Below, in pieces: positions 1-64,000 of a stretch of DNA of 64,000 nucleotides. The stretch spans positions 19,475-83,474 of the forward strand of contig JAUCBJ010001884.1 in NCBI GenBank assembly GCA_032718475.1, in the 5' to 3' direction. The position numbers were made by a program, and so were the translations under genes. Below the pieces are notes generated by a model. The model did no database searches and was not told the origin of the DNA. It was given only the letters and a program-made list of their open reading frames with translations. The stretch is from Nemertoderma westbladi (taxonomy: Eukaryota; Animalia; Xenacoelomorpha). Every line of letters starts with the position of its first letter. Positions within the stretch are counted from its first letter, which is position 1.

Positions 1-246
1 ATTGAATATACCGGTACTGGATTGTAGTTTTTGAATCATTGAATTTATTGTATTAAATTACGTCGTTTTTAATGATTAATTTATTAAATAGATGAAAATA
101 TTGTTTATTAAATAATTAACTTTGGTGTGGAAAGATAATATTCATCAGTTATAGTTCAGTACATTATAAATTAATAATAAATTGTTGTTGCTAATTTACA
201 TGTTTATAAATTGAAATAGAACCAAGACTTACCATTTGGTGGACAA

Positions 247-905
247 TACTACTACAACTAGGATCGGCATGCTGCATTGCAGCTGCATTTTTAAGAATGC
301 TGTGCCGGCTTGTCGACAAAATTGCGCCGCCACAACTCCCTATCACCCATGACATTTGCTAGATCATCCGCATCTTCAAGGCCAGTGTCCTTTGAGATGC
401 GACTCAAGAAAGTCATGGGCTGCCCACCACGCTTATTTTCTCCATATAAGAATACAAGATTATGCACTGGCTGGTCCTCACGGCGAAAACAATGTCCTGC
501 AAAGCGGAGGCGATTTTGTTCTAGTGTCAAGCTTGGGGGAACCAATGAGACACCTCCAATGTTATATAGTGTCTGATTGGAGATGTGTGCATTGTACTTG
601 ACACAATGAACCCGGCGTAGAATTCTTGTGAATGTGCCATCCAGAGATTTGGTGTCCTCAGCAGTTAGAGCCCAGCATGGACTTAAATAGAGGAGTACTG
701 GAACTACTGCTGCTCGAAATAATCGGACCTTAAGTTTCCGATTAATTCTCGGTGACTTCCAAATCCTGGAAAGCCTATTCAAGGCTGCCCATGCCTTTCC
801 CTTACGTATTCGAAGGTCCTCACCTGACTTCCGGATCCATGATCCCGGGTAACAGAAGTCGTCCACATGCTCAAGCATACCATCCTTTGAGCTTATGCTC
901 ATCTT
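247..905 (-). mobile_element. RTE-like non-LTR retrotransposon, 5'-truncated 3' fragment with (TAG)n tail
   Basis: ORF 291-914 has RTE C-terminal motifs (DFCYPGS, RKGKAWAA, KVRLFRAAVVPVLLY, RLRFAGHCFR, DRELWR); the same 3' end and tail recur at 5528, 42430 and 57120. Confidence 0.85.
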
Positions 906-2065
906 GGTGGACAATAGATAGGTTTTACCTGTGCACTGTGCAAGTTTACTACACTTTTTGAGAAAACTAAATTATTTTGTGATATCTGTGTTGTGTGGGA
1001 TAAGTATGGAACACCAATAGCGCCATAATGTTACTAACAACTAGTTGGTAGCTACTGTTTTGTTATTGGTCAGTTGATATTAGCCAATAAGAAAAAAGCA
1101 ACTACCATCTATTTAGCCAATAGGAAAAAGTACATACCATGTAGGCCGAGATGGTAGCTACTATTCCCTTATTGGCTAATTACAGTAGGTGGTTAGATTT
1201 AGACGGAATTTTTCATAATTTAATTTTATAATTAAATAACGCCGTTCTATTTAGTATTTTTCATTCGAGAGGCATAATAAGATAATCATTAGCCAATAGG
1301 AAATTTTTTTTCTATTTGCTATGTTAGCGCTTTTAGTAAATTATGTTCATTCAATCTCAATTTTGTGTAATTTCGAGCTTATAATAATTGGAGCTGAGAA
1401 TTCATGCATTTATGACTTATAAACTGCTAGTTTAAAAGTTGTACAGTATATAAGTTGTAAATTATATGCAAACATAATACGGCTTTAAAAGTGATAGAAT
1501 ACTGCCCTAAGACAGTATTATTTTTCAATTATTTCTTCAAATTCGGAATCTTCAGGAAATTTTACCCTAGAAATGATGAAAAATACCATGCTTTCCGCAA
1601 ATTTCATATTTACCCATTATGTCACATGTAGCGTGGAATTGCCCTGCAGTTTAATTTAAAGAATTAGCAAAATAGCAAAGATTCAGTAAGATACCTTGCC
1701 ACACACAATGATTGGATAAAAATAAAATCAGCTGAAGAGAGTAAGCATGTATTGACTTAATGCAATGTAGTGTTATTACTATTTGTTCTGAAATGGCTCC
1801 TTCCATCTACCAATAGCCGTGTAGATGATTCACATTGGTAGCCAATAGGAACCGGGATTGAAATCTTTTGTTATCATCTCTCACTTGAGTGTGGTTAATG
1901 GGTCAGCAGTGTGGTTAATTACTGTATAATATAATATTGCTCAATTAACATATTTTTTTACAATTATTATTAAGAAACTAAAATATTAATTCATTAACAG
2001 CATATTTGATTTGTCAGTTATTATTAAGTAAATAAATTATGTGGAATCAGTGTAAATTGGTACAC

Positions 2066-2575
2066 ACTGACAGACCCACCGACAGTCTGACCAACCGACC
2101 GACCAACAGATTGACCGACAGACTGACCAATCGACCGACAGACTGAGCGACTGACTGACCAACCGACTGACCCACTGACAGACTGACCAACCGACAGACA
2201 TACTGACCAACCGACCGAGAGACTGACCGACAGACTGACCAACCGACCGACAGACTGACCGACAGACTAACCAACTGACTTACCGATCCATCAACTGACC
2301 GACCGACCGACAGACTGAATGACAGACTGACCAACCAGACCAACAGACTGACCGGCAGACTGAATGACAATTTGACCAACCGACCGACAGACTCACACAC
2401 AGACTGACCAACTGACCTACCAACCAACAAACAAACTGACCGACAGATTGAATGACAGACAGACCAACCGACTGACAGACTGACCGACAGACTAACCAAC
2501 TGACCTGCCGACCAATCAACCGACCGACAGACTGAACGACCGACTGACCAACTAACCCACCGACAGACTGACCCA
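2066..2575. repeat. Compound tetranucleotide repeat (GACC/GACA/GACT/AACC)
   Basis: Directly visible; explains the S/V/G low-complexity ORFs. Confidence 0.9.
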
Positions 2576-3739
2576 CCTATATACTGTATAACTTATTACT
2601 AATTGAAATAAACTGATTTCGTTATGGATATAATAGACTGAAATTTTGCCCCATTAATTGATTTATATAAACTAAGACTATTTTTATTCGGAATTAAATG
2701 GTGTTTAAACACAATTAATTTTTTGGTTAATTTTATTACTTCAATAAAGTATTTGAACTTACAAATTATGTATTTCCTGTGTCTTGTCCGTGTCTGGTAT
2801 CCGTAATTCTTCCTTCACCGTTTTCCAGTATTTCATAGATGGGTTGGCTGATTTTATGATAAAGAGTAAAATTTTGCAGAGTAATTAATCACGTCCATTC
2901 TGTTGAACTTTGTACAGTATGAGGTTGACATAATTTTGACTCTTCTCGCTGAAACTCTTCCACGAATAATGATGGATTGAAATAATTCTTCCACATATTT
3001 GCTACTGCAAATGTTGCTTATGATATAAATATCATTCTCCACCGCCAATTGTCATCCTACAGTAAACTGTGCCCACATATCCCAGAGCACAACAGAACCC
3101 TTGCCCTTGGATTATATTTACAAGCCCTGCCCAGCTGACTGATCAATGCCCGTTCAGAAAATATACTGTACTTTATTTGATTTTTTTATTATAATTTTAG
3201 CTTTTGCCAACAATTCCATCGACTGTAAATCCTATAGACGTATTTTGTATTTAATTTTATTTATTAATGTTTGTGTGTAATTAAATTTTATCAATTATAA
3301 AGTCATGTAAGACTATCACCGAATAACATCAGAGATCACAGATAGGCCTAAGTTAAAAGGTAAATAGAATTAAGTAATATCAGCGTTGGTGGGTGTTTTA
3401 AAGATGATTGTAGTTAGTAAAACATAAAATTATTAAAAGCATTTGTGCATTTGTTTACGTGATGAAATCGTAATTGACAAGTAAATAAACGACATACTGC
3501 ACAACATATTAAATAAAACAATAAATAACATTTAGTTTCGTAAGTTAAATTTCATTAGGAGTATTTTTTAATACTCATTACAGTCATCAGTAGCGAATCA
3601 ACAAATTGTCAGCTCCATTATCAAGCCCATTTGCCACAAAGGTACAAATAATCGAGACACATCAATGAATTCGTACTTCGGTTGAGCGTTTAGATAATTG
3701 TCATTCCAATATATTTGTCAAGCCTAAAAAAAAATAATA

Positions 3740-4376
3740 CTGTTGTGATTAGACACTTGCGTTCTGTATATATTGTGGTAATTAGACATTAGTGAAGTCT
3801 TGTGGTAATTAGACACTCAGTATTAACAACTACCGTACTGTATATTGTGGTAATTAGACACTTGCGTTCTGTATATTGTGGTAAATAGATGCCAATGTAA
3901 AATAATATTGTGGTAATTAGATGCAGTGTAGTCTTGTGGTAAATAGACACTTGCGTTCTTTATATTGTGGTAATTAGATGCCAATGTAAAATAATATTGT
4001 GGTAATTAGATGCAGTGTAGTCTTGTGGTAAATAGACACTTGAGTTCTGTATATTGTGGTAATTAGATGCCAATGTAAAATAATATTGTGGTAATTAGAT
4101 GCAGTGTAGTCTTGTGGTAAATAGACACTTGAGTTCTGTATATTGTGGTAATTAGATGCCATTGTAAAATAATATTGTGGTAATTAGATGCAGTGTAGTC
4201 TTGTGGTAAATAGACACTTGCTTTCTATATATTGTGGTAATTAGATGCCAATGTAAAATAAAAAATAATATTGTGGTAATTAGATGCAGTGTAGTCTTGT
4301 GGTAAATAGACACTTGAGCTCTGTATATTGTGGTAATTAGATACCAATGTAAAATAATATTGTGGTAATTAGATGC
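3740..4376. repeat. Minisatellite, 89-bp higher-order unit made of three TTGTGGTAA(T/A)TAGA-containing subunits
   Basis: Units start at about 3961, 4050 and 4139; followed by 10-bp (G/A)TTG(G/T)GGTAG repeats to ~4460. Confidence 0.85.
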
Positions 4377-5527
4377 CTCTATCTAATTGTTGGGGTAGAT
4401 TGCGGTAGATTGTGGTAGGTTGGGGTAGATTGTGGTAGGTTGGGGTAGGTTGGGGTAATTAGTAGGACCCCAATAACATAGGGTATTTCATACTTATAGT
4501 CTTATTTTTGCAAAATGAAAATACCACAGGTACGGATATGAACTATAACTGGCCTAATTGTAAGAAGAGTTTCACTTTTCAGTTTTCAATTTTCACTTTT
4601 TTCAAAATATTACATTTTGTTCATTTGAAGATTCCTTTAACTGTTTAATGACCTACTGCCACCGGTTTACCGGTAAGCCTACCCACCCAGACTGCCAGAC
4701 AGCATACAAAATCAGATTTCTTAATTAATGGAAAGGAGCAGGTTACAGTTAGACAGTAGCAGGCTTTTCTAACCAAAACAATAAACGATAACCAAAGAAC
4801 ACATGTTACAGTCGTATTTTTGAAGTAAAACGCCTGTCCTTATCTGATCTGATCTGACGGCATCTGATCCTATAACCAATCAGGAGAAAGAGATATAGGT
4901 AAATAGGCAATAGGGCTGATCAGGTTGCCATGTTACGTATCAGTATCATCATATGACAGAGCAGTAGGCAGGTAGGCCTTCAGGCATACCGGTATGCAGC
5001 CAATGCAGCAAAGGCATACAGGCAAAGGCATACATAATGCGATATACAGTAGGCCTACGATGAAGGATGGCGGGTATGAAATGAGATGTCTTACATTTTA
5101 TATGGCTTATGTACAATGTTAATAAAAAACTTCAACTTCAACTTCAAAGTTCTGTGATTGCGCCAGCAAACATGGATAGTTTCAGATGTAAACAACTTTC
5201 GCAGATGTAGTCGGTGTTGAAACATTAATCATTTTATTAAAAACAATACAGCCTTTCTGCCTTTGCTGCAATATTTTAGTAATCTTTCTTGTTAATAGTT
5301 TATTAATAGGCCTAGTTAAAGTTAATTATTTTATTTATAATATTATTACATTTAAAATATTTATTGTTTGTTTGTTACGCTATAAAGGGAAGGCAGGAAG
5401 GGGTACAGTACCAGAGTACTGCAGAACTGTACCTCTGTACAGTACTGTTACTGCCGAATATGGCGAAACACTTTAACATTCCCCATATTGCCCTGATTGC
5501 CAGCTGATACAGTGGAGTTTATTATAC

Positions 5528-5594
5528 CCTACTACTACTACTACTAGGATCGGCATGCTGCATTGCAGCTGCATTTTTAAGAATGCTGTGCCGG
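5528..5594 (-). mobile_element. RTE-like LINE extreme 3' end/tail, cut by a BEL LTR insertion
   Basis: Matches 258-308 and carries a (CTA)n tail; homology stops exactly at the TG at 5595. Confidence 0.85.
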
Positions 5595-6788
5595 TGTTCG
5601 CGCTTTCAGACCTTTGGCAGTTTAACCCGCCAAATTAGGATGTCTTCTAGATAATAATTCGCTTTTAGCCTATGACAAGTATTTGATTCACTACACTAGT
5701 CGAAACCAATCTGTGCGCGATCATTCACCCGCTGGATATACCCGGGAGATTGGGTTCGACGGCTTAATCGTATTGCTATGTAGGCCTAATGTATTATTCG
5801 ACTGAAAGTATTATATAATCTCTGACAATATTATTCACCTTCGGGAAATATTAACAGTTCCTTTAGGACGTGGCGCTCTACCTATATAAACAGAGTTATG
5901 ACTTAAACTACTCACAACGATATGGCTTAGTTATAATTCACATATATGGCGCATTCTTTAGGAAATGCTTCGTTATCAGTCTCACTCATACACAATGCTG
6001 CACAATACTGCACACTGATCTGCCGATCTTCACTGATTTTAGTCACATATAAAAGGAACACGGACAGAATCATGTAGGGTCTATCAAATAACATTAGATT
6101 CACCTCAAACCACTTTAACATAAGTCACAATCGTTATATGTAACCTTTCTCTCTTACCTTCGGTATATCAAGAATATTGGGTTTTCGGGTTATTTATCGT
6201 TATTCCAAATATAATAATTCATCAACCATATTATGAAGAACTGACAGTAAATAGCAGTATAACAATATAAAAGTATGCACAGGTTGTTTGATTAGGTATG
6301 GTATGTTATGTTTAGTTATGTTATGTTGAGTTGAGATAACGGATATATGTCCTTATAATTAAGCCTACTAGTGTAAGACTAAAAACTGAAAACACGGAGG
6401 TGCCAAAAGCCGGTTCTTAGGCTCTGGGCAAAAAAATAACACTGAAGTACTGAGCCTCTGTATACACCTCCAACACAGAGACAACAAACGCTCTGATTGG
6501 TTAACCGAACAACGAGAGAACAAAGAAACAAAGAAACGTCGACGTGGCAATATCAGCTGCTAGCCGTCGTCATGGTAGCGACACTGTTTTCAAGAGTATC
6601 CAGCTATTGCGTCACGAGATTGTGGATTATGTCCTCTAAAGTACAAATACAGTACAAATACATAAGAAATGACTTTTATGTCCTCTAAAACACCAGTACA
6701 GTAAGGACACGGCCTTTTTATGCCTGGTAAACCAACTACAGAGTACTTTACGGGAAAATAACCGGCTAATTACGCAAAAGCTTTTACA
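5595..6788 (-). repeat. 3' LTR of BEL/Pao element 1
   Basis: Minus strand reads TGTAAAAGCTTTTGCG...GCGCGAACA, preceded by PPT-like GGGAGCGG; the same termini bound the solo LTR at 56072-57117. Confidence 0.85.
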
Positions 6789-6814
6789 CCGCTCCCAGAA
6801 AATGGGATTTAAGT

Positions 6815-8195
6815 CTATAAAATATAACAAATCACAGTTTCTAAAATATAAAGATACTCTAAACAGTTAGTCTTTCTTACGCAGACGGCGTTTACGCAGT
6901 TTTTTGAGGCTAGCAAGAGTCTTTTTCTCTTTGGGGGGAGCCACTTTACTAGGAGGGCCATAACTCCTGGGTGAAGGGTGCAATATGATTGCATCAGAAG
7001 GTGTAGGATTATGGTCGAGGTATCTGCCGTTTCGATATGCTTCTCCTCGAGCTGATTTTCCTCCGCTCGTAGCTGGATACGTTCATCCAAAAACTCTCGC
7101 ATAGAATAGGATCGTCCAAGTTCGATAACTTCTTAGAGATTCTGGATTTCCCAATCGAATTGAGATAAGGCCAATTCGTTTATCGATTGGACTTACTGTT
7201 ATAACTTACGTTTATCTGAACAAACGCAGGTTTCTTTTTTGATCTTTATAGAATAGCGTTTAACTCGTTTCGTACAACGCTCTCCTTCACCTTGATGAGG
7301 GGTTGTATCGCGTTAAACGGGGACGACCATACGGTTGGATAGTGATATTAGGTGTCCGCGTCACAATCCGGCTAGGTAAGATGGGCGGCTAGCTAGAAAT
7401 CACTGTCGGAGTGTTACCGATTAATTGTTAGGGTAGCACTAGATCTTTGAACAGTGAATACAGTCCGCGAGGATCCGCGACACCACCAGGATCGCAGGTC
7501 TGAGGTCCAACTAAGGAATGAGGAGGTTTGACCGAGTATTCCGGGACTCTGATCGTAGGTTTACTCCAGGATCGTTCGAGCCGAGTGAGCATAGGTGATA
7601 CGTCAAACAAGTTTCGCTCGAAACTCCAGTAAATATAACGAGTACAACTGTGTTTAACACAACGTTTCCGTGGATGTTTATGTCTTTCCGTTTATTGGCT
7701 GGGTCTAGGGCATTTATCGTAATAATACCAAAGACGCACGTCTGGTAGGGTAAACGCGGGTGATATTTATTTGTTGTTACAATGCTTCTATCAAGAATTC
7801 CAAATATACGTTGGAGTTACCGCGTCCATTTGTTTCTTTAGTGTCTTTTCTTTCGAGTCGATTTCGAATAGAATTTTCGCATTCGAATTTCAGTTTATGG
7901 TTCCGACTCCGCTGGGCAGGATATATAGTCGACATAGTCCGTATTGTGTAAATCGATAGGATGACCAGTAGTTAAGAAGCCCATATACGTACCATTACGC
8001 TGCGTATATCGAGCAGCGAATTTTCTATAATCCAACTCACGCGTGAGTTGCTCTTGGGACATTGGCGGTTCGATATAACGACCATCGTCCTCTGCAGCAG
8101 TTGGACTAACGTCGCCGCGTATTAAGTTATCAACAAACGCCTGTAAAAGTAGAGTATATCACTCCCCGATACCAAGACCATCTTCTATCCACTCC
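6815..8195 (-). pseudogene. Possible decayed accessory ORF of BEL element 1 (unknown function)
   Basis: Coding-like minus-strand stretches broken by stops (MTEWIEDGLGIGE*YTLLLQAFVDNLIRGD..., ORFs 7428-7610 and 6815-7102); no pol motifs. Confidence 0.3.
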
Positions 8196-9148
8196 GTCAT
8201 ATCTGCTATATATGAGTTTATCCATATTATAAGGAGTTTATATTTAGGCTAGCGAGCGTCGCTGCCTACCCCAATCAGCCCCCGGACAGTGCGAGATCCT
8301 CAGCACCGATATGTCGTCGCCGCTGTACTTTCGCCAACGACGTAGCCGCACAATGACAACGACAACCGGCACAAGTCACTCGACTGTCCGTCCCAAAGGC
8401 TTAGATACACCTCAGGTTCTTACTGGAGAGTTAGGGTTACTTTCACAATTGCGACTCGCTACTGTAAACACACCTTAGTAGTAACATTCGCCTATAAACT
8501 CACAAATACCACACACACAACTTGTCACAAATTACACACACTCGGGTCACTTGTCCGTTTGTCAATGCCTTCCAGAATGTCACTGTATTACTATGTATCC
8601 TTGGATACTAGCAGTGCGCTATTTATTCCCTATGCTATTCAATGGGACAAGCTTTCTATTGTTCTTTTAACTCAATTCTAATTCTAGCGTGGTTGTTGCT
8701 ATGGTGACATTATGCAAAGCTAGCGGTAGAATTAGGGTAATTCCAATGCATACAGATCTGGGATGTTATTTAATAGTAATTCTTTAATGGTCAATGTCCT
8801 GTTTTATACATGACTTTATGAATTTTATCGGCTATTGACTATGTTTGGGAGACTTTCGCACACTCATACGCATAATAAGATAAATCTCCGCTCCCTTGAT
8901 CTATTAATTAATGGAATTTTGGGAATGTTATAAATTGCGTAAAAATGGCAATTTATTAAATTCATTAAAAGGCATGAATTTAAATTTATTCCCTGAAATT
9001 TTATTATTTGATAATTAAATTGACATATTTTGATTCTAGAACATGTCTGGGGACACAAGATCCTTAATTCTATGAAAATTGTCTTTTTAAGAATATCGGT
9101 AAATGCTACGATATCTTAATTGACTAGAATTGTTGAAGGATCTGAATT

Positions 9149-12100
9149 TTACAGATTTTGATTTATTAGATTTGCAAATATTAAATAATTAATATTTGAG
9201 ATGGGCACCGATTTATTCCAGAACTCGTCTCCCTCACTAGTATCATCTTCCCATTCACTCACCTGGCGGACGCGATCTTGAAGCAGTCTTTCTCTGAGCG
9301 TTCTTCGGGAAGGTCCAGTAAGGTACCAACCTACTCTAGTTCTTACCGCATAGGTCTGAAGTGGTTGCGGTTGAGCAGGTCGTTTCTCCAATGTCTCCAG
9401 CGCCTCATGCGCGTTTTGACCGATTAATATTTGTACTCCAGGATAATCGGTGTCGAATCTAGGGATGTTAAGTTGTTGGACATGATCATCTTCGTCCCAA
9501 TTATAAGGTTCCACTTGGGTGGTAGCGAAGTTCTTTATTGCCACCATTTTTACTGACCTTATACTGTATTCTCCTAGTTTATCCTGTGGAGTGGACAACT
9601 CACCTATATAATAGTCGGCAGCTACAGTAGAATTCCAAACCTGCATGATCCCTGACATGTTTAGCTTGGTTCGGAACTTGGGTTGTCCAGCAAAGATGAC
9701 TTCGGCTAGTTCTTTATCGATGAATGTTCCTGTGCTACCGGAGTCCAGGAGGGCGTTCACTATATAGCTCTTCTGAGGTCCGTGGACCCGTAACTGGACT
9801 ACAGGAAATTCTCGGATTCCTATATTGGAAGTTGGCGTTTTCCAAGATGGTTGTTGATCAGAAGTTGTTAAGGTAAGGTCGCTGTCTGTGTCTTTCTCAT
9901 GCACGAGTGCTCGATACACTGCGGTGGTGTTTATTAGGTAACAGGATTCGTTTTGGTCGGAGAACTCGTCCGTATAGAATCCTTCCATCTCAGATTGATC
10001 AGTGTCGTTCACATCACTGAATTGGACATGTAGTTCGGACTCACTTACCTGACTCGGGCTGTTTCGTTCGAATTCCGTGTGCAACAAGATATGATGTTTT
10101 GCGCCGCAATTTGCACACCTTGCGTCGGAGTAACAGGTTCGCCGTTGGTGTCCTCGTCTGAGGCAATTATAACACAACCGCTTATCCCACATGACTTCAC
10201 GTCTATCCTTTAGTGATTTCCTCAGGAATTTATCACACGCATTTAAACGGTGGGGCCCGTCGCACAGCACACATTTCGGCTTGATGTTACTTACTTTAAC
10301 CTGTGCTATGTGGTGCACACTTGTTCTTTCCTCGGGCTTTCTCACCTGAATTCTTTTAGGAGACGTAGGAGGGGTTTTTTGTACCTGTTCTCTCCTGTCA
10401 TTGGTTCGAGACTTGAATTTACTTACCTGGTCTTTAGGCGTTTTATTGACATAAGATCTTTCAGTGTCTTTCCCGCTATCCTCTCCTTGAGAAGTCTGGC
10501 TTTCGCCGTCGTCTGTATAACACACTGGTGTTACCCTTCTCCTAGAAACGGGTTTCTCACTTACCTGGTTTTCCAGTGTCTTCTCTCTGGACTGTCTTAG
10601 GAGCTGTAATTTCACTTCGCCATCCAAGAATGTCACGAGATCAGCCATGGTAGGGTCTCGTCGTTGTTGTTCCATCATATATAACACTTTCTTATCCCAG
10701 CGTGTACCTACTCCACCCTTCGGTAAAGTAGAAGCCACTGCTCTAATAACCATAGCACTCTGATACTCATGAGACTTACCTAGCCAATCTAATTGTCTGC
10801 AGATCTCCTGAATCTCATCGGAAAACTCTATAATCCCGCTGCTCATAAACTTTCGGGGCGCTACTAACTTTGCATACAAATACCCAGCTATGTTATTCCT
10901 ATTACCATACCCGATGTTTAGTGTGTCCCAAACTTGTCTTAATCCATCTGGATGTCCAATAAACTTTAACGCCATTGACTTGGGAGGTCCTTCCAAGCAC
11001 TCGATGAGAAATCTAAGTTTCTCTCCGTTGGATAGTACAGAGTTCTGTATGTTATCTTTGTAATATTCATTAAAAGGTAACCATTTCATCTCATCTCCAT
11101 TGAACTTGACGATCTCTCCCACCTTTACCGCTTGCCGGGCTTCGGTTCTAGCCATTTGACGCGTAAAACTTTCTTGGGCCATCGTGTTATTTAATATCGA
11201 GTTATCGGTATATAAATTTCTCGGATTATGATCAGTTCTATAGGGAATGTCATTATCAACAGGTCTATGATTACTCTTAATAGGGTTCATTATAGGAGTT
11301 TCTACTTCACTAGCAGTATATATGCGTGTAGGCTCCACACCTTGCGCAGGAGATACTTCAGACCTAACGGGTTGACACATTGTTACAGGGGGTGGTGGTA
11401 TACACTTTTGTAAGTTTACTAATTTATCGCGCTCTAGCGCGATACTTTGCTGCACTTCTTGCAACTCTAGTCTACTTTCCCTTACTGTGCCCTTGAATTG
11501 CTGAACAGTCTCCTGCATCTGCCCGAGCAGGAGATCCATCCCCCGCCGTCTCTCGTCCACCCATTCGACCGCCGAAGCGGGAGTCGCCAACGTTGTAGCG
11601 GGCGGACGAGGGACAACGGGCGACAAATTATGAATATTTCGCTCGGGGTCCAGGACTTGAACTGTCTCCTGGGCAGTTCTACGGGGCACAGGTAGCTTAG
11701 TGCTATGCAGAGGGAATTTAGAGGTAGCTTCAGGGAGCACAGGTGTGTCTATCACCGAAGGGGTGATTTCAATAACAGGCCTAATTATTTCAGGCTCATC
11801 TACTATAGTAGGGAGTCTTTCTATTTTAATTATTTGGTCTGTGGGCTCTGTACTACCTAAGTTGGTGTTATTTAGTTGCCTTCTAACAGCTGGAGGCAAA
11901 TCAGGCAATTTCTGACGGTGGAATGTTCTTTTACGTCTGCTTAGACGAGATCTATTTCCTTTGCCTTCTCTATCGGTGGTATCGCCTTCCTCAGATGATG
12001 TATATCCCTGTCTTTTGGGAGTAGATCGATTCATCATCTGCATATTACTAGCTGTTAACTGTTTATTTATGCAGTCTTGATTCTCCTGAATGTTTTCCAA

Positions 12101-13348
12101 TTCTAATTGGGTGGTTTCTTCAGCCGCTCTCCGTTCTGCTTCTGCCACTGCCTCCGCCGCTTTTCTTTCCGCTTCGGCCGCTGCCTTTGCTGCTGCTACT
12201 GCTGCTTTTGCCTCTGCCGCTGCCACTGCCGCTGCCGCTTTTGTTTCTGCTTCTGCAGCTGCCACTGCTGCTGCTACTGCCGCTGCCTTTCGGTCTTCTA
12301 TACGTTTTTTCTTTACTTGTTCTTCTTGGACTCGTGTCAGGCGGAGTTGTTCATCAAATTTAGCCTGATTCGCAGCCCTCATTTCCACATCGATGGCATC
12401 CAACACAAGCTTGGTTCCTTCACTATTAGGGCTAAGTCCCTCTAACCTTCTCCTCAACTCGTCATCACCTAAAAAACGTTGATAGTCTGACAGATAGATG
12501 TCAATGGCATCCCTCTTATGCGGCTTCTCTGCCGTCGCTTCACTTTCCACTTGGGAAAAAGTAGCGTCTGTTGATTCTCCATGGGTTGAGCGCTCCTCCA
12601 GCTGAGCTTTCCACTGAGCTGTTCCTTGAACCTGGAGACTCACCCGTTGAAACCAAGTCTTTACGGCAACTTGCAACGACGTGTCTTGCCTTCGTTTAGA
12701 AGCCTCCTCAAAGGCCGATAATATTAGCCTGATTCGTAGAATTCTTTCTCTAACTTGATAAAGCAGCAATCCCTGCTCTTGAGGTCCTTGAGGTTGTTGA
12801 AACAGTTGTTCTTTTAATCGCTCTATAGAGCTGAAGAATCCCTGTGCGTATCCGGCTGCGGACCTCTTCCACACAGCTGGATCGATGGTTTCCTTGGCTA
12901 CTCCCATCCGGTGTATGTCTTCCCAGGCAGCTTATGATAAATCAAACGGGTGTTCTTCCACAGCGATCAATAACCTAGTGAGTACGGCTGCAGGAAGGAT
13001 GAGAAGGGGATCCGAATAAACCGCATCCATCATCTTTGCTCCGCGTTCTGGCGTCAGTTCTACAGTATCCTCACTACTGGGGCTGTTGGGCCGTTGAGAA
13101 GTAAGTTCTTGGCTCGCGGGTTGTTGCTGTTCCGCTGCTTCTTGGTCCCGCTTGACCTGAGCTCGAGTGCCTATGATAGACCTACGATGTTGAACCAGCC
13201 TAGGTTCTTTTATTACTACTGGAGGGATGACCTTCCTCACAGTGGGAGGTGAACTGAACTTACGACTAGACGGTTCTACGCCTCTATCTGAGTCGCAGAT
13301 AGTTACATCTAATAAACTGTCTGACAGGTTCTGCTTAGTATCAGACAT
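9149..13348 (-). pseudogene. BEL/Pao Gag-aspartic protease with one in-frame TAA (12932-12934)
   Basis: ORFs 12932-13348 and 9149-12907 are in the same frame; KFNGDEMKWLPF/EKLRFLIECLEG (DUF1759-like), triple Zn knuckle CVLCDGPH..CYNCLRRGH..CANCGAKHHILLH, protease ALLDSGS, AVRTRVGW. Confidence 0.85.
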
Positions 13349-14552
13349 GTTTATGTGTACAGTTGAATGTCTACTGCTGTATTACAGTCTGAGCAAGTCT
13401 AGTAACTCAGTATTAACTGATAGCCTAGTAATTAATTACCGGTACTGCTACTCAGTGTAGCGTGATATATATAATATATTAGAATACCGGTATGCTTATA
13501 GTATATATAACTATTATAAGTTTTATTACAGACTAGGTTTATCACGGAATACCGGTATAATTTTAGCACAAATATATATAAATATATAATAGGCCTATCA
13601 GGAATACCGGTATACAGCTTACAGTTTGTAGTATATATAATTCTGGAATAGAATTAATTACAAGTACCGGTATAATTTCAGCCTAGATTTATAGAAATAA
13701 AGATAATAGGCCTATCGTAAATACCGGTATATCAATTATTTTAAATAATTAAATTACTGAATTTTAGGGTTACTTTGTTACTTTACTTACTTTATTACCG
13801 TTATTTGAGCAGTAATCCAACTGATATTGAGACCTAATGGTTGTATGGTAGGCCTACGATTTATAAATCGTTAGATTTGATTTATAATATATATATACCC
13901 GTTTTAATGGGTTTTGTCAATGTTTGAAATAAATGTTATTATTTCTGGGGAGTCACTACACATAAGCAGTGCGCTCTCAGTGAAGTGTTACTTATAGGAC
14001 ACTAAAACAAATAATGCTAATTTACCTAAGTTACTTAATACTACAAATTACGTACAATTCGGGTGAGATTACAATCTCTAAATAAACACAAAAATTTACA
14101 AAAACACAAATACGAAATTTTAGGGTAATTTTACAAGAAGTCTACAAACCAGCCTAACAAAGGGTTAGAAATCTGGTTATTACAACGGACAGGGTACTAC
14201 GGTATTTGAAAATAATAAGTAGTAGTAAATACACTGCGTTGTCCAGATAGGAAAATACCACCGCCTGACGACCTATAGCCGTATCGATATAGGTACTACG
14301 TTATGTATCACGGAGTGTCCCTACCTAGAAGTTAATAGAGCTAATCGAACGTGCCTATCAACCACTTTACAACACAAATATAATGCCTACACTAATTACT
14401 TTCGGAAAGCACTGTACACTAAACCCTAAATTAGGTACGAGTACTTGTACAACATATAATCAGTAGTTAAATATACTTGAACAGTTAAAAGAACCACGGC
14501 ATCTGCTGGAGTGACCGGTGCACAAAATCACCAGTCTTTACCTACGCCAAGC

Positions 14553-15650
14553 ATTGCTGAGAACTTTCAAAGTTAACTGTCAAAATTTTGGTCTTTCTGG
14601 AGTTAATAAAAAGACCAGCACTAGAAGCAGCATGTTCTAATGAGCTGAGGAGCCGTTGGGCTCCCTCTAGTGATTCTGAGAGTACTCCTAAGTCATCAGC
14701 AAAGTCTAGATCAGTTAGGTACTTGGCAGGATTTCCTCGACTTCTGGAGCCAGTAGGTGGAGTTATCATCACCCCATCATCATTATGATGATCTAAGGAC
14801 ATGCGTAGAACATAGTCAACCACAATAATGAACAAGAATGGTGCAAGTGTGTCTCCTTGGAGGACGCCCCATAACACTTCAAATGGTTCTGTGTCACCGT
14901 CAACAGTAGACACAAATGTTGTCGAACCATCGTATACTGATCTGATTGCTGCAATAATTTCATCAGGAATCCCATATAATGAAAGTATGCTGAACATACG
15001 TGAGCGAGAGACTGAATCAAAGGCCTTGAAGAAGTCAACAAAGATAACAGCCAGATGCCTGTCTTTCTTTTTTGATAACTCTTCAATTATCCTTCTAACT
15101 GACTAAGTGCCAAAATGGGCTCCATGGTCCCACAACCTTTACGGAACCCATTCTGATTTCCATGGAGCAGTCTCTCAATGGGATCCCTGATGCGATTTAA
15201 TAGAATCCTATTGTATAGCTTTGCAGCAATCGAGATCAATGAGATTCCCCGAAAAGAACCATAGAGTGTTAGGTTGCCCTTCTTGGGAACTGGCACCAAC
15301 TTATTTGTTTTCATTTCTTGTGGGACTCTTGTTGTTCGGTACATGTCTACTATGACAGTATGATGGGATAGATGAGCTTTAAACACTCAGGTATTTTAAA
15401 GACCTCAGGGGGAACACCATCTACTCCACTGGCACGATTGGTCTTAATGCTCTTTGCAGCAGCCTTCAGGCCTTCACTTCTGCAAAGGAGATATCGCCAA
15501 TGGGAATATCTGGGAGTACAGACTCAGACACTTTTACTTCTATAAAGTTATCAGGCAATACCCTGTCATTATTGAGGAGCTTTTCAAAGTGGGCTTTCCA
15601 ACCATTGAGGCGATCGGCTGGTGATTCAGCCTTAACCTTGGTACTTAAAT
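14553..15650 (-). mobile_element. RTE-like LINE reverse-transcriptase fragment (frameshifted)
   Basis: VPVPKKG, FRGISL, QNGFR, GVLQGDTLAPFLF, LDFADD; collinear with 54572-55420. Confidence 0.9.
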
Positions 15651-16132
15651 GCTTATTATACCCAAACGATGAAGGAAGATGGTAAGGTAGGTGGGAAGGT
15701 GGGAATCAAACGATGTTTTTACCTTCCAATTGAAGGAAAAGAGCAGGTTACAGCGGCGGCAATTTCTAACCAAAACAATAAACGATGTTGTTGAAAATTT
15801 TCACCCACCGCCGAAAAATACAAGTTTCAGAATTCTTATGCAATTTTTACATATTCCATTGAATTCAGAACCCTCACAAATCCGTATAACGCAAGAAACC
15901 CAATACTGCCATATATTTCCGAAAAATACAAGTTTGAGATGTATATACTATATATAGTTGTTAGAAAAATATTCATTCCGTCAAATTCAGAGCCCCTTTA
16001 AACCTCTAAAATGTAAGATAGAACTATGAGTTGTCACAATCAATTGAACTATTGAATGAATTTTCAAAATTTCTTGCTGGCACCAAATTTTGCACACGGC
16101 ACCGAAAAATACAACGTTGATGATATGCCTGG

Positions 16133-16718
16133 TGATGAATTATTTCACTATAAGATAGCATTTGTAGTTTAACTTTAACGTAAAAACTTTCGAAAATCCG
16201 ACGCATTTTGATTAAGTTACAGTAATGTAATATGCCTATTCATATTTGTATACATAAAACCCCTAGTTACTCTCGTGGCGTAGTGGTCAGATGGTTAAGG
16301 CGTTGGTTACATTACAGATAGGTTACGAGTTCGAATCCCGGTCGGGAAATTTGTATTTTGGGGCCATTTATTTTCATTTGGTACAGATTGGTAAGCCAAT
16401 GAGGTGCGTACAACGTATCGAACGATGAGTTGGGCCAATCATAGGGCATGGAATATCTTATTGCTCCAATGTGAGGCCATCGAATACTCTCGAAGGTTCT
16501 AGTGGATTCTATGTCCCAGATTTAGTATATAAAGGGCTGGTTTGCCTTCGGTTATCACACACATTTGTACTTCACTACTTCTTACTTACTCTTGTAAACT
16601 TGCTGCACTAGTTGCACTAATCATTTCGTTATACTTTGTTGGTTTCTTGTTGAAACTATTGTAATTCTGTTTGATAAATCTTTTGCTAAACTGTAAATAC
16701 ACTGCAAACTTCTGAACA
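16133..16718 (+). repeat. 5' LTR core (586 bp) of BEL2
   Basis: TGATGAA...TGAACA; several CCAAT boxes and TATATAAA (~16526); 2 mismatches by eye versus 38345-38930; followed by a T-rich spacer and PBS-like TGGTCCAACC at 16729. Confidence 0.75.
16270..16347 (+). other. tRNA-derived Pol III promoter-like segment inside the BEL2 LTR (second copy 38482-38559)
   Basis: A-box TGGCGTAGTGG, B-box GTTCGAATCC, downstream T-runs; no clean cloverleaf. Confidence 0.6.
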
Positions 16719-19159
16719 TGTTTTCTTTTGGTCCAACCTTGGGACAGCCAAACATCGGGAAGATGGCAGCCTAGACCGTTAGGCCGTCAGCAACGCAGGG
16801 GAAAGATGTCCACAACACGCTAGCGCCCACATTGGATTTGACCGCGCACCCCCTTCGCCCTTCGAAATACTCCACTTGCCATGCAGCGCCCGCTTTATGA
16901 GGAAGGTAAGACTTTGTTCGACGCCCTTGCCCGCCGTAAGACCTATAGATCAGGGTAAGCGTGACGCCGTCCTGGACGCCGCAAAATTTAGGATCAAATA
17001 ATTATATTTAGGCAGAAACCCCCTTTGTCAGTCCTGCGAACCCCTGGGTTAACCTGTATTTCTCACAGGTGCGAACTATTGCCATTCGTCAGTACGCGAG
17101 TACATAGGTACGGACAGCATATGTTCCATAATTTAGTGATTCGTAGTATTGACTGTTTGGTACCGGTTCGCTTTGTAGAACATACATTAGTACCCCACCC
17201 CCCCTGCCTGAAGTTAGTTATTTGATCAGGCAAGGAGTATTTCTGCTACCGGCACACCGCTTGGCCTAGGGAGGTTTTATTAATATCCTACCGCGCCTTG
17301 CCACGTACTGATAGGTATTGCTGCTAACTACCGCGGCAACAAAGTTCTAAAATCAAATTTGTATACCAGATCAGCTAACGTCGGTAGCGATTAACCCCTA
17401 TTTCTTATCTTACAACCAGAATCTGGTATTAGTGCCGATCACGGGTGTAGTTACTAACACCGTGGTTGCCCATTGAGTTGTGGATAGGAAGGAGAGAGCT
17501 TTGACGTCATTTGTAAGTATAAAGTTCTACAAACGCGACTAGCTTATTTTAGTAGCTAGCGCATGGTATCATTTCGGTCAGAAAATCACTAAAACCTAGT
17601 GAAAAGGTATACACCAAAATTGTTTTATTTGTAACACACCCACACACACACGCCCTAAAACATATTTACCCTTAGAGTTCTACTAGTTATAGTGTACTAT
17701 ATATTACTTTAGGCAGAATTTATCTGTATTTGTAAATTAGGATCTGATATTTAGTTACGGCAATAGGGAGTATTTCATTTTCGTTATTAAACTGTTGTTT
17801 TCTGCTCAGCAGTATTGTTACATTAGGCACGACCCTCTTTCGACTGATTTAGGACTGAATCAGTGTTGTTACGCTAGGTCTGTTAACCCACTAGCTCGTA
17901 TATAAACCATATAAATCACACCGCGGCAAGTTACGGTATTTAGGACTGTCAGCGATAGTTAGGATTCGCTGCACGGGGATTGTTTTCCCGTGAGTTTGGT
18001 CTGTTACTGTAACTGTACATCTGCCTCACCGGTTAGAGGACAGGTATCCTTTTGTCTAGTTCGTAGGCATTAGACCCGCTCACGTACATAGAATAGACAC
18101 TAGGCTCTGTTCCTCGCCAGTAGTAGTTTGTGTATTGTATCTGTTTGTTTAGATATCCTGGACTCGGATTTGTTGTCAGATACTGTACGAGCCCGTATAC
18201 ATTACTAGATCTTACGGTAAGATACATCGTTACTAGGATCCGGTAAGCGGTATACTACTGGACCTTACAGTGAGAAATATTTTCTCTTACGAAAGTAGGA
18301 AATATATATCCAACCGTGAGGTTTCTCACATACTGTTAGCTATTGAAAGTAGGAGATATTTAAAAAATTAAGGTTAGTAAATTTAGTAATTTGAAGAACG
18401 TCCCCTGCTTCAGTAGGCTTTTAGGGTAGCTAGTACTTTCGTATTTAATATTTGACTAGCTAATAGTTAGTTTGTAGCATTTTGTTTTACGCCGTGTGTG
18501 TGCGGTGTTACTTTTCGGTACTTGAAAAGGTACATAGGGTTTAAAGACCAAGTTGTATCGGTACCTAGGAAGAATTTCGTAGCGTAGAAGTAAAACTCTC
18601 ACCTTCGACTTTTCAGGACTCAAGGACTCATTTCTGGACCGCTTCGAGGATTAGACCGCTTTTCGCAAAGTTTGGGAGACAATAAATTCGTCCACGCCGC
18701 CGAAAAACGGAACAACCCACGTCCGGTTTGTATTTGGGAATTTGCACGACTGGAAGATCAAAGGAATGTAAGTTTTACGACTCGTGTCGTTCAAACTTAA
18801 GAAAGCACAGTAGTACTCAAAATTTGTGGGTTTCACTGTCTAATTAGTAGTGTTGTTGGTACTTATTTTCCCGTTAGACATTGCTGTTTTGCCTATTATT
18901 TGTACTTGTTGATCTACATTTTGGTAACGTATACCGTTATCTCATTTATTCGTACAAATTTAGCCGGTAGGCTAGATTATTACATATTTCATTATATACT
19001 TTGATTTTATTTGTACCGGTTAGGGTATATATATGGTATATATATATATATATATATATACTAAGGTAAGTTTGACATTTCGACATTTTGACATTTCGAC
19101 ATTTTGATACTTTGACATTTTATTACCCGTACTTGACATATATAATAAGACATTTTACG

Positions 19160-19725
19160 CGTTTTACGCGAGTTGACCGCCCCGATGTCGAGATACGAGT
19201 TCTACACCTTACAGGTAAGGATAGAAAGTCGGGTACAACTTTACAAAGGTAAGAATAATCGATAAGTGCGAGGGAAAGCCTCATCCAGTTTAAATCAGTA
19301 GTAGGATTGGCTCAACAAGAGCAACTCGACCAACTGATGGGTGAGTCTGTTTCCGACACGTTGTTACATCCCGAAGAACTATATCGCCTGGACGGAAGGT
19401 TAGAAACGCTCACCGATTTTCTTCATAGATGTGGCGTACCAATCGAGGAACCGGATGTTGAACCGCAAGGGACGACGGAAGTTCTAGTTATGGAAGGCTT
19501 GCGAGCCTACCCTGTTCCACCACTGGACCGATCATTCGTCAGCGTACGGAGCGATGCCGGCGACGTTAGTAGAATGACATCGGTGATAACTCGACAACAA
19601 CAAGAGGTTGCACGCCAACAACAAGTCGCCGAGGAAGAAGCGCAACAACAGATGGCACAAGTTGCTATTGAGGGAGAGAAACAACGCCGAGAAGATGAGG
19701 CGAAAATCGCGAAACTTCAGGCCCA
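19160..19725 (+). pseudogene. Diverged, internally deleted duplicate of the BEL2 gag 5' region
   Basis: ORF 19307-19768 aligns to 20480-20910 (LAQQEQ..GRLETLT..DRSFVS..QQVAEEEAQ). Confidence 0.85.
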
Positions 19726-19950
19726 ATCTTTGTTAGTTTTATTTGTACCGGTTAGGGTATATATATGATATATATATATATCAAGGTAAGTTTGATATTT
19801 CGACATTTTGACATTTCGACATTCTGACTTTGTTGATTTATTTGTACCGGTTAGGGTATATATATACTATATATACCAGGGTAAGTTTGACACTTCAACA
19901 TTCAGACACTTTGACATTTTATTACCCGTACTTGACGTATATAATAAGAC

Positions 19951-22900
19951 ATGAGTGACACACCCCATTCGACAAGATACCCACCTACCGACTATGACTC
20001 GTGCGACCCGGACAGATCGACAGTAGACGAACCGAGAAGGAGAACCCGAGATTCCACCGATGTCACACCGCTTGCGTCGCCGGTACCCCGAACGGAAATA
20101 CCGGAAGCCGCAATGCGTAGCGACGGCAGAATCGAAGATTTCCTTACCGTCCTGCAGACTAAATCGCGGGAACCGGACATGGTAAGTTCGACTGGAAGCC
20201 AGGAGAACGTTATTAGGAGTATAGGAGGACACATGGCCCAGATTACTCGGAACCTCAGAGAAGGTTTTCGCGTTTTACGCGAGTTAACCGCCCCGATGTC
20301 GAGATACGAGTTCTACACATTACAGGTAAGGATAGAAAGTAGGGTACATGCCTCCGTAGAAAAACTTAAAGGTTTAGACGAACTTGCAGAGTTGCGTGGC
20401 GATAACTTTACTCAGGTAAAGATAATAGACAAGTTGGTAAGTGCGAGAGAAAGCCTTATCCAGTTTAAGTCGGTGATAAGATTGGCTCAACAGGAGCAGT
20501 TCGACCAACTTCTAGGTGAGTCAGTTTCGGACGCATTGTTACAACCCGAAGAGGAAGAAGAACTCTACTGCCTGGATGGGAGGTTGGAAACGCTCACCAA
20601 TTTTCTTCGTAGATGCGGCGTACCGATCGACGAACCGGAAGTCGAACCGCGAGGGACGACGGAAGTTCTTACTACGGAAGGCTCGTGAGCCTACCAAATT
20701 CCACCAATGGATAGATCGTTCGTTAGCATGCGGAGTGACATTGGCGATGTTAGTAGGACAGCGTCTGTAATTACTCGACAACAACAGGAGGTTGCACGCC
20801 GACAACAAGTCGCCGAGGAAGAAGCGCAACACCAGATGGCACAGATTGCTATTGAGGGAGAGAAACAACGTAGAGAAGATGAAACGAGAATTGCGCAACT
20901 CAAGGCACAAGCCGAAGTCGAAGCCTCAGAATTGAGAAGATTAGAGGAGGACTTAGCACGACAGAAAGAAGCATCTGACGCGCGTGCTCAGTTGGAGGCA
21001 CGGCAAATAAAATCACGTTTAGCTATACAGGAAGCGGAGTTAGCGGCACAACAACAAGTAGCGGATCGACGCGAAAGGGAGATGCAACTACAGTTCGAAC
21101 TGAATCGTAGATCGCGCGAGGCAGCGAACGCGCAAGCGGACCTTGAACTCGACGCGAGAGATAGATCTATAAGATCGCGAGCTGGACACGACTTGTCTGC
21201 CCTGGATCGCATGGAAGCTCGATATCGCGGAATTCAGAAGCGAATCGAGGAAGGAAGTGTGGGAGCGATAGATCGAGGAGAGGAGTTCGTCGAGGATTAC
21301 TGTAGACGTTTTCCCCAAGTTATTCCTATGCTCAAACCCACGACTCCGATAAAACTGGTCTTTGTTACGAAACCTAAGGAAATAATATATGTGCTTTCGA
21401 CGCAAGGCAACAGGTTTGTTGTGACGGAAATACCGCAACCTAGGGCGACTTCATCGCCAATTTTAGCAGGTAACATAACTAGTCCACCTACAGTAAGTCA
21501 TAGTCTACTTGTAGGAAGAGAGGAACCTGCGTTTATGACCATTAAACAGGTGAGTAAACCATTACAAGTTAAACCTGTGACGTGCTGTGCGAACCCAGTT
21601 ATTTATAGATCGACTACGAAACCCGACTATTTTACTCAACCCTTGACACAATGTTCGACGCAACCTACGACTTCATGGAAGGCTTGCGAGCCTATCGAAC
21701 TACGGAGGAGGATGGATATGGGTAGTACCCACGGGATCGAACAACGTATAAAGAGACCTATGACTTCGTGGAAGGCTTGCGAGCCTACCGAACAACGGAG
21801 AGCCGTAGATCCCAGACCACAACGGACGAGACCAAGAATAATACGCCGGACGCGAAACCGCCAGCCACCTTATCCGGACGACAACGACTCATCTAGTGAC
21901 TCGGAGTCGACGGAACGGGAAATATTCCGTACTGGAGCGGCGGATGATTACAAACGAGAGGAACGATCGACGAACACCTATATCGATAATCCTCCACGAG
22001 AAACACCCCAACAGAAACCCACGTTGAAACCAGCGGAAACGATCAGCGCCAAACAGTTCACCGAGATGACAGACCGAATAGCTCAACTCGAAGAACGACT
22101 CGAAGCGCAACCGTCGGATCGATCACGAACCAGCGTGGAGTTGGAACAACCTAGACAACATCGACCACCAAGGAGAGAACAGGAGACTAGACAGACTCCG
22201 ACCCATCGAGAAGAAGATCCCGTTAATAATTCCTACCGACGAACAACGCGCGGAAGGGAGCGACTGGACGACGCCGCCGAACAGGGACGCGGACAGTTGG
22301 ATTTGGTTAGCGAGATTGCGAAATTCGCGGCTAGACACGGATTACCGGCACAGCAACCGCCGAAGTTCTCTGGCAACGCGAAACACTGGCGCACACTGGT
22401 AGACTATGTAGAGTCCCAGATCGCTAAGTGTGCTTTCACCTCGACGGAGAAGTTTAATTACTTGCTCTTAGTCCTGTCTGGTGAGCTGAAACGATTAGCG
22501 GAAACCTTTATTGGTGTTCCCGATGCCTTTGAGTTGGCGTACGACCGTTTATATTCGATTTACGGAGGTAACGTCGCCATGGCTAAATCCATTATCGAAG
22601 ACCTCTGTAGAGGAGGCAGCATTTCGAAACCGATCGACCTTCTACGACTCGCGGACGAAATCAAAAACGCTATAGGGACTTTACGGTCCATTGGACAACT
22701 CGAATACGCTAACGCACCGACGGTTCTCATCAGGATAATCGGTCGACTTCATCATCGACTCCGACGAGAATGGCGACGCATCGAGTACCAGCGTGAAGAG
22801 GCCGGCGGGCTTTTAAAACTCACCGACATCTACCAACTGATTTCACGGGAGGCTGTGATCGAGACTCGATCGAACTATACCGATCACCATATCGCGGCGG

Positions 22901-25900
22901 AAGGGATAGCTATTTCTGCGCCGAATCGGACCAAACCATCTCCGACGAACGCGAAAGCCATTACCTACGCCACCCCTACTGAGACTTCTAAAGTTCTGAC
23001 GCCTATCGGCACCACGCAGCCACGACAACAGTTGCCAGCGGACTTTGTGGGATGCTCATACTGCGAGCGGAATGGCAGAAACCATAGCGGACATAAACTT
23101 TGTGGATGTCGTGCTTTTAAGGAGTTAGGGATTGAAGAAAGAAGACTCCAGATTCGATCATTAGATTCCTGCTGGAGATGTATGAAGCCAGGATACGTCC
23201 GGAAGGATTGCCCGAGCGACACATGTCCTCAGTGTGGACGTAACCATGACGCGTTGCTCCACACAACCAGTCATACTCCAACCAAACGCTTTCGACGAGA
23301 GCATCCAGATAAAGCGGCTAGATGCGACGCGCTTTATAAGGAGCGTGCGCCGCGCGAGATCCGTACCTTTTGTGCAGATTGTATGGATCAGTCAGGATCA
23401 TCGGACGAGGAGGAAGACGACACTTTCTACGTGCATGCAGGTGAGGAACAGCCATCGATAACGCTCCTCACACAGAACCAATTGAAAGGGTTTAGCGTGA
23501 TTCCTATAAAGATTACCGGAACCCGAGGGAGCAAGCATATATACGCTATCTTAGACTCTGCGTCATCGCATAGTTATGTCGACGAACAAGTAGCCGACGT
23601 GGTTACGGACATGAGTCAAGGTAAGACTGCTCAGTATACTGTAAGCAGCATGCATGGTAAGAGAGCGATCCCTGTGACGAGAGTAAAACTAACCTTAGAC
23701 ACTCTTCTTTCCAAAGCGGAACACAGCAAGGAGGAGCGCTCATTACTTCCGGTAAGAAATTTGACCTTTGCAGCTACGAAGGACTTTGGTAACTTGCTCG
23801 GCCCTGTGCCAGAGCAATCACCGGAAGATCGTAAGTATTTCCGACACCTTGGAATACCGGAATGTCCTGTTAATTATCGTTCCATTGCGATGTTAATTGG
23901 GACAGACCAGTTTAACTTACATCAGGTATGGGAGACACGCCCATCTGTTATTACAGCGGGCAACCCCTACGCATGTAGAACTCCCATAGGTTGGTATACT
24001 AGAGCACCAATACGTTCACTAGAGGTAAGTGACCAGGAGGACGACGTTTTGAGTACGTGTAGTTTATTGACTAACACGATAGATAATTCTCCTTCACACT
24101 CCTGTGGTCCAATTGTACGGACGGCACTACGACAGACTTGCGTCGCTAACGCAGACGCCACCGATACTGACGTAACTGATCTGGACACGACCACACGGAC
24201 CTCTGACTTACAACTACTTGCAGCAAACCAGGTTGTATTGTCTACTGAAGACCAAAGGGTTGTTGCCGTGGATGACTCGATGAACGAGGATTTTGGAAGG
24301 CTTGCGAGCCTACCGAAAAATCCGAAGGTCATTGACCCCACCCACCAAGCTTCGACACCGGTCGTTGATCTTGGAAGGCTTGCGAGCCTACCGACAGATC
24401 AAGAGGTTGTCAAACTGCCACAAGACGATTCGACGCCGACTAGTGACGCCGGAAGGCTTGTGAGCCTACCAGACACATTGACACTAGCCACCACAGCGGA
24501 CGAAGACGTGGACGAGGACCATGGCGCAGTGCAAGCAGCGCTTGACCGACTGCTGACTGAACGGACCATTCAATGGTTGGAACAGGATTCAGCAGAACCC
24601 GGTAGTTACGAGACCGCTATGTCAGAACAGGAAAAACGGTCATTAAATATTATGAGAGATACCATTCGCCAGACCGCGAATGGCCACTATGAGGTTGGTA
24701 TGTTGTGGCGCAATGGACAACCTAAACTCGTTAACAATTACCCGCTTGCTTTGAGGCGACTCAAATCAATAAGGCAGCGATTGTTGCGAGACGAGACGGC
24801 CCATATGCAATACAATGCACAACTTCAGACGTATCTCCAAAAGGGATACACCATTAGGATGTTAAATCCCGAGGTAACCTTAGACCAGACATATTACCTG
24901 CCACATCATTTTGTTCGACACCCGGACAAACCTGGCAAGGTGCGTGTAGTCAACGACTGTGCCGCGCTTTACCAAGGGATATCTATGAACAGGGAATTGA
25001 TGGACGGGCCGAATATGAACAATTACCTCATGGGAGTCCTAATGCGTTTTAGACAACGCAAAGTGGCTTTCACCTGTGACGTAGAGGCCATGTTTCACCA
25101 GGTTAAGGCTTTGGAGCGGGACAGGGACAGCTTGAGGTTTCTTTGGTATCTGGACGGAAACTTACAACTTCCGCCAGAAACTTACCAAATGCAGGTAAGA
25201 GTATTCGGAGCCAGGGACAGCCCCAACTGCACCATGTATGCATTAAAGCAGATCGCATTGGACAGACGAGACCAATTTGATCCAGAAGTAGTTCGGACCG
25301 TGGAACGAGATTTCTACGTGGATGACGGCCTCAAGAGTTCTGACACCTTGGAGCGCGCTACAACCGTAGCACACCAACTCCAAGATTGTCTCGCTGAGGG
25401 CGGATTTCACCTGACGAAGTTCGCTTCCAACGAACCCGAACTGGTGAACTCATTTGACCCGATGGATCGCAGTGGAGGTGATTTAGACTTAGACCTAGAA
25501 CCTCTGCCGACGACCAAAGTATTAGGACTTAGTTGGGACCCTAACACCGACAATTTTAGGGTACGTGTAAGGTCCAACGACCAGACTAGACCTCTCACTA
25601 AGAGGACTTGCTTATCGACCATGAGTCGATTGTATGACCCATTGTGTTTCATTAGTCCAGTGATCCTACATGCTAGGATCATACTCCGCAGCATTTGGCA
25701 AGCCGGACTGGAATGGGACGATCCCATCCCAGAAAAGTTAGCTGAGCGATGGAGGGACTGGGAAGCCCAACTGACGTTCCTACAAGACTATACCATACCG
25801 AGGGTATACTTTCCTTTGCAAACCACCTTTCCTGCTGATTTAGAGCTTCACAGCTTTAGTGACGCTAGCAAGGATGGATTGGGGGTTACTTTATACCTTA

Positions 25901-28737
25901 GACGACAAGTGACATCGGACAGCTACGATGTGTCTCTCGTTACTTCAAAGGCTAGAACAATGCCATTGAAGTATATGACTGTACCTCGTGGAGAGCTGCA
26001 AGCCGGGACGATATCCACCGATATTGTCAGTCTAGTTCAACGCGAGCTGGAGGCTAACTTGAAGGTCACATATTGGACGGATGCGACGTTGGTACTTTGG
26101 TACATAAACAATGAAGCGTTTGAATTCAAGACTTTTGTAGCCAACAGACGGGCTGAAATACTAGACCGGTCGCTCAAACAAGATTGGCGTCACTGTCCAG
26201 GGAAGCTGAACCCAGCTGACATCGTGTCGCGGGGGATGCAACCGCTTGACTTTTGTAAACCGGACAATAAATCCTTTTGGTTTAGAGGACCCGATTTCCT
26301 ACAGCGACCATCAGACGAATGGCCACCGTTATTCGACTAGACAACCAACACCATACCAGAGGGTGCCGAGATAAAAATCGACAAGGTTGTCAAGTCCAAA
26401 GCGAAAGCCAACGCCAAGGTCAAGAGGAAACAAGGACGGACGAAATCTGATGACCTGGACGCCAGACCTGACATTACGCCAGACGTCTCACCAGACATTC
26501 GACCAGACGCTTGTACGAATCCTTCGCCGGATGTTCCGCGGGAGATTTCACCAGACGTTTCGCCGGATTGTTCACCAGATTACTCGCCAGACTATTCACC
26601 AGAAGTGACACCAGATTGTTCTCCGGATTATTCGCCAGATTGTTTTATGGAACTCTCGACAGAATGTCTACCGGACGTCTCACCAGACTTTCCACCAGAC
26701 ATCTCGACAGACTGTCCACCAGACTTTGGACCAGACTTTCTGACAGAAGTTACGCCAGACAGACTTTGGGACCGACGACAGGACATTTCGCCAGACGTTC
26801 CGCGCTATGTCTCACCAGACGCCTCACCAGACTGTTCACCGGACGCTTCACCAGACTGTCTACTAGACACTCCACTAAAAGACCCATTGGAGCGGACTTT
26901 TAGAGACTTACCGAATTTGACTTCTTTGGACGACAAAGGTGTGGCCACAGCGATCACACTCCGCTCAAAGAAAGTACTTGACTTACCACCTACAGGTAAA
27001 CGTGTGACTAAGGTTAGGAAGCTTACAGGCTCACAGGAACACACTGATACTGTAGAGTTGAAACCGTTACTGTCAGTCGACACATTAGGTGCGGACGGTA
27101 AAGGTAAGACCGTAAAGGTTGACGTACTTGGGGACTCAGACAAACCTACCGGAAGGCCCGTGGGCCTACCAAGTCCAGACAAGTATCCACACTACGACTA
27201 CACCTTACCTGATGACATCACTAACACTTACATTGACCGGATAGTGAACCTAACTAGATCATGGACTGACGCATGCCGCAAGTTAGCATGGCTCAAACGT
27301 TTGAGACAATATGCCAGAGGCGAACGCGACTTTCCTAGAAGACTTACCTTAAAGGAAGTTGGCCACTGTGAAGTTGATATCATTCGACATTATCAATTGC
27401 GATATTTCGCACGAGAGTTCACAGCGATCAACCAAGGTAAACAGATTAAGTCTTCACCGATTTTGAGTTGGAGTCCGATTATTTACCAGGGCTTACTTTG
27501 TCACAAGTCCAGACTCCAAAACATCGACTTTGCACTTGACTTCAGGTATCCTATCATCATACCGCAACACCATGAATTACAGCGCGCTATGATACTGGAC
27601 GCACATGTACAACTCAAACACGTGGGTAGACACCACTGTCTATCACACTTACGCTCGAGGTTTGTACTGATTAGACCTAGTAAGGCACTGAGTTCGGTAA
27701 CACGGAACTGTATGATTTGTAAGAAGGTGCACGCGAGGATAGGACACCAGGAAATGAGTGAACTAGCATTAGCTAGACTACAGGCGTTTAGACCCCCTTT
27801 CACTGAGACAGGGATAGACTGTTTTGGACCCATAATCGTGAAACGCGGAAGGGTACAGGTAAAACGTTGGGGATTGATCTTCACTTGCATGGCCAGCAGA
27901 GCTGTCCATATTGAGCGTGTGACAGATTTAACCACCAATGCCTTTATCCTAGCCTTACGGCGATTTATCGCTAGACGTGGATTGGTCAAATCCATTTACT
28001 GCGACCAAGGGACAAACTTTGTGGGTGCACGGAACGAGATAACCAGAGCTTTGAGAAAGTTGGACCAAAACCAGATTTCCGAGGAACTACATCCTCACCG
28101 TATTGTTTGGAATTTCAACACTCCAGACAGTCCGTGGAGAGGCGGCGTTTGGGAAAGGCTGATTGGCTCAATAAAGACAGCTATGGCTAAAGTGATACCG
28201 ACGCAACACATAATGACAGACGACCAACTGACAACGTTACTAATAGAAATCGAAGCGATCTTAAACACTAGACCGATCGCTTTGATCCCAGACAATAACG
28301 ACGCACAGTTTGCCTTGACACCAGCGCACCTGCTTATGCAGGCGCCGACGACATTGTTGCCCATTTCGGTACCCGTTGATAGTGACAGATACGGCAACAA
28401 GGCTTGGAAAATCACTCAACTACTTGCAAATAAATTCTGGGAAATATGGCAGAAATATTATTTGCCCTCTATTTCGACCAGAACCTCTTGGTATCTAAAT
28501 ACCCGATGTTTGAGACGTGGTGACCATGTTTTATTGGCTGAAGCTAATCTGAAAAGACGGTTTTGGCTGACTGGAGTCATTTTGACCACACACCCTACAT
28601 CTGGTGTAGTGAGGACAGTTACTGTAAGGACCATCGACGGGCGTACCGTAGATAGGCCTGTACAACGTCTCGTACTCCTTGAGGAAACTAGAAACGAGAC
28701 AGGAGACTACAAATCTCCACCCAATATTAGTAAATAG
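19951..28737 (+). pseudogene. BEL/Pao gag-pol polyprotein (~2,930 codons) with two in-frame stops (20686-20688 TGA, 26338-26340 TAG)
   Basis: Three ORFs in one frame; PPKFSGNAKHW, Zn knuckles, ILDSASS (PR), CDVEAMF/FYVDD (RT), HSFSDAS (RH), HVQLKH..CMIC, GIDCFGP, CDQGTNF, GGVWERL (IN). Confidence 0.93.
26455..26865 (+). repeat. 12-bp coding tandem repeat (x-S-P-D)n between RNase H and integrase
   Basis: Repeated TC(A/G)CCAGAC-NNN units, in frame with pol. Confidence 0.85.
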
Positions 28738-30435
28738 ATGTGGGACCTTTGATGGCCGCCACATAGCTTTACCGTATTTTAGCAATTTAGTATTTTGTAT
28801 TACTGTATGTGCATTTGTAATCCTCTTCACTGTAGATAGAGACAGCGGTGGAATTCCATTGTCTTTATATGTGAACATGGAGGGTAGTACCCTTATGTAT
28901 CACATAGGAGCGGGATTGTGTGTACAGTAGGAATGGAATTCCACTTGGAACCCACAAGTGAGACAATTTTTCAAAAATTATTAGACAAATCCATTTATTT
29001 GGATTTAAATTTAAGAAAAACGATTCTCCAGTGAATGCAAATTCTAGAATACAGCTAGATAAAAATTAAAATTGGGGAGGACAAGAGCGGATGGAAGGCT
29101 TGCGAGCCTACCGATAAATTTTTTTGGAAAAAGAAAACTGGCCTTGTTCTACGTAGTCGTGTCTACTATTATTTAGACCAATTAATTCTCGACTGCACTA
29201 TTTTCTTTTGGGAACGTAGTGGGGAAATTAAAAGGTGAGTATTTTAGACTCGCGGCTAGTTTACCCGGAATTCGTTTTTTATCGGCACAATATTTTTGGA
29301 TTAGGAGCCAGTGCGAAATCACACGAACCCGAAGTCATTAGGCAAATGGGTTGGGGTTTAGAGCAGAGTTGAGCCAAAAGCCGACAAACTCTAAGTCACC
29401 TCACATCTAACCTCTATTTTGTGCTTCATCTAGTAGAATCGTAACGATATGTAACCATATATATTCGTATACGATGGCGGAGAAGATGTATAAGGAGTTA
29501 CGTCAAGGGTTTACGCAAGAACAAGAGCACCAGGCGCCATTTAATCGTTATGGAGCTAAAAACTTTAGTGTGTTTGGAGTGGAGAGTATGGCTAGGAGTA
29601 CAGCCAAGCTCGCTAAATCCAAGGCGGACCCGAATGTTACGCGACAGCGGTTGGACGCATATAACAAAAGAATGGAGGAATTACACGCGGAGTTCAATGC
29701 GTTATATTCCTACGATGCGTTATGCGACGCTAGCGACATTTGCGAGGATCCAGACACTAAGATACGCCGATTGTATCATACGCTGCAATACTTGACGGTA
29801 AATGAACCCTTACCTGCAGCTAGAGACGAATTCGAAGGAATGCATCTTTATAGACGCGCTCGAGGAGCGGATCCAGAGACCAAGGACGCGTTCTCCATAT
29901 ACAAACTGTTTTATAAATGTGGAGCGTGTATGCGTGAGCAAGACAACGCGATTCCTATGCGGTTGAACTCGGAGAACCCCGAGCCGATATTAGCGCGATG
30001 TTCACACCACCAAAGTCTATGTTACTAAGAAGGCGGATACCCTTTGACAAATCCGTATCATTCGTTTAAAATGAGTGGACCGAACGCGGGTGAAATTGTT
30101 ATTTACGAACCCAAATTAGTCGAACCAGACGTCTACAGAATGGTAGTGGACGAGTCTAATAAGTCGACACAAGAGAAACGGGAAGCTTTGAGCCTCTACA
30201 GGGCGTACAAGGCGTACGAGAAAGGCGAGATCGAGGAGTTCGGTGGAAGGCTCGCGAGCCTACCATTCTATTGGATATCCCACGATCAAACCGAACCCAA
30301 GGAGATGACACCCGAGCTCTTCGATAGTATCACCTTTGCTCAGCGTTTGTCGCAGAGACTACAGATACCTCATGTCGAGATGACGCGAGAACCTCAGCCC
30401 CATTCTACTGGAGCGATAGTACCGGTTGCGAGACC

Positions 30436-33400
30436 TGGTATGTCAGGCTGTCCGGTACATAGCCAGACATCTGTAGCCTGTAGGCTGAGGTAAAAGTGGA
30501 TGCTGGAGCGACACAACCGGTCAGTATAATATAATATAAGCAGAATGCAAGCAAGATATGTAGGCCCGTGCCATAGACAGTAAGGGGGAATAATGAAATA
30601 GGCCTATACTGTATATATCCATACCAACTCCCCCTTTAGGCGATTTTGTCAGATCAAAATTGTTTACAGTGAACCCCATACACCATATTATAGTTTAAAA
30701 ATAATAAATGACTATTCTAGTGTAATAATTAATTTTTATAGTCTCCAAATCGAACGGTAGGTTTTGTTACACGAGTGCTGCGGCGTATTACGCTCTTACT
30801 TTCAGTTTCCAACTCCGGTGTTGGAACTGTTTTCTGTTGGGTTGGGTTCGGTGGTGTTTCGAGTTCAATGACCTCGTGGTAGCGACGGAGAAAACGTCTG
30901 TTTCGCCACCATGTACGACCTGAAGGTAGTTTAACGTGGTAGTCTCGTCGTTTTCCGGCCCCAACTATAATACCGACACGATCCCAACGTTTAGATCTGG
31001 AGTCTTGGAGGCGAACTTTTGTGCCTATTAGGAATGGTTTGAGGTTCCGCGCCGTTGAATTGTAGTGTTTGACGGCTTTCTCGCGAATAAATTCGTGTCG
31101 TGCGTCAGCTGTCTCGGCTGACTGCTGCCACTTCGGGTCAAATGAAGTGTGATGGGCTGGTACACGCGATCGCAGGTTGCGCCCAAAAACGATCTGGCTT
31201 GGTGAGCGACCATCCGCGTGTGGTGTGTTCCGTACCTCGAGTAAACCTTCGAGGAATTCCTCAGAATTTATGTCTGAGGTTGTCGTTTTTGCCAATAGAC
31301 CTTTAATGAGTTTTACGTGGCATTCCGCATGCCCGTTACTGGACGGAAAATGCGGCGTACTAGGCGCCCATTCGACCCCCCAACGTTGCAGGAATTTCCT
31401 AAAGTTGGATGCGGCGAATTGAGGTCCTCCATCGCTTCGAAGTTTGGTTGGAACGCCTAAGTCGACGAAACATTTCCGTAACACGCTGACGATTTGTTGT
31501 GATGTTGTTTATTCCCGGCCAGTAGACTGCGGACCGCGCTCTTTGTTTCGTCCGCGTCATACCCTGGTGGGCAGCGTGTAGGCGTTCTAGAATTTCGGCT
31601 CGTTTCGCACTAGGTATAACCAGGCGTGGACCATATAATACCAGGCCGTTATCTACGGAGAGTTCGTTATGTATGGATTTAAATTGCTGGACGAATCCGG
31701 AGGTGTGGTTTTCAGTTGTGAATCCGCTTAGGATTTCAGTAACTAATTGCTGATAGGCCTTATCGTTTAAGGCTACCTTCCGGATTTCCTCGATAACGGG
31801 GTCTGTTGTAGGTGGTTCTAGAACGTTTTTAGGATCTAAGTCCCGAGTATTAGTTAATGCTATCCGTATAGCTGCTATGGTTCTTGTGACATCGTCATCT
31901 TCCTTTAATAATTCATCAGTGGTATCGGGGTCATCCACTGGAGCTCGGCTGAGACAGTCTGCAATTTTATTGTCTTTACCTTTTTGCCACACTAATTCAA
32001 ATTGATATTTCGATTGCAGCTGAGCTTTAATTCGCTGGAGTTTTGTATTATCGACTTGATCCAGGGTTTGTTTATTGAAGATTGAAAGTAAAGGCCGATG
32101 GTCAGTCATAACTTTAAAACTTTCTAATCCAGCTAAATATAGGTGGCATTTACTCATTGCATATTTTATAGCAATGGCTTCCAATTCTATTGTGGCATAC
32201 CGGGTTTCGGCGTCCGATATAAATCGGCTTCCACAGGCAATGAGCTTCCATTTATTATTATTATTTTGCAGTAAATCGAAGCCAAATCCGTGCAATCGAC
32301 TGGCGTCTACTTCTAACCGTGTTTCAGCGTGCGGATCGAAGGGTACCAGGATTGGAGGTTTTAGAAGTGCGTATTTAACAGCCTCGAATGCATTATCATG
32401 CATTATTTCCCATGTAAAATGGTTGCGAGTTCGTAGTAACTCGCGCAACGGAGTCGCTGCAGCGCTGACTTCCGAGGAAAAGCAACCGAGTTGGTTAACG
32501 AGTCCCATAAAACTTCTGAGTTCACTTATGTTAGTTGGTTTGGGAAACTCGGAGATTGCCTTTACTTTGTTGGGGTCTGCCTCGATGCCGTTGTGTGAAA
32601 CGATATATCCTGCGAACTTTACTCGTTCTTGAGCGAAGTTGAACTTTTCAGGATGGAGGGTGATGCCAAAATCCCGACAGCGTTGTAGAACCGAACGAAC
32701 GCGTTCAACGTGAGTGTCAAACTCGACATCCTCGATGAGTAGGTCGTCTACGATTTTATTTATGTTGGCCATACCCTCAAAAGCCATGTCTCCCCTATAA
32801 TTATATGAGTCCCCGGTGGATATGAAGCCCATCGGGGCCCGGCAGTACCGGAACCGGCCCCACGGCGTTAAGAAGGTAGTGAGGTCTCGCGATTCTTCCG
32901 CCAACTCGACTTGCCAATAACCAGACTTAGCGTCAATTTTTGTGAAATAACGCGCGTCTGGTGTGCGGTCTGAGACAACGTCGAAAGGAGTTTTGGCATT
33001 GTGTATAGTTCGTTTCACCTGATTATTTAATTTGGTAAGGTCAACCGTGATACGAATTTCATCCGGTCGACCGGGTTTGGGGCAAACAACCATGGGATGA
33101 CACCAATCTGTGGCCCGGTCACCCACCCGTTCAATGATGCCTTTGTCCAACATGTCGTTGAGTTCGGCGTGGGCTTTATCTCTGTAGGCGTAGGGTATAG
33201 AGCGGGTGGCGTAGATGCACAAAGGTTTTGCACCTTCCTTGACTTCTATAGTCATAGGGGGACCCAGCATCGGTTTAAGTTGGCCTTTGATGGCAAAGAC
33301 GTCACTAAACTCTTCCAGAAGTTTTTGTTTTATTTTGTCTACGAGTTCAGCATCTATGTTAATAGGTGCAACCACTTTATTTTCCTTCACTAAATGGAGT

Positions 33401-35415
33401 GGTGTGGGGAATTCGTCGTGGACGATGTTGAAGGCTTTACAAGCTGTAAAGGAAAGATAAATATCTTTAATTCCGTCACAAATATAAACCCATTCGTTGT
33501 AACGCATGTTTTCAATCTGTAGAGTTAGTTTTAAACGTCCTATACATTTTATTGGATTGCTGTTTATTGCTTCCAGTGGCTCGTCTAATTCTCTAAGTTT
33601 ATTTATAGATATACCGAGGCGATTTAGAATACCGATTCCGCCAGCGGTGACGTCTGCGCCGGTGTCTGCAATGCAAGCGCTTGTTGTTAGCAGTTTCCCC
33701 GTACCGGTATGCACGAATTGTACGGAGATGCGAGGTTTACCGGCCTCCCGGGCTAGTTCGCGTGGTTCGACGCCAATTTTCGCGAGGGAAATCGCACCGG
33801 AAGTTGTCTTCTTTGGTTGGCGACATAGATGGGTGAAGTGGCCGATACGTTCGCATTTTTTGCATTCGCGGCCGATGGCTTTACACGGTTTATCTTTCTC
33901 GTGAGGCCAAACTCCACCACATTTCCAGCAGCGATTATTGTCTCGTATTTGTGGATGGGGTTTGAATTGTCGACCTTTACTGGAGCTCCGTTGGCTATCT
34001 GACTTACTAAAATTACGCCCTCGGTTCTGAGGTTTAACTGCGTTAACTTTGTATGTCAGTCGTTGATCTTCCCGAACAGCCAGCTCCCGATTACGGCAAA
34101 AATCGACAGTTTCATCGCGGGATAGGGCAGGCCTTTTACCCAAAAGTTCCTGACGTACCTCCTCATCCCGTATACCGCAAACTATTAAAGTGGAGATCCA
34201 GTCCTCCTTTGTCATAACTTCGATGTTTGCGTCATCCACCAGTTCGCACAACTGAATGTAGTAATCGTCGAACGACTGTTTTTCTTCCTGTTTAGTCCGT
34301 ACCAGTTTGTAACGGTCTACAGTTATATTCTGTTGTGCGCGGAGGTGTTCCCGTATTTTTACGAGGATTTCGTCCGTTGACAGTCGGGTATCTTGAGGAA
34401 TTTTGACAGCATAATGCATCCGGTTTAGGAAATCAGGGCTGCAGTATGAAAAGAACGTTGCCACCTGATCTTCCATAGGTTTGCTGTCGAGTTTTGTCAC
34501 CCGGGCATAATTGCGCCATGTTGTCTCCCACCGTTTAAATGTTTTGTAGGAAACGTCATCCTCGATAATGTTTGGCGGGTGTACAGTGAGTTTGGTTGCC
34601 TCGCGGTCTTGGGGACGTCTGGAGCTTCCGTGCGTTGCCGATCCCGGGCCCGCAGCTGCTATTACGTCGCGCTCTTCCCGCAATCCCTCAAGTAAACGCT
34701 GTTGGTTTTGATCGACGAGGTAGAGGAGTTGTCTGTGCTCTTCCGCCCGTTCTCGTCGTTCAACCCGCTGTTCTTCCATTCGTTTAGCATCCTGGTCGAC
34801 AAAGTGCGCGAGGAGTTTAGCTAAATCGGAACCTCCGACTTCTCCGGTTTGTTCAGGTTCTGATTCTGCTCCTTCTACGAACTTTAGCAACCGTTTTCTA
34901 AGAACCGTTGTTGCCGTTCTGTCGCTGTACTTAATTCCGGCATTTGCGAGGTGTGCTTTAATAGTTGCCCGGTCAAGGTGTTCTATCGAAGCTGGATCAA
35001 TTTCCCACGTTTCATCCTGGGTTGGGAGTTCGTCCATCACGCAAATTAAATATGTTTTTTTAATATATGAAATTTCAAATTATTACCGGTAATTATTAAG
35101 CAAGCATAGTCAGAACGTGCAGAAGTGCAGTCGATCGATGATCGATCGGTGATATTGCAGTGCAGTTTATTGCGTAAGTTCAAGCGCAGCGCGGTACTGG
35201 TACTGCGCCTATCTCACTGCGCCATGGTATGTCCGGCTGTCCGGTACATAGCCAGACATCTGTAGCCTGTAGGCTGAGGTAAAAGTGGATGCTGGAGCGA
35301 CACAACCGGTCAGTATAATATAATATAAGCAGAATGCAAGCAAGATATGTAGGCCCGTGCCATAGACAGTAAGGGGGAATAATGAAATAGGCCTATACTG
35401 TATATATCCATACCA
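30436..35415 (-). mobile_element. Gypsy (Mag-like) LTR retrotransposon nested in BEL2 ORF2
   Basis: 191-bp LTRs 30436-30626 and 35225-35415 (TGGTATG...CATACCA, 1 mismatch); TSD AGACC; PBS TGGCGCAGTGAG; PPT AAGGGGGAGT. Confidence 0.95.
30729..35040 (-). pseudogene. Gypsy gag-pol with an internal deletion/frameshift in the integrase N-terminal part (~31500)
   Basis: Double knuckle CWKCG..H..C..CKKCERIGHFTHLC, IADTGA, KIDAKSGYWQ, IVDD, VDAS, TDHRPL, LHAAHQG..YWPG; then jumps to SDGGPQF/SNGHAE, with no CxxC or first catalytic D. Confidence 0.9.
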
Positions 35416-38344
35416 AGACCAACTAGTTTTCCTATTAGTATACCGACCCGGAAGGAGACAACTTACGAGATCCCTATAGTTGAACACCCGGAGATCATTT
35501 CGAACCTGGACTTCCTCCCATCGGTTACCTTTGGTGATGTGTTAGAGTCAGCCGAGTTGCGTAAAGTAATAGTTCAAAAAATCGTACGCAACGTGCCTCC
35601 ACATATTACGGACTTTAAGGAAGTGGATCGCGCGGGGACGGATATCGCACCTTGTATCTTGCGAGGATATCTGACGAGAACGATTCGATTATGGATCGGA
35701 GTTGGAACGTTTGAGACCGACACCGATATCACGACCAATTGGACCGGTAAACCTATTAGTTTCGATGATGAAAAGTCGATTGGGAGAATTTGGAACCCTA
35801 CCGACGATTTACTCGACGATTGGGACGTGACTAGCCGATCTCTAAAGGAGAATGGTTATATGTTTTACGATGATGAAGGAGGAAGCCATCAGCAAAGCCT
35901 CACTTCGAAGACTATACAGATTAGAGCACCAGATGGCGTGTTACATGTCTTCAGCCGACAGAGGAGTGATAGAAAGATGCCTATGCCGGAAGGAACGACG
36001 CAAAGACACGCGATGATAAAACGGATAGTTAAATCCATGGACCTGGCTTGTAGCATAGAAGCTAGGATATTACCAAAGGCCGTGCGAGACGTTGTGTTGG
36101 ACAAGAGCATCGTCAAGATCGGATCCGGTGTACGGGATGACCTTATTAGCGACTTTGCAGGGATGCCCACGGAAGAGGACCGATTGCCTACGCCATACGT
36201 GGATACTAGACCATTGTTGCTTTGGGCTATCGAGCAAGGATATTTTAGGGAGTATAACACGCTAAAAACTGGGACGGGTTATATCTCATATCTAATGTTC
36301 AGTTGGGATTACAAGGAGAGTAAGAGGAGCAAATACACGGATGTATACGGAGAGGGAGATACCCCCGGCGTAAACGAGTTCGAGTCACAGTTGAAGTGGC
36401 GAGGTTGCGTGTATTGGGCGATTACTTCACCTCCGCGAATAATCTTGCAATACTATTTAGCGATAGAATCTTCGGTTAACGTTTGTTTCATCGCGGATGT
36501 AGTATCCAGAACCCTAAAGCGACACCCGTTATGTCTCGGCGAAGGACATACCTTTTACGATGGAGGAAGGACGCATACTGATGTATTCCGACGATTTCTC
36601 CAACCCTTTTATAACACCGATGCGCACTGCGAAGTTTTCACGTGAGCGGGACTTAGCGTTTTCAGGGACGTCTATCTCACTCACGCGGGAAGTCTAGTCG
36701 ACAGACCGTCGATGTTAACGTTAGTACCCTACGACGGGGAACGCCACGCGGAATTCGAACGCCCGGAAGGATCCTGGAAGGCTCGCGAGCCTACCGCCCA
36801 TCACGACAATGTGGATCCGACCGAGTTGGCGCTAATAGACGAACCGTTGCGGCAACTCATAGAGATAGAGGAGAACCTTCCGAGGAAGACGCGAACTGAG
36901 ATACGCGAGTTGGAGAAAAGCGATGCCATGGTTTGTGTACAACCTACGGAGACGAACATACCGACTGACCCGGATGATGAGAATTATCACGTGGACGGTA
37001 GCGCTCGCCGGTAGACGGTGCACCCCGACAACAAGAATACTTGGAACTTTCAAACTGTGGTGAACAAGATTACCGCCGGAGAATTCGATAAACTGCGAGT
37101 TGAACAGCGGAATCGAGGAGCCTGGCATTCGATAGCTTGGGCATACCGGAGCGCATTTTATCACAAACGCGTAACCTCGTGTATTCTGGACGAGACCGAC
37201 GTTTTGCGTGAGACTGGCTTCAAGGCCACGTCGTTAGCAGAGAAGACGCGTCACCCACAGGATGATCAGCAATTTCGTATACTCAAAGCCCAGAAGGCCG
37301 GACAAGAGATAAAGAAGATAGTAAATGTCGCCGAGAGGACGACATCGAAGTCGCAAATCCGGATGACTCGGGGCACGGTTTCCCTCGCTAGAGAACCACG
37401 CGGAGGGACGGGATACGCTTTGCCGGAACCCATTAGGATTCAAACGACGTCAGAGAGCGAGGTGTCAGCGGACGGAACAGTCCCACCCTTTCGACTTCCT
37501 CATAGCGTTGTGGAGACTCGATCCGATGTTAAGCCGACAGTTGGAATCGGACGAGGATTTAGAGGATTGAGCGCACGACGGATGTGCGAAACTCCCGTCG
37601 TCCCCTTTCCTAGCGTTTTGGAACCACCGACAACTCGACGCCGAAGTCCGAGCCCAGTTCGACCTCGACCACCACCCAATCGCAATAGAGGACGTGGACG
37701 AGCCCGCTCAGCAAAGGAATAGGAAAGCGAGAAGAAGGAAGGCTTGCGAGCCTATATTTATATTCGGATATTATATTTCGACACTATATTTGGGTATTTA
37801 TATCGGACATTATATTTGAATGTTGGGTTTGGAAGAACAAGATATGGAAAGGAAGGCTTGCGAGCCTACCGTTAGCAATTAGTGCTCAGGAGAAGATATC
37901 CAGACCAGCAGGACGAACTTTCATATCGTCAAAGGGACACTTTAAGACTTATTTGGAAGTTATTAGCGCTTTATGTTTATTTTATATTTGAACTGATTTA
38001 ATTTGGTGGAAGTTTATTATGTATATTTACAATATATAAAGATTTATTGAAAGAAGTTACAATTATTTGTTCGATTTGTTTTGATTTATTTGTTCTGATT
38101 TGTTTAATTTGTTTATCTTGATAACCGAAAGCATTTTGTATTTTAGGCACTAAAGTTAATTGGTAAATTTGTATTTGTATGTACGATCGATTGTATTTAC
38201 GCCGTATCTGCAATATTAAGTATGCAATAATTAGATAGTGATTATTTTATATTTTAGGTCCCACCAGTAGATTTAGAAGTAGTTTGTAAATATTTTGTAT
38301 TTCGATTGGTGAAAACAGTCTTACTTACTGTTTTCATGGAGCGG

Positions 38345-38930
38345 TGATGAATTATTTCACTATAAGATAGCATTTGTAGTTTAACTTTAACGTAAAAACT
38401 TTCGAAAATCCGACGCATTTTGATTAAGTTACAGTAATGTAATATGCCTATTCATATTTGTATACATAAAACCCCTAGTTACTCTCGTGGCGTAGTGGTC
38501 AGATGGTTAAGGCGTTGGTTACATTACAGATAGGTTACGAGTTCGAATCCCGGTCGGGAAATTTGTATTTTGGGGCCATTTATTTTCATTTGGTACAGAT
38601 TGGTAAGCCAATGAGGTGCGTACAACGTATCGAACGATGAGTTGGGCCAATCATAGGGCATGAAATATCTTATTGCTCCAATGTGAGGCCATCGAATACT
38701 CTCGAAGGTTCTAGTGGATTCTATGTCCCAGATTTAGTATATAAAGGGCTGGTTTGCCTTCGGTTATCACACACATTTGTACTTCACTACTTCTTACTTA
38801 CTCTTGTAAACTTGCTGCACTAGTTGCACTAATCATTTCGTTATACTTTGTTGGTTTCTTGTTGAAACTATTGTAATTCTGTTTGATAAATCTTTTGCTA
38901 AACTGTAAATACACTGCAAACTCCTGAACA
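38345..38930 (+). repeat. 3' LTR core of BEL2
   Basis: Near-identical to 16133-16718. Confidence 0.8.
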
Positions 38931-40991
38931 TGTTTTCTTTTGGTCCAACCTTGGGACAGCCAAACATCGGGAAGATGGCAGCCTAGACCGTTAGGCCGTC
39001 AGCAACGCAGGGGAAAGATGTCCACAACACGCTAGCGCCCACATTGGATTTGACCGCGCACCCCCTTCGCCCTTCGTAATACTCCACTTGCCATGCAGCG
39101 CCCGCTTTATGAGGAAGGTAAGACTTTGTTCGACGCCCTTGCCCGCCGTAAGACCTATAGATCAGGGTAAGCGTGACGCCGTCCTGGACGCCGCAAAATT
39201 TAGGATCAAATAATTATATTTAGGCAGAAACCCCCTTTGTCAGTCCTGCATTTACTACTGTTCAATATTTAAATAATCCAATGGAAACAAAGATACTTGA
39301 ATCATGAGACGTGAATTTTAAGTTTACTTTTTATTCATCCTCTGTGTTTGTATGTGAAAGAGCCGAATATTATTTATTACCAGTGCTGTATGTAGAGATA
39401 TGAGTTTCCGATTCTGTTATTACATTTGTCTGATAATCAGATACCTGACATATACCGATACTTGCCTAACAACTCAACCCTACCGGACCTGAAATGAAAA
39501 ATCATTGTTATCAGGACTGCTACGCGTGGCACCTACGCGTAGCACCTACGCGTGGTTTCAAAATACCTACGCGTAGTTCCAAAATAACTACGCGTAGTTT
39601 TAAAACACCTACGCGTTGTTGTTAAAAAGGCAGTAAGTCTGGCCCTACCGGTAAATGACAGGAATGGAAGTTACAAACTACGCGTAGCTACGCGTAGCTA
39701 CGCGTAGGCCTACGCGTAGCTACGCGTAGGCCTACGCGTAGGTCGAAAAGATTTACCCCGAACTATTGCCATTCGTCAGTACGCGAGTACATAGGTACGG
39801 ACAGCATATGTTCCATAATTTAGTGATTCGTAGTACTGACTGTTTGGTACCGGTTCGCTTTGTAGAACATACATTAGTACCCCCCCCCCCCCTGCCTGAA
39901 GTTAGTTATTTGATCAGGCAAGGAGTATTTCTGCTACCGGCACACCGCTTGGCCTAGCACCTAGGGAGGTTTTATTAATATCCTACCGCGCCTTGCCACG
40001 TACTGATAGGTATTGCTGCTAACTACCGCGGCAACAAAGTTCTAGAATCAAATTTGTATACCAGATCAGCTAACGTACGGTAGCGATTAACCCCTATTTC
40101 TTATCTTACAACCAGAATCTGGTATTAGTGCCGATCACGGGTGTAGTTACTAACACCGTGGTTACCCATTGAGTTGTGGATAGGAAGGAGAGAGCTTTGA
40201 CGTCATTTGTAAGTATAAAGTTCTACAAACGCGACCAGCTTATTTTAGTAGCTAGCGCATGGCTGCATGGTATCATTTCGGTCAGAAAATCACTAAAACC
40301 TAGTGAAAAGATATACACCAAAATTGTTTTATTTGTAACACACCCACACACACACGCCCTACAGCCCTAAAACATATTTACCCTTAGAGTTCTACTAGTT
40401 ATAGCGTACTATATATTACTTTAGGCAGAATTTATCTGTATTTGTAAATTAGGATCTGATATTTAGTTACGGCAATAGGGAGTATTTCATTTTCGTTATT
40501 AAACTGTTGTTTTCTGCTCAGCAGTATTGTTACATTAGGCACGACCCTCTTTCGACTGATTTAGGACTGAATCAGTGTTGTTACGCTAGGTCTGTTAACC
40601 CACTAGCTCGTATATAAACCATATAAATCACACCGCGGCAAGTTACGGTATTTAGGACTGTCAGCGATAGTTAGGATTCGCTGCGCGGGGATTGTTTTCC
40701 CGTGAGTTTGGTCTGTTACTGTAACTGTACATCTGCCTCACCGGTTAGAGGACAGCTGTATCCTTTTGTCTAGTTCGTAGGCATTAGACCCGCTCACGTA
40801 CATAGAATAGACACTAGGCTCTGTTCCTCGCCAGTAGTAGTTTGTGTATTGTATCTGTTTGTTTAGATATCCTGGACTGGGATTTGTTGTCAGATACTGT
40901 ACGAGCCCGTATACATTACTAGATCTTACGGTAAGATACATCGTTACTAGGATCCGGTAAGCGGTATACTACTGGACAGCTGGACCTTACA
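38931..40991 (+). repeat. Continuation of the terminal direct repeat (copy of 16719-18269) with indels
   Basis: Collinear with the 5' copy except a ~510-bp replacement (39250-39758) and several short insertions. Confidence 0.9.
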
Positions 40992-41274
40992 CCTGGTGCA
41001 ATTCATATATATTCCAACGAGACTAGAACGCCTAAAACCCCTATTGCGGAAAAAAAAGGCTTCAAATAATCAATTTACAAAATTGAAATATTTCAAAATT
41101 TGGGGCTGGCACCAAAATTTGGCACCCGCCGCTAAAAACAAGATTAAAATTTCTAGCTTAGGCCTATTTTATATGAATTCCTTTTAGTTATTTTCAGTTA
41201 GTCTTTTAGTTAGTAGCGTTAGTTTCAGAGAGGGGGGGGGTGGGGGGTAGAGTTATATTGACTGACATGGGCAG

Positions 41275-41456
41275 AATCCCCAGCTGCCCAGTACTCATTT
41301 AGCTACCATTTAAGGATGCAAGGCAGAGATGCCTCGCTAAACCCTTCAAAGCATTCGTGATGAAACGAAAACTACCTTGGCCCCCATGCCGGGGTTGAAC
41401 CCACAACCTCCAGACCTCCGTGAAATGTGAATTCAATATAACAACTACACCAAGGT
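41275..41456 (-). mobile_element. Degenerate tRNA-derived SINE-like fragment
   Basis: Minus strand has TGGTGTAGTTG (A-box-like) and GGTTCAACCC (B-box-like), then a TAAATGAGTACTGGG body motif. Confidence 0.4.
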
Positions 41457-42425
41457 GGGCTCTGAACCAAGGTGGACGTGGAACAAGTGTCAGATACCGT
41501 CAGATCAGATCAGATAAGGACAGACGTTTTAGCCATCCTACTTATTTTTCCAACCCTATCCTGCTATACCCCTGCCTGCCTGCTATAGGATATAAATTAT
41601 TTTTGTCTTTTTGGGTATGTTTTTTGGGTAATATTGTGTTTTTTTGTGTTTTTTGGGTACCGGTACATTTTTGTGTTTTTTTGTATTTTTTTTGTGTTTT
41701 TTTTTGTGTATTTTTGGGTAATTTTGTGTTTTTTTGGGTAATACGTAGGACCGGATTGTATAGTCTTATTACAGTTAGGTACCGGTACAATGGGCAAATC
41801 TGGCAACCTCAACACTTGCCACATCTGGCAATATTTATTGCCACATCTGGCAACTTTTAGTTTTTCGAATTTTCTCACGCCCACGGCAGACAGCCAGAAG
41901 AAAAATCGCATTTTGGTACGGTAAATAGGTAAGTGAAAAGAACCCGAAATTAAAATATAATTGACCGTACGGCAGTACGGTAGGCCCCTATAAGAAAAAA
42001 ATCTTCGTCTGAATTTCTCTTACATTCTTAGCTGTTCAGCTGTTAGCAATAGGCCGAACCCGAAATGTAGGCCTACCTAAAATAATTATTGCCATTTTTG
42101 GCAACCATTAGACTGTTAGAATTTCAGAATTAAGTAAAATAATGGTTGCCATTTTTGGCAACCATTATTCTGTTATTATTGGGCTTGGGCAGCACTGTCA
42201 GTTACTCTGTCATTGTAAATTACTTAAAAATTGCTAACTGCTTGCTGTACGTATCCATTCTACTGTTAGTGAAGAAGTAAAGGATTGCGATAATGATTGA
42301 TATGCAGGCATATCAGCCTCATTTTCAATTAGACAGCACTGTGACCGGGCCCAGCCAGGATTGAGATAATGTCAGAATGTGCGTGCACTCAGCTAATGTT
42401 ATTTACAGATTTACTAACCTACAGA

Positions 42426-42630
42426 CGTCTCATTGGTTCCCCCAAGCTTGACACTAGAACAAAGTCGCCTCCGCTTTGCAGGACATTGCTTTCGCCGTTG
42501 CAAATCTAGATCTAGCAAATGACATGGGTGATAGGGAGCTGTGGCGGCGAAATTTTGTCGACAAGCCGGCACAGCATTCTCTTAAAAATGCACCTGCAAT
42601 GCAGCATGTCGATCCTAATAGTAGTAGTAG
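42426..42630 (+). mobile_element. RTE-like LINE 3' fragment with internal deletion and (TAG)n tail
   Basis: Reverse complement of parts of 250-550. Confidence 0.85.
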
Positions 42631-42758
42631 CCTACTGGTAATACAGTAATAAATACCGAGTACAGGAGTACCTTAATCTACAATCTCATAATACAGTAAT
42701 AATATATATATATTATATTGGCCTAAAGTGTATGATCTTGATCTATGATAGTTTAGAA

Positions 42759-45700
42759 ATGGAAGAACAATCAAATACAAACTCACCTACCGCAGGTCAT
42801 CAAGACCAGAGAAAATCATGGGAACGGGTTTGGTCTACAGATGACATTCGCAGCGGTGCAGGAAACTGGTCGCTAGCATCGGATGCAGGTTTGCTGCTGA
42901 AGCTACAGAACTGGTCGAGCACATTGGTAAGCGCTACTCACACCACCGAGGGTCACGTAGAAGACCTCAACCACTCCCTCAAGGGTGTAGACTGCCAACT
43001 CAGGAACATCTTTAATAACTTCAACATGTTGGAGAACCAGCAATACGTAGAGAACCGAATCGATCCGTCGCATCTCGCTGCTGAAACGGAGGAACAGCCA
43101 TCGGCACCGGCAGAACGCACTAAAGCAGAACGCGAACTGGAACTGGTTTCCGCTGTGAAGGCTGCAGTTGAGTTGGGACTCTCGGTTATGGAGAATGCGT
43201 TCCAACGACTCGACGTTAACATCGCTGCTGACGACTCTGAGGATGAAGAAGGATTTACCAGCGATCCCATCCTCGAACCCAAGGATCTATATGCTCACCG
43301 TCCACTGCCATTCATCATCGGAACCAACGAGTTCATGCAGGATGACTCGTGTGGGTTGGCCGACCAGTCTGATGAAGATGAAGGTTCCGAAGAGATTGTA
43401 GAAGGCCTCGTTGAGAAAGTGGAGGAAACCGATGAAGATTCGTCAAGTAGCGTCGAGTCCAGCGACGTTAGTGACTCCGGGAAGCCGCCTGTTGCTATTA
43501 GTAGATCGCTGCAACCGATGACGTCATCAAGCGATGACGAGGTGTCACTTCCGGGTGTACCATCGGGTCCAGCTCCCCCTGTAGACTACTCAACAGCCTC
43601 ATCAGTAGAAGATGATTCTTTATTCACGTCCAAATCAGGATTATTCGCCTCTGGGGCGACTCGATTCAGCGACGAAGAGGACGACATCTTCACAGAGAAA
43701 CCCACTAGTAAACCTCGACTTCCTCCCGGTGCGGTATCGGTGTTCGCACCGCCGGGAGTTGTTGCTAGGAAACCAAGTGGTCCGGAAACCCCAGAGGTCA
43801 AACCAACGGAAGTAAAACAACCTGAAGCGAAACCAAGGAAAAGCAACGTGTTTGAGGATTCGGATTCAGACGATTTATTCTCCTTCGCAAAGAAATCAGA
43901 GGAACCCAAACGGAAGACCAACACGTTTCTGTCGATCGAGTCAGATTCCTCGCCTCCACCTCCCCGTGCCGTAGTCCCGTCCAGCCCAGCAGCCGCCCCG
44001 CCCACCCGCCCCGCTACTCTCAGTCTCTTCGACGACAACGCGGATGACGACACTGACGACGACCTGTTTGGAGACATCGACCCGGTCCGTCATGACCCCG
44101 TGGACAAACAGAGGACCGGCACTGGGGTGTTCCGCAACGAGGGGCTCCTCTTCAGTTCCGCCGGACAGATGGATGATGTCCCGGATTACGATCTGTTCAC
44201 TCCGACTACACCCACCTCTACAGTCGGTTCATCTGGTGGCATACCCATTGCGAAGGCGGATAAACCCATCTCTGAGTCCGAGAAAACCGTCTCGGAAATG
44301 GAAACAACGGATAAGAAAATGGGGAAGACAGCAGCGGATTCAGAAATTCTCAGCCCCGAAAAACCGTTAGTGACTCCCAAGAAAGAAGTTGCGGTTAAAA
44401 AACCGTTTGGTGGTGTTTCTATGTTCGGTGGAGTCAAACCATTCGGTTCGGATTCCGACAGCGATGATCTGTTCTCTACACCAAAATCGAAACCCGTGCA
44501 AAAAGTGAAGGAAAGCAACCGGGAGAGTGTTGTCCCACCCCCGAGTCGGGAGAGTGTTGTCCCACCCCTGAGTCAGGACAGTGTTGTCCCAGAGGACAGC
44601 CCCTCCGTGATCAAAAAAACCAATAAACCGACTAAATCATCTTCGGTTTTCCTTGACGATTCAGATGATGATGATTTGTTCAAGTTACCGAAATTAAACA
44701 AGTCCGTTTTCTCAGACGCTAAGAATAAATCCGATTCGTCGGAAAGTCTGGATGATTTGTTTGCTGTTACACCAAAGGGGTTAAACGAAAAGTCTAAGAA
44801 TAATGAGTCTGTCCCAGTCAAACGCGTGTCTTCCTCAGAAAACCCTGACAGAGCTGAATCACTTTTTGACAAAAAATCTGAATCACCGAAATCTCCTATT
44901 GACAAATATAATAAATTGACAACACAGAAAACATTCAAAACTGATTCAATCTCTTCACCTCTTGACAAAACTGCACTTCTTGGCAAAACTAATTCAATCT
45001 CATCACCTCTTAACAAGACGGATTCAATCAAATCACCTCTTGACAAAATGGCACCTCCGGACAAAACTGCTCCTCTTGGCAAAACTGATTCGATCTCATC
45101 ACCTCTTGACAAAACTGATTCAATCAAATCACCTCTTGACAAAACTGATTCAATCACATCACCTCTTGACAAAACTGATTCAATCACATCACCTCTTGGC
45201 AAAACCGTTTCTGTAAAATCACCCCTTGGCAATACTAACTCAACCACATCACCCATTGGCAAACTGAATTTACCAGTAATCCCCCCGTTTAGCAAGTCGG
45301 ACTCAACGCTAACCCCCGGGGACCAGACCGACTATCTCCGTCCAGAGGCCATCGCCGACTCGCCCCGCCAGTCTAGGAAGTCACGACCTCGTCCGAAGTC
45401 TGCGTTCTACCCCGTCGGCTCCAACAAACTCCCGGGCCTCGTCATCAACCCGGTGGCCCTGCTCCCTGGGGCCCGGCCCCCTCCCCGCAACGCCGCCCCA
45501 CAAGCCGTCATCGACTTCGATTCGGCCGCCGATACCTCCAAACAGAACCTCGGATCGCTGACCAAAAACAGGGCGGCCTTACCGCGCAACAGACGGCCTC
45601 CCGGCAAGCGGCAGCAGTCGGCGAGTTCAGTGAGTCCCGACGGAAAGAACACCTCCGGGGTTCCTGATGTCACGCCAACCGAGACTAAACCACAGATCGA

Positions 45701-46577
45701 TCCTTTAGTTGCGTCTACTGACAAGCGTGGAGGCTTGCAGTCAGCCAAACTTACACAACCATCGCCTGTACTCGACAACCAACCAACACCCCATGATGTA
45801 ATAGATGCACCCATGTTGGTATCACCCACTACAAAGCCATCTGGTGTAGTCCCACCCACTACAAAGCCATCTGGTGTAGCCCCACCCACTACAAAGCCAT
45901 CTGGTGTAGCCCCATCCACTACAAAGCCATCTGGTGTAGCCCCACCCACTACAAAGCCATCTGGTGTAGCCCCACCCACTACAAAGCCATCTGGTGTAGC
46001 CCCACCCACTACAAAGCCATCTGGTGTAGCCACATCCAAATCACTAGAACCACCTGTACCAATTCCATTTCCTGTAGAACCTCGTGGTTCTGTTTCGCAG
46101 ATTCTAGAACAAACTGGTTCAGTTTCGGAAACAGGAGAACCACCAGTACCCAAGGCAACCATTCTAGAACCACCTGTATCCACTCCTGTTGTTCCCAAAG
46201 GATCGATACGAGACAGCGATATATTCGGTGATACAACCGATATCTTTTCTGATCTTCCAAAATTGTCGAAATCGCCACGATCGAAAAAAAGAAATCCGAG
46301 AGATAAAGAGCGTAAGGAGCAGTCTGTAGATATCTTCGCCGCTGAGTCGAAGGATTTATTTGGGGGCGGTGCCGCCGATATATTCGCCAATCCCAAAAGT
46401 AAAGATAACGCTGTCGAAGATATATTCGCTACAGATTCACCGTCAACAAAGCGCAAAGCGAAATCTAAATCGTCAAACAAATCGAATAAGTCAGGTTCTA
46501 CAGGGAGCAGAGCAGTCGATTCAATATTCGAAACAAATTCCTCGATATTTGATGATCCACTCCAAAATAATAAATAA
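42759..46577 (+). CDS. WASHC2: WASH complex subunit 2 (FAM21), single coding exon
   Basis: WERVWSTDDIR..WSLASDAGLL, NFNMLENQQYVENR, EPKDLYAHRPLPFIIG, many acidic LF motifs, INPVALLPG, CPI-like LTKNRAALPRNRRPP, C-terminal IFDDPL; alternative ATG at 42732. Confidence 0.92.
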   Translation: MEEQSNTNSPTAGHQDQRKSWERVWSTDDIRSGAGNWSLASDAGLLLKLQNWSSTLVSATHTTEGHVEDLNHSLKGVDCQLRNIFNNFNMLENQQYVENRIDPSHLAAETEEQPSAPAERTKAERELELVSAVKAAVELGLSVMENAFQRLDVNIAADDSEDEEGFTSDPILEPKDLYAHRPLPFIIGTNEFMQDDSCGLADQSDEDEGSEEIVEGLVEKVEETDEDSSSSVESSDVSDSGKPPVAISRSLQPMTSSSDDEVSLPGVPSGPAPPVDYSTASSVEDDSLFTSKSGLFASGATRFSDEEDDIFTEKPTSKPRLPPGAVSVFAPPGVVARKPSGPETPEVKPTEVKQPEAKPRKSNVFEDSDSDDLFSFAKKSEEPKRKTNTFLSIESDSSPPPPRAVVPSSPAAAPPTRPATLSLFDDNADDDTDDDLFGDIDPVRHDPVDKQRTGTGVFRNEGLLFSSAGQMDDVPDYDLFTPTTPTSTVGSSGGIPIAKADKPISESEKTVSEMETTDKKMGKTAADSEILSPEKPLVTPKKEVAVKKPFGGVSMFGGVKPFGSDSDSDDLFSTPKSKPVQKVKESNRESVVPPPSRESVVPPLSQDSVVPEDSPSVIKKTNKPTKSSSVFLDDSDDDDLFKLPKLNKSVFSDAKNKSDSSESLDDLFAVTPKGLNEKSKNNESVPVKRVSSSENPDRAESLFDKKSESPKSPIDKYNKLTTQKTFKTDSISSPLDKTALLGKTNSISSPLNKTDSIKSPLDKMAPPDKTAPLGKTDSISSPLDKTDSIKSPLDKTDSITSPLDKTDSITSPLGKTVSVKSPLGNTNSTTSPIGKLNLPVIPPFSKSDSTLTPGDQTDYLRPEAIADSPRQSRKSRPRPKSAFYPVGSNKLPGLVINPVALLPGARPPPRNAAPQAVIDFDSAADTSKQNLGSLTKNRAALPRNRRPPGKRQQSASSVSPDGKNTSGVPDVTPTETKPQIDPLVASTDKRGGLQSAKLTQPSPVLDNQPTPHDVIDAPMLVSPTTKPSGVVPPTTKPSGVAPPTTKPSGVAPSTTKPSGVAPPTTKPSGVAPPTTKPSGVAPPTTKPSGVATSKSLEPPVPIPFPVEPRGSVSQILEQTGSVSETGEPPVPKATILEPPVSTPVVPKGSIRDSDIFGDTTDIFSDLPKLSKSPRSKKRNPRDKERKEQSVDIFAAESKDLFGGGAADIFANPKSKDNAVEDIFATDSPSTKRKAKSKSSNKSNKSGSTGSRAVDSIFETNSSIFDDPLQNNK

Positions 46578-46845
46578 TCTATTTATTCATTTACATAATT
46601 AATTATAACTTATTTATTTATTTCAAAATTATATTTTTGCGATAATTATTTGCAAAATATCGTGAACTTGTACGAAACATATTCCTAACTTGTGACCTTG
46701 TTTAACGGTGCGTTGTAACGACGCCTTACGTACGATGTGGCGCTGCGCGTCTGGTATGGTTACAGAATATTAGCTAAGCAGAATGTTAGCGAAAACTGCA
46801 AACATTAAATTTGTAACAACTTTTTGCTTTTGTTAACGATAATAT

Positions 46846-47972
46846 CAAGGATGTTATTACGTTACGTTACGGTATCTTTTCAGGAATATCGTAGCTCAAT
46901 ATTTTTCCGTAACGTAATAGCATTTTCAATACCGTCACGTAATTTTACTTCGCAGCTTTCGGACACAAAACTTTCACTTTCACTTGCACGTTCTAGCTAA
47001 TTCAATATAAAGTTAATTGCTTTACTGCGTTTTGTTTGTCTTCTACACGGTCTTCTTATATCCAGCCTCCCGGCTTCTCCTGTTATTTATGATGAAGTCC
47101 CCCTATCAATATTGCCAAAAGCTAATTATACGCGCACTTCTTCAGTATAGGCTACTTAACAAGTACAACAACACAATAACAACATAAATTACATAAACTA
47201 CATAATCTAAACTATATGATACATGACCTAAATAATAGTTTGAGGACTCGACAAATTAATATGTTTAGAGTTTCAGCAACACTATTGTACAGAGTTCTAG
47301 AACACAATAAATCTCGTCCTGAGTTTTAACTCACAAAGTTTCCGAGTTAATTTCAAGATTAATAAATTCTTAGTTTATTATAAGGAAAATAATAATAACG
47401 TTTTATACCGGAGTTAAGGGAGTAAAGTTTAGTTTCCTAGCGACTAGAAGCAGTATTAGCAGGGGAGAGTAGCAGCCCCCCGGGTTTTTATATCACAGAA
47501 ATTCCAGAATATAATATTTTTTTAATATTTTTTAGTATTGGGTGAATATTCTAGAACTGTAGTAGAATGTTTTTGTATGATAGCTACCCGTTCCCGTTCT
47601 ACCAAAGCTTACTGGAATACCGTCAGTACCGGTGTTCTACACAGGAATACAGAATAGTGATCAATAAAGCGGGAAATTTGAAGTTAATTTTATGTTAAGT
47701 TAATTTGCAATTTCAAAACATTGAAACTTCTGTATAATTTTCCGATATTTAGACAAAATTAGGATGAAACTTTAAATATCTCTTTGTGGTCCTATGGAAT
47801 CTGAACCGGTTATTACGTTACGGTATTTTCGGTAATACGCAATTATTTTTTCGGAATACAGTAACGTAATTTGGAAATTATTCCGTAATGTAATATCGTA
47901 ACGTAAAAAGTTCCGTTTTTCAACTGTAACGTAACGTAATACCGTAACGTAATGTGACGTAAAACATCCTTG
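46846..47972. mobile_element. Non-autonomous hAT-type element (MITE)
   Basis: TIRs CAAGGATGTT...AACATCCTTG; perfect 8-bp TSD GATAATAT; subterminal TTACG/CGTAA repeats. Confidence 0.85.
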
Positions 47973-49828
47973 GATAATATTATTCAATTGAATTACAAAT
48001 GTGTTTTACCTACCTACTTTATATCGGAATAAAGCTACGTACCATATTATCTATATTATTATAGATACTTTTCAACGAACATGTTCTAATATTTATTATT
48101 TATTTTTCAAGCAGTTTAACTATTATTGCATTGGCCAAGTAATTATCTACTGTTTACAGCATATCGTGTTGTACTAATGTGACACCCATCCTTATCTTAG
48201 TAGTAAAGGCTAAGAGTAGCCGCGGTGCGACTGGTGCAATAATATTGGTAATGGATGGAGATAACATATTTTCAAACGCACTAAAGGCAAAACTTTGAAA
48301 GAAAGCCATAGTTTCTGACTGACAAGTTAATTAGAGGAGGATGACAATAAAAATTAATGATATATTCAATTCGCTCAATAATTCATTAGTTTGATAATTA
48401 AGATGCTATTTGGGATATTATGTAATAATGTAGCTATCGTATAAACCCGCTCATCTAGCTTCAAGCTGTCATCATAACTAGCGATGTAGTAGTGCGAACG
48501 GGGCCTAACTTAGTAGTATTCCGTAAACACTATGTGATTGATTGACACTTTTATTAAATAATGTTGCCCTTTAGCCACGATCTATAAACTGTATTTCAGC
48601 TTGAAATCAACTTGTTTACATTTTCATTCAGCTCCTACTATAAACTGTATCAGCTATTAGTTGCTTAACGTCATGTGCAGCTGCTTTTCAAACAGGCTGC
48701 TAATACTAGAACGGGCTTAAATTAATTATTTACAGTGCAGTGTGAGTGTGGTAACTAGAATTAATTGCATATGAATCGGATCCATTCTTAACATTACAAC
48801 AATAATTATAATAATTAAGCGATAAGTTGAGATAATGTAACAATATCAGCCACGTCCATTAATTGTATGAAAATGCATTATTCACTGGCACTAAACCTCC
48901 CTCGCTGCGCTCGGTCTACACATATATACTCGGGCCATAGTGCTGAATGGAATACTTTATAAACAGTGACGTTATTCCTGCTCAACATGCTTTAAATATG
49001 GTGTCTGTTTATAGTCTTGGAAGTAGTTTAAAACCAATTTGTAAAGTAAAACTCTCAGTTTTACTGTGTAATAATATTTATTGTATATCTATATTATATT
49101 ATAATAATATTTATTATTACTGAGTAATAATTAATTTATGTTTGATATACATTAGATAACTGGTAACCGATTATCTCTTTCCTTGATATGTTATTGACGC
49201 TATAATAGTTTGCATTGCAGCTTTGCCAAAATAAATTATAATTTAATCTCATATATTTTCCTATGCAATTAATAATGTGATTCTTTGTTTAAATTAAATA
49301 AAGTGAATGTATTTATTTATTATGCATTCGTTCTGATTTTGCTATCTTCTGGGTTTACAATTATTGTTATGTGCTATTGTTATTTATTTTAGATATTTAT
49401 GCGGCATTCCAATCAGTTATGAATAATAAACATTATATACCGGTACATACGTAAATATACACATTCCGAGACAGACTATTATTTTCACTCGTTTATAATA
49501 CGAGACTGTGGGCGACAGGTAACACTCGTGTGAACGGTAACCCTGGTTACATTCAGAGCGCGCAAGGTCCGCTTTATACCTCACATTGTATTACCGGTAC
49601 TGTAATAAAGGTTGCCATTCATATAAATTATCGCATAGTATTCGTGGTTGGAATAAGTAGACTCGTTCTGCTCCTTAACGTGCTGCGCGAAGGCGCCATT
49701 CAATACAACTTTGCCGAATTTGTAAACTTTTGATTGACTTTGACATGTATTGTATACCTAGTTGTTTAAATCTCGTCTAAGAGGTTCAATTACTGAGATA
49801 TATATTTGCGTTCAAAAATTCCCGAAAT

Positions 49829-52800
49829 ACCATAGTTACACCACACTTGAGTTACACTGGAGTAACCATAGTTACACACCACACTTGAGTTACACACCAC
49901 ACTGAGTTACACTGGTGTAACCATAGTTACACACCACACTTGAGTTACACAAGTGTAACCATAGTTACACTCCACACTTGAGTTACACTGGTGTAACCAT
50001 AGTTTCACACCACACTTGAGTTACACACCACACTTGAGTTACACAAGTGTAACCATAGTTACACACCACACTTGAGTTACACGGGTGTAACCATAGTTAC
50101 ACACCACACTTGAGTTACACTGGTGTTTAACCATAGTTACACACCACACTTCCGTTAAACAAGTGTATCCATAGTTACACCCATCACTTGAGTTACACAA
50201 GTGTAACCATAGTTACACCACACTTGAGTTACACTGGTGTAACCATAGTTACACACCACACTTGAGTTGCACTGGTGTAACCATAGTTACACACCACACT
50301 TGATTTACACAAGCGCGACCATAGTTAGTACCTGACACTTGAGTTACACAAGCGCAACCATAGTTAGAACCCGACACTTAGTTACACAAGTGTAACCATA
50401 GTTACACCCGACACTTGAGTTACACAAGTGTAACCATAGTTACACCCGACACTTAAGGTACACAAGCGTAACCATAGTTACACCCAACACCTGAGTTACA
50501 CAAGTGTAACCATAGTTACACACCACACTTGAGTTACACTGGTGTAACCATAGTTACACACCACACTTAAGTTAAACAAGTGTACCATAGTTACACCCAA
50601 CACTTGAGTTACACAAGTGTAACCATAGTTACACACCACACTTGAGTTAAATAAGTGTAACCACAGTTACACACCACACTTGAGTTACACTGGTGTAACC
50701 ATAGTTACACACAACTCTTGAGTTACACTGGTGTAATCATAGTTACACCCGACACTTGAGTTACACAAGCGTAACCATAGTTACACCCGACACTTGAGAT
50801 ACACAAATATAACCATAGTTACTACACCCAATACTTGAGTTACACAATTGTAACCATAGTTACACCCAACACTTGAGTTACACAAGCGCAACCATAGTTA
50901 CAACCCGACACTTGAGTTACACAAGCGTAACCATAGTTACGCCCGACTCTTGAGTTACACAAGCGTAACCATAGTTACACCCAACACTTGAGTTACACAA
51001 GTGTAACCATAGTTACACCAGACACTTGAGTTACACAAGTGTAACCATAGTTACACCCGACACTTGAGCTACACAAGTGTAACCATAGTTACACGTTACA
51101 CAAGCGCAACCATAGTTACAACCCGACACTTGAGTTACACAAGCGCAACCATAGTTAGAACCCGACACTTGAGTTACACAAGTGTAACCATAGTTACACC
51201 CAACACGAGTTACACAAGCGCAACCATAGTTACACCCGACACTTGAGTTACACAGGCGTAACCATAGTTACACCCAACACTTGAGCTACACAAGTGTAAC
51301 CATAGTTAACCCAACACTTGAGTTACACAAGCGCGACCATAGTTAGCACCCGACACTTGAGTTACACAAGCGCAACCATAGTTAGAAACCGACACTTGAG
51401 TTACACAAGTGTAACCATAGTTACACCCGACACTTGAGTTACACAAGTGTAACCATAGTTACACCCGACACTTAAGGCACACAAGCGTAACCATAGTTAC
51501 ACCAAACACTTGAGATACACAAGTGTAACCATAGTTACACACCACACTTGAGTTACACTGGTGTAACCATAGTTACACACCACACTTAAGTTAAACAAGT
51601 GTACCATAGTTACACCCAACACTTGAGTTACACAAGTGTAACCATAGTTACACCCGAAACTTGAGTTACACAAGCGCAACTATAGTTAGAACCCGAAACT
51701 TGAGTTACAAAGTGTAACCATAGTTACACCCGACACTTAGTTACACAGGCGTAACCATAGTTACACCCAACACTTGAGCTACACAAGTGTAACCATAGTT
51801 ACACCCAACACTTGAGTTACACAAGCGCGACCATAGTTAGAACCCGACACTTGAGTTACACAAGCGCAACCATAGTTAGAACCCGACACTTGAGTTACAC
51901 AAGTGTAACCATAGTTACACCCGACACTTGAGTTACACAAGTGTAACCATAGTTACACCCGACACTTAAGGCACACAAGCGTAACCATAGTTACACCAAA
52001 CACTTGAGTTACACAAGTGTAACCATAGTTACACACCACACTTGAGTTACACTGGTGTAACCATAGTTACACACCACACTTAAGTTAAACAAGTGTACCA
52101 TAGTTACACCCAACACTTGAGTTACACAAGTGTAACCATAGTTACACCCGAAACTTGAGTTACACGAGCGTAACCATAGTTATACCCGACACTTGAGGTA
52201 CACAAATATAACCATAGTTACACCCAATACTTGAGTTACACAAGTGTAACCATAGTTACACCCAACACTTGAGTTACACAAGCGCAACCACAGTTACAAC
52301 CCGACACTTGAGTTACACAAGCGTAACCATAGTTACGCCCGACTCTTGAGTTACACAAGCGTAACCATAGTTACACCCAACACTTGAGTTACACAAGTGT
52401 AACCATAGTTACACCCGACACTTGAGTTACACAAGCGTAACCATAGTTACACCCGACACTTGAGTTACACAAGTGTAACCATAGTTACACCCAACACTTG
52501 AGTTACACAAGTGTAACCATAGTTACACCCAACACTTGAGTTCGCAAGCGCAACCATAGTTACACCCGACACTTGAGTTACACAAGCGTAACCATAGTTA
52601 CTCCCGACACTTGAGTTACACAAGTGTAACCATAATTACACCCAACACGAGTTACACAAGTGAAACCATAGTTACACCCAACACTTGAGTTACACAAGCG
52701 CAACCCCGACACTTGAGTTACACAAGCGCAACTATAGTTAGAACCCGAAACGTGAGTTACAAAGTGTAACCATAGTTACACCCGACACTTAGTTACACAG

Positions 52801-53355
52801 GCGTAACCATAGTTACACCCAACACTTGAGCTACACAAGTGTAACCATAGTTACACCCAACACTTGAGTTACACAAGCGCAACCATAGTTAGAATCCGAC
52901 ACTTGAGTTACACTAGTGTAACCATAGTTACACCCGACACTTAAGTTACACAGACGTAACCATAGTTACACCCAACACTTGAGTTACACTAGTGTAACCA
53001 TAGTTACAACCCGACACTTGAGTTACACAAGCGTAACCACAGTTACACCCGACACTTGAGTTGCACAAGTTTAACCATAGTTACAACCCGACACTTGAGA
53101 TACACAAGTGTAACCATAGTTATGCCCAACACTTGAGTTACACAAGTGTAACCATAGTTACACCCAACACTTGAGTTACACTAGTGTAACCATAGTTACA
53201 ACCCGACACTTGAGTTACACAAGCGTAACCACAGTTACACCCGACACTTGAGTTGCACAAGTTTAACCATAGTTACAACCCGACACTTGAGATACACAAG
53301 TGTAACCATAGTTATGCCCAACACTTGAGTTACACAAGTGTAACCATAGTTACAC
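49829..53355. repeat. 38-bp satellite array (~90 units), consensus CCATAGTTACACCCRACACTTGAGTTACACAAGYGTAA
   Basis: Directly visible head-to-tail units, no unique spacers. Confidence 0.95.
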
Positions 53356-53449
53356 GTAACACTTTGAATGTTAAATGTATTATTATGTATGTTTAGTGAT
53401 TTTTTCCTGTTGATGGAAAGCCTGACATTACTAGACATTAGTAAGACAT

Positions 53450-54300
53450 TAGTACCAAAATTTGTACGATTTGGATGATGATCTTGTAGATCTTGATGAT
53501 CTTAATTACCCTGTGAATTCTCTCAACCATTCTATTTGACTGAGGGTAGCGAACGGATATTTTTCTACAAAGTTACAGCCAATCGTAGCGAGGTATTTCT
53601 TAAACTCATGGGACCGAAATTCTTCTGCATTGTCAGAAACTAATGAACGTGGTAGCCAAACCTGGCAAAGATTTCATCATAAGTTCTCGACAAACCGCTT
53701 TCAGGGAAAAGTGCATTGTATCAAATTATCATAAGGTGAAACTTGGGGTCTATCTTCCCGGTATAGTAAATATGAATGAAGAATTTTTTATTACGGTACC
53801 TTACGGTCATCTACAGAGACTATGAAATAATAAAGATGTAAATACTAAATTTGAAACAATGCAAATACTGGCAGTTCACCTTATGATAATAACGATTTCA
53901 TCCAGCTTCATAATGACTTGCAGTTTTGGAATTATGAACTGGGGTTGCCTCGATGTATCGTGAACCATAATCGACTAGTGTTAAACACTTAACACCTTCT
54001 ATAAAGGCACACAGTCTATTGCAATGCGTTCCCAGGGATGAATAATCAGATTGTTTAAGACTCTGAGTTGGTAAAGGGTCATGGGCTAGCTAACAGTTGT
54101 AACACGATGAAACTAACAATTATGCAGATTTAGCCATTCCAGGCCACCAAACGTTAGCAACCAGTAATTCTGTCATTTTATTTATCCCAGGATGCCCTTC
54201 ATGGGCCAATTTCAGAATCAAGGGTCGCAGGGACAGTGGTACAACCAACTGTGTACTCTTCATCAATACTGATGAATCTCCTACCTTTATCACAGACATC
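53450..54300 (-). pseudogene. Decayed Gypsy integrase remnant
   Basis: LILKLAHEGHPGINKM..VWWPGM; SDNAEEF-like motif near 53630. Confidence 0.65.
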
Positions 54301-54571
54301 ATCCATACCGGATCATACTACAAATATTTATTACGTGTGTCAATGGATTTTGCTCGAATTACTTGCAAACCCGTTCTACTTCGATGCTCTTTCAATACAT
54401 GTAATAATATTTAAGAAATTCAACAAAAAAATTTAACATCGCATCTACCAGACATCTACCTCGCTATGTTTTTTTATTTTTAACTCTTCCTATAACAGTA
54501 TAAGTACATATTATAGATGAGAGAAAATAGAATGAAAAAATGAAAAAAATCATACATATTATTATTAATCA

Positions 54572-57500
54572 TTGTCCCGCCTGAGGTCTTTAAAAAACCT
54601 GAGTGTTTGGAGCTAATTTTTTCCCATAGTACATTAGACATGTACAGAACGACAAGAATCCCACAAGAAATTAAAACAAATAAGTTGGTGCCAGTTCCCA
54701 AGAAGGGCAACCTAACACTCTATGGTTCTTTTCGGGGAATCTCATTGATCTCGATTGCTGCAAAGCTATACAATATAATTCTATTAAATCGCATCAGGGA
54801 TCCCATTGAGTGACTGCTCTGTGGAAATCAGAATGGGTTCCATAAAGGTCGTAGGACCATGGAGCCCATTTTGGCACTTAGAAGGATAATCGAAGAGTTA
54901 TCAAAAAAGAAAGACAAACATCTGGCATCTGGCTGTTATCTTTGTTGACTTCTTCAAGACCTTTGATTCAGTCTCTCGCTCACGTATGTTCAGCATACTT
55001 TCAATATATGGGATTCCTGATGAAATTATCGCAGCAATCAGATCAGTATATTACGGGTCTACATGTGTGTCAACTGTTGATGGTGACACTGAACCATGCG
55101 AAGTTTTATAGGGAGTCCTCCAGGGAGACTCACCATTCTTAATCATAATTGTGGTTGACTATGTTCTACGCATGTCGTTAGATCATCATAATGATGATGG
55201 GATGGTACCTCCACCTACTGGCTCCAGAAGTCGAGGAAATCCTGCCAAGTACCTACTGATCTAGACTTTGCTGATGACTTAGGAGTACTCTCAGAATCAT
55301 TAGAGGGAGCCCAACGGCTCCTCAGCTCATTAGAACATGCTGCTTCTAGTGTTGGTCTTTTTATTAACTCCAGAAAGACCAAAATTTTGACAGTCAACTT
55401 TGAAAGTCCTCAGCAAGTCTCTGATCGGATGAGCATAAGCTCAAATGATGGTATGCTTAGCATGTGGACGACTTCAGTTACTGGGATCATGGATCCGGAA
55501 GTAGGTGAGGACCTTCATATGCGTAAGGGAAAGGCATGGGCAGCCTTGAATAGGCTTTCCGGGATTTGGAAGTCACACAGAAGAAATACATCGGAAACTT
55601 AAGGCCCGATTGTTCAGTAGTTCCAGTACTCCTCTATGGGAATCCATGCTGGGCTCTAACTGCTGAGGACACCAAATCTCTGGATGGCACATTCACAATA
55701 ATATTTTTTTGTCATACAGTATCTATAAGGCGCTGCTTTAGGTTAACTGTATTTAACCACACTAATCTAGCAATAATTACATATTTTTTTATGGGAGGTT
55801 ATTATCTAGAATTCTAGGTGGTAAAATATTGAAAAAAGTCATACTTGTACCAAAAGACTCGTATATGGCGATAAGATTATGTCACCACGTTTACATACTA
55901 GGCTATCCATTAACAAATTAATTATCCATTTCGTATTACTTTTTGTGTAATTGCTTGTTGTGTAAAAGTTTTATCTGTCGATGCGATTTTGAATTTAATT
56001 GGTACAACTTGATTAATATATATGGACTGGAGAAGGAAAAAAAAAGAATGCTAGCGGTACGCTGGGTTCACTGTAAAAGCTTTTGCGGACATATAAGTCA
56101 TTTTACACAATGCGCTAAATACTCTAAAGGGACTTATAATTGTATACCTACGCGCCTGTCAAGAAACACAGAGTTGGGATGACGAAATCTACCAGCTGTT
56201 TCTTTGTGTGAGAAATGTTCCTTTGTTGACATATCTCAGCCAATCAGAGCGATCTCCCCTTTTGTTTACAGCAGCCTACGGGAGATGACGCAATAGGCAG
56301 TTTTTCCTAGAATCCTACCTCATTCAGGATTCATTCCGAAGTTCTGACGTTTCAGACTTTGCCCTAAACATCAGAGGCTAGAGTCATAAGAACGCAAATC
56401 TATGAACTTATTTCACATCATAACATTGCTTCGTAATTCATACCAACTCAAACCTACACTGCTTACTGACTCTTTTCACCGCACTGCTTTAATACTGTTT
56501 CATATTGTTGTTAATTGATGTTTATATTAATGGATGTTATATTTGGAGAATACTGATAAATAATCGTAAACCCCTCAACTTTCTTAATTACTGAGCTAAA
56601 CAGAAGGGTGTACCAGTAGCAATTGCGACTAAAATTTATAGTGGTTTTTGGTGAAATAAATGCTATTACATAATCCCTACGTATGTCAGTTGCAATCCTC
56701 CTTATATATGATCAAATTCAGTGACAGTCGGCAAATCAGTGTGCTTTAGTGTGAATTAGTGTGAAGGTTAATAAAGCATTCCTAAAGAATGCGCCATTTG
56801 CGATACCTTATAGCCTCTAGTTGTGATTAGTCTGATAACTCTGTTTGATACTTAAAACGCCACGTCCCAAAGGAACTGTTAATATTTGCCCGAAAGTAAA
56901 TATAGTTGTCGGAGATTATATAGTAGCGATCAATCGAATAATACAAAGTAGCCTACTGCAATAACTTTCTCTAGAACCGAATCCAGTCTCCCACACTGTG
57001 GGTCATACGTCGCACATAGACTGGTTTCAACTGATGTCAATTAGCAAGGGCAATAGTCGATTTAAGGAGACACTTACATTAGCAGGTTAAACTGTTAAAG
57101 GTCTAAAAGCGCGAACATCCACTGTGTCAAGTACAATGCACACATCTCCAACCAGACACTATACAGTATAACATTGGAGGTGTCTCATAGGTTCCCACAA
57201 GCTTGACACTATAACAAAGCCGCCTCCGATTTGCTGGATATTATTTTCGCCGTGAGGACCAGCCTGTGCACAATATTGTGCTTTAGCAGCCCCATGGTGA
57301 AAATAAGCATGGTGCACAGCACAGACCATGACTTTCGTGAGACGTCTCCTAAAGGACACTGACCTTGAAGATGTTGATATTCCTGCGAAAGTCATGTGGG
57401 ATAGGTACTAGGGAGTTGTGGCGGTTCAACTTTGTTGATAAGCCGGCATAGCATTCTTAATGCACGCTGCATTGGGTTTGCTAATTCGATTGCAGGGTGG

Positions 57501-57575
57501 TGGCGAAATGTTTTTGCTATGCTTGCATAGCATCTCAATGTGCAGTTTCAATGCAGCAGGCCGATTATAGTAGTT
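54572..57575 (+). mobile_element. RTE-like LINE (RT to tail), decayed, interrupted by an unidentified ~345-bp insert (~55700-56045) and a solo LTR
   Basis: Collinear with the copies at 14553-15420 and 250-905; resumes at 57118 (HCVKYNAH). Confidence 0.88.
56072..57117 (+). mobile_element. Solo LTR related to BEL element 1
   Basis: TGTAAAAGCTTTTGCG...GCGCGAACA; TSD TTCAC/TCCAC (1 mismatch); shared blocks with 5595-6788 (e.g. CGCCACGTCC.AAAGGAACTGTTAATATT). Confidence 0.85.
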
Positions 57576-57885
57576 CGTAGTATCATTGCATGGGTATTAT
57601 TTATTAAGTTCTTTGAAGGGAATGTATTATTTTAATCTATATTACTTACTACTACTATTATTACTACTATTACTATTATTTACTAGCTTAATTATGTAAT
57701 ATTTTAGCTTAATCTATTAGTTTAATTACGATTTACTATGCGCGTACGTAATCTTAATTACATTCTACCGTACATACATATTTCCAATATTATAATTAAT
57801 ATTTACCCCGACTGAGGGTGTATCTTATTGTAGAAAAATATTACAAGCTAATAACGCTGTTGCGATACGGTTGTTTATTTCATAT

Positions 57886-58015
57886 GTTGGCCCTGAAAAG
57901 GGCCGTTTGGGTTGGTTAAGTCAGGTTGTACAGTAGTTGGCCCTGAAAAGGGCCGTTTTGGGTTGAAATCAGGTCGTACAGTAGTTGGCCCTGAAAAGGG
58001 CCGTTTGGGTTGGTT
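57886..58015. repeat. Three ~49-bp tandem repeats, each with hairpin GGCCCT-GAAA-AGGGCC; probable Merlin terminal/subterminal region
   Basis: Copies at 57886, 57936 and 57984, immediately 3' of the transposase stop. Confidence 0.7.
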
Positions 58016-58042
58016 AAGGTATAAGGTGTACAGTATAGACAT

Positions 58043-59092
58043 TCAGCAAGGGTAGTAATGTTTGAAAAGTGCAAGGAGATTTGAGAAAGGTCGGTCGCGA
58101 TTTAAAAGTCTCCACCGAAATTCTGCCAGGTGGCCAGCAATAAGTTGCGGTGTTGTGCATTTTTTATTGCGGATGACTGACGTCTTTAAGTGGCCCCACA
58201 TCGACTCTATACGTTGAGTGTGGGTGCCAGTCGCACTCACCCACTCTACCGAATGGTTGACGGTTTCGTGTATGTAGGTCCCTGTTCCATTGGTAGCAGA
58301 CCACGGGTTTGTGGCGTTTGTTATGCCAACATTCACACCGCAATACGCAGACCATTCGTCGGACTGTATCTTGATTACACCGGCGACATGTTTCTCCAAA
58401 ATAGGACGGAGGGTGTCTGCATCACGATGCAAAACGTGGTAGAGGCGGATGTCGACTTTATTATCTGGACGTTTCCATACCAGTCCAAACACCCACGGCC
58501 CATCCACTGTCGTCCCATAATTAGATCGGGATGACGGAAAGTGGTCCCCACCAAGCAAACGACCTCGGTTGTTGGTGCTCCTCTTGCGTTTTCCCCGTAA
58601 TAGCGTCTCGTCGATTTGGACAATATGTCCTGGTCCACCCATTGGCTCTGACTCCTCTTGATCGCGGTACATTAATTCTCTAATAAAATTGTACCAGTCG
58701 ACAAGGGATCCATTGCCTTGCACCCCAACAATGTCGCCTAGCAACAGATGTGCAGTACGCATTCGAACTTCGAGAGCAAACGAATACGAGATGGCCAGAA
58801 TCTGCCGAACCTCGAATCGACTCTTCTCAAACCACGTTCCAGAACGTGCAGTTCGCTTGTGCTTATTAGCACCGGAGCAACGCCAAACAAGCCGCATGAA
58901 TCCCCTGTCCTTCACCAGCGTAATTTTAGCTTGCGCAGTACAACCCGGAAAAGGACAAAGACGTAGGGTTGGTTGCCCATTTGGTTGTAGAGTTCGGGGG
59001 AGAAGCTCCACGCTTTGAGCAAACTCAATAGCGCGCTCCTCAGTCTCGATAAGTTTCCCAATCTCAATGAAATTTAATTCAGCCATAGTCAT
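58043..59092 (-). CDS. Merlin (IS1595/ISXO2-family) DDE transposase, intact ORF
   Basis: N-terminal Zn ribbon (CPFPGC..WRC..H), VQIDET, WVFG, QSDEWSAY, VNHS, HTQRIESMW. Confidence 0.9.
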   Translation of the reverse strand: MTMAELNFIEIGKLIETEERAIEFAQSVELLPRTLQPNGQPTLRLCPFPGCTAQAKITLVKDRGFMRLVWRCSGANKHKRTARSGTWFEKSRFEVRQILAISYSFALEVRMRTAHLLLGDIVGVQGNGSLVDWYNFIRELMYRDQEESEPMGGPGHIVQIDETLLRGKRKRSTNNRGRLLGGDHFPSSRSNYGTTVDGPWVFGLVWKRPDNKVDIRLYHVLHRDADTLRPILEKHVAGVIKIQSDEWSAYCGVNVGITNATNPWSATNGTGTYIHETVNHSVEWVSATGTHTQRIESMWGHLKTSVIRNKKCTTPQLIAGHLAEFRWRLLNRDRPFSNLLALFKHYYPC

Positions 59093-59876
59093 GAGTACAG
59101 TATACTAACAGTAGGCCAGAGTACAGTATACAAACAGTAGGCCAGTAAGTAACAGTACAGCAGTAGGCCTAACAATACTGCTATACCGGTACCGGTAACA
59201 ATTTTTATCAGTTTCTATCTGATTTCATGATTGTTTGGCTAGTGTCGTTCAAACGTACTAATACCACACCAATACTGGTGAACCGGTTACAGTTGACAGT
59301 AATACTGCAGTTGTTAAAAATTCAGTGCCCCTGAAACCGGAAAGAACCAAAAGAACATTACCGGTACTGCATTAACACAGTAACACAAGTACTCAAGTAG
59401 GTACTGAGGTAACACAACTGACACAACGTGCAATTTTAATTCGGTATTTACTGATTTTATTTCAGTATTTTCAACGTTCAACGGCTGAACGGGGTGAGGC
59501 AGTGTGTAGTGAGGTGAGGCGAGGCGAGGCATAGCTGCATAGAGCAGGTGAGCGGTGAGGGTGACTATCAGCGTATCAGGTATTAGACGAGACCAGGAGA
59601 CGAGACCCCCCGAGACTGGAGACCCTAGCCCCAGACTCGTTTCCCTGTTAACTGTAGCGTAGGCTTAGGCTTATAGGCCTACCAGGACATGCTGACATGC
59701 TATATTCTGATATTACTGTATTACAGTTTTACAGTATTACCGGTACGGTACTCATCGAGAGGTTACAGCTCCCAGCTGCCCAGCCCCTGACTGCCTGAGC
59801 TGCTGCTGCAGGTGCAGAGTTCTTCAGTTCTTGTCTTGTTGGCGAAGTTGGCACCTTGACGGTACCGGGACGGACC

Positions 59877-60691
59877 ATGTCCAAGTCCAATGCTGCAATG
59901 TTAACTCGTAGGCGACGCAAGTCTAAGGAACCACCAACTTATCAGTATGACAGTGTTTCAGTCGAGTTGGGGGAAATCTTACCGGCAGGCCTACCTGACA
60001 GCGTACAGGTACCGGTACCGGTACCGGTAAGAGTAACCGTAATGGAGGGCGCAGTGGAAGAGGTTGCGACTACGCGACGTTCATTACGGAGTCTCGGTAC
60101 GCACCGTACACGCGAAAGCGATCCGTTATTAGAAGAGAAACCCGTCAATCCATCCGGGAGAGTGTCGTCCAAACGGCACCCGGTTGCCCTAGCAACCGGG
60201 ATCACAGACCAATCGCTAGAGATCCCACGCGTTGCCGCAGAACGATTAGGTCAACGTTTACGAAACCTCCTCAAACTGCCCAAGGCCTATAAATGGTGTC
60301 TCTACGAATGGTTCTATTCCAACCTCGACTACCCGCTATTCTTCGGGGAGAACGACTTCTCTGTTTGTCTCAAAGAGAGCTTCCCTTCTCTACGGACCCG
60401 CCAGCTGACTCGATCTCAGTGGTCCCGGATTCGACGCTTAATGGGGAAACCCCGTCGCTGTTCCACCGCTTTCTTTAATGAGGAACGCGAGGCTCTGGCC
60501 AATAAACGTACGAAGATTCGGTTGTTACAACAACGTAAAGCTTCGGACATTGTGTTCTATAAGGATCTCCCGGAAGAGATCCCCTTAGCGTTGACTATAG
60601 GAACCGCGGTCACTGCGAGACTTCGGTGGCCTCACGACGGTCTATTTGCTGGGATTGTAGACGGAGTCGATACCATATCCAATACCTACAG
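59877..60691 (+). CDS. LIN9: LIN9 (MuvB/DREAM subunit), first visible coding exon (DIRP domain, start of Tudor)
   Basis: LRNLLKLPKAYKWCLYEWFYSNLD, LTRSQWSRIRRLMGKPRRCSTAFFNEER; donor AG|GTGAG at 60692. Confidence 0.93.
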
Positions 60692-60834
60692 GTGAGCGGA
60701 CCGCAGTTTGAATTGATTCTGGGCAGCTCGGTCGGGAGGGAGGGAACGGTTAGTAAAGGTTCAGTTTACAGTCTATGGTGGAAGGAACCAAAGAAAAAAC
60801 GAAAATTCACACATGTTGTTACAAGATTGCACCA

Positions 60835-62250
60835 TCACCATGTCCTCGAATATAGTGTTGTTTTTCAGCTACCTGCCCCCCCCCCCACCCCCCCTCCCCC
60901 CTCCAAAGAAAATTAGGTATACATAATCTTCATAAGATTGCATGAAATTTGAAACCTCACCTCCATCATCCTTAGAGATCCAGAATTTTAATTGTGCTTT
61001 TATTCTTTAGCTTCAAGCGTCTCTGACGATATGATATTGCACCAGTCGTACATCAGTTATTCTTCAACCTTATAGTAGTTTTTAATGTAAAGCTGACACT
61101 GCATGGATTCCAAATATGTAAGACAAACTGCATTTCTTTGAAATGTAGCTGAAACATTCGATAGTTGCATGGTTTAGAATCTGCGGAAGGTGTCTCCAGC
61201 GATATTACACCAGTTACACCGCAGTTATTCTTCTACCTTATAGCTGTTTGTTGGTACCAATGGAAAGCTGGCCTTACAAGGATTCCAAATATGTAACACA
61301 ATTTGAATTTCGTTGAAAAATAGCTAAGATATGGGCGTTCAAATGTTGCATGGTTTTGCAACGACGCGAGGCTATTTCATTCTATTTAATAAATTCACAT
61401 CACAATCTGGAATATTTTGTTTATCCAAATACGTAGCTGGGCAACAATGCATTTCCAAATACGTAGCTAGGCAACAATGCATTACATCTTTAATCATACT
61501 ACAGTATTACGTAGCTATTCATACATTTAAAAAATGTTCCAGAATATGGTTTATTTATTGAATAAGGCCGCGTTCACACTACCGAGTCAAACTCAAAATG
61601 TCAAAAAAATAACAAGAAATTTATTTTTTCTAGAATCCCCTAATGTATTATATTAGGCCTATATAATGTATTATTATTTATTATGGCTAGCTAGCTAGTA
61701 GCTATATTTATTTTCTTTTGACTTTGACTTGGTATTGTGAACGCGGCCTAAGATAAAATAGCCTCGCGCCGGTGCAAAACCATGCAACATTTGAACGCCC
61801 ATATCTCAGCTATTTTTCAACGAAATTCAAATTGTGTTACATATTTGGAATCCTTGCATGGCCAGCTTTCCATTGGTACCAACAACAGCTATTATAAGGT
61901 AGAAGAATAACTGCGGTGTAACTGGTGTAATATCGCTGGAGACACTTTTTTTAAACGCTTGTAGCTAAAGATTGAAAGCAAAAATAAAAATTCTGGCTCC
62001 CCCAGTCAGTGGTCGGGAGGTGAAACTATCTCTGTTTCAAATTTCATGCAATCTCATTACGATTTGTAAAACAATTTGGGGGGGGGGGGGGGGGTGTCAC
62101 TGAATTACGACACTATAATATTCTGGGACATGGTGAATATTCCGGAACATTTTGTTTGTATGAATATCCGCGTTCCAGTAGGTGTATTGCATTGTTGCCC
62201 AGCTACGTATGGAATAAACAAAATGTTCCAGAATATGATACATTTATTTA
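60835..62250. repeat. Large imperfect inverted repeat (foldback) in the LIN9 intron
   Basis: 61188-61385 pairs with 61752-61945; 60835-60960 with 62017-62137; 61385-61560 with 62137-62250. Confidence 0.8.
61566..61748. mobile_element. PIF/Harbinger (Tourist-like) MITE
   Basis: TIR GGCCGCGTTCACA...TGTGAACGCGGCC; TAA TSD on both sides. Confidence 0.85.
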
Positions 62251-63438
62251 TTTAGGTTAGAATGTACCTTCTTGTGGGAGTACAAATGATGTTAAATGCC
62301 GAATTTGATGTAGTTTCCGGAAAAAACCACCTGTTCCAATATCTATTGTTGTTTTCGACATGTTTTTTTTTGGCATTTTTTGAGCAAAGGACTATTTTAT
62401 TTTTCAACATTTTGCACAGCAGCAGCAAAGGTTTGTCTGTCTGTCAATATAATATGAGGAAACACATTACCTAACTAAACGTATCGTTTTGGGGTTTTCC
62501 TGGTCGTTGATTTCCGTATTTTTTATGTTTGTCGGAATCTAGTTTGTCTGTCTGTTCGTAGTGTGCTTCCTTTTATTTTGACGGACAGACAGCCATACAG
62601 ACAGCCTAGATTTTGTCAAACATTAAAACTACGTAGTAAATAATATCGTCCAGGAAAATCCCACTTACGGTGATTTTATTGATGCAGTGTCATTCCTTAT
62701 CTTATGAAAGACAGAAATACACTCAGACAGACAGTCTAGATTATGTCAAACTGATAACGGAAATGAAATCAGCGACCATGAACACCCCCCCCCCCCCCCA
62801 TCGGATTTTTTAGTCAACTAGTCTGCCTCCTTATTATTTAGCAGATATTTAGAACTTACCTTGTATTTTGAAAACTCCGCCATTAACATTAAATTAGCGG
62901 GAAGATTTGAACATTTTAAAGGGGTTTTTCTCAGCCATTACTTTTCCGAATTTTTTGGAGACAATGGTACTTTTTTTTCGAGATCGGCGTTTCTAGATGA
63001 AAAATGGCTGAAATTTTTTGTGTTACTTTTTATCTCTTTTTATCTCTTTTTATATCTTTTTTTGCTTTTTTCTTGGTACTAAAATCGAAGCAATCAAAAT
63101 ATGTTAACATGTATTTAATATGTATTTTTATAAAATAAAATAAACTTTTTTCCTGGCAGGCTGCATAGGCATGTTATTATAACCAAAACAATAATCTAAA
63201 GTCAATAAAAGTGGTTAAAGTTTTATTTTATGGAAAAAATCAGCTGTTATTTGTGTTAATTTTCCACTGATGAATTTTTATTGCGTCGTTGCGATTGTAC
63301 GATGAATTTTACGCGGTTTTTTAGCTTATGTTAATATTTTATTATTATTAATTCTGTTAATTTAACCTTCTGGTCACTCACCTTTGACCTCCATTCAACC
63401 CACCTCCACTATTTATTTCTCCGTTGTCCCCCGACTAG

Positions 63439-63907
63439 GATCACCTTTGATCGTCCCGGACTCGGTATTAACTCAGTCCCAGACTTCGAGGTACTCAGTA
63501 ACTCCCCCCTCGAACACATGCCGCTCTCCGCGTTCCAGGAGTGCCGACCCCCCCAGCTGGGTCGCACGTCCTCCAGCCGTCCCCTAAACCTGTTCACACT
63601 TCGGGCCGAGATGGGGGGGCTAGACGCGGACACGTTGTTCGAGGATGCGTTAGTGGGGGGCGCCGGGGGGGGCATTGGTTTGCACGAGGGGGGCACCTTG
63701 GGGGGCTTCCCCGCCCGCTACCTCGTGCTAATGGTTCGTTTGAGTAAGATTCTAGTCGCCAAGAAGGAGTTGGTACAGCAGCTGGCCGATATGAACGCGG
63801 TAGCCGAGCGGGCTGTGGCGGTAGCTACGCCTCTAGTCTCGGAATTCCGCAGACGATACGCCAATACTGTTGCGGAACTTGGTAGAACTAACAAGGATTT
63901 AAATAAA
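63439..63907 (+). CDS. LIN9: LIN9 next coding exon (gene continues beyond the window)
   Basis: Pyrimidine tract + TAG acceptor; phase-2 join restores YR|ITFDRPGLG..VPDFEVLS; TLGGFP..RLSKIL..MNAVAE..FRRRYA..NKDLNK; donor GTTAGT at 63908. Confidence 0.9.
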
Positions 63908-64000
63908 GTTAGTAATTATGTTTTAGTCTCGGGTTTTATTTTATATAATTTAATGTTGCTAATTAATTTTCTTTAAAGTATTAATATTACGTAATCGCTA

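Follow-up and report, generated by a model that had tools for sequence, protein, structure and literature searches.

An oversized BEL/Pao element

The window (the 64,000-nt stretch of Nemertoderma westbladi DNA analysed here) contains a BEL/Pao (Belpaoviridae) retrotransposon of unusual size: without nested insertions it is 19.4 kb long, with LTRs of 2.1 kb (Table 1). Described BEL/Pao genomes run from 4.2 to 10 kb and their LTRs from 0.2 to 1.2 kb (PMC8742986); the element lies outside both ranges, its genome reaching about twice the described maximum. Its Gag-Pol carries BEL-type domains, with protease, RT, RNase H and integrase in the BEL/Pao order, and at E<=1e-20 it has 252 BEL-type homologues, the best at 46%. 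The LTRs have TG...CA ends and are bordered by a target-site duplication; they differ at 22 of 2,136 aligned bases. The BEL/Pao primer-binding site is 18 nt long and matches tRNA-Arg or -Gly; here the bases 3' of the 5' LTR do not start with TGG.

The gag-pol frame is interrupted by stops at 20686-20688 and 26338-26340. An extra ORF follows it, broken by stops at 30026-30028, 36643-36645 and 37012-37014 and by a nested Gypsy element, across whose insertion site the frame resumes. This 4,985-bp Gypsy is not present in other family copies; one family contig of X1 and two of X4 join 30430 to 35416.

Table 1. The BEL/Pao element, its insertions and the 13 motif copies (positions in the window)
Feature	Position	Strand	Remarks
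Target-site duplication, left	16128..16132	+	5 bp, CCTGG
BEL 5' LTR	16133..18269	+	2,137 bp, TG...CA; no motif copy
Partial duplicate of gag 5' part	19237..19726	+	80% identical to 20404-20910
Motif copy 1	19492..19511	+	in partial gag duplicate
gag-pol frame	19948..28737	+	DUF1759, Peptidase_A17, Integrase_H2C2, DUF5641
Motif copy 2	20676..20695	+	gag N-terminal extension, homologue cover 0.00
Motif copy 3	21677..21696	+	1 mismatch; unit 1 of 93-nt duplication; WKACEP frame
Motif copy 4	21770..21789	+	unit 2 of 93-nt duplication
Motif copy 5	24295..24314	+	protease-RT linker; 78-nt spacing; GRLASLP frame
Motif copy 6	24373..24392	+	protease-RT linker
Motif copy 7	24451..24470	+	protease-RT linker
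Motif copy 8	27151..27170	+	linker 5' of integrase; closing pair altered on both sides (U-A to C-G)
Motif copy 9	29093..29112	+	non-coding, between pol and extra ORF
Extra ORF	29474..37722	+	~1,087 codons apart from nested Gypsy
Motif copy 10	30245..30264	+	in extra ORF; GRLASLP frame
Nested Gypsy	30436..35415	-	191-bp LTRs (1 mismatch), TSD AGACC; no motif copy
Exo II-like stretch	36070..36144	+	WRN/EXD-type DEDDy exonuclease (weak match), inside extra ORF
Motif copy 11	36776..36795	+	in extra ORF; WKAREP frame
Motif copy 12	37737..37756	+	2 mismatches at 3' end; non-coding
Motif copy 13	37851..37870	+	non-coding, 3' untranslated region
BEL 3' LTR	38345..40991	+	~510 bp insertion at 39250-39758; no motif copy
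Target-site duplication, right	40992..40996	+	5 bp, CCTGG

A repeated 20-nt motif

A 20-nt near-palindrome recurs 13 times in the window, always in sense orientation and always in the internal region of this one element; ten copies match exactly, one has a single mismatch and two have two. An initial annotation had given all 13 starts correctly. It had also described the copies as sense only, which holds, since the palindrome makes each of the 13 sites match on the minus strand too, and as absent from the nested Gypsy and from outside the element, which likewise holds within the window: both LTRs, the Gypsy, another BEL fragment and ~39 kb beyond the element are free of them. Allowing up to five mismatches yielded no 14th site in the window, and 100 dinucleotide shuffles gave no match. 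None of 55 other, normal-sized BEL locus clusters (mean 7.5 kb, mostly incomplete, Pol at most 44% identical) has an 18-mer at four or more dispersed sites, while either half of the host element alone carries four.

The copies are not independent, because several share duplications, and they reduce to about eight contexts (nine with 37737 and 37851 taken separately; their flanks are unrelated). The pair 19492/20676 lies within a 490-bp duplication, 80% identical, whose upstream unit has a family-contig depth about 10-fold lower and is covered by few family contigs. Copies 21677 and 21770 form the 93-nt duplication, and 24295, 24373 and 24451 follow at 78-nt spacing; flank identities of 27/58 and 37/73 in the two duplicated pairs, against null means of 14.9 and 18.7, mark true homologues, whereas the likeness of the third 78-nt unit to its neighbours is not significant (P=0.09 and 0.22). 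The eight contexts are separated by gaps of 1-2.8 kb, more evenly than random (p=0.014), and their flanks agree at 7.9 of 30 positions against 7.6 for random, that is, the motif is sharply bounded. Compared with family contigs, one or more of the loop variants occur in the present insertion alone, and 3' copies have been gained and lost by deletion or duplication (single contigs, sides 21-25 nt). An inserted MITE-like micro-element, which target-site duplications would have betrayed, was sought and rejected: the copies have none (the longest flanking repeats are 1-4 nt, at inconsistent offsets), and all 13 are sense rather than in either orientation.

Nine copies lie within the main ORFs, in all three frames, and three (29093, 37737, 37851) outside ORFs. 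Translation confirms the three frames reported earlier, which read GRL(A/V)SLP or GRPVGLP (24295, 24373, 24451, 27151, 30245), WKA(C/R)EP (21677, 21770, 36776) and EG..AY (20676, 19492). The three non-coding copies were also correctly called; copy 19492, however, precedes the gag start, in a rare duplicate, so that nine and not ten copies are in main ORFs. Across the two tandem duplications 1 of 40 motif bases differs, compared with 67 of 131 in the flanks; at third codon positions the figures are 0/13 and 22/44 (Fisher p=8e-4), so the protein does not explain the conservation. With the three frames and the non-coding copies, this upholds the view that the constraint is on nucleic acid. The common variants are free of stops in every sense frame, and the antisense strand has one stop.

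The seven gag-pol copies are in linkers to which no more than 6% of 120 homologues can be aligned; 1,523 of 2,927 gag-pol residues have at least 50% homologue cover, and counted by contexts the apparent linker preference is weak (0.48^4, ~0.05). Linker placement is what any tolerated insertion would show.

Predicted folding and pairing

The motif is predicted to fold into a hairpin of 2+5 bp with an A-A mismatch (-7.6 kcal/mol), at P>0.95 for nine of 13 copies in a 60-nt context. The fold agrees with that first proposed, as does the compensatory change at 27151, the sole paired change among the copies, which keeps pairing with both sides altered; being also symmetric in DNA, it favours neither RNA nor DNA. 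Extension of the stem by flanks, proposed at the same time, is found at 21770, 24295 and 24373 and is not general (mean z over 13 copies -0.27). No copy matches an Rfam family at gathering level. None of the 13 copies departs from the A-A mismatch or from either loop G; fixed loop Gs are equally compatible with protein contact or simple copying.

Two copies can also pair with each other. For the common variant a 14-bp duplex with 2-bp ends is predicted at -30.7, against -15.2 for two hairpins, and homoduplexes of the seven natural variants range from -22.6 to -34.9 kcal/mol. On the sense strand, G-U pairing keeps every one of the loops (UGCG in eight copies, CGUG in two, CGCG in two, UGUG in one) self-complementary; the homoduplex favours sense over antisense for six of seven variants (3.5-8.8 kcal/mol; the seventh is equal), whereas hairpin energies of the two strands differ by less than 1 kcal/mol. 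For each of the three clusters in which copies lie close together, the model predicts pairing between copies at P ~1. The self-complementarity of the YGYG loop, the pairing of neighbours and the sense-favouring duplex are new here, as predictions. The argument from the loops is post hoc, and draws on six or seven changes, one or more of them confined to this insertion. Any palindrome tends towards long duplexes when folded at equilibrium, and hairpins formed during transcription may persist.

A proposed RNA pairing signal and its alternatives

The reading we tentatively favour, with rather less than even confidence, is that the motif is a dispersed RNA pairing or packaging signal. Copies in the element RNA would pair with each other, so that the long genome is condensed or dimerised before it is packaged: hairpins would arise during transcription and might later be remodelled, with Gag nucleocapsid as chaperone, into duplexes between copies of one RNA or of two co-packaged RNAs, much as Ty1 PAL1/PAL2 act at one site; an RNA of ~17 kb would require many such ties. 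The pairing is throughout a thermodynamic prediction. Of the cis-acting RNA element of the initial annotation, the constraint on nucleic acid is upheld and the action as RNA is putative, the hairpin being equally stable on both strands. A bolder version, which we consider doubtful, is a zipper of self-pairing 20-mers running through the genes that condenses and dimerises the 17-kb RNA, with an exonuclease-fold protein reading or remodelling the copies; such a distributed, sequence-repeated genome-compaction code is not known to have been described in LTR retrotransposons.

The RNA of the LTR retrotransposon Ty1 carries the self-complementary sequences PAL1/PAL2, through which two genomes pair with the help of Gag (PMC6844567); the present motif shares self-complementarity of the genomic strand, by prediction. 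The two Ty1 sequences lie in the 5' UTR, whereas here about eight contexts are spread over the entire internal region, most of them within ORFs, and at most copy 19492, in the rare duplicate, is upstream of gag. The dispersed packaging signals of MS2 and hepatitis B are likewise many short stem-loops with one common feature along a genome; the viral signals have a recognition feature in common and differ in affinity (PMC6281560), whereas the motif copies are near-identical over 20 nt, and their binding by capsid would be putative. A literature search on dispersed packaging signals did not find an LTR-retrotransposon case.

BEL/Pao replication is poorly understood and the virion unknown (ICTV profile, PMC8742986), and little is known of RNA selection, dimerisation and packaging in these elements. 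An element of about twice the described size limit with one sharply bounded repeated signal therefore offers a direct handle on very large retroelement RNAs; an isolated 20-mer is small enough for synthetic oligonucleotides and ordinary reporters.

In line with the view of the initial annotation, each copy could be a stand-alone RNA hairpin that a protein (Gag, the extra ORF product or some host factor) reads so that the unspliced RNA is exported, localised or protected; the contacts would be the loop Gs and the A-A mismatch. We think this unlikely. The confidently predicted hairpins and the invariance of these bases are as it would require, and the 5'-splice-site-like GGTAAG is enriched in the element (19 against 3.3 expected), which makes an aid to export or against splicing plausible. 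Egl, a host protein that reads stem-loops through an exonuclease-homology domain, offers a precedent for the extra ORF, with its weak exonuclease-fold hint and Arg-rich tail, and Egl-BicD signals such as the I-factor ILS are also stem-loops in retrotransposon coding sequence (PMC13186709). Those signals, however, are not sequence-repeated in that source, and require two helices, each 6 bp or longer, a short separating segment and 3' bulges (PMC13186709); with a core of 5 bp plus 2 bp, the motif's stem is too short, and the analogy first drawn with Egalitarian fails. The strand-symmetric energy, the mutual pairing predicted for close copies, the rarity of stem extension by flanks, the lack of an Rfam match, the weakness of the exonuclease match and the putative nature of the reader also tell against a protein-read hairpin. 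Alternatively, the motif could be bound as double-stranded DNA by a dimeric protein of the element or the host, which might shield the 19-kb element from silencing or sustain its transcription; this reading, modelled on VANC targets or Sirevirus repeated-motif boxes, is unlikely in our estimate. It would account for the dyad symmetry around a CpG-rich core, for even spacing (as chromatin cover) and for an orphan extra ORF. VANDAL/VANC motifs are short, family-specific, in one orientation, multiplied by tandem repeats and adjoined by an extra element gene (PMC5735166), and the present motif forms same-orientation, tandem-grown, family-specific arrays too (family-specific as judged from the window and 80 distant loci); strand bias thus does not decide between RNA and DNA. 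But the VANC motif is a 9-bp, non-palindromic, mainly non-coding DNA sequence of a plant DNA transposon (PMC5735166), and Sirevirus boxes, although palindromic, high-copy, CpG-rich and conserved despite divergent flanks, cluster in the LTRs and before env of plant Ty1/copia elements, with a CGG-CCG core (PMC2829016); here nine of 13 copies are coding. Membership of the Sirevirus class was rejected, with no copy in either LTR and a different core. A DNA site should also show mirror changes (core G to A, or either arm at the mismatch), and none of the 13 copies has any. Such a site, if real, would amount to anti-silencing of the VANC kind in an animal retrotransposon.

Distinctly improbable, in our view, is a functionless or selfish micro-repeat: the hairpin would stall reverse transcriptase or pair with a co-packaged RNA, and the resulting template switches would copy the motif in direct orientation into tolerant linkers and keep copies alike. 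Template switching keeps orientation, and analogous palindromes occur within coding regions in Rickettsia and fungal mitochondria. The uniform orientation, the sharp boundaries, the stop-free sense strand and the deletions and duplications between 3' copies are all congenial to it, and its proof would give a clear example of a micro-repeat colonising reading frames. Against it, the copies have neither target-site duplication nor shared flank, conversion tracts ending at exactly 20 bases in each context are hard to obtain, spacing is more regular than chance would give, the 27151 variant is altered in both arms and nothing similar occurs in the 55 other BEL clusters. Template-switch homogenisation is, besides pairing, an alternative way to keep the copies identical.

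The extra ORF

A Pfam search of the extra ORF gave no env-like or other domain at cut-off, PF01612 included, and its predicted structures are of low confidence (pLDDT 33 and 38). It weakly resembles DEDDy exonucleases. Among 267 ORFs of the window, the one with the Exo II-like stretch scores best (E=0.0055, 0/2,000 shuffles) for a family picked after by-eye likeness; its hhalign probability of 61.5 is a weak match. Flanking Exo I and Exo III blocks, summed, were equalled in 1/400 shuffles, Exo III alone in 32/400, with best placements differing from the by-eye picks. ORF3 of the bdelloid LTR elements Juno and Vesta similarly follows pol and resembles an exonuclease; there the DEDDy match is strong, with catalytic residues intact and in other lineages (PMC5408684). 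The portion of that account used here does not mention a hairpin or stem-loop motif (PMC5408684). A role of the extra ORF in motif function is possible, and putative; its tail is rich in Arg.

The motif and its distribution

The motif, a 20-nt near-palindromic hairpin, has the form GGAAGGCT-YGYG-AGCCTACC. All 13 starts in the initial annotation were verified, ten as exact matches, one with one mismatch and two with two; a scan of the window at up to five mismatches gave no additional site, and 100 shuffles of the sequence gave no match. The sense-only orientation claimed for it was borne out, minus-strand matches being the identical sites read through the palindrome, and so was its restriction to one BEL/Pao element (the host element). 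There it occupies the internal region alone: none lies in the LTRs, the nested Gypsy, the second BEL fragment or the other 39 kb. All three frames are used, as had been noticed; the main ORFs contain nine copies, another three are non-coding and one belongs to a partial duplicate.

Copies are named here by start position. Those at 19492 and 20676 lie within an 80%-identical duplication, the first unit of which has about tenfold lower depth in the family; 21677 and 21770 have a 93-nt unit in common; 24295, 24373 and 24451 are spaced by 78 nt; and 37737 and 37851 stand 114 nt apart in unrelated flanks. By our own count, merging duplicated or closely neighbouring copies leaves eight independent contexts, separated by 1.0-2.8 kb and more evenly placed than random (p=0.014). 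As the flanks of these contexts are no more alike than random sequence (7.9 versus 7.6 of 30), the boundary of the motif is sharp at 20 nt. One orientation in eight of eight contexts has, by arithmetic, p ~0.008 under random orientation; direct duplication would also produce it. The motif is real, well beyond chance and constrained at the level of its bases; its function is putative.

Constraint on bases rather than protein

The proposal that constraint falls on nucleic acid rather than protein is upheld by the use of three frames, by the non-coding copies and by two duplications, 24295/24373 and 21677/21770, whose flanks are demonstrably homologous. Together these pairs differ at 1 of 40 motif bases versus 67 of 131 flanking bases; third codon positions are changed at 0 of 13 places in the motif versus 22 of 44 in the flanks (p=8e-4). 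The remaining two pairings of the 78-nt units give a like contrast (1/20 versus 38/58 and 40/58), and were left out of the test because their flanks are not significantly related. The contrast between motif and flank is explained by selection on bases or by homogenisation, not by selection on protein. No more than 6% of 120 homologues can be aligned at the seven gag-pol copies, whereas 1,523 of 2,927 gag-pol residues are covered by at least half of the homologues.

Target-site duplications, which would mark an inserted micro-element, were not found around the copies. The suggestion that flanks lengthen the stem does not hold as a general property (mean z=-0.27). CpG decay alone is disfavored as the origin of the YGYG loops: CpG observed/expected is 1.2 in the element, and there are no G-to-A changes.

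What might read the motif

One perspective, held tentatively but quite possibly right, supposes a repeated signal in the roughly 17-kb element RNA: following chaperoning by Gag, copies would pair with one another, and the pairing would condense or dimerise the RNA. We infer these pairing, chaperoning and packaging roles, and favor them because the element is large and its copies are evenly distributed, avoid the LTRs and have wobble-compatible loops. Four loop sequences occur, UGCG (8 copies), CGUG (2), CGCG (2) and UGUG (1), and they vary only at pyrimidines; all are self-complementary with G-U pairs in sense RNA, where antisense would have C-A mismatches. For the common variant, the predicted two-copy duplex is worth -30.7 kcal/mol in sense versus -22.9 in antisense, and the prediction favors the sense strand in six of seven variants. 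For each of the three groups of closely spaced copies, the folding model pairs copy with copy. The argument from loop self-complementarity is post hoc and draws on a small number of changes, of which one or more occur in this insertion alone.

The invariant loop Gs are equally compatible with protein contact, as expected of an RNA hairpin read by a protein. That reading is rather unlikely: hairpin energy is -7.6 kcal/mol on either strand for four of seven variants, and the remainder differ by no more than 1 kcal/mol between strands, so the hairpin cannot account for the strand bias. A DNA site, which we consider unlikely, is compatible with that bias, since VANC motifs also form single-orientation arrays enlarged by tandem repeats (PMC5735166). 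Distinctly unlikely is a repeat spread by template switching; here direct duplication would supply the uniform orientation and homogenisation the contrast between motif and flank.

An Rfam scan of the motif returned five weak matches, none at gathering score; a likeness to the histone stem-loop, seen by eye, is not among them.

Precedents and searches elsewhere

Coding-region palindromes occur in Rickettsia and in fungal mitochondria, and HIV Rev/RRE and the histone stem-loop provide further analogies. Every ingredient of the motif system has precedent: Ty1 PAL1/PAL2 (PMC6844567), dispersed packaging signals (PMC6281560), Sirevirus boxes (PMC2829016), VANC targets (PMC5735166) and Egl signals (PMC13186709). 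The motif departs from the Ty1 PALs, the Sirevirus boxes, the VANC targets and the Egl signals in a defining feature of position or geometry. A near-identical palindrome strewn over an LTR retrotransposon's reading frames has no precedent in the literature searched, which took in few subscription journals and neither Repbase nor supplements.

At up to three mismatches, the motif is absent from 80 metagenome BEL loci; it is absent from viral contigs, and the peptides it encodes (GRLASLP, EG..AY, WKACEP) from 120 homologues. Two exact matches in prokaryotic GTDB genomes (596 Gb), versus about four expected, are ascribed to chance. Close Pol relatives were found among neither viral nor metagenome contigs.

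A control for dispersed words took any 18-mer, at three mismatches, in 55 BEL locus clusters (412 kb, loci cut at 12 kb); this mismatch-tolerant scan replaced an exact 12-mer control because the latter missed the gag-pol half of the element. Each half of the host element has four dispersed sites; among the clusters, whose loci are shorter than the host element and distant from it, 13 have three, 41 have two, one has one and none has four. The nested Gypsy has two and the other BEL fragment three. A non-palindromic word of 14-18 nt occurs at three dispersed sites in another BEL locus (L084:491, 4665 and 7212).

The host element and its family

The 2.1-kb LTRs of the host element have 22 differences over 2,136 aligned bases, and its gag-pol contains DUF1759, Peptidase_A17, Integrase_H2C2 and DUF5641 domains. 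The best gag-pol homologue is 46% identical; named homologues come mostly from marine invertebrates. The element is 19.4 kb long once the nested Gypsy (4,985 bp) and an LTR insertion of 510 bp are discounted, whereas the ICTV profile of BEL/Pao gives genomes of 4.2-10 kb with LTRs of 0.2-1.2 kb (PMC8742986).

Features of the window
Feature	Position	Strand	Remarks
BEL/Pao LTR retrotransposon (host element)	16133 to 40991	+	between CCTGG target-site duplications
Extra ORF	after pol		about 1,087 codons; broken by the Gypsy and three stops
Second BEL element	9149-13345	-	truncated; DUF1759; long gag extension; no motif
Long ORF	42759-46577		no introns; no Pfam match; N-terminus presumably recalls FAM21/WASHC2
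Satellite array	49800-53300		38-bp tandem unit
ISXO2-like transposase	58043-59104	-	
LIN9 gene parts (two)	59799-60695, 63335-63976	+	

The host element is a damaged member of a large family. Contigs from sequencing runs place 18,762 pieces (run X1, possibly the source sample) and 8,760 pieces (X3) on it; X5 was left out as a small-share run. Among the runs listed as containing the sequence none is of RNA, which is uninformative about expression. Summed depth, which is no copy number, is mostly 21,000-68,000 versus about 110-150 over the nested Gypsy, and three contigs, drawn from two runs, connect the two sides of the Gypsy site directly. Variable places over family copies number 1,775, of which 40 were itemised.

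The number of 3' motif copies seems to vary in the family: one X3 contig jumps from 37733 to 37847, one X1 contig has a shorter spacer at 37774-37844 and one goes back from 37875 to 37847, all with short sides and of a kind that can arise from repeats. Loose contig ends in run X4 at 21758 and 21801 (one contig each, possibly different contigs) hint at a diverged relative retaining only the surroundings of the motif.

The extra ORF

An uninterrupted 406-aa stretch of the extra ORF (35425-36642) yielded no homologue and no PDB or Atlas match; against 1.84 billion representatives it gave one repeat-protein match, which is spurious. Pfam returned no family for the ORF, N- and C-terminal parts included, and fold predictions are of low confidence (pLDDT 33 and 38). 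An Exo II-like stretch, first noticed by eye, lies at 36070-36144. With a profile of nine bacterial WRN-like exonucleases, their identity confirmed against solved structures, the ORF ranks first among 267 (E=0.0055; 0 of 2,000 shuffles); with a wider profile including RNase D, E is 0.094. The hhalign probability is 61.5%, and Exo I and Exo III have no confident placement. Bdelloid LTR elements have additional DEDDy ORFs (PMC5408684). The analysis found no link between the extra ORF and the motif. By eye, a Cys/His cluster is present in the N-terminal part (29900-30025) and an Arg/Pro-rich tail at the C-terminus (37600-37719).

Minor features of the host element

Immediately downstream of the 5' LTR (18270-18290) there is no primer-binding site of the TGG type. 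The sole exact complement of the first ten bases past that LTR is at 17057-17066, inside it, reflecting either self-priming or chance; the site also resembles a 3' splice site, and the 3' LTR has lost it to the insertion. To the eye, an LTR stretch (16270-16352 and 38482-38564) is tRNA-like and shows resemblances to an A-box and a B-box; ARAGORN identifies no tRNA there. The hexamer GGTAAG, which resembles a 5' splice site, is present in 19 sense-strand copies across 16133-38345, some of them in duplicated segments. The expectation is 3.3, and 300 resamples gave at most 9; the other BEL fragment has the same lean. Protection by U1 against early polyadenylation is one possible cause of the excess, splicing another. 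A 12-nt tandem repeat at 26454-26900, after RNase H and before integrase, codes for (S/T)PDx units. The 3' LTR insertion (39250-39758, about 510 bp) contains palindromic CTACGCGTAG-type repeats.

Follow-up and report, generated by a model that had tools for sequence, protein, structure and literature searches.

In the accessible part of PMC13524379, additional open reading frames of BEL/Pao elements are described as envelope-like, examples being the F-type gene of roo and a chuvirus-like glycoprotein from mosquitoes. Another type of cargo is found in bdelloid rotifers, where the LTR retrotransposons Juno and Vesta carry DEDDy-type ORF3s with the acid motif DEED, which were acquired at least twice according to the available sections of PMC5408684. 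DEDDy ORF3s are common to Juno/Vesta and the Athena/Terminon elements (PMC5408684; PMC6431247; PMC6338049; available sections of each). Within the same sections of PMC5408684, exonuclease activity of these proteins is unshown, and near-neutral variation is reported for the sequenced env and GDSL ORF3s, a set that does not include the DEDDy ORF3s. Semotivirus classification is treated in PMC2774666 and further context is provided by PMC8220671, both accessible in part. In the literature covered, which excludes most subscription journals and the Repbase reports, an exonuclease ORF was not found for any BEL/Pao element.

The window, a stretch of 64,000 nucleotides from Nemertoderma westbladi (contig JAUCBJ010001884.1) to which all coordinates refer, contains a BEL/Pao element of 24.9 kb, or ~19.9 kb without an inserted Gypsy element. 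Its parts are the following:

16132..18269, plus strand: 5' LTR (TG...CA) of the BEL/Pao element, with CCTGG just before it
19495..37867, plus strand: 12 dispersed hairpin motifs with a palindromic core, AGGCT-YGYG-AGCCT
19952..28737, plus strand: gag-pol, with DUF1759, RT, Peptidase_A17/RNase H region, integrase and DUF5641
29474..30430, plus strand: N-terminal part of ORF3, 319 codons, with a Cys/His cluster and no family match
30436..35415, minus strand: Gypsy insert (gag-PR-RT-RH-IN), 4,980 bp, outside ORF3 proper
35416..37722, plus strand: C-terminal part of ORF3, 768 codons
35749..36490, plus strand: likely DEDDy-like domain within ORF3, inside the unbroken stretch 35677-36531
37580..37722, plus strand: basic, Arg/Pro-rich tail of ORF3
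38345..40991, plus strand: 3' LTR of the BEL/Pao element, with CCTGG just after it

The carrier thus differs from Juno and Vesta in being a BEL/Pao element by its Pfam markers, Peptidase_A17 (E=2e-40), DUF1759 (6.5e-9) and DUF5641 (2.8e-18), and its initial identification as such is borne out by these markers together with the LTRs and the CCTGG duplication. The gag-pol region combines the order RT-RH-IN with Pao-type markers, both LTRs have TG...CA termini, and the target duplication flanks the element; the 3' LTR exceeds the 5' LTR by an extra 63 and 412 bp. Translation of gag-pol would start at the first ATG in the 19948 frame. In this copy the region is interrupted by stops at 20686 and 26338, and two long frames on the plus strand, 20689-26340 and 26341-28737, encode DUF1759, RT, Peptidase_A17, the integrase zinc finger and DUF5641. 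The best 120 of 1,299 integrase relatives, all of them with PF18701, are only 32-42% identical, and hence the protein collection contains no close element. ARAGORN and Rfam returned nothing credible.

ORF3 comprises 1,087 codons in one frame and lies 3' of the integrase, in the env slot between pol and the 3' LTR, which is also the slot of the envelope-like BEL/Pao ORFs described in the accessible part of PMC13524379. Because its ATG at 29474 is 737 bases past the pol stop, ORF3 would presumably be translated from a separate message. The N-terminal cluster of the type CxxC..CxHH that had been recognised at the outset is formed by C149/C152/C176/H178/H179/C183, and the basic R/P-rich tail is likewise present; both regions may bind nucleic acid.

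In this copy, ORF3 is broken by the Gypsy insert and by three stops (30026, 36643 and 37012). The Gypsy LTRs of ~190 bp each are 99.5% alike, and an AGACC duplication brackets the insert (30431-30435 and 35416-35420). As anticipated in the initial annotation, removal of the Gypsy element and one AGACC restores a single frame (319 + 768 = 1,087 codons). The corresponding empty site is present in public contigs, with the 30430>35416 joint in one contig of run X1 and two of run X4.

Other copies were assessed by mapping contigs of the public runs X1, X3, X4 and X6 onto the region; these runs belong to no more than four studies, of which one may be the source of the window, and X6 may be an RNA run. 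Summed contig depth over ORF3 is 18,600-36,400 (X1, X3), compared with 88-194 over the Gypsy interior, depth not being equal to copy number. A single stretch of 851 bases (35650-36500) is covered by 970 X1 contigs with identities spread over 80-100%. Among the 40 of 638 variant sites listed, runs X1, X3 and X4 disagree with the window across their entire depth at 30026 and 36643, and these two stops are therefore private to this copy. The third stop, 37012, is not among the listed sites. At 37009, which adjoins it, 11 contigs, ten of X1 and one of X6, depart from the window sequence, so that a length of 1,087 codons applies to this copy alone; the C-terminal part of ORF3 may differ in the rest of the family. 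The original estimate of a frame of ~1,090 residues is thus accurate for the copy in the window and may not extend to its relatives.

The central domain of ORF3, for which selection was computed, is under purifying selection among copies, with a strong synonymous excess. Of the 121 variant sites in 35650-36500, the 40 best supported were considered: 29 are synonymous when read in the frame of ORF3, compared with 11.7 expected from the same change spectrum (binomial P=1.9e-8). Each site was compared by itself with the codon of the window, and the sites are non-independent, with an adjacent run at 36436-36442 that stems from one contig per run. Thirty of the 40 fall on third codon positions of the ORF3 frame, only 9 and 4 are synonymous in the other two plus frames, and no indel occurs among the listed variants. 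Three sites of this stretch set the window apart from nearly the whole X1 depth; all three changes are non-synonymous, which would be expected of a copy that has been decaying since its insertion. ORF3 is genuine cargo of a multi-copy BEL/Pao family and present in many copies, and the purifying selection on its central domain contrasts with the near-neutral variation of the sequenced env and GDSL ORF3s of bdelloids (PMC5408684, available sections). Neither absence from other copies nor neutral evolution of the central domain, two of the outcomes that the initial annotation had set against its own proposal, was therefore observed.

Standard searches did not place ORF3 in any family. Pfam gave no PF01612 row at E values up to 10 with HMMER filters on, below the curated threshold; NCBIfam, PHROGs and PDB sequences gave no match. 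No relative was found among 5.8 billion proteins of 421-1341 aa or in metagenome, viral and plasmid DNA, and no true match among 1.84 billion protein representatives, where the single match, P0003, was discarded as a chance match of 40 residues to a tandem-repeat protein. AlphaFold models had low confidence, with a pLDDT of 33.6 without an alignment and of 46.3 with homologue fragments, that alignment consisting of only 28 family fragments in the middle block. Foldseek matched neither model; EXD2, at rank 47 with E=2, carries no weight. Pfam and structure prediction, which had been suggested as checks for a DEDD fold, thus gave no confident match to it. Outside the homologue rows, the second model forms a helix-strand-hairpin at SRSLKE / FYD / TIQIR / LHVFS.

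Because these searches were blank, a dedicated WRN-like profile was built. A short motif led to 120 prokaryotic loci, 78 of which yielded a domain for a 78-sequence bacterial HMM. In a search with 45 of these domains, all listed proteins (120 of 321) carry PF01612, and the resulting family contains 199 sequences; the profile consists of bacterial proteins named '3'-5' exonuclease domain-containing protein 2', with no eukaryotic member. With the HMM, hmmsearch ranked the ORF3 piece first of 70 targets (68 ORFs of the window and two read-throughs) at E=0.013, the next, unrelated target having E=1.9; the match comes from the ExoII block alone. In hhalign, ORF3 and the family align with a probability of 33-35% and P ~4e-4, compared with 97.7% for RNase D, and global mode gives 0.3%. 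The hhalign score of 33.4 exceeds the maxima of 150 shuffles (26.1) and 40 integrases (20.5). Since the DEDDy family was chosen after it had been suggested by the initial annotation, the P values would fail a Pfam-wide correction.

An ordered score over seven blocks, defined on the WRN-like family, reaches 32.2 for ORF3, compared with -9.2 +/- 6.5 in 1,000 shuffles (maximum 15.9) and a maximum of 12.7 among 148 real-protein controls. This value lies inside the range of 14.5-61.1 spanned by eight known DEDDy domains, and three parameter sets give z=6.1-6.8. ExoII contributes 29.3 of the 32.2, and the level of the other six blocks was reached by 107/2,000 and 53/2,000 anchored shuffles, which is marginal. 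The ESM Atlas, to which the family was not supplied, returned PF01612 clusters as two of its top three for residues 115-368 of the ORF3 piece, a region picked with the DEDDy hypothesis in mind. PF01612 occurs in 29% and 36% of the members of these two clusters, at scores of 0.77-0.78 against a trust threshold of 0.9. The ten best family matches belong to one family or clan, and the result is treated as a lead only; the whole ORF3 piece gave no usable Atlas match.

The putative active-site motifs lie at the following positions:

35764/35770, plus strand: alternative ExoI D/E (KPISFDDE)
35869/35875, plus strand: candidate ExoI D/E, favoured (GYMFYDDE)
~35914, plus strand: IQI strand
36139, plus strand: ExoII D
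36454/36466, plus strand: candidate ExoIII YxxxE

The IQI, ExoII, VD and QYYLAIE positions assigned in the initial annotation were recovered by an unguided ordered-block alignment. Its ExoI, GVGTFETD, is probably misplaced as judged by sequence comparison: it scores 1.2 bits, compared with 8.1 for KPISFDDE, and hhalign pairs the family's GFDTE with GYMFYDDE. As a canonical DxE is available at either candidate ExoI, the swapped acids that had been proposed are unnecessary. KPISFDDE has the best local ExoI score and GYMFYDDE scores 1.0; GYMFYDDE is preferred because of the hhalign pairing, the helix-strand-hairpin in the second model and its spacing of 14 residues ahead of the QI strand, the family spacing being 17 and that of KPISFDDE 49. 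In the ExoII block (29.3 bits), K, G and D are invariant with the 28 family fragments. The ExoIII candidate scores -5.6 or -0.1, and hhalign sets the family ExoIII elsewhere. The active site would then consist of the ORF3 residues D471/E473 (or D436/E438), D561 and Y666/E670, which form a D-E-D-E set in place of D-E-D-D. Codons of these acids are absent from the 40 best-supported of the 121 variant sites, which supports them weakly.

ORF3 shares with WRN/EXD2/Mut-7-type (PF01612) proteins the ExoII block LP..V...L.D..I.KIG.GV.DD, the VD motif, the motif order and a candidate DxE followed by a QI strand. It differs from them by an identity of only 12-24%, insertions of 25-40 residues, YxxxE in place of YxxxD and a bulky residue ahead of the favoured ExoI; as it stays below the Pfam profile threshold, it is not classed as a PF01612 member. 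On the combined evidence and the bdelloid precedent, the central domain likely has a DEDDy fold. The WRN-like assignment of the initial annotation is therefore retained as likely on profile, block score and Atlas, although every line is sub-threshold and the ExoI proposed there was probably wrong.

Like the Juno and Vesta proteins as described in the available sections of PMC5408684, ORF3 is a non-env third ORF after pol with RNase D/WRN-type likeness, a putatively altered acid set and no membrane segment. The acid motif is DEED in bdelloids and the candidate D-E-D-E here, and homology, strong by HHpred in the bdelloid proteins, is marginal in ORF3, the comparison being one by description. The novelty presumed at the outset is accordingly reduced, since DEDDy ORF3s were already known from Juno and Vesta, although none was found described for BEL/Pao in the literature covered; the BEL/Pao host, the size of ORF3 and its divergence appear to be new.

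Mut-7 and Nibbler act in small-RNA trimming. The reading tentatively preferred for ORF3 is that of a selected third gene, broken in this copy, whose central domain would be a divergent DEDDy domain of the WRN/EXD/RNase D type and may act as an active 3'-5' exonuclease on nucleic-acid ends in the cycle of the element. Its 3' trimming would act on RNA or single-stranded DNA; the substrate may be ends of RNA or cDNA from the element itself, or small RNAs that the host directs against it. The observations suit a helper of replication and the silencing antagonist proposed at the outset alike.

The 12 hairpin motifs of the element, none of which is expected by chance, share one orientation, have energies of -6 to -9 kcal/mol and include two copies within ORF3 (30248 and 36779). 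Variants of the motif are also consistent with CpG decay of a double-stranded palindrome. A metagenome scan for related elements with this motif gave two loci, which were rejected as alike in the motif only.

A DEDDy fold without catalysis, serving as an RNA-binding platform of the Egalitarian/EXD1 kind for transport, packaging or shielding of the element RNA, perhaps through the 12 hairpins, is somewhat unlikely. It would account for a fourth acid that is E and not D, the ambiguous ExoI, the large insertions and the basic tail, and the 12 hairpins in the same orientation would offer a target. The exonuclease-homology domain of Egalitarian binds stem-loops without catalytic residues (PMC13186709, accessible part), a purely functional analogy to ORF3. 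However, acids occupy all four candidate positions, their codons do not appear in the listed 40 of the 121 variant sites, and nothing ties ORF3 to the hairpins, whose variants may also reflect CpG decay.

It is unlikely that the selected accessory protein has a different or new fold and that its DEDDy likeness amounts to one chance match of 25 residues. Such a protein would leave all standard searches blank and a single block, ExoII, dominating the signal, and the AlphaFold models failed even with the DEDDy hint in their middle block. On the other hand, the remaining motifs occur in the right order, the Atlas lead comes from an independent method, and the same type of cargo is already known in the same slot.

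Quite improbable, by analogy only, is the boldest proposal, that a BEL/Pao lineage independently captured a DEDDy nuclease and remodelled it into a 1,100-residue reader of its own twelve hairpins, which would protect or trim RNA against small-RNA silencing. In an animal and at the RNA level, it would parallel the anti-silencing VANC proteins of plants, transposon factors that read repeated motifs in their own element (PMC5735166, available text).

ORF3 contains no hydrophobic segment, the best 19-residue Kyte-Doolittle mean being 1.48 and none exceeding 0.4 in the N-terminal part, and no signal peptide, membrane anchor or RxK/RR (furin-type) site was found in it, which sets it apart from the envelope-like BEL/Pao ORFs. 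Without a membrane segment, ORF3 is not env, and the original view of a selected accessory ORF is upheld by hydropathy, the synonymous excess and the many copies. That ORF3 is an envelope gene that has diverged, or captured DNA that evolves neutrally and is open by chance, is highly improbable: its env position and the envelope-like nature of extra BEL/Pao ORFs in the accessible part of PMC13524379 would suit the former, but the missing membrane features and the strong synonymous excess have already largely refuted this reading.

The selection signal means that ORF3 matters to its element, unlike in the published bdelloid case. If the fold call fails, ORF3 would be a large selected accessory gene without a known relative. 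If it is true, DEDDy cargo would extend from bdelloid elements to BEL/Pao, suggesting that LTR elements have captured 3'-end nucleases more than once, and the unbroken central domain would bear on the question left by PMC5408684, in its available sections, of whether DEDDy ORF3s are active, and on what.

Among the contigs of public sequencing runs aligned to the BEL/Pao element, ten from run X1 and one from run X6 depart from the window copy's sequence at position 37009, which adjoins the third stop (37012) of ORF3, the likely DEDDy-like third gene of the element (29474-30430 and 35416-37722, + strand). This position may mark a deletion or a junction in the window copy or in the subfamily to which that copy belongs. 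A single contig of run X4 jumps from 30036 to 37592 within the ORF3 region. In runs X1 and X3, the summed contig depth, which is not a copy number, is about twice as high over the integrase end and the following spacer (28700-29347) as over ORF3. ORF3 may be absent from some copies of the element, or may exist there in a form less than 80% alike.

Upstream of ORF3, the start of gag is partly duplicated (19154-19726 and 20265-20910, approximately 80% identical), and the duplicate is bordered by repeated pieces of an AT-rich leader. A run of SPD-type peptide repeats lies between RNase H and integrase (26341-26900). The aligned LTRs differ by 29 mismatches over 2,137 bases, and the 3' LTR (38345-40991) contains 63 and 412 extra bases as well as four micro-duplications of 7-8 bases each relative to the 5' LTR. 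By eye, the LTR segment 16265-16345 and its 3' LTR copy have a tRNA-like box A/box B appearance; ARAGORN and Rfam returned no match at either.

Downstream of the element, an uninterrupted ORF of 1,311 codons (42642-46577) had no match in a Pfam search; its start presumably resembles FAM21/WASHC2. A long tandem array of 38-bp units follows at 49856-53242.

The palindromic hairpin motif AGGCT-YGYG-AGCCT occurs 12 times between 19495 and 37867, always in the same orientation (chance expectation, 0), with copies in gag, pol and ORF3 as well as in the spacer and the element's 3' untranslated part. Within coding DNA, the copies are read in differing frames, and the constraint therefore acts on the nucleic acid.
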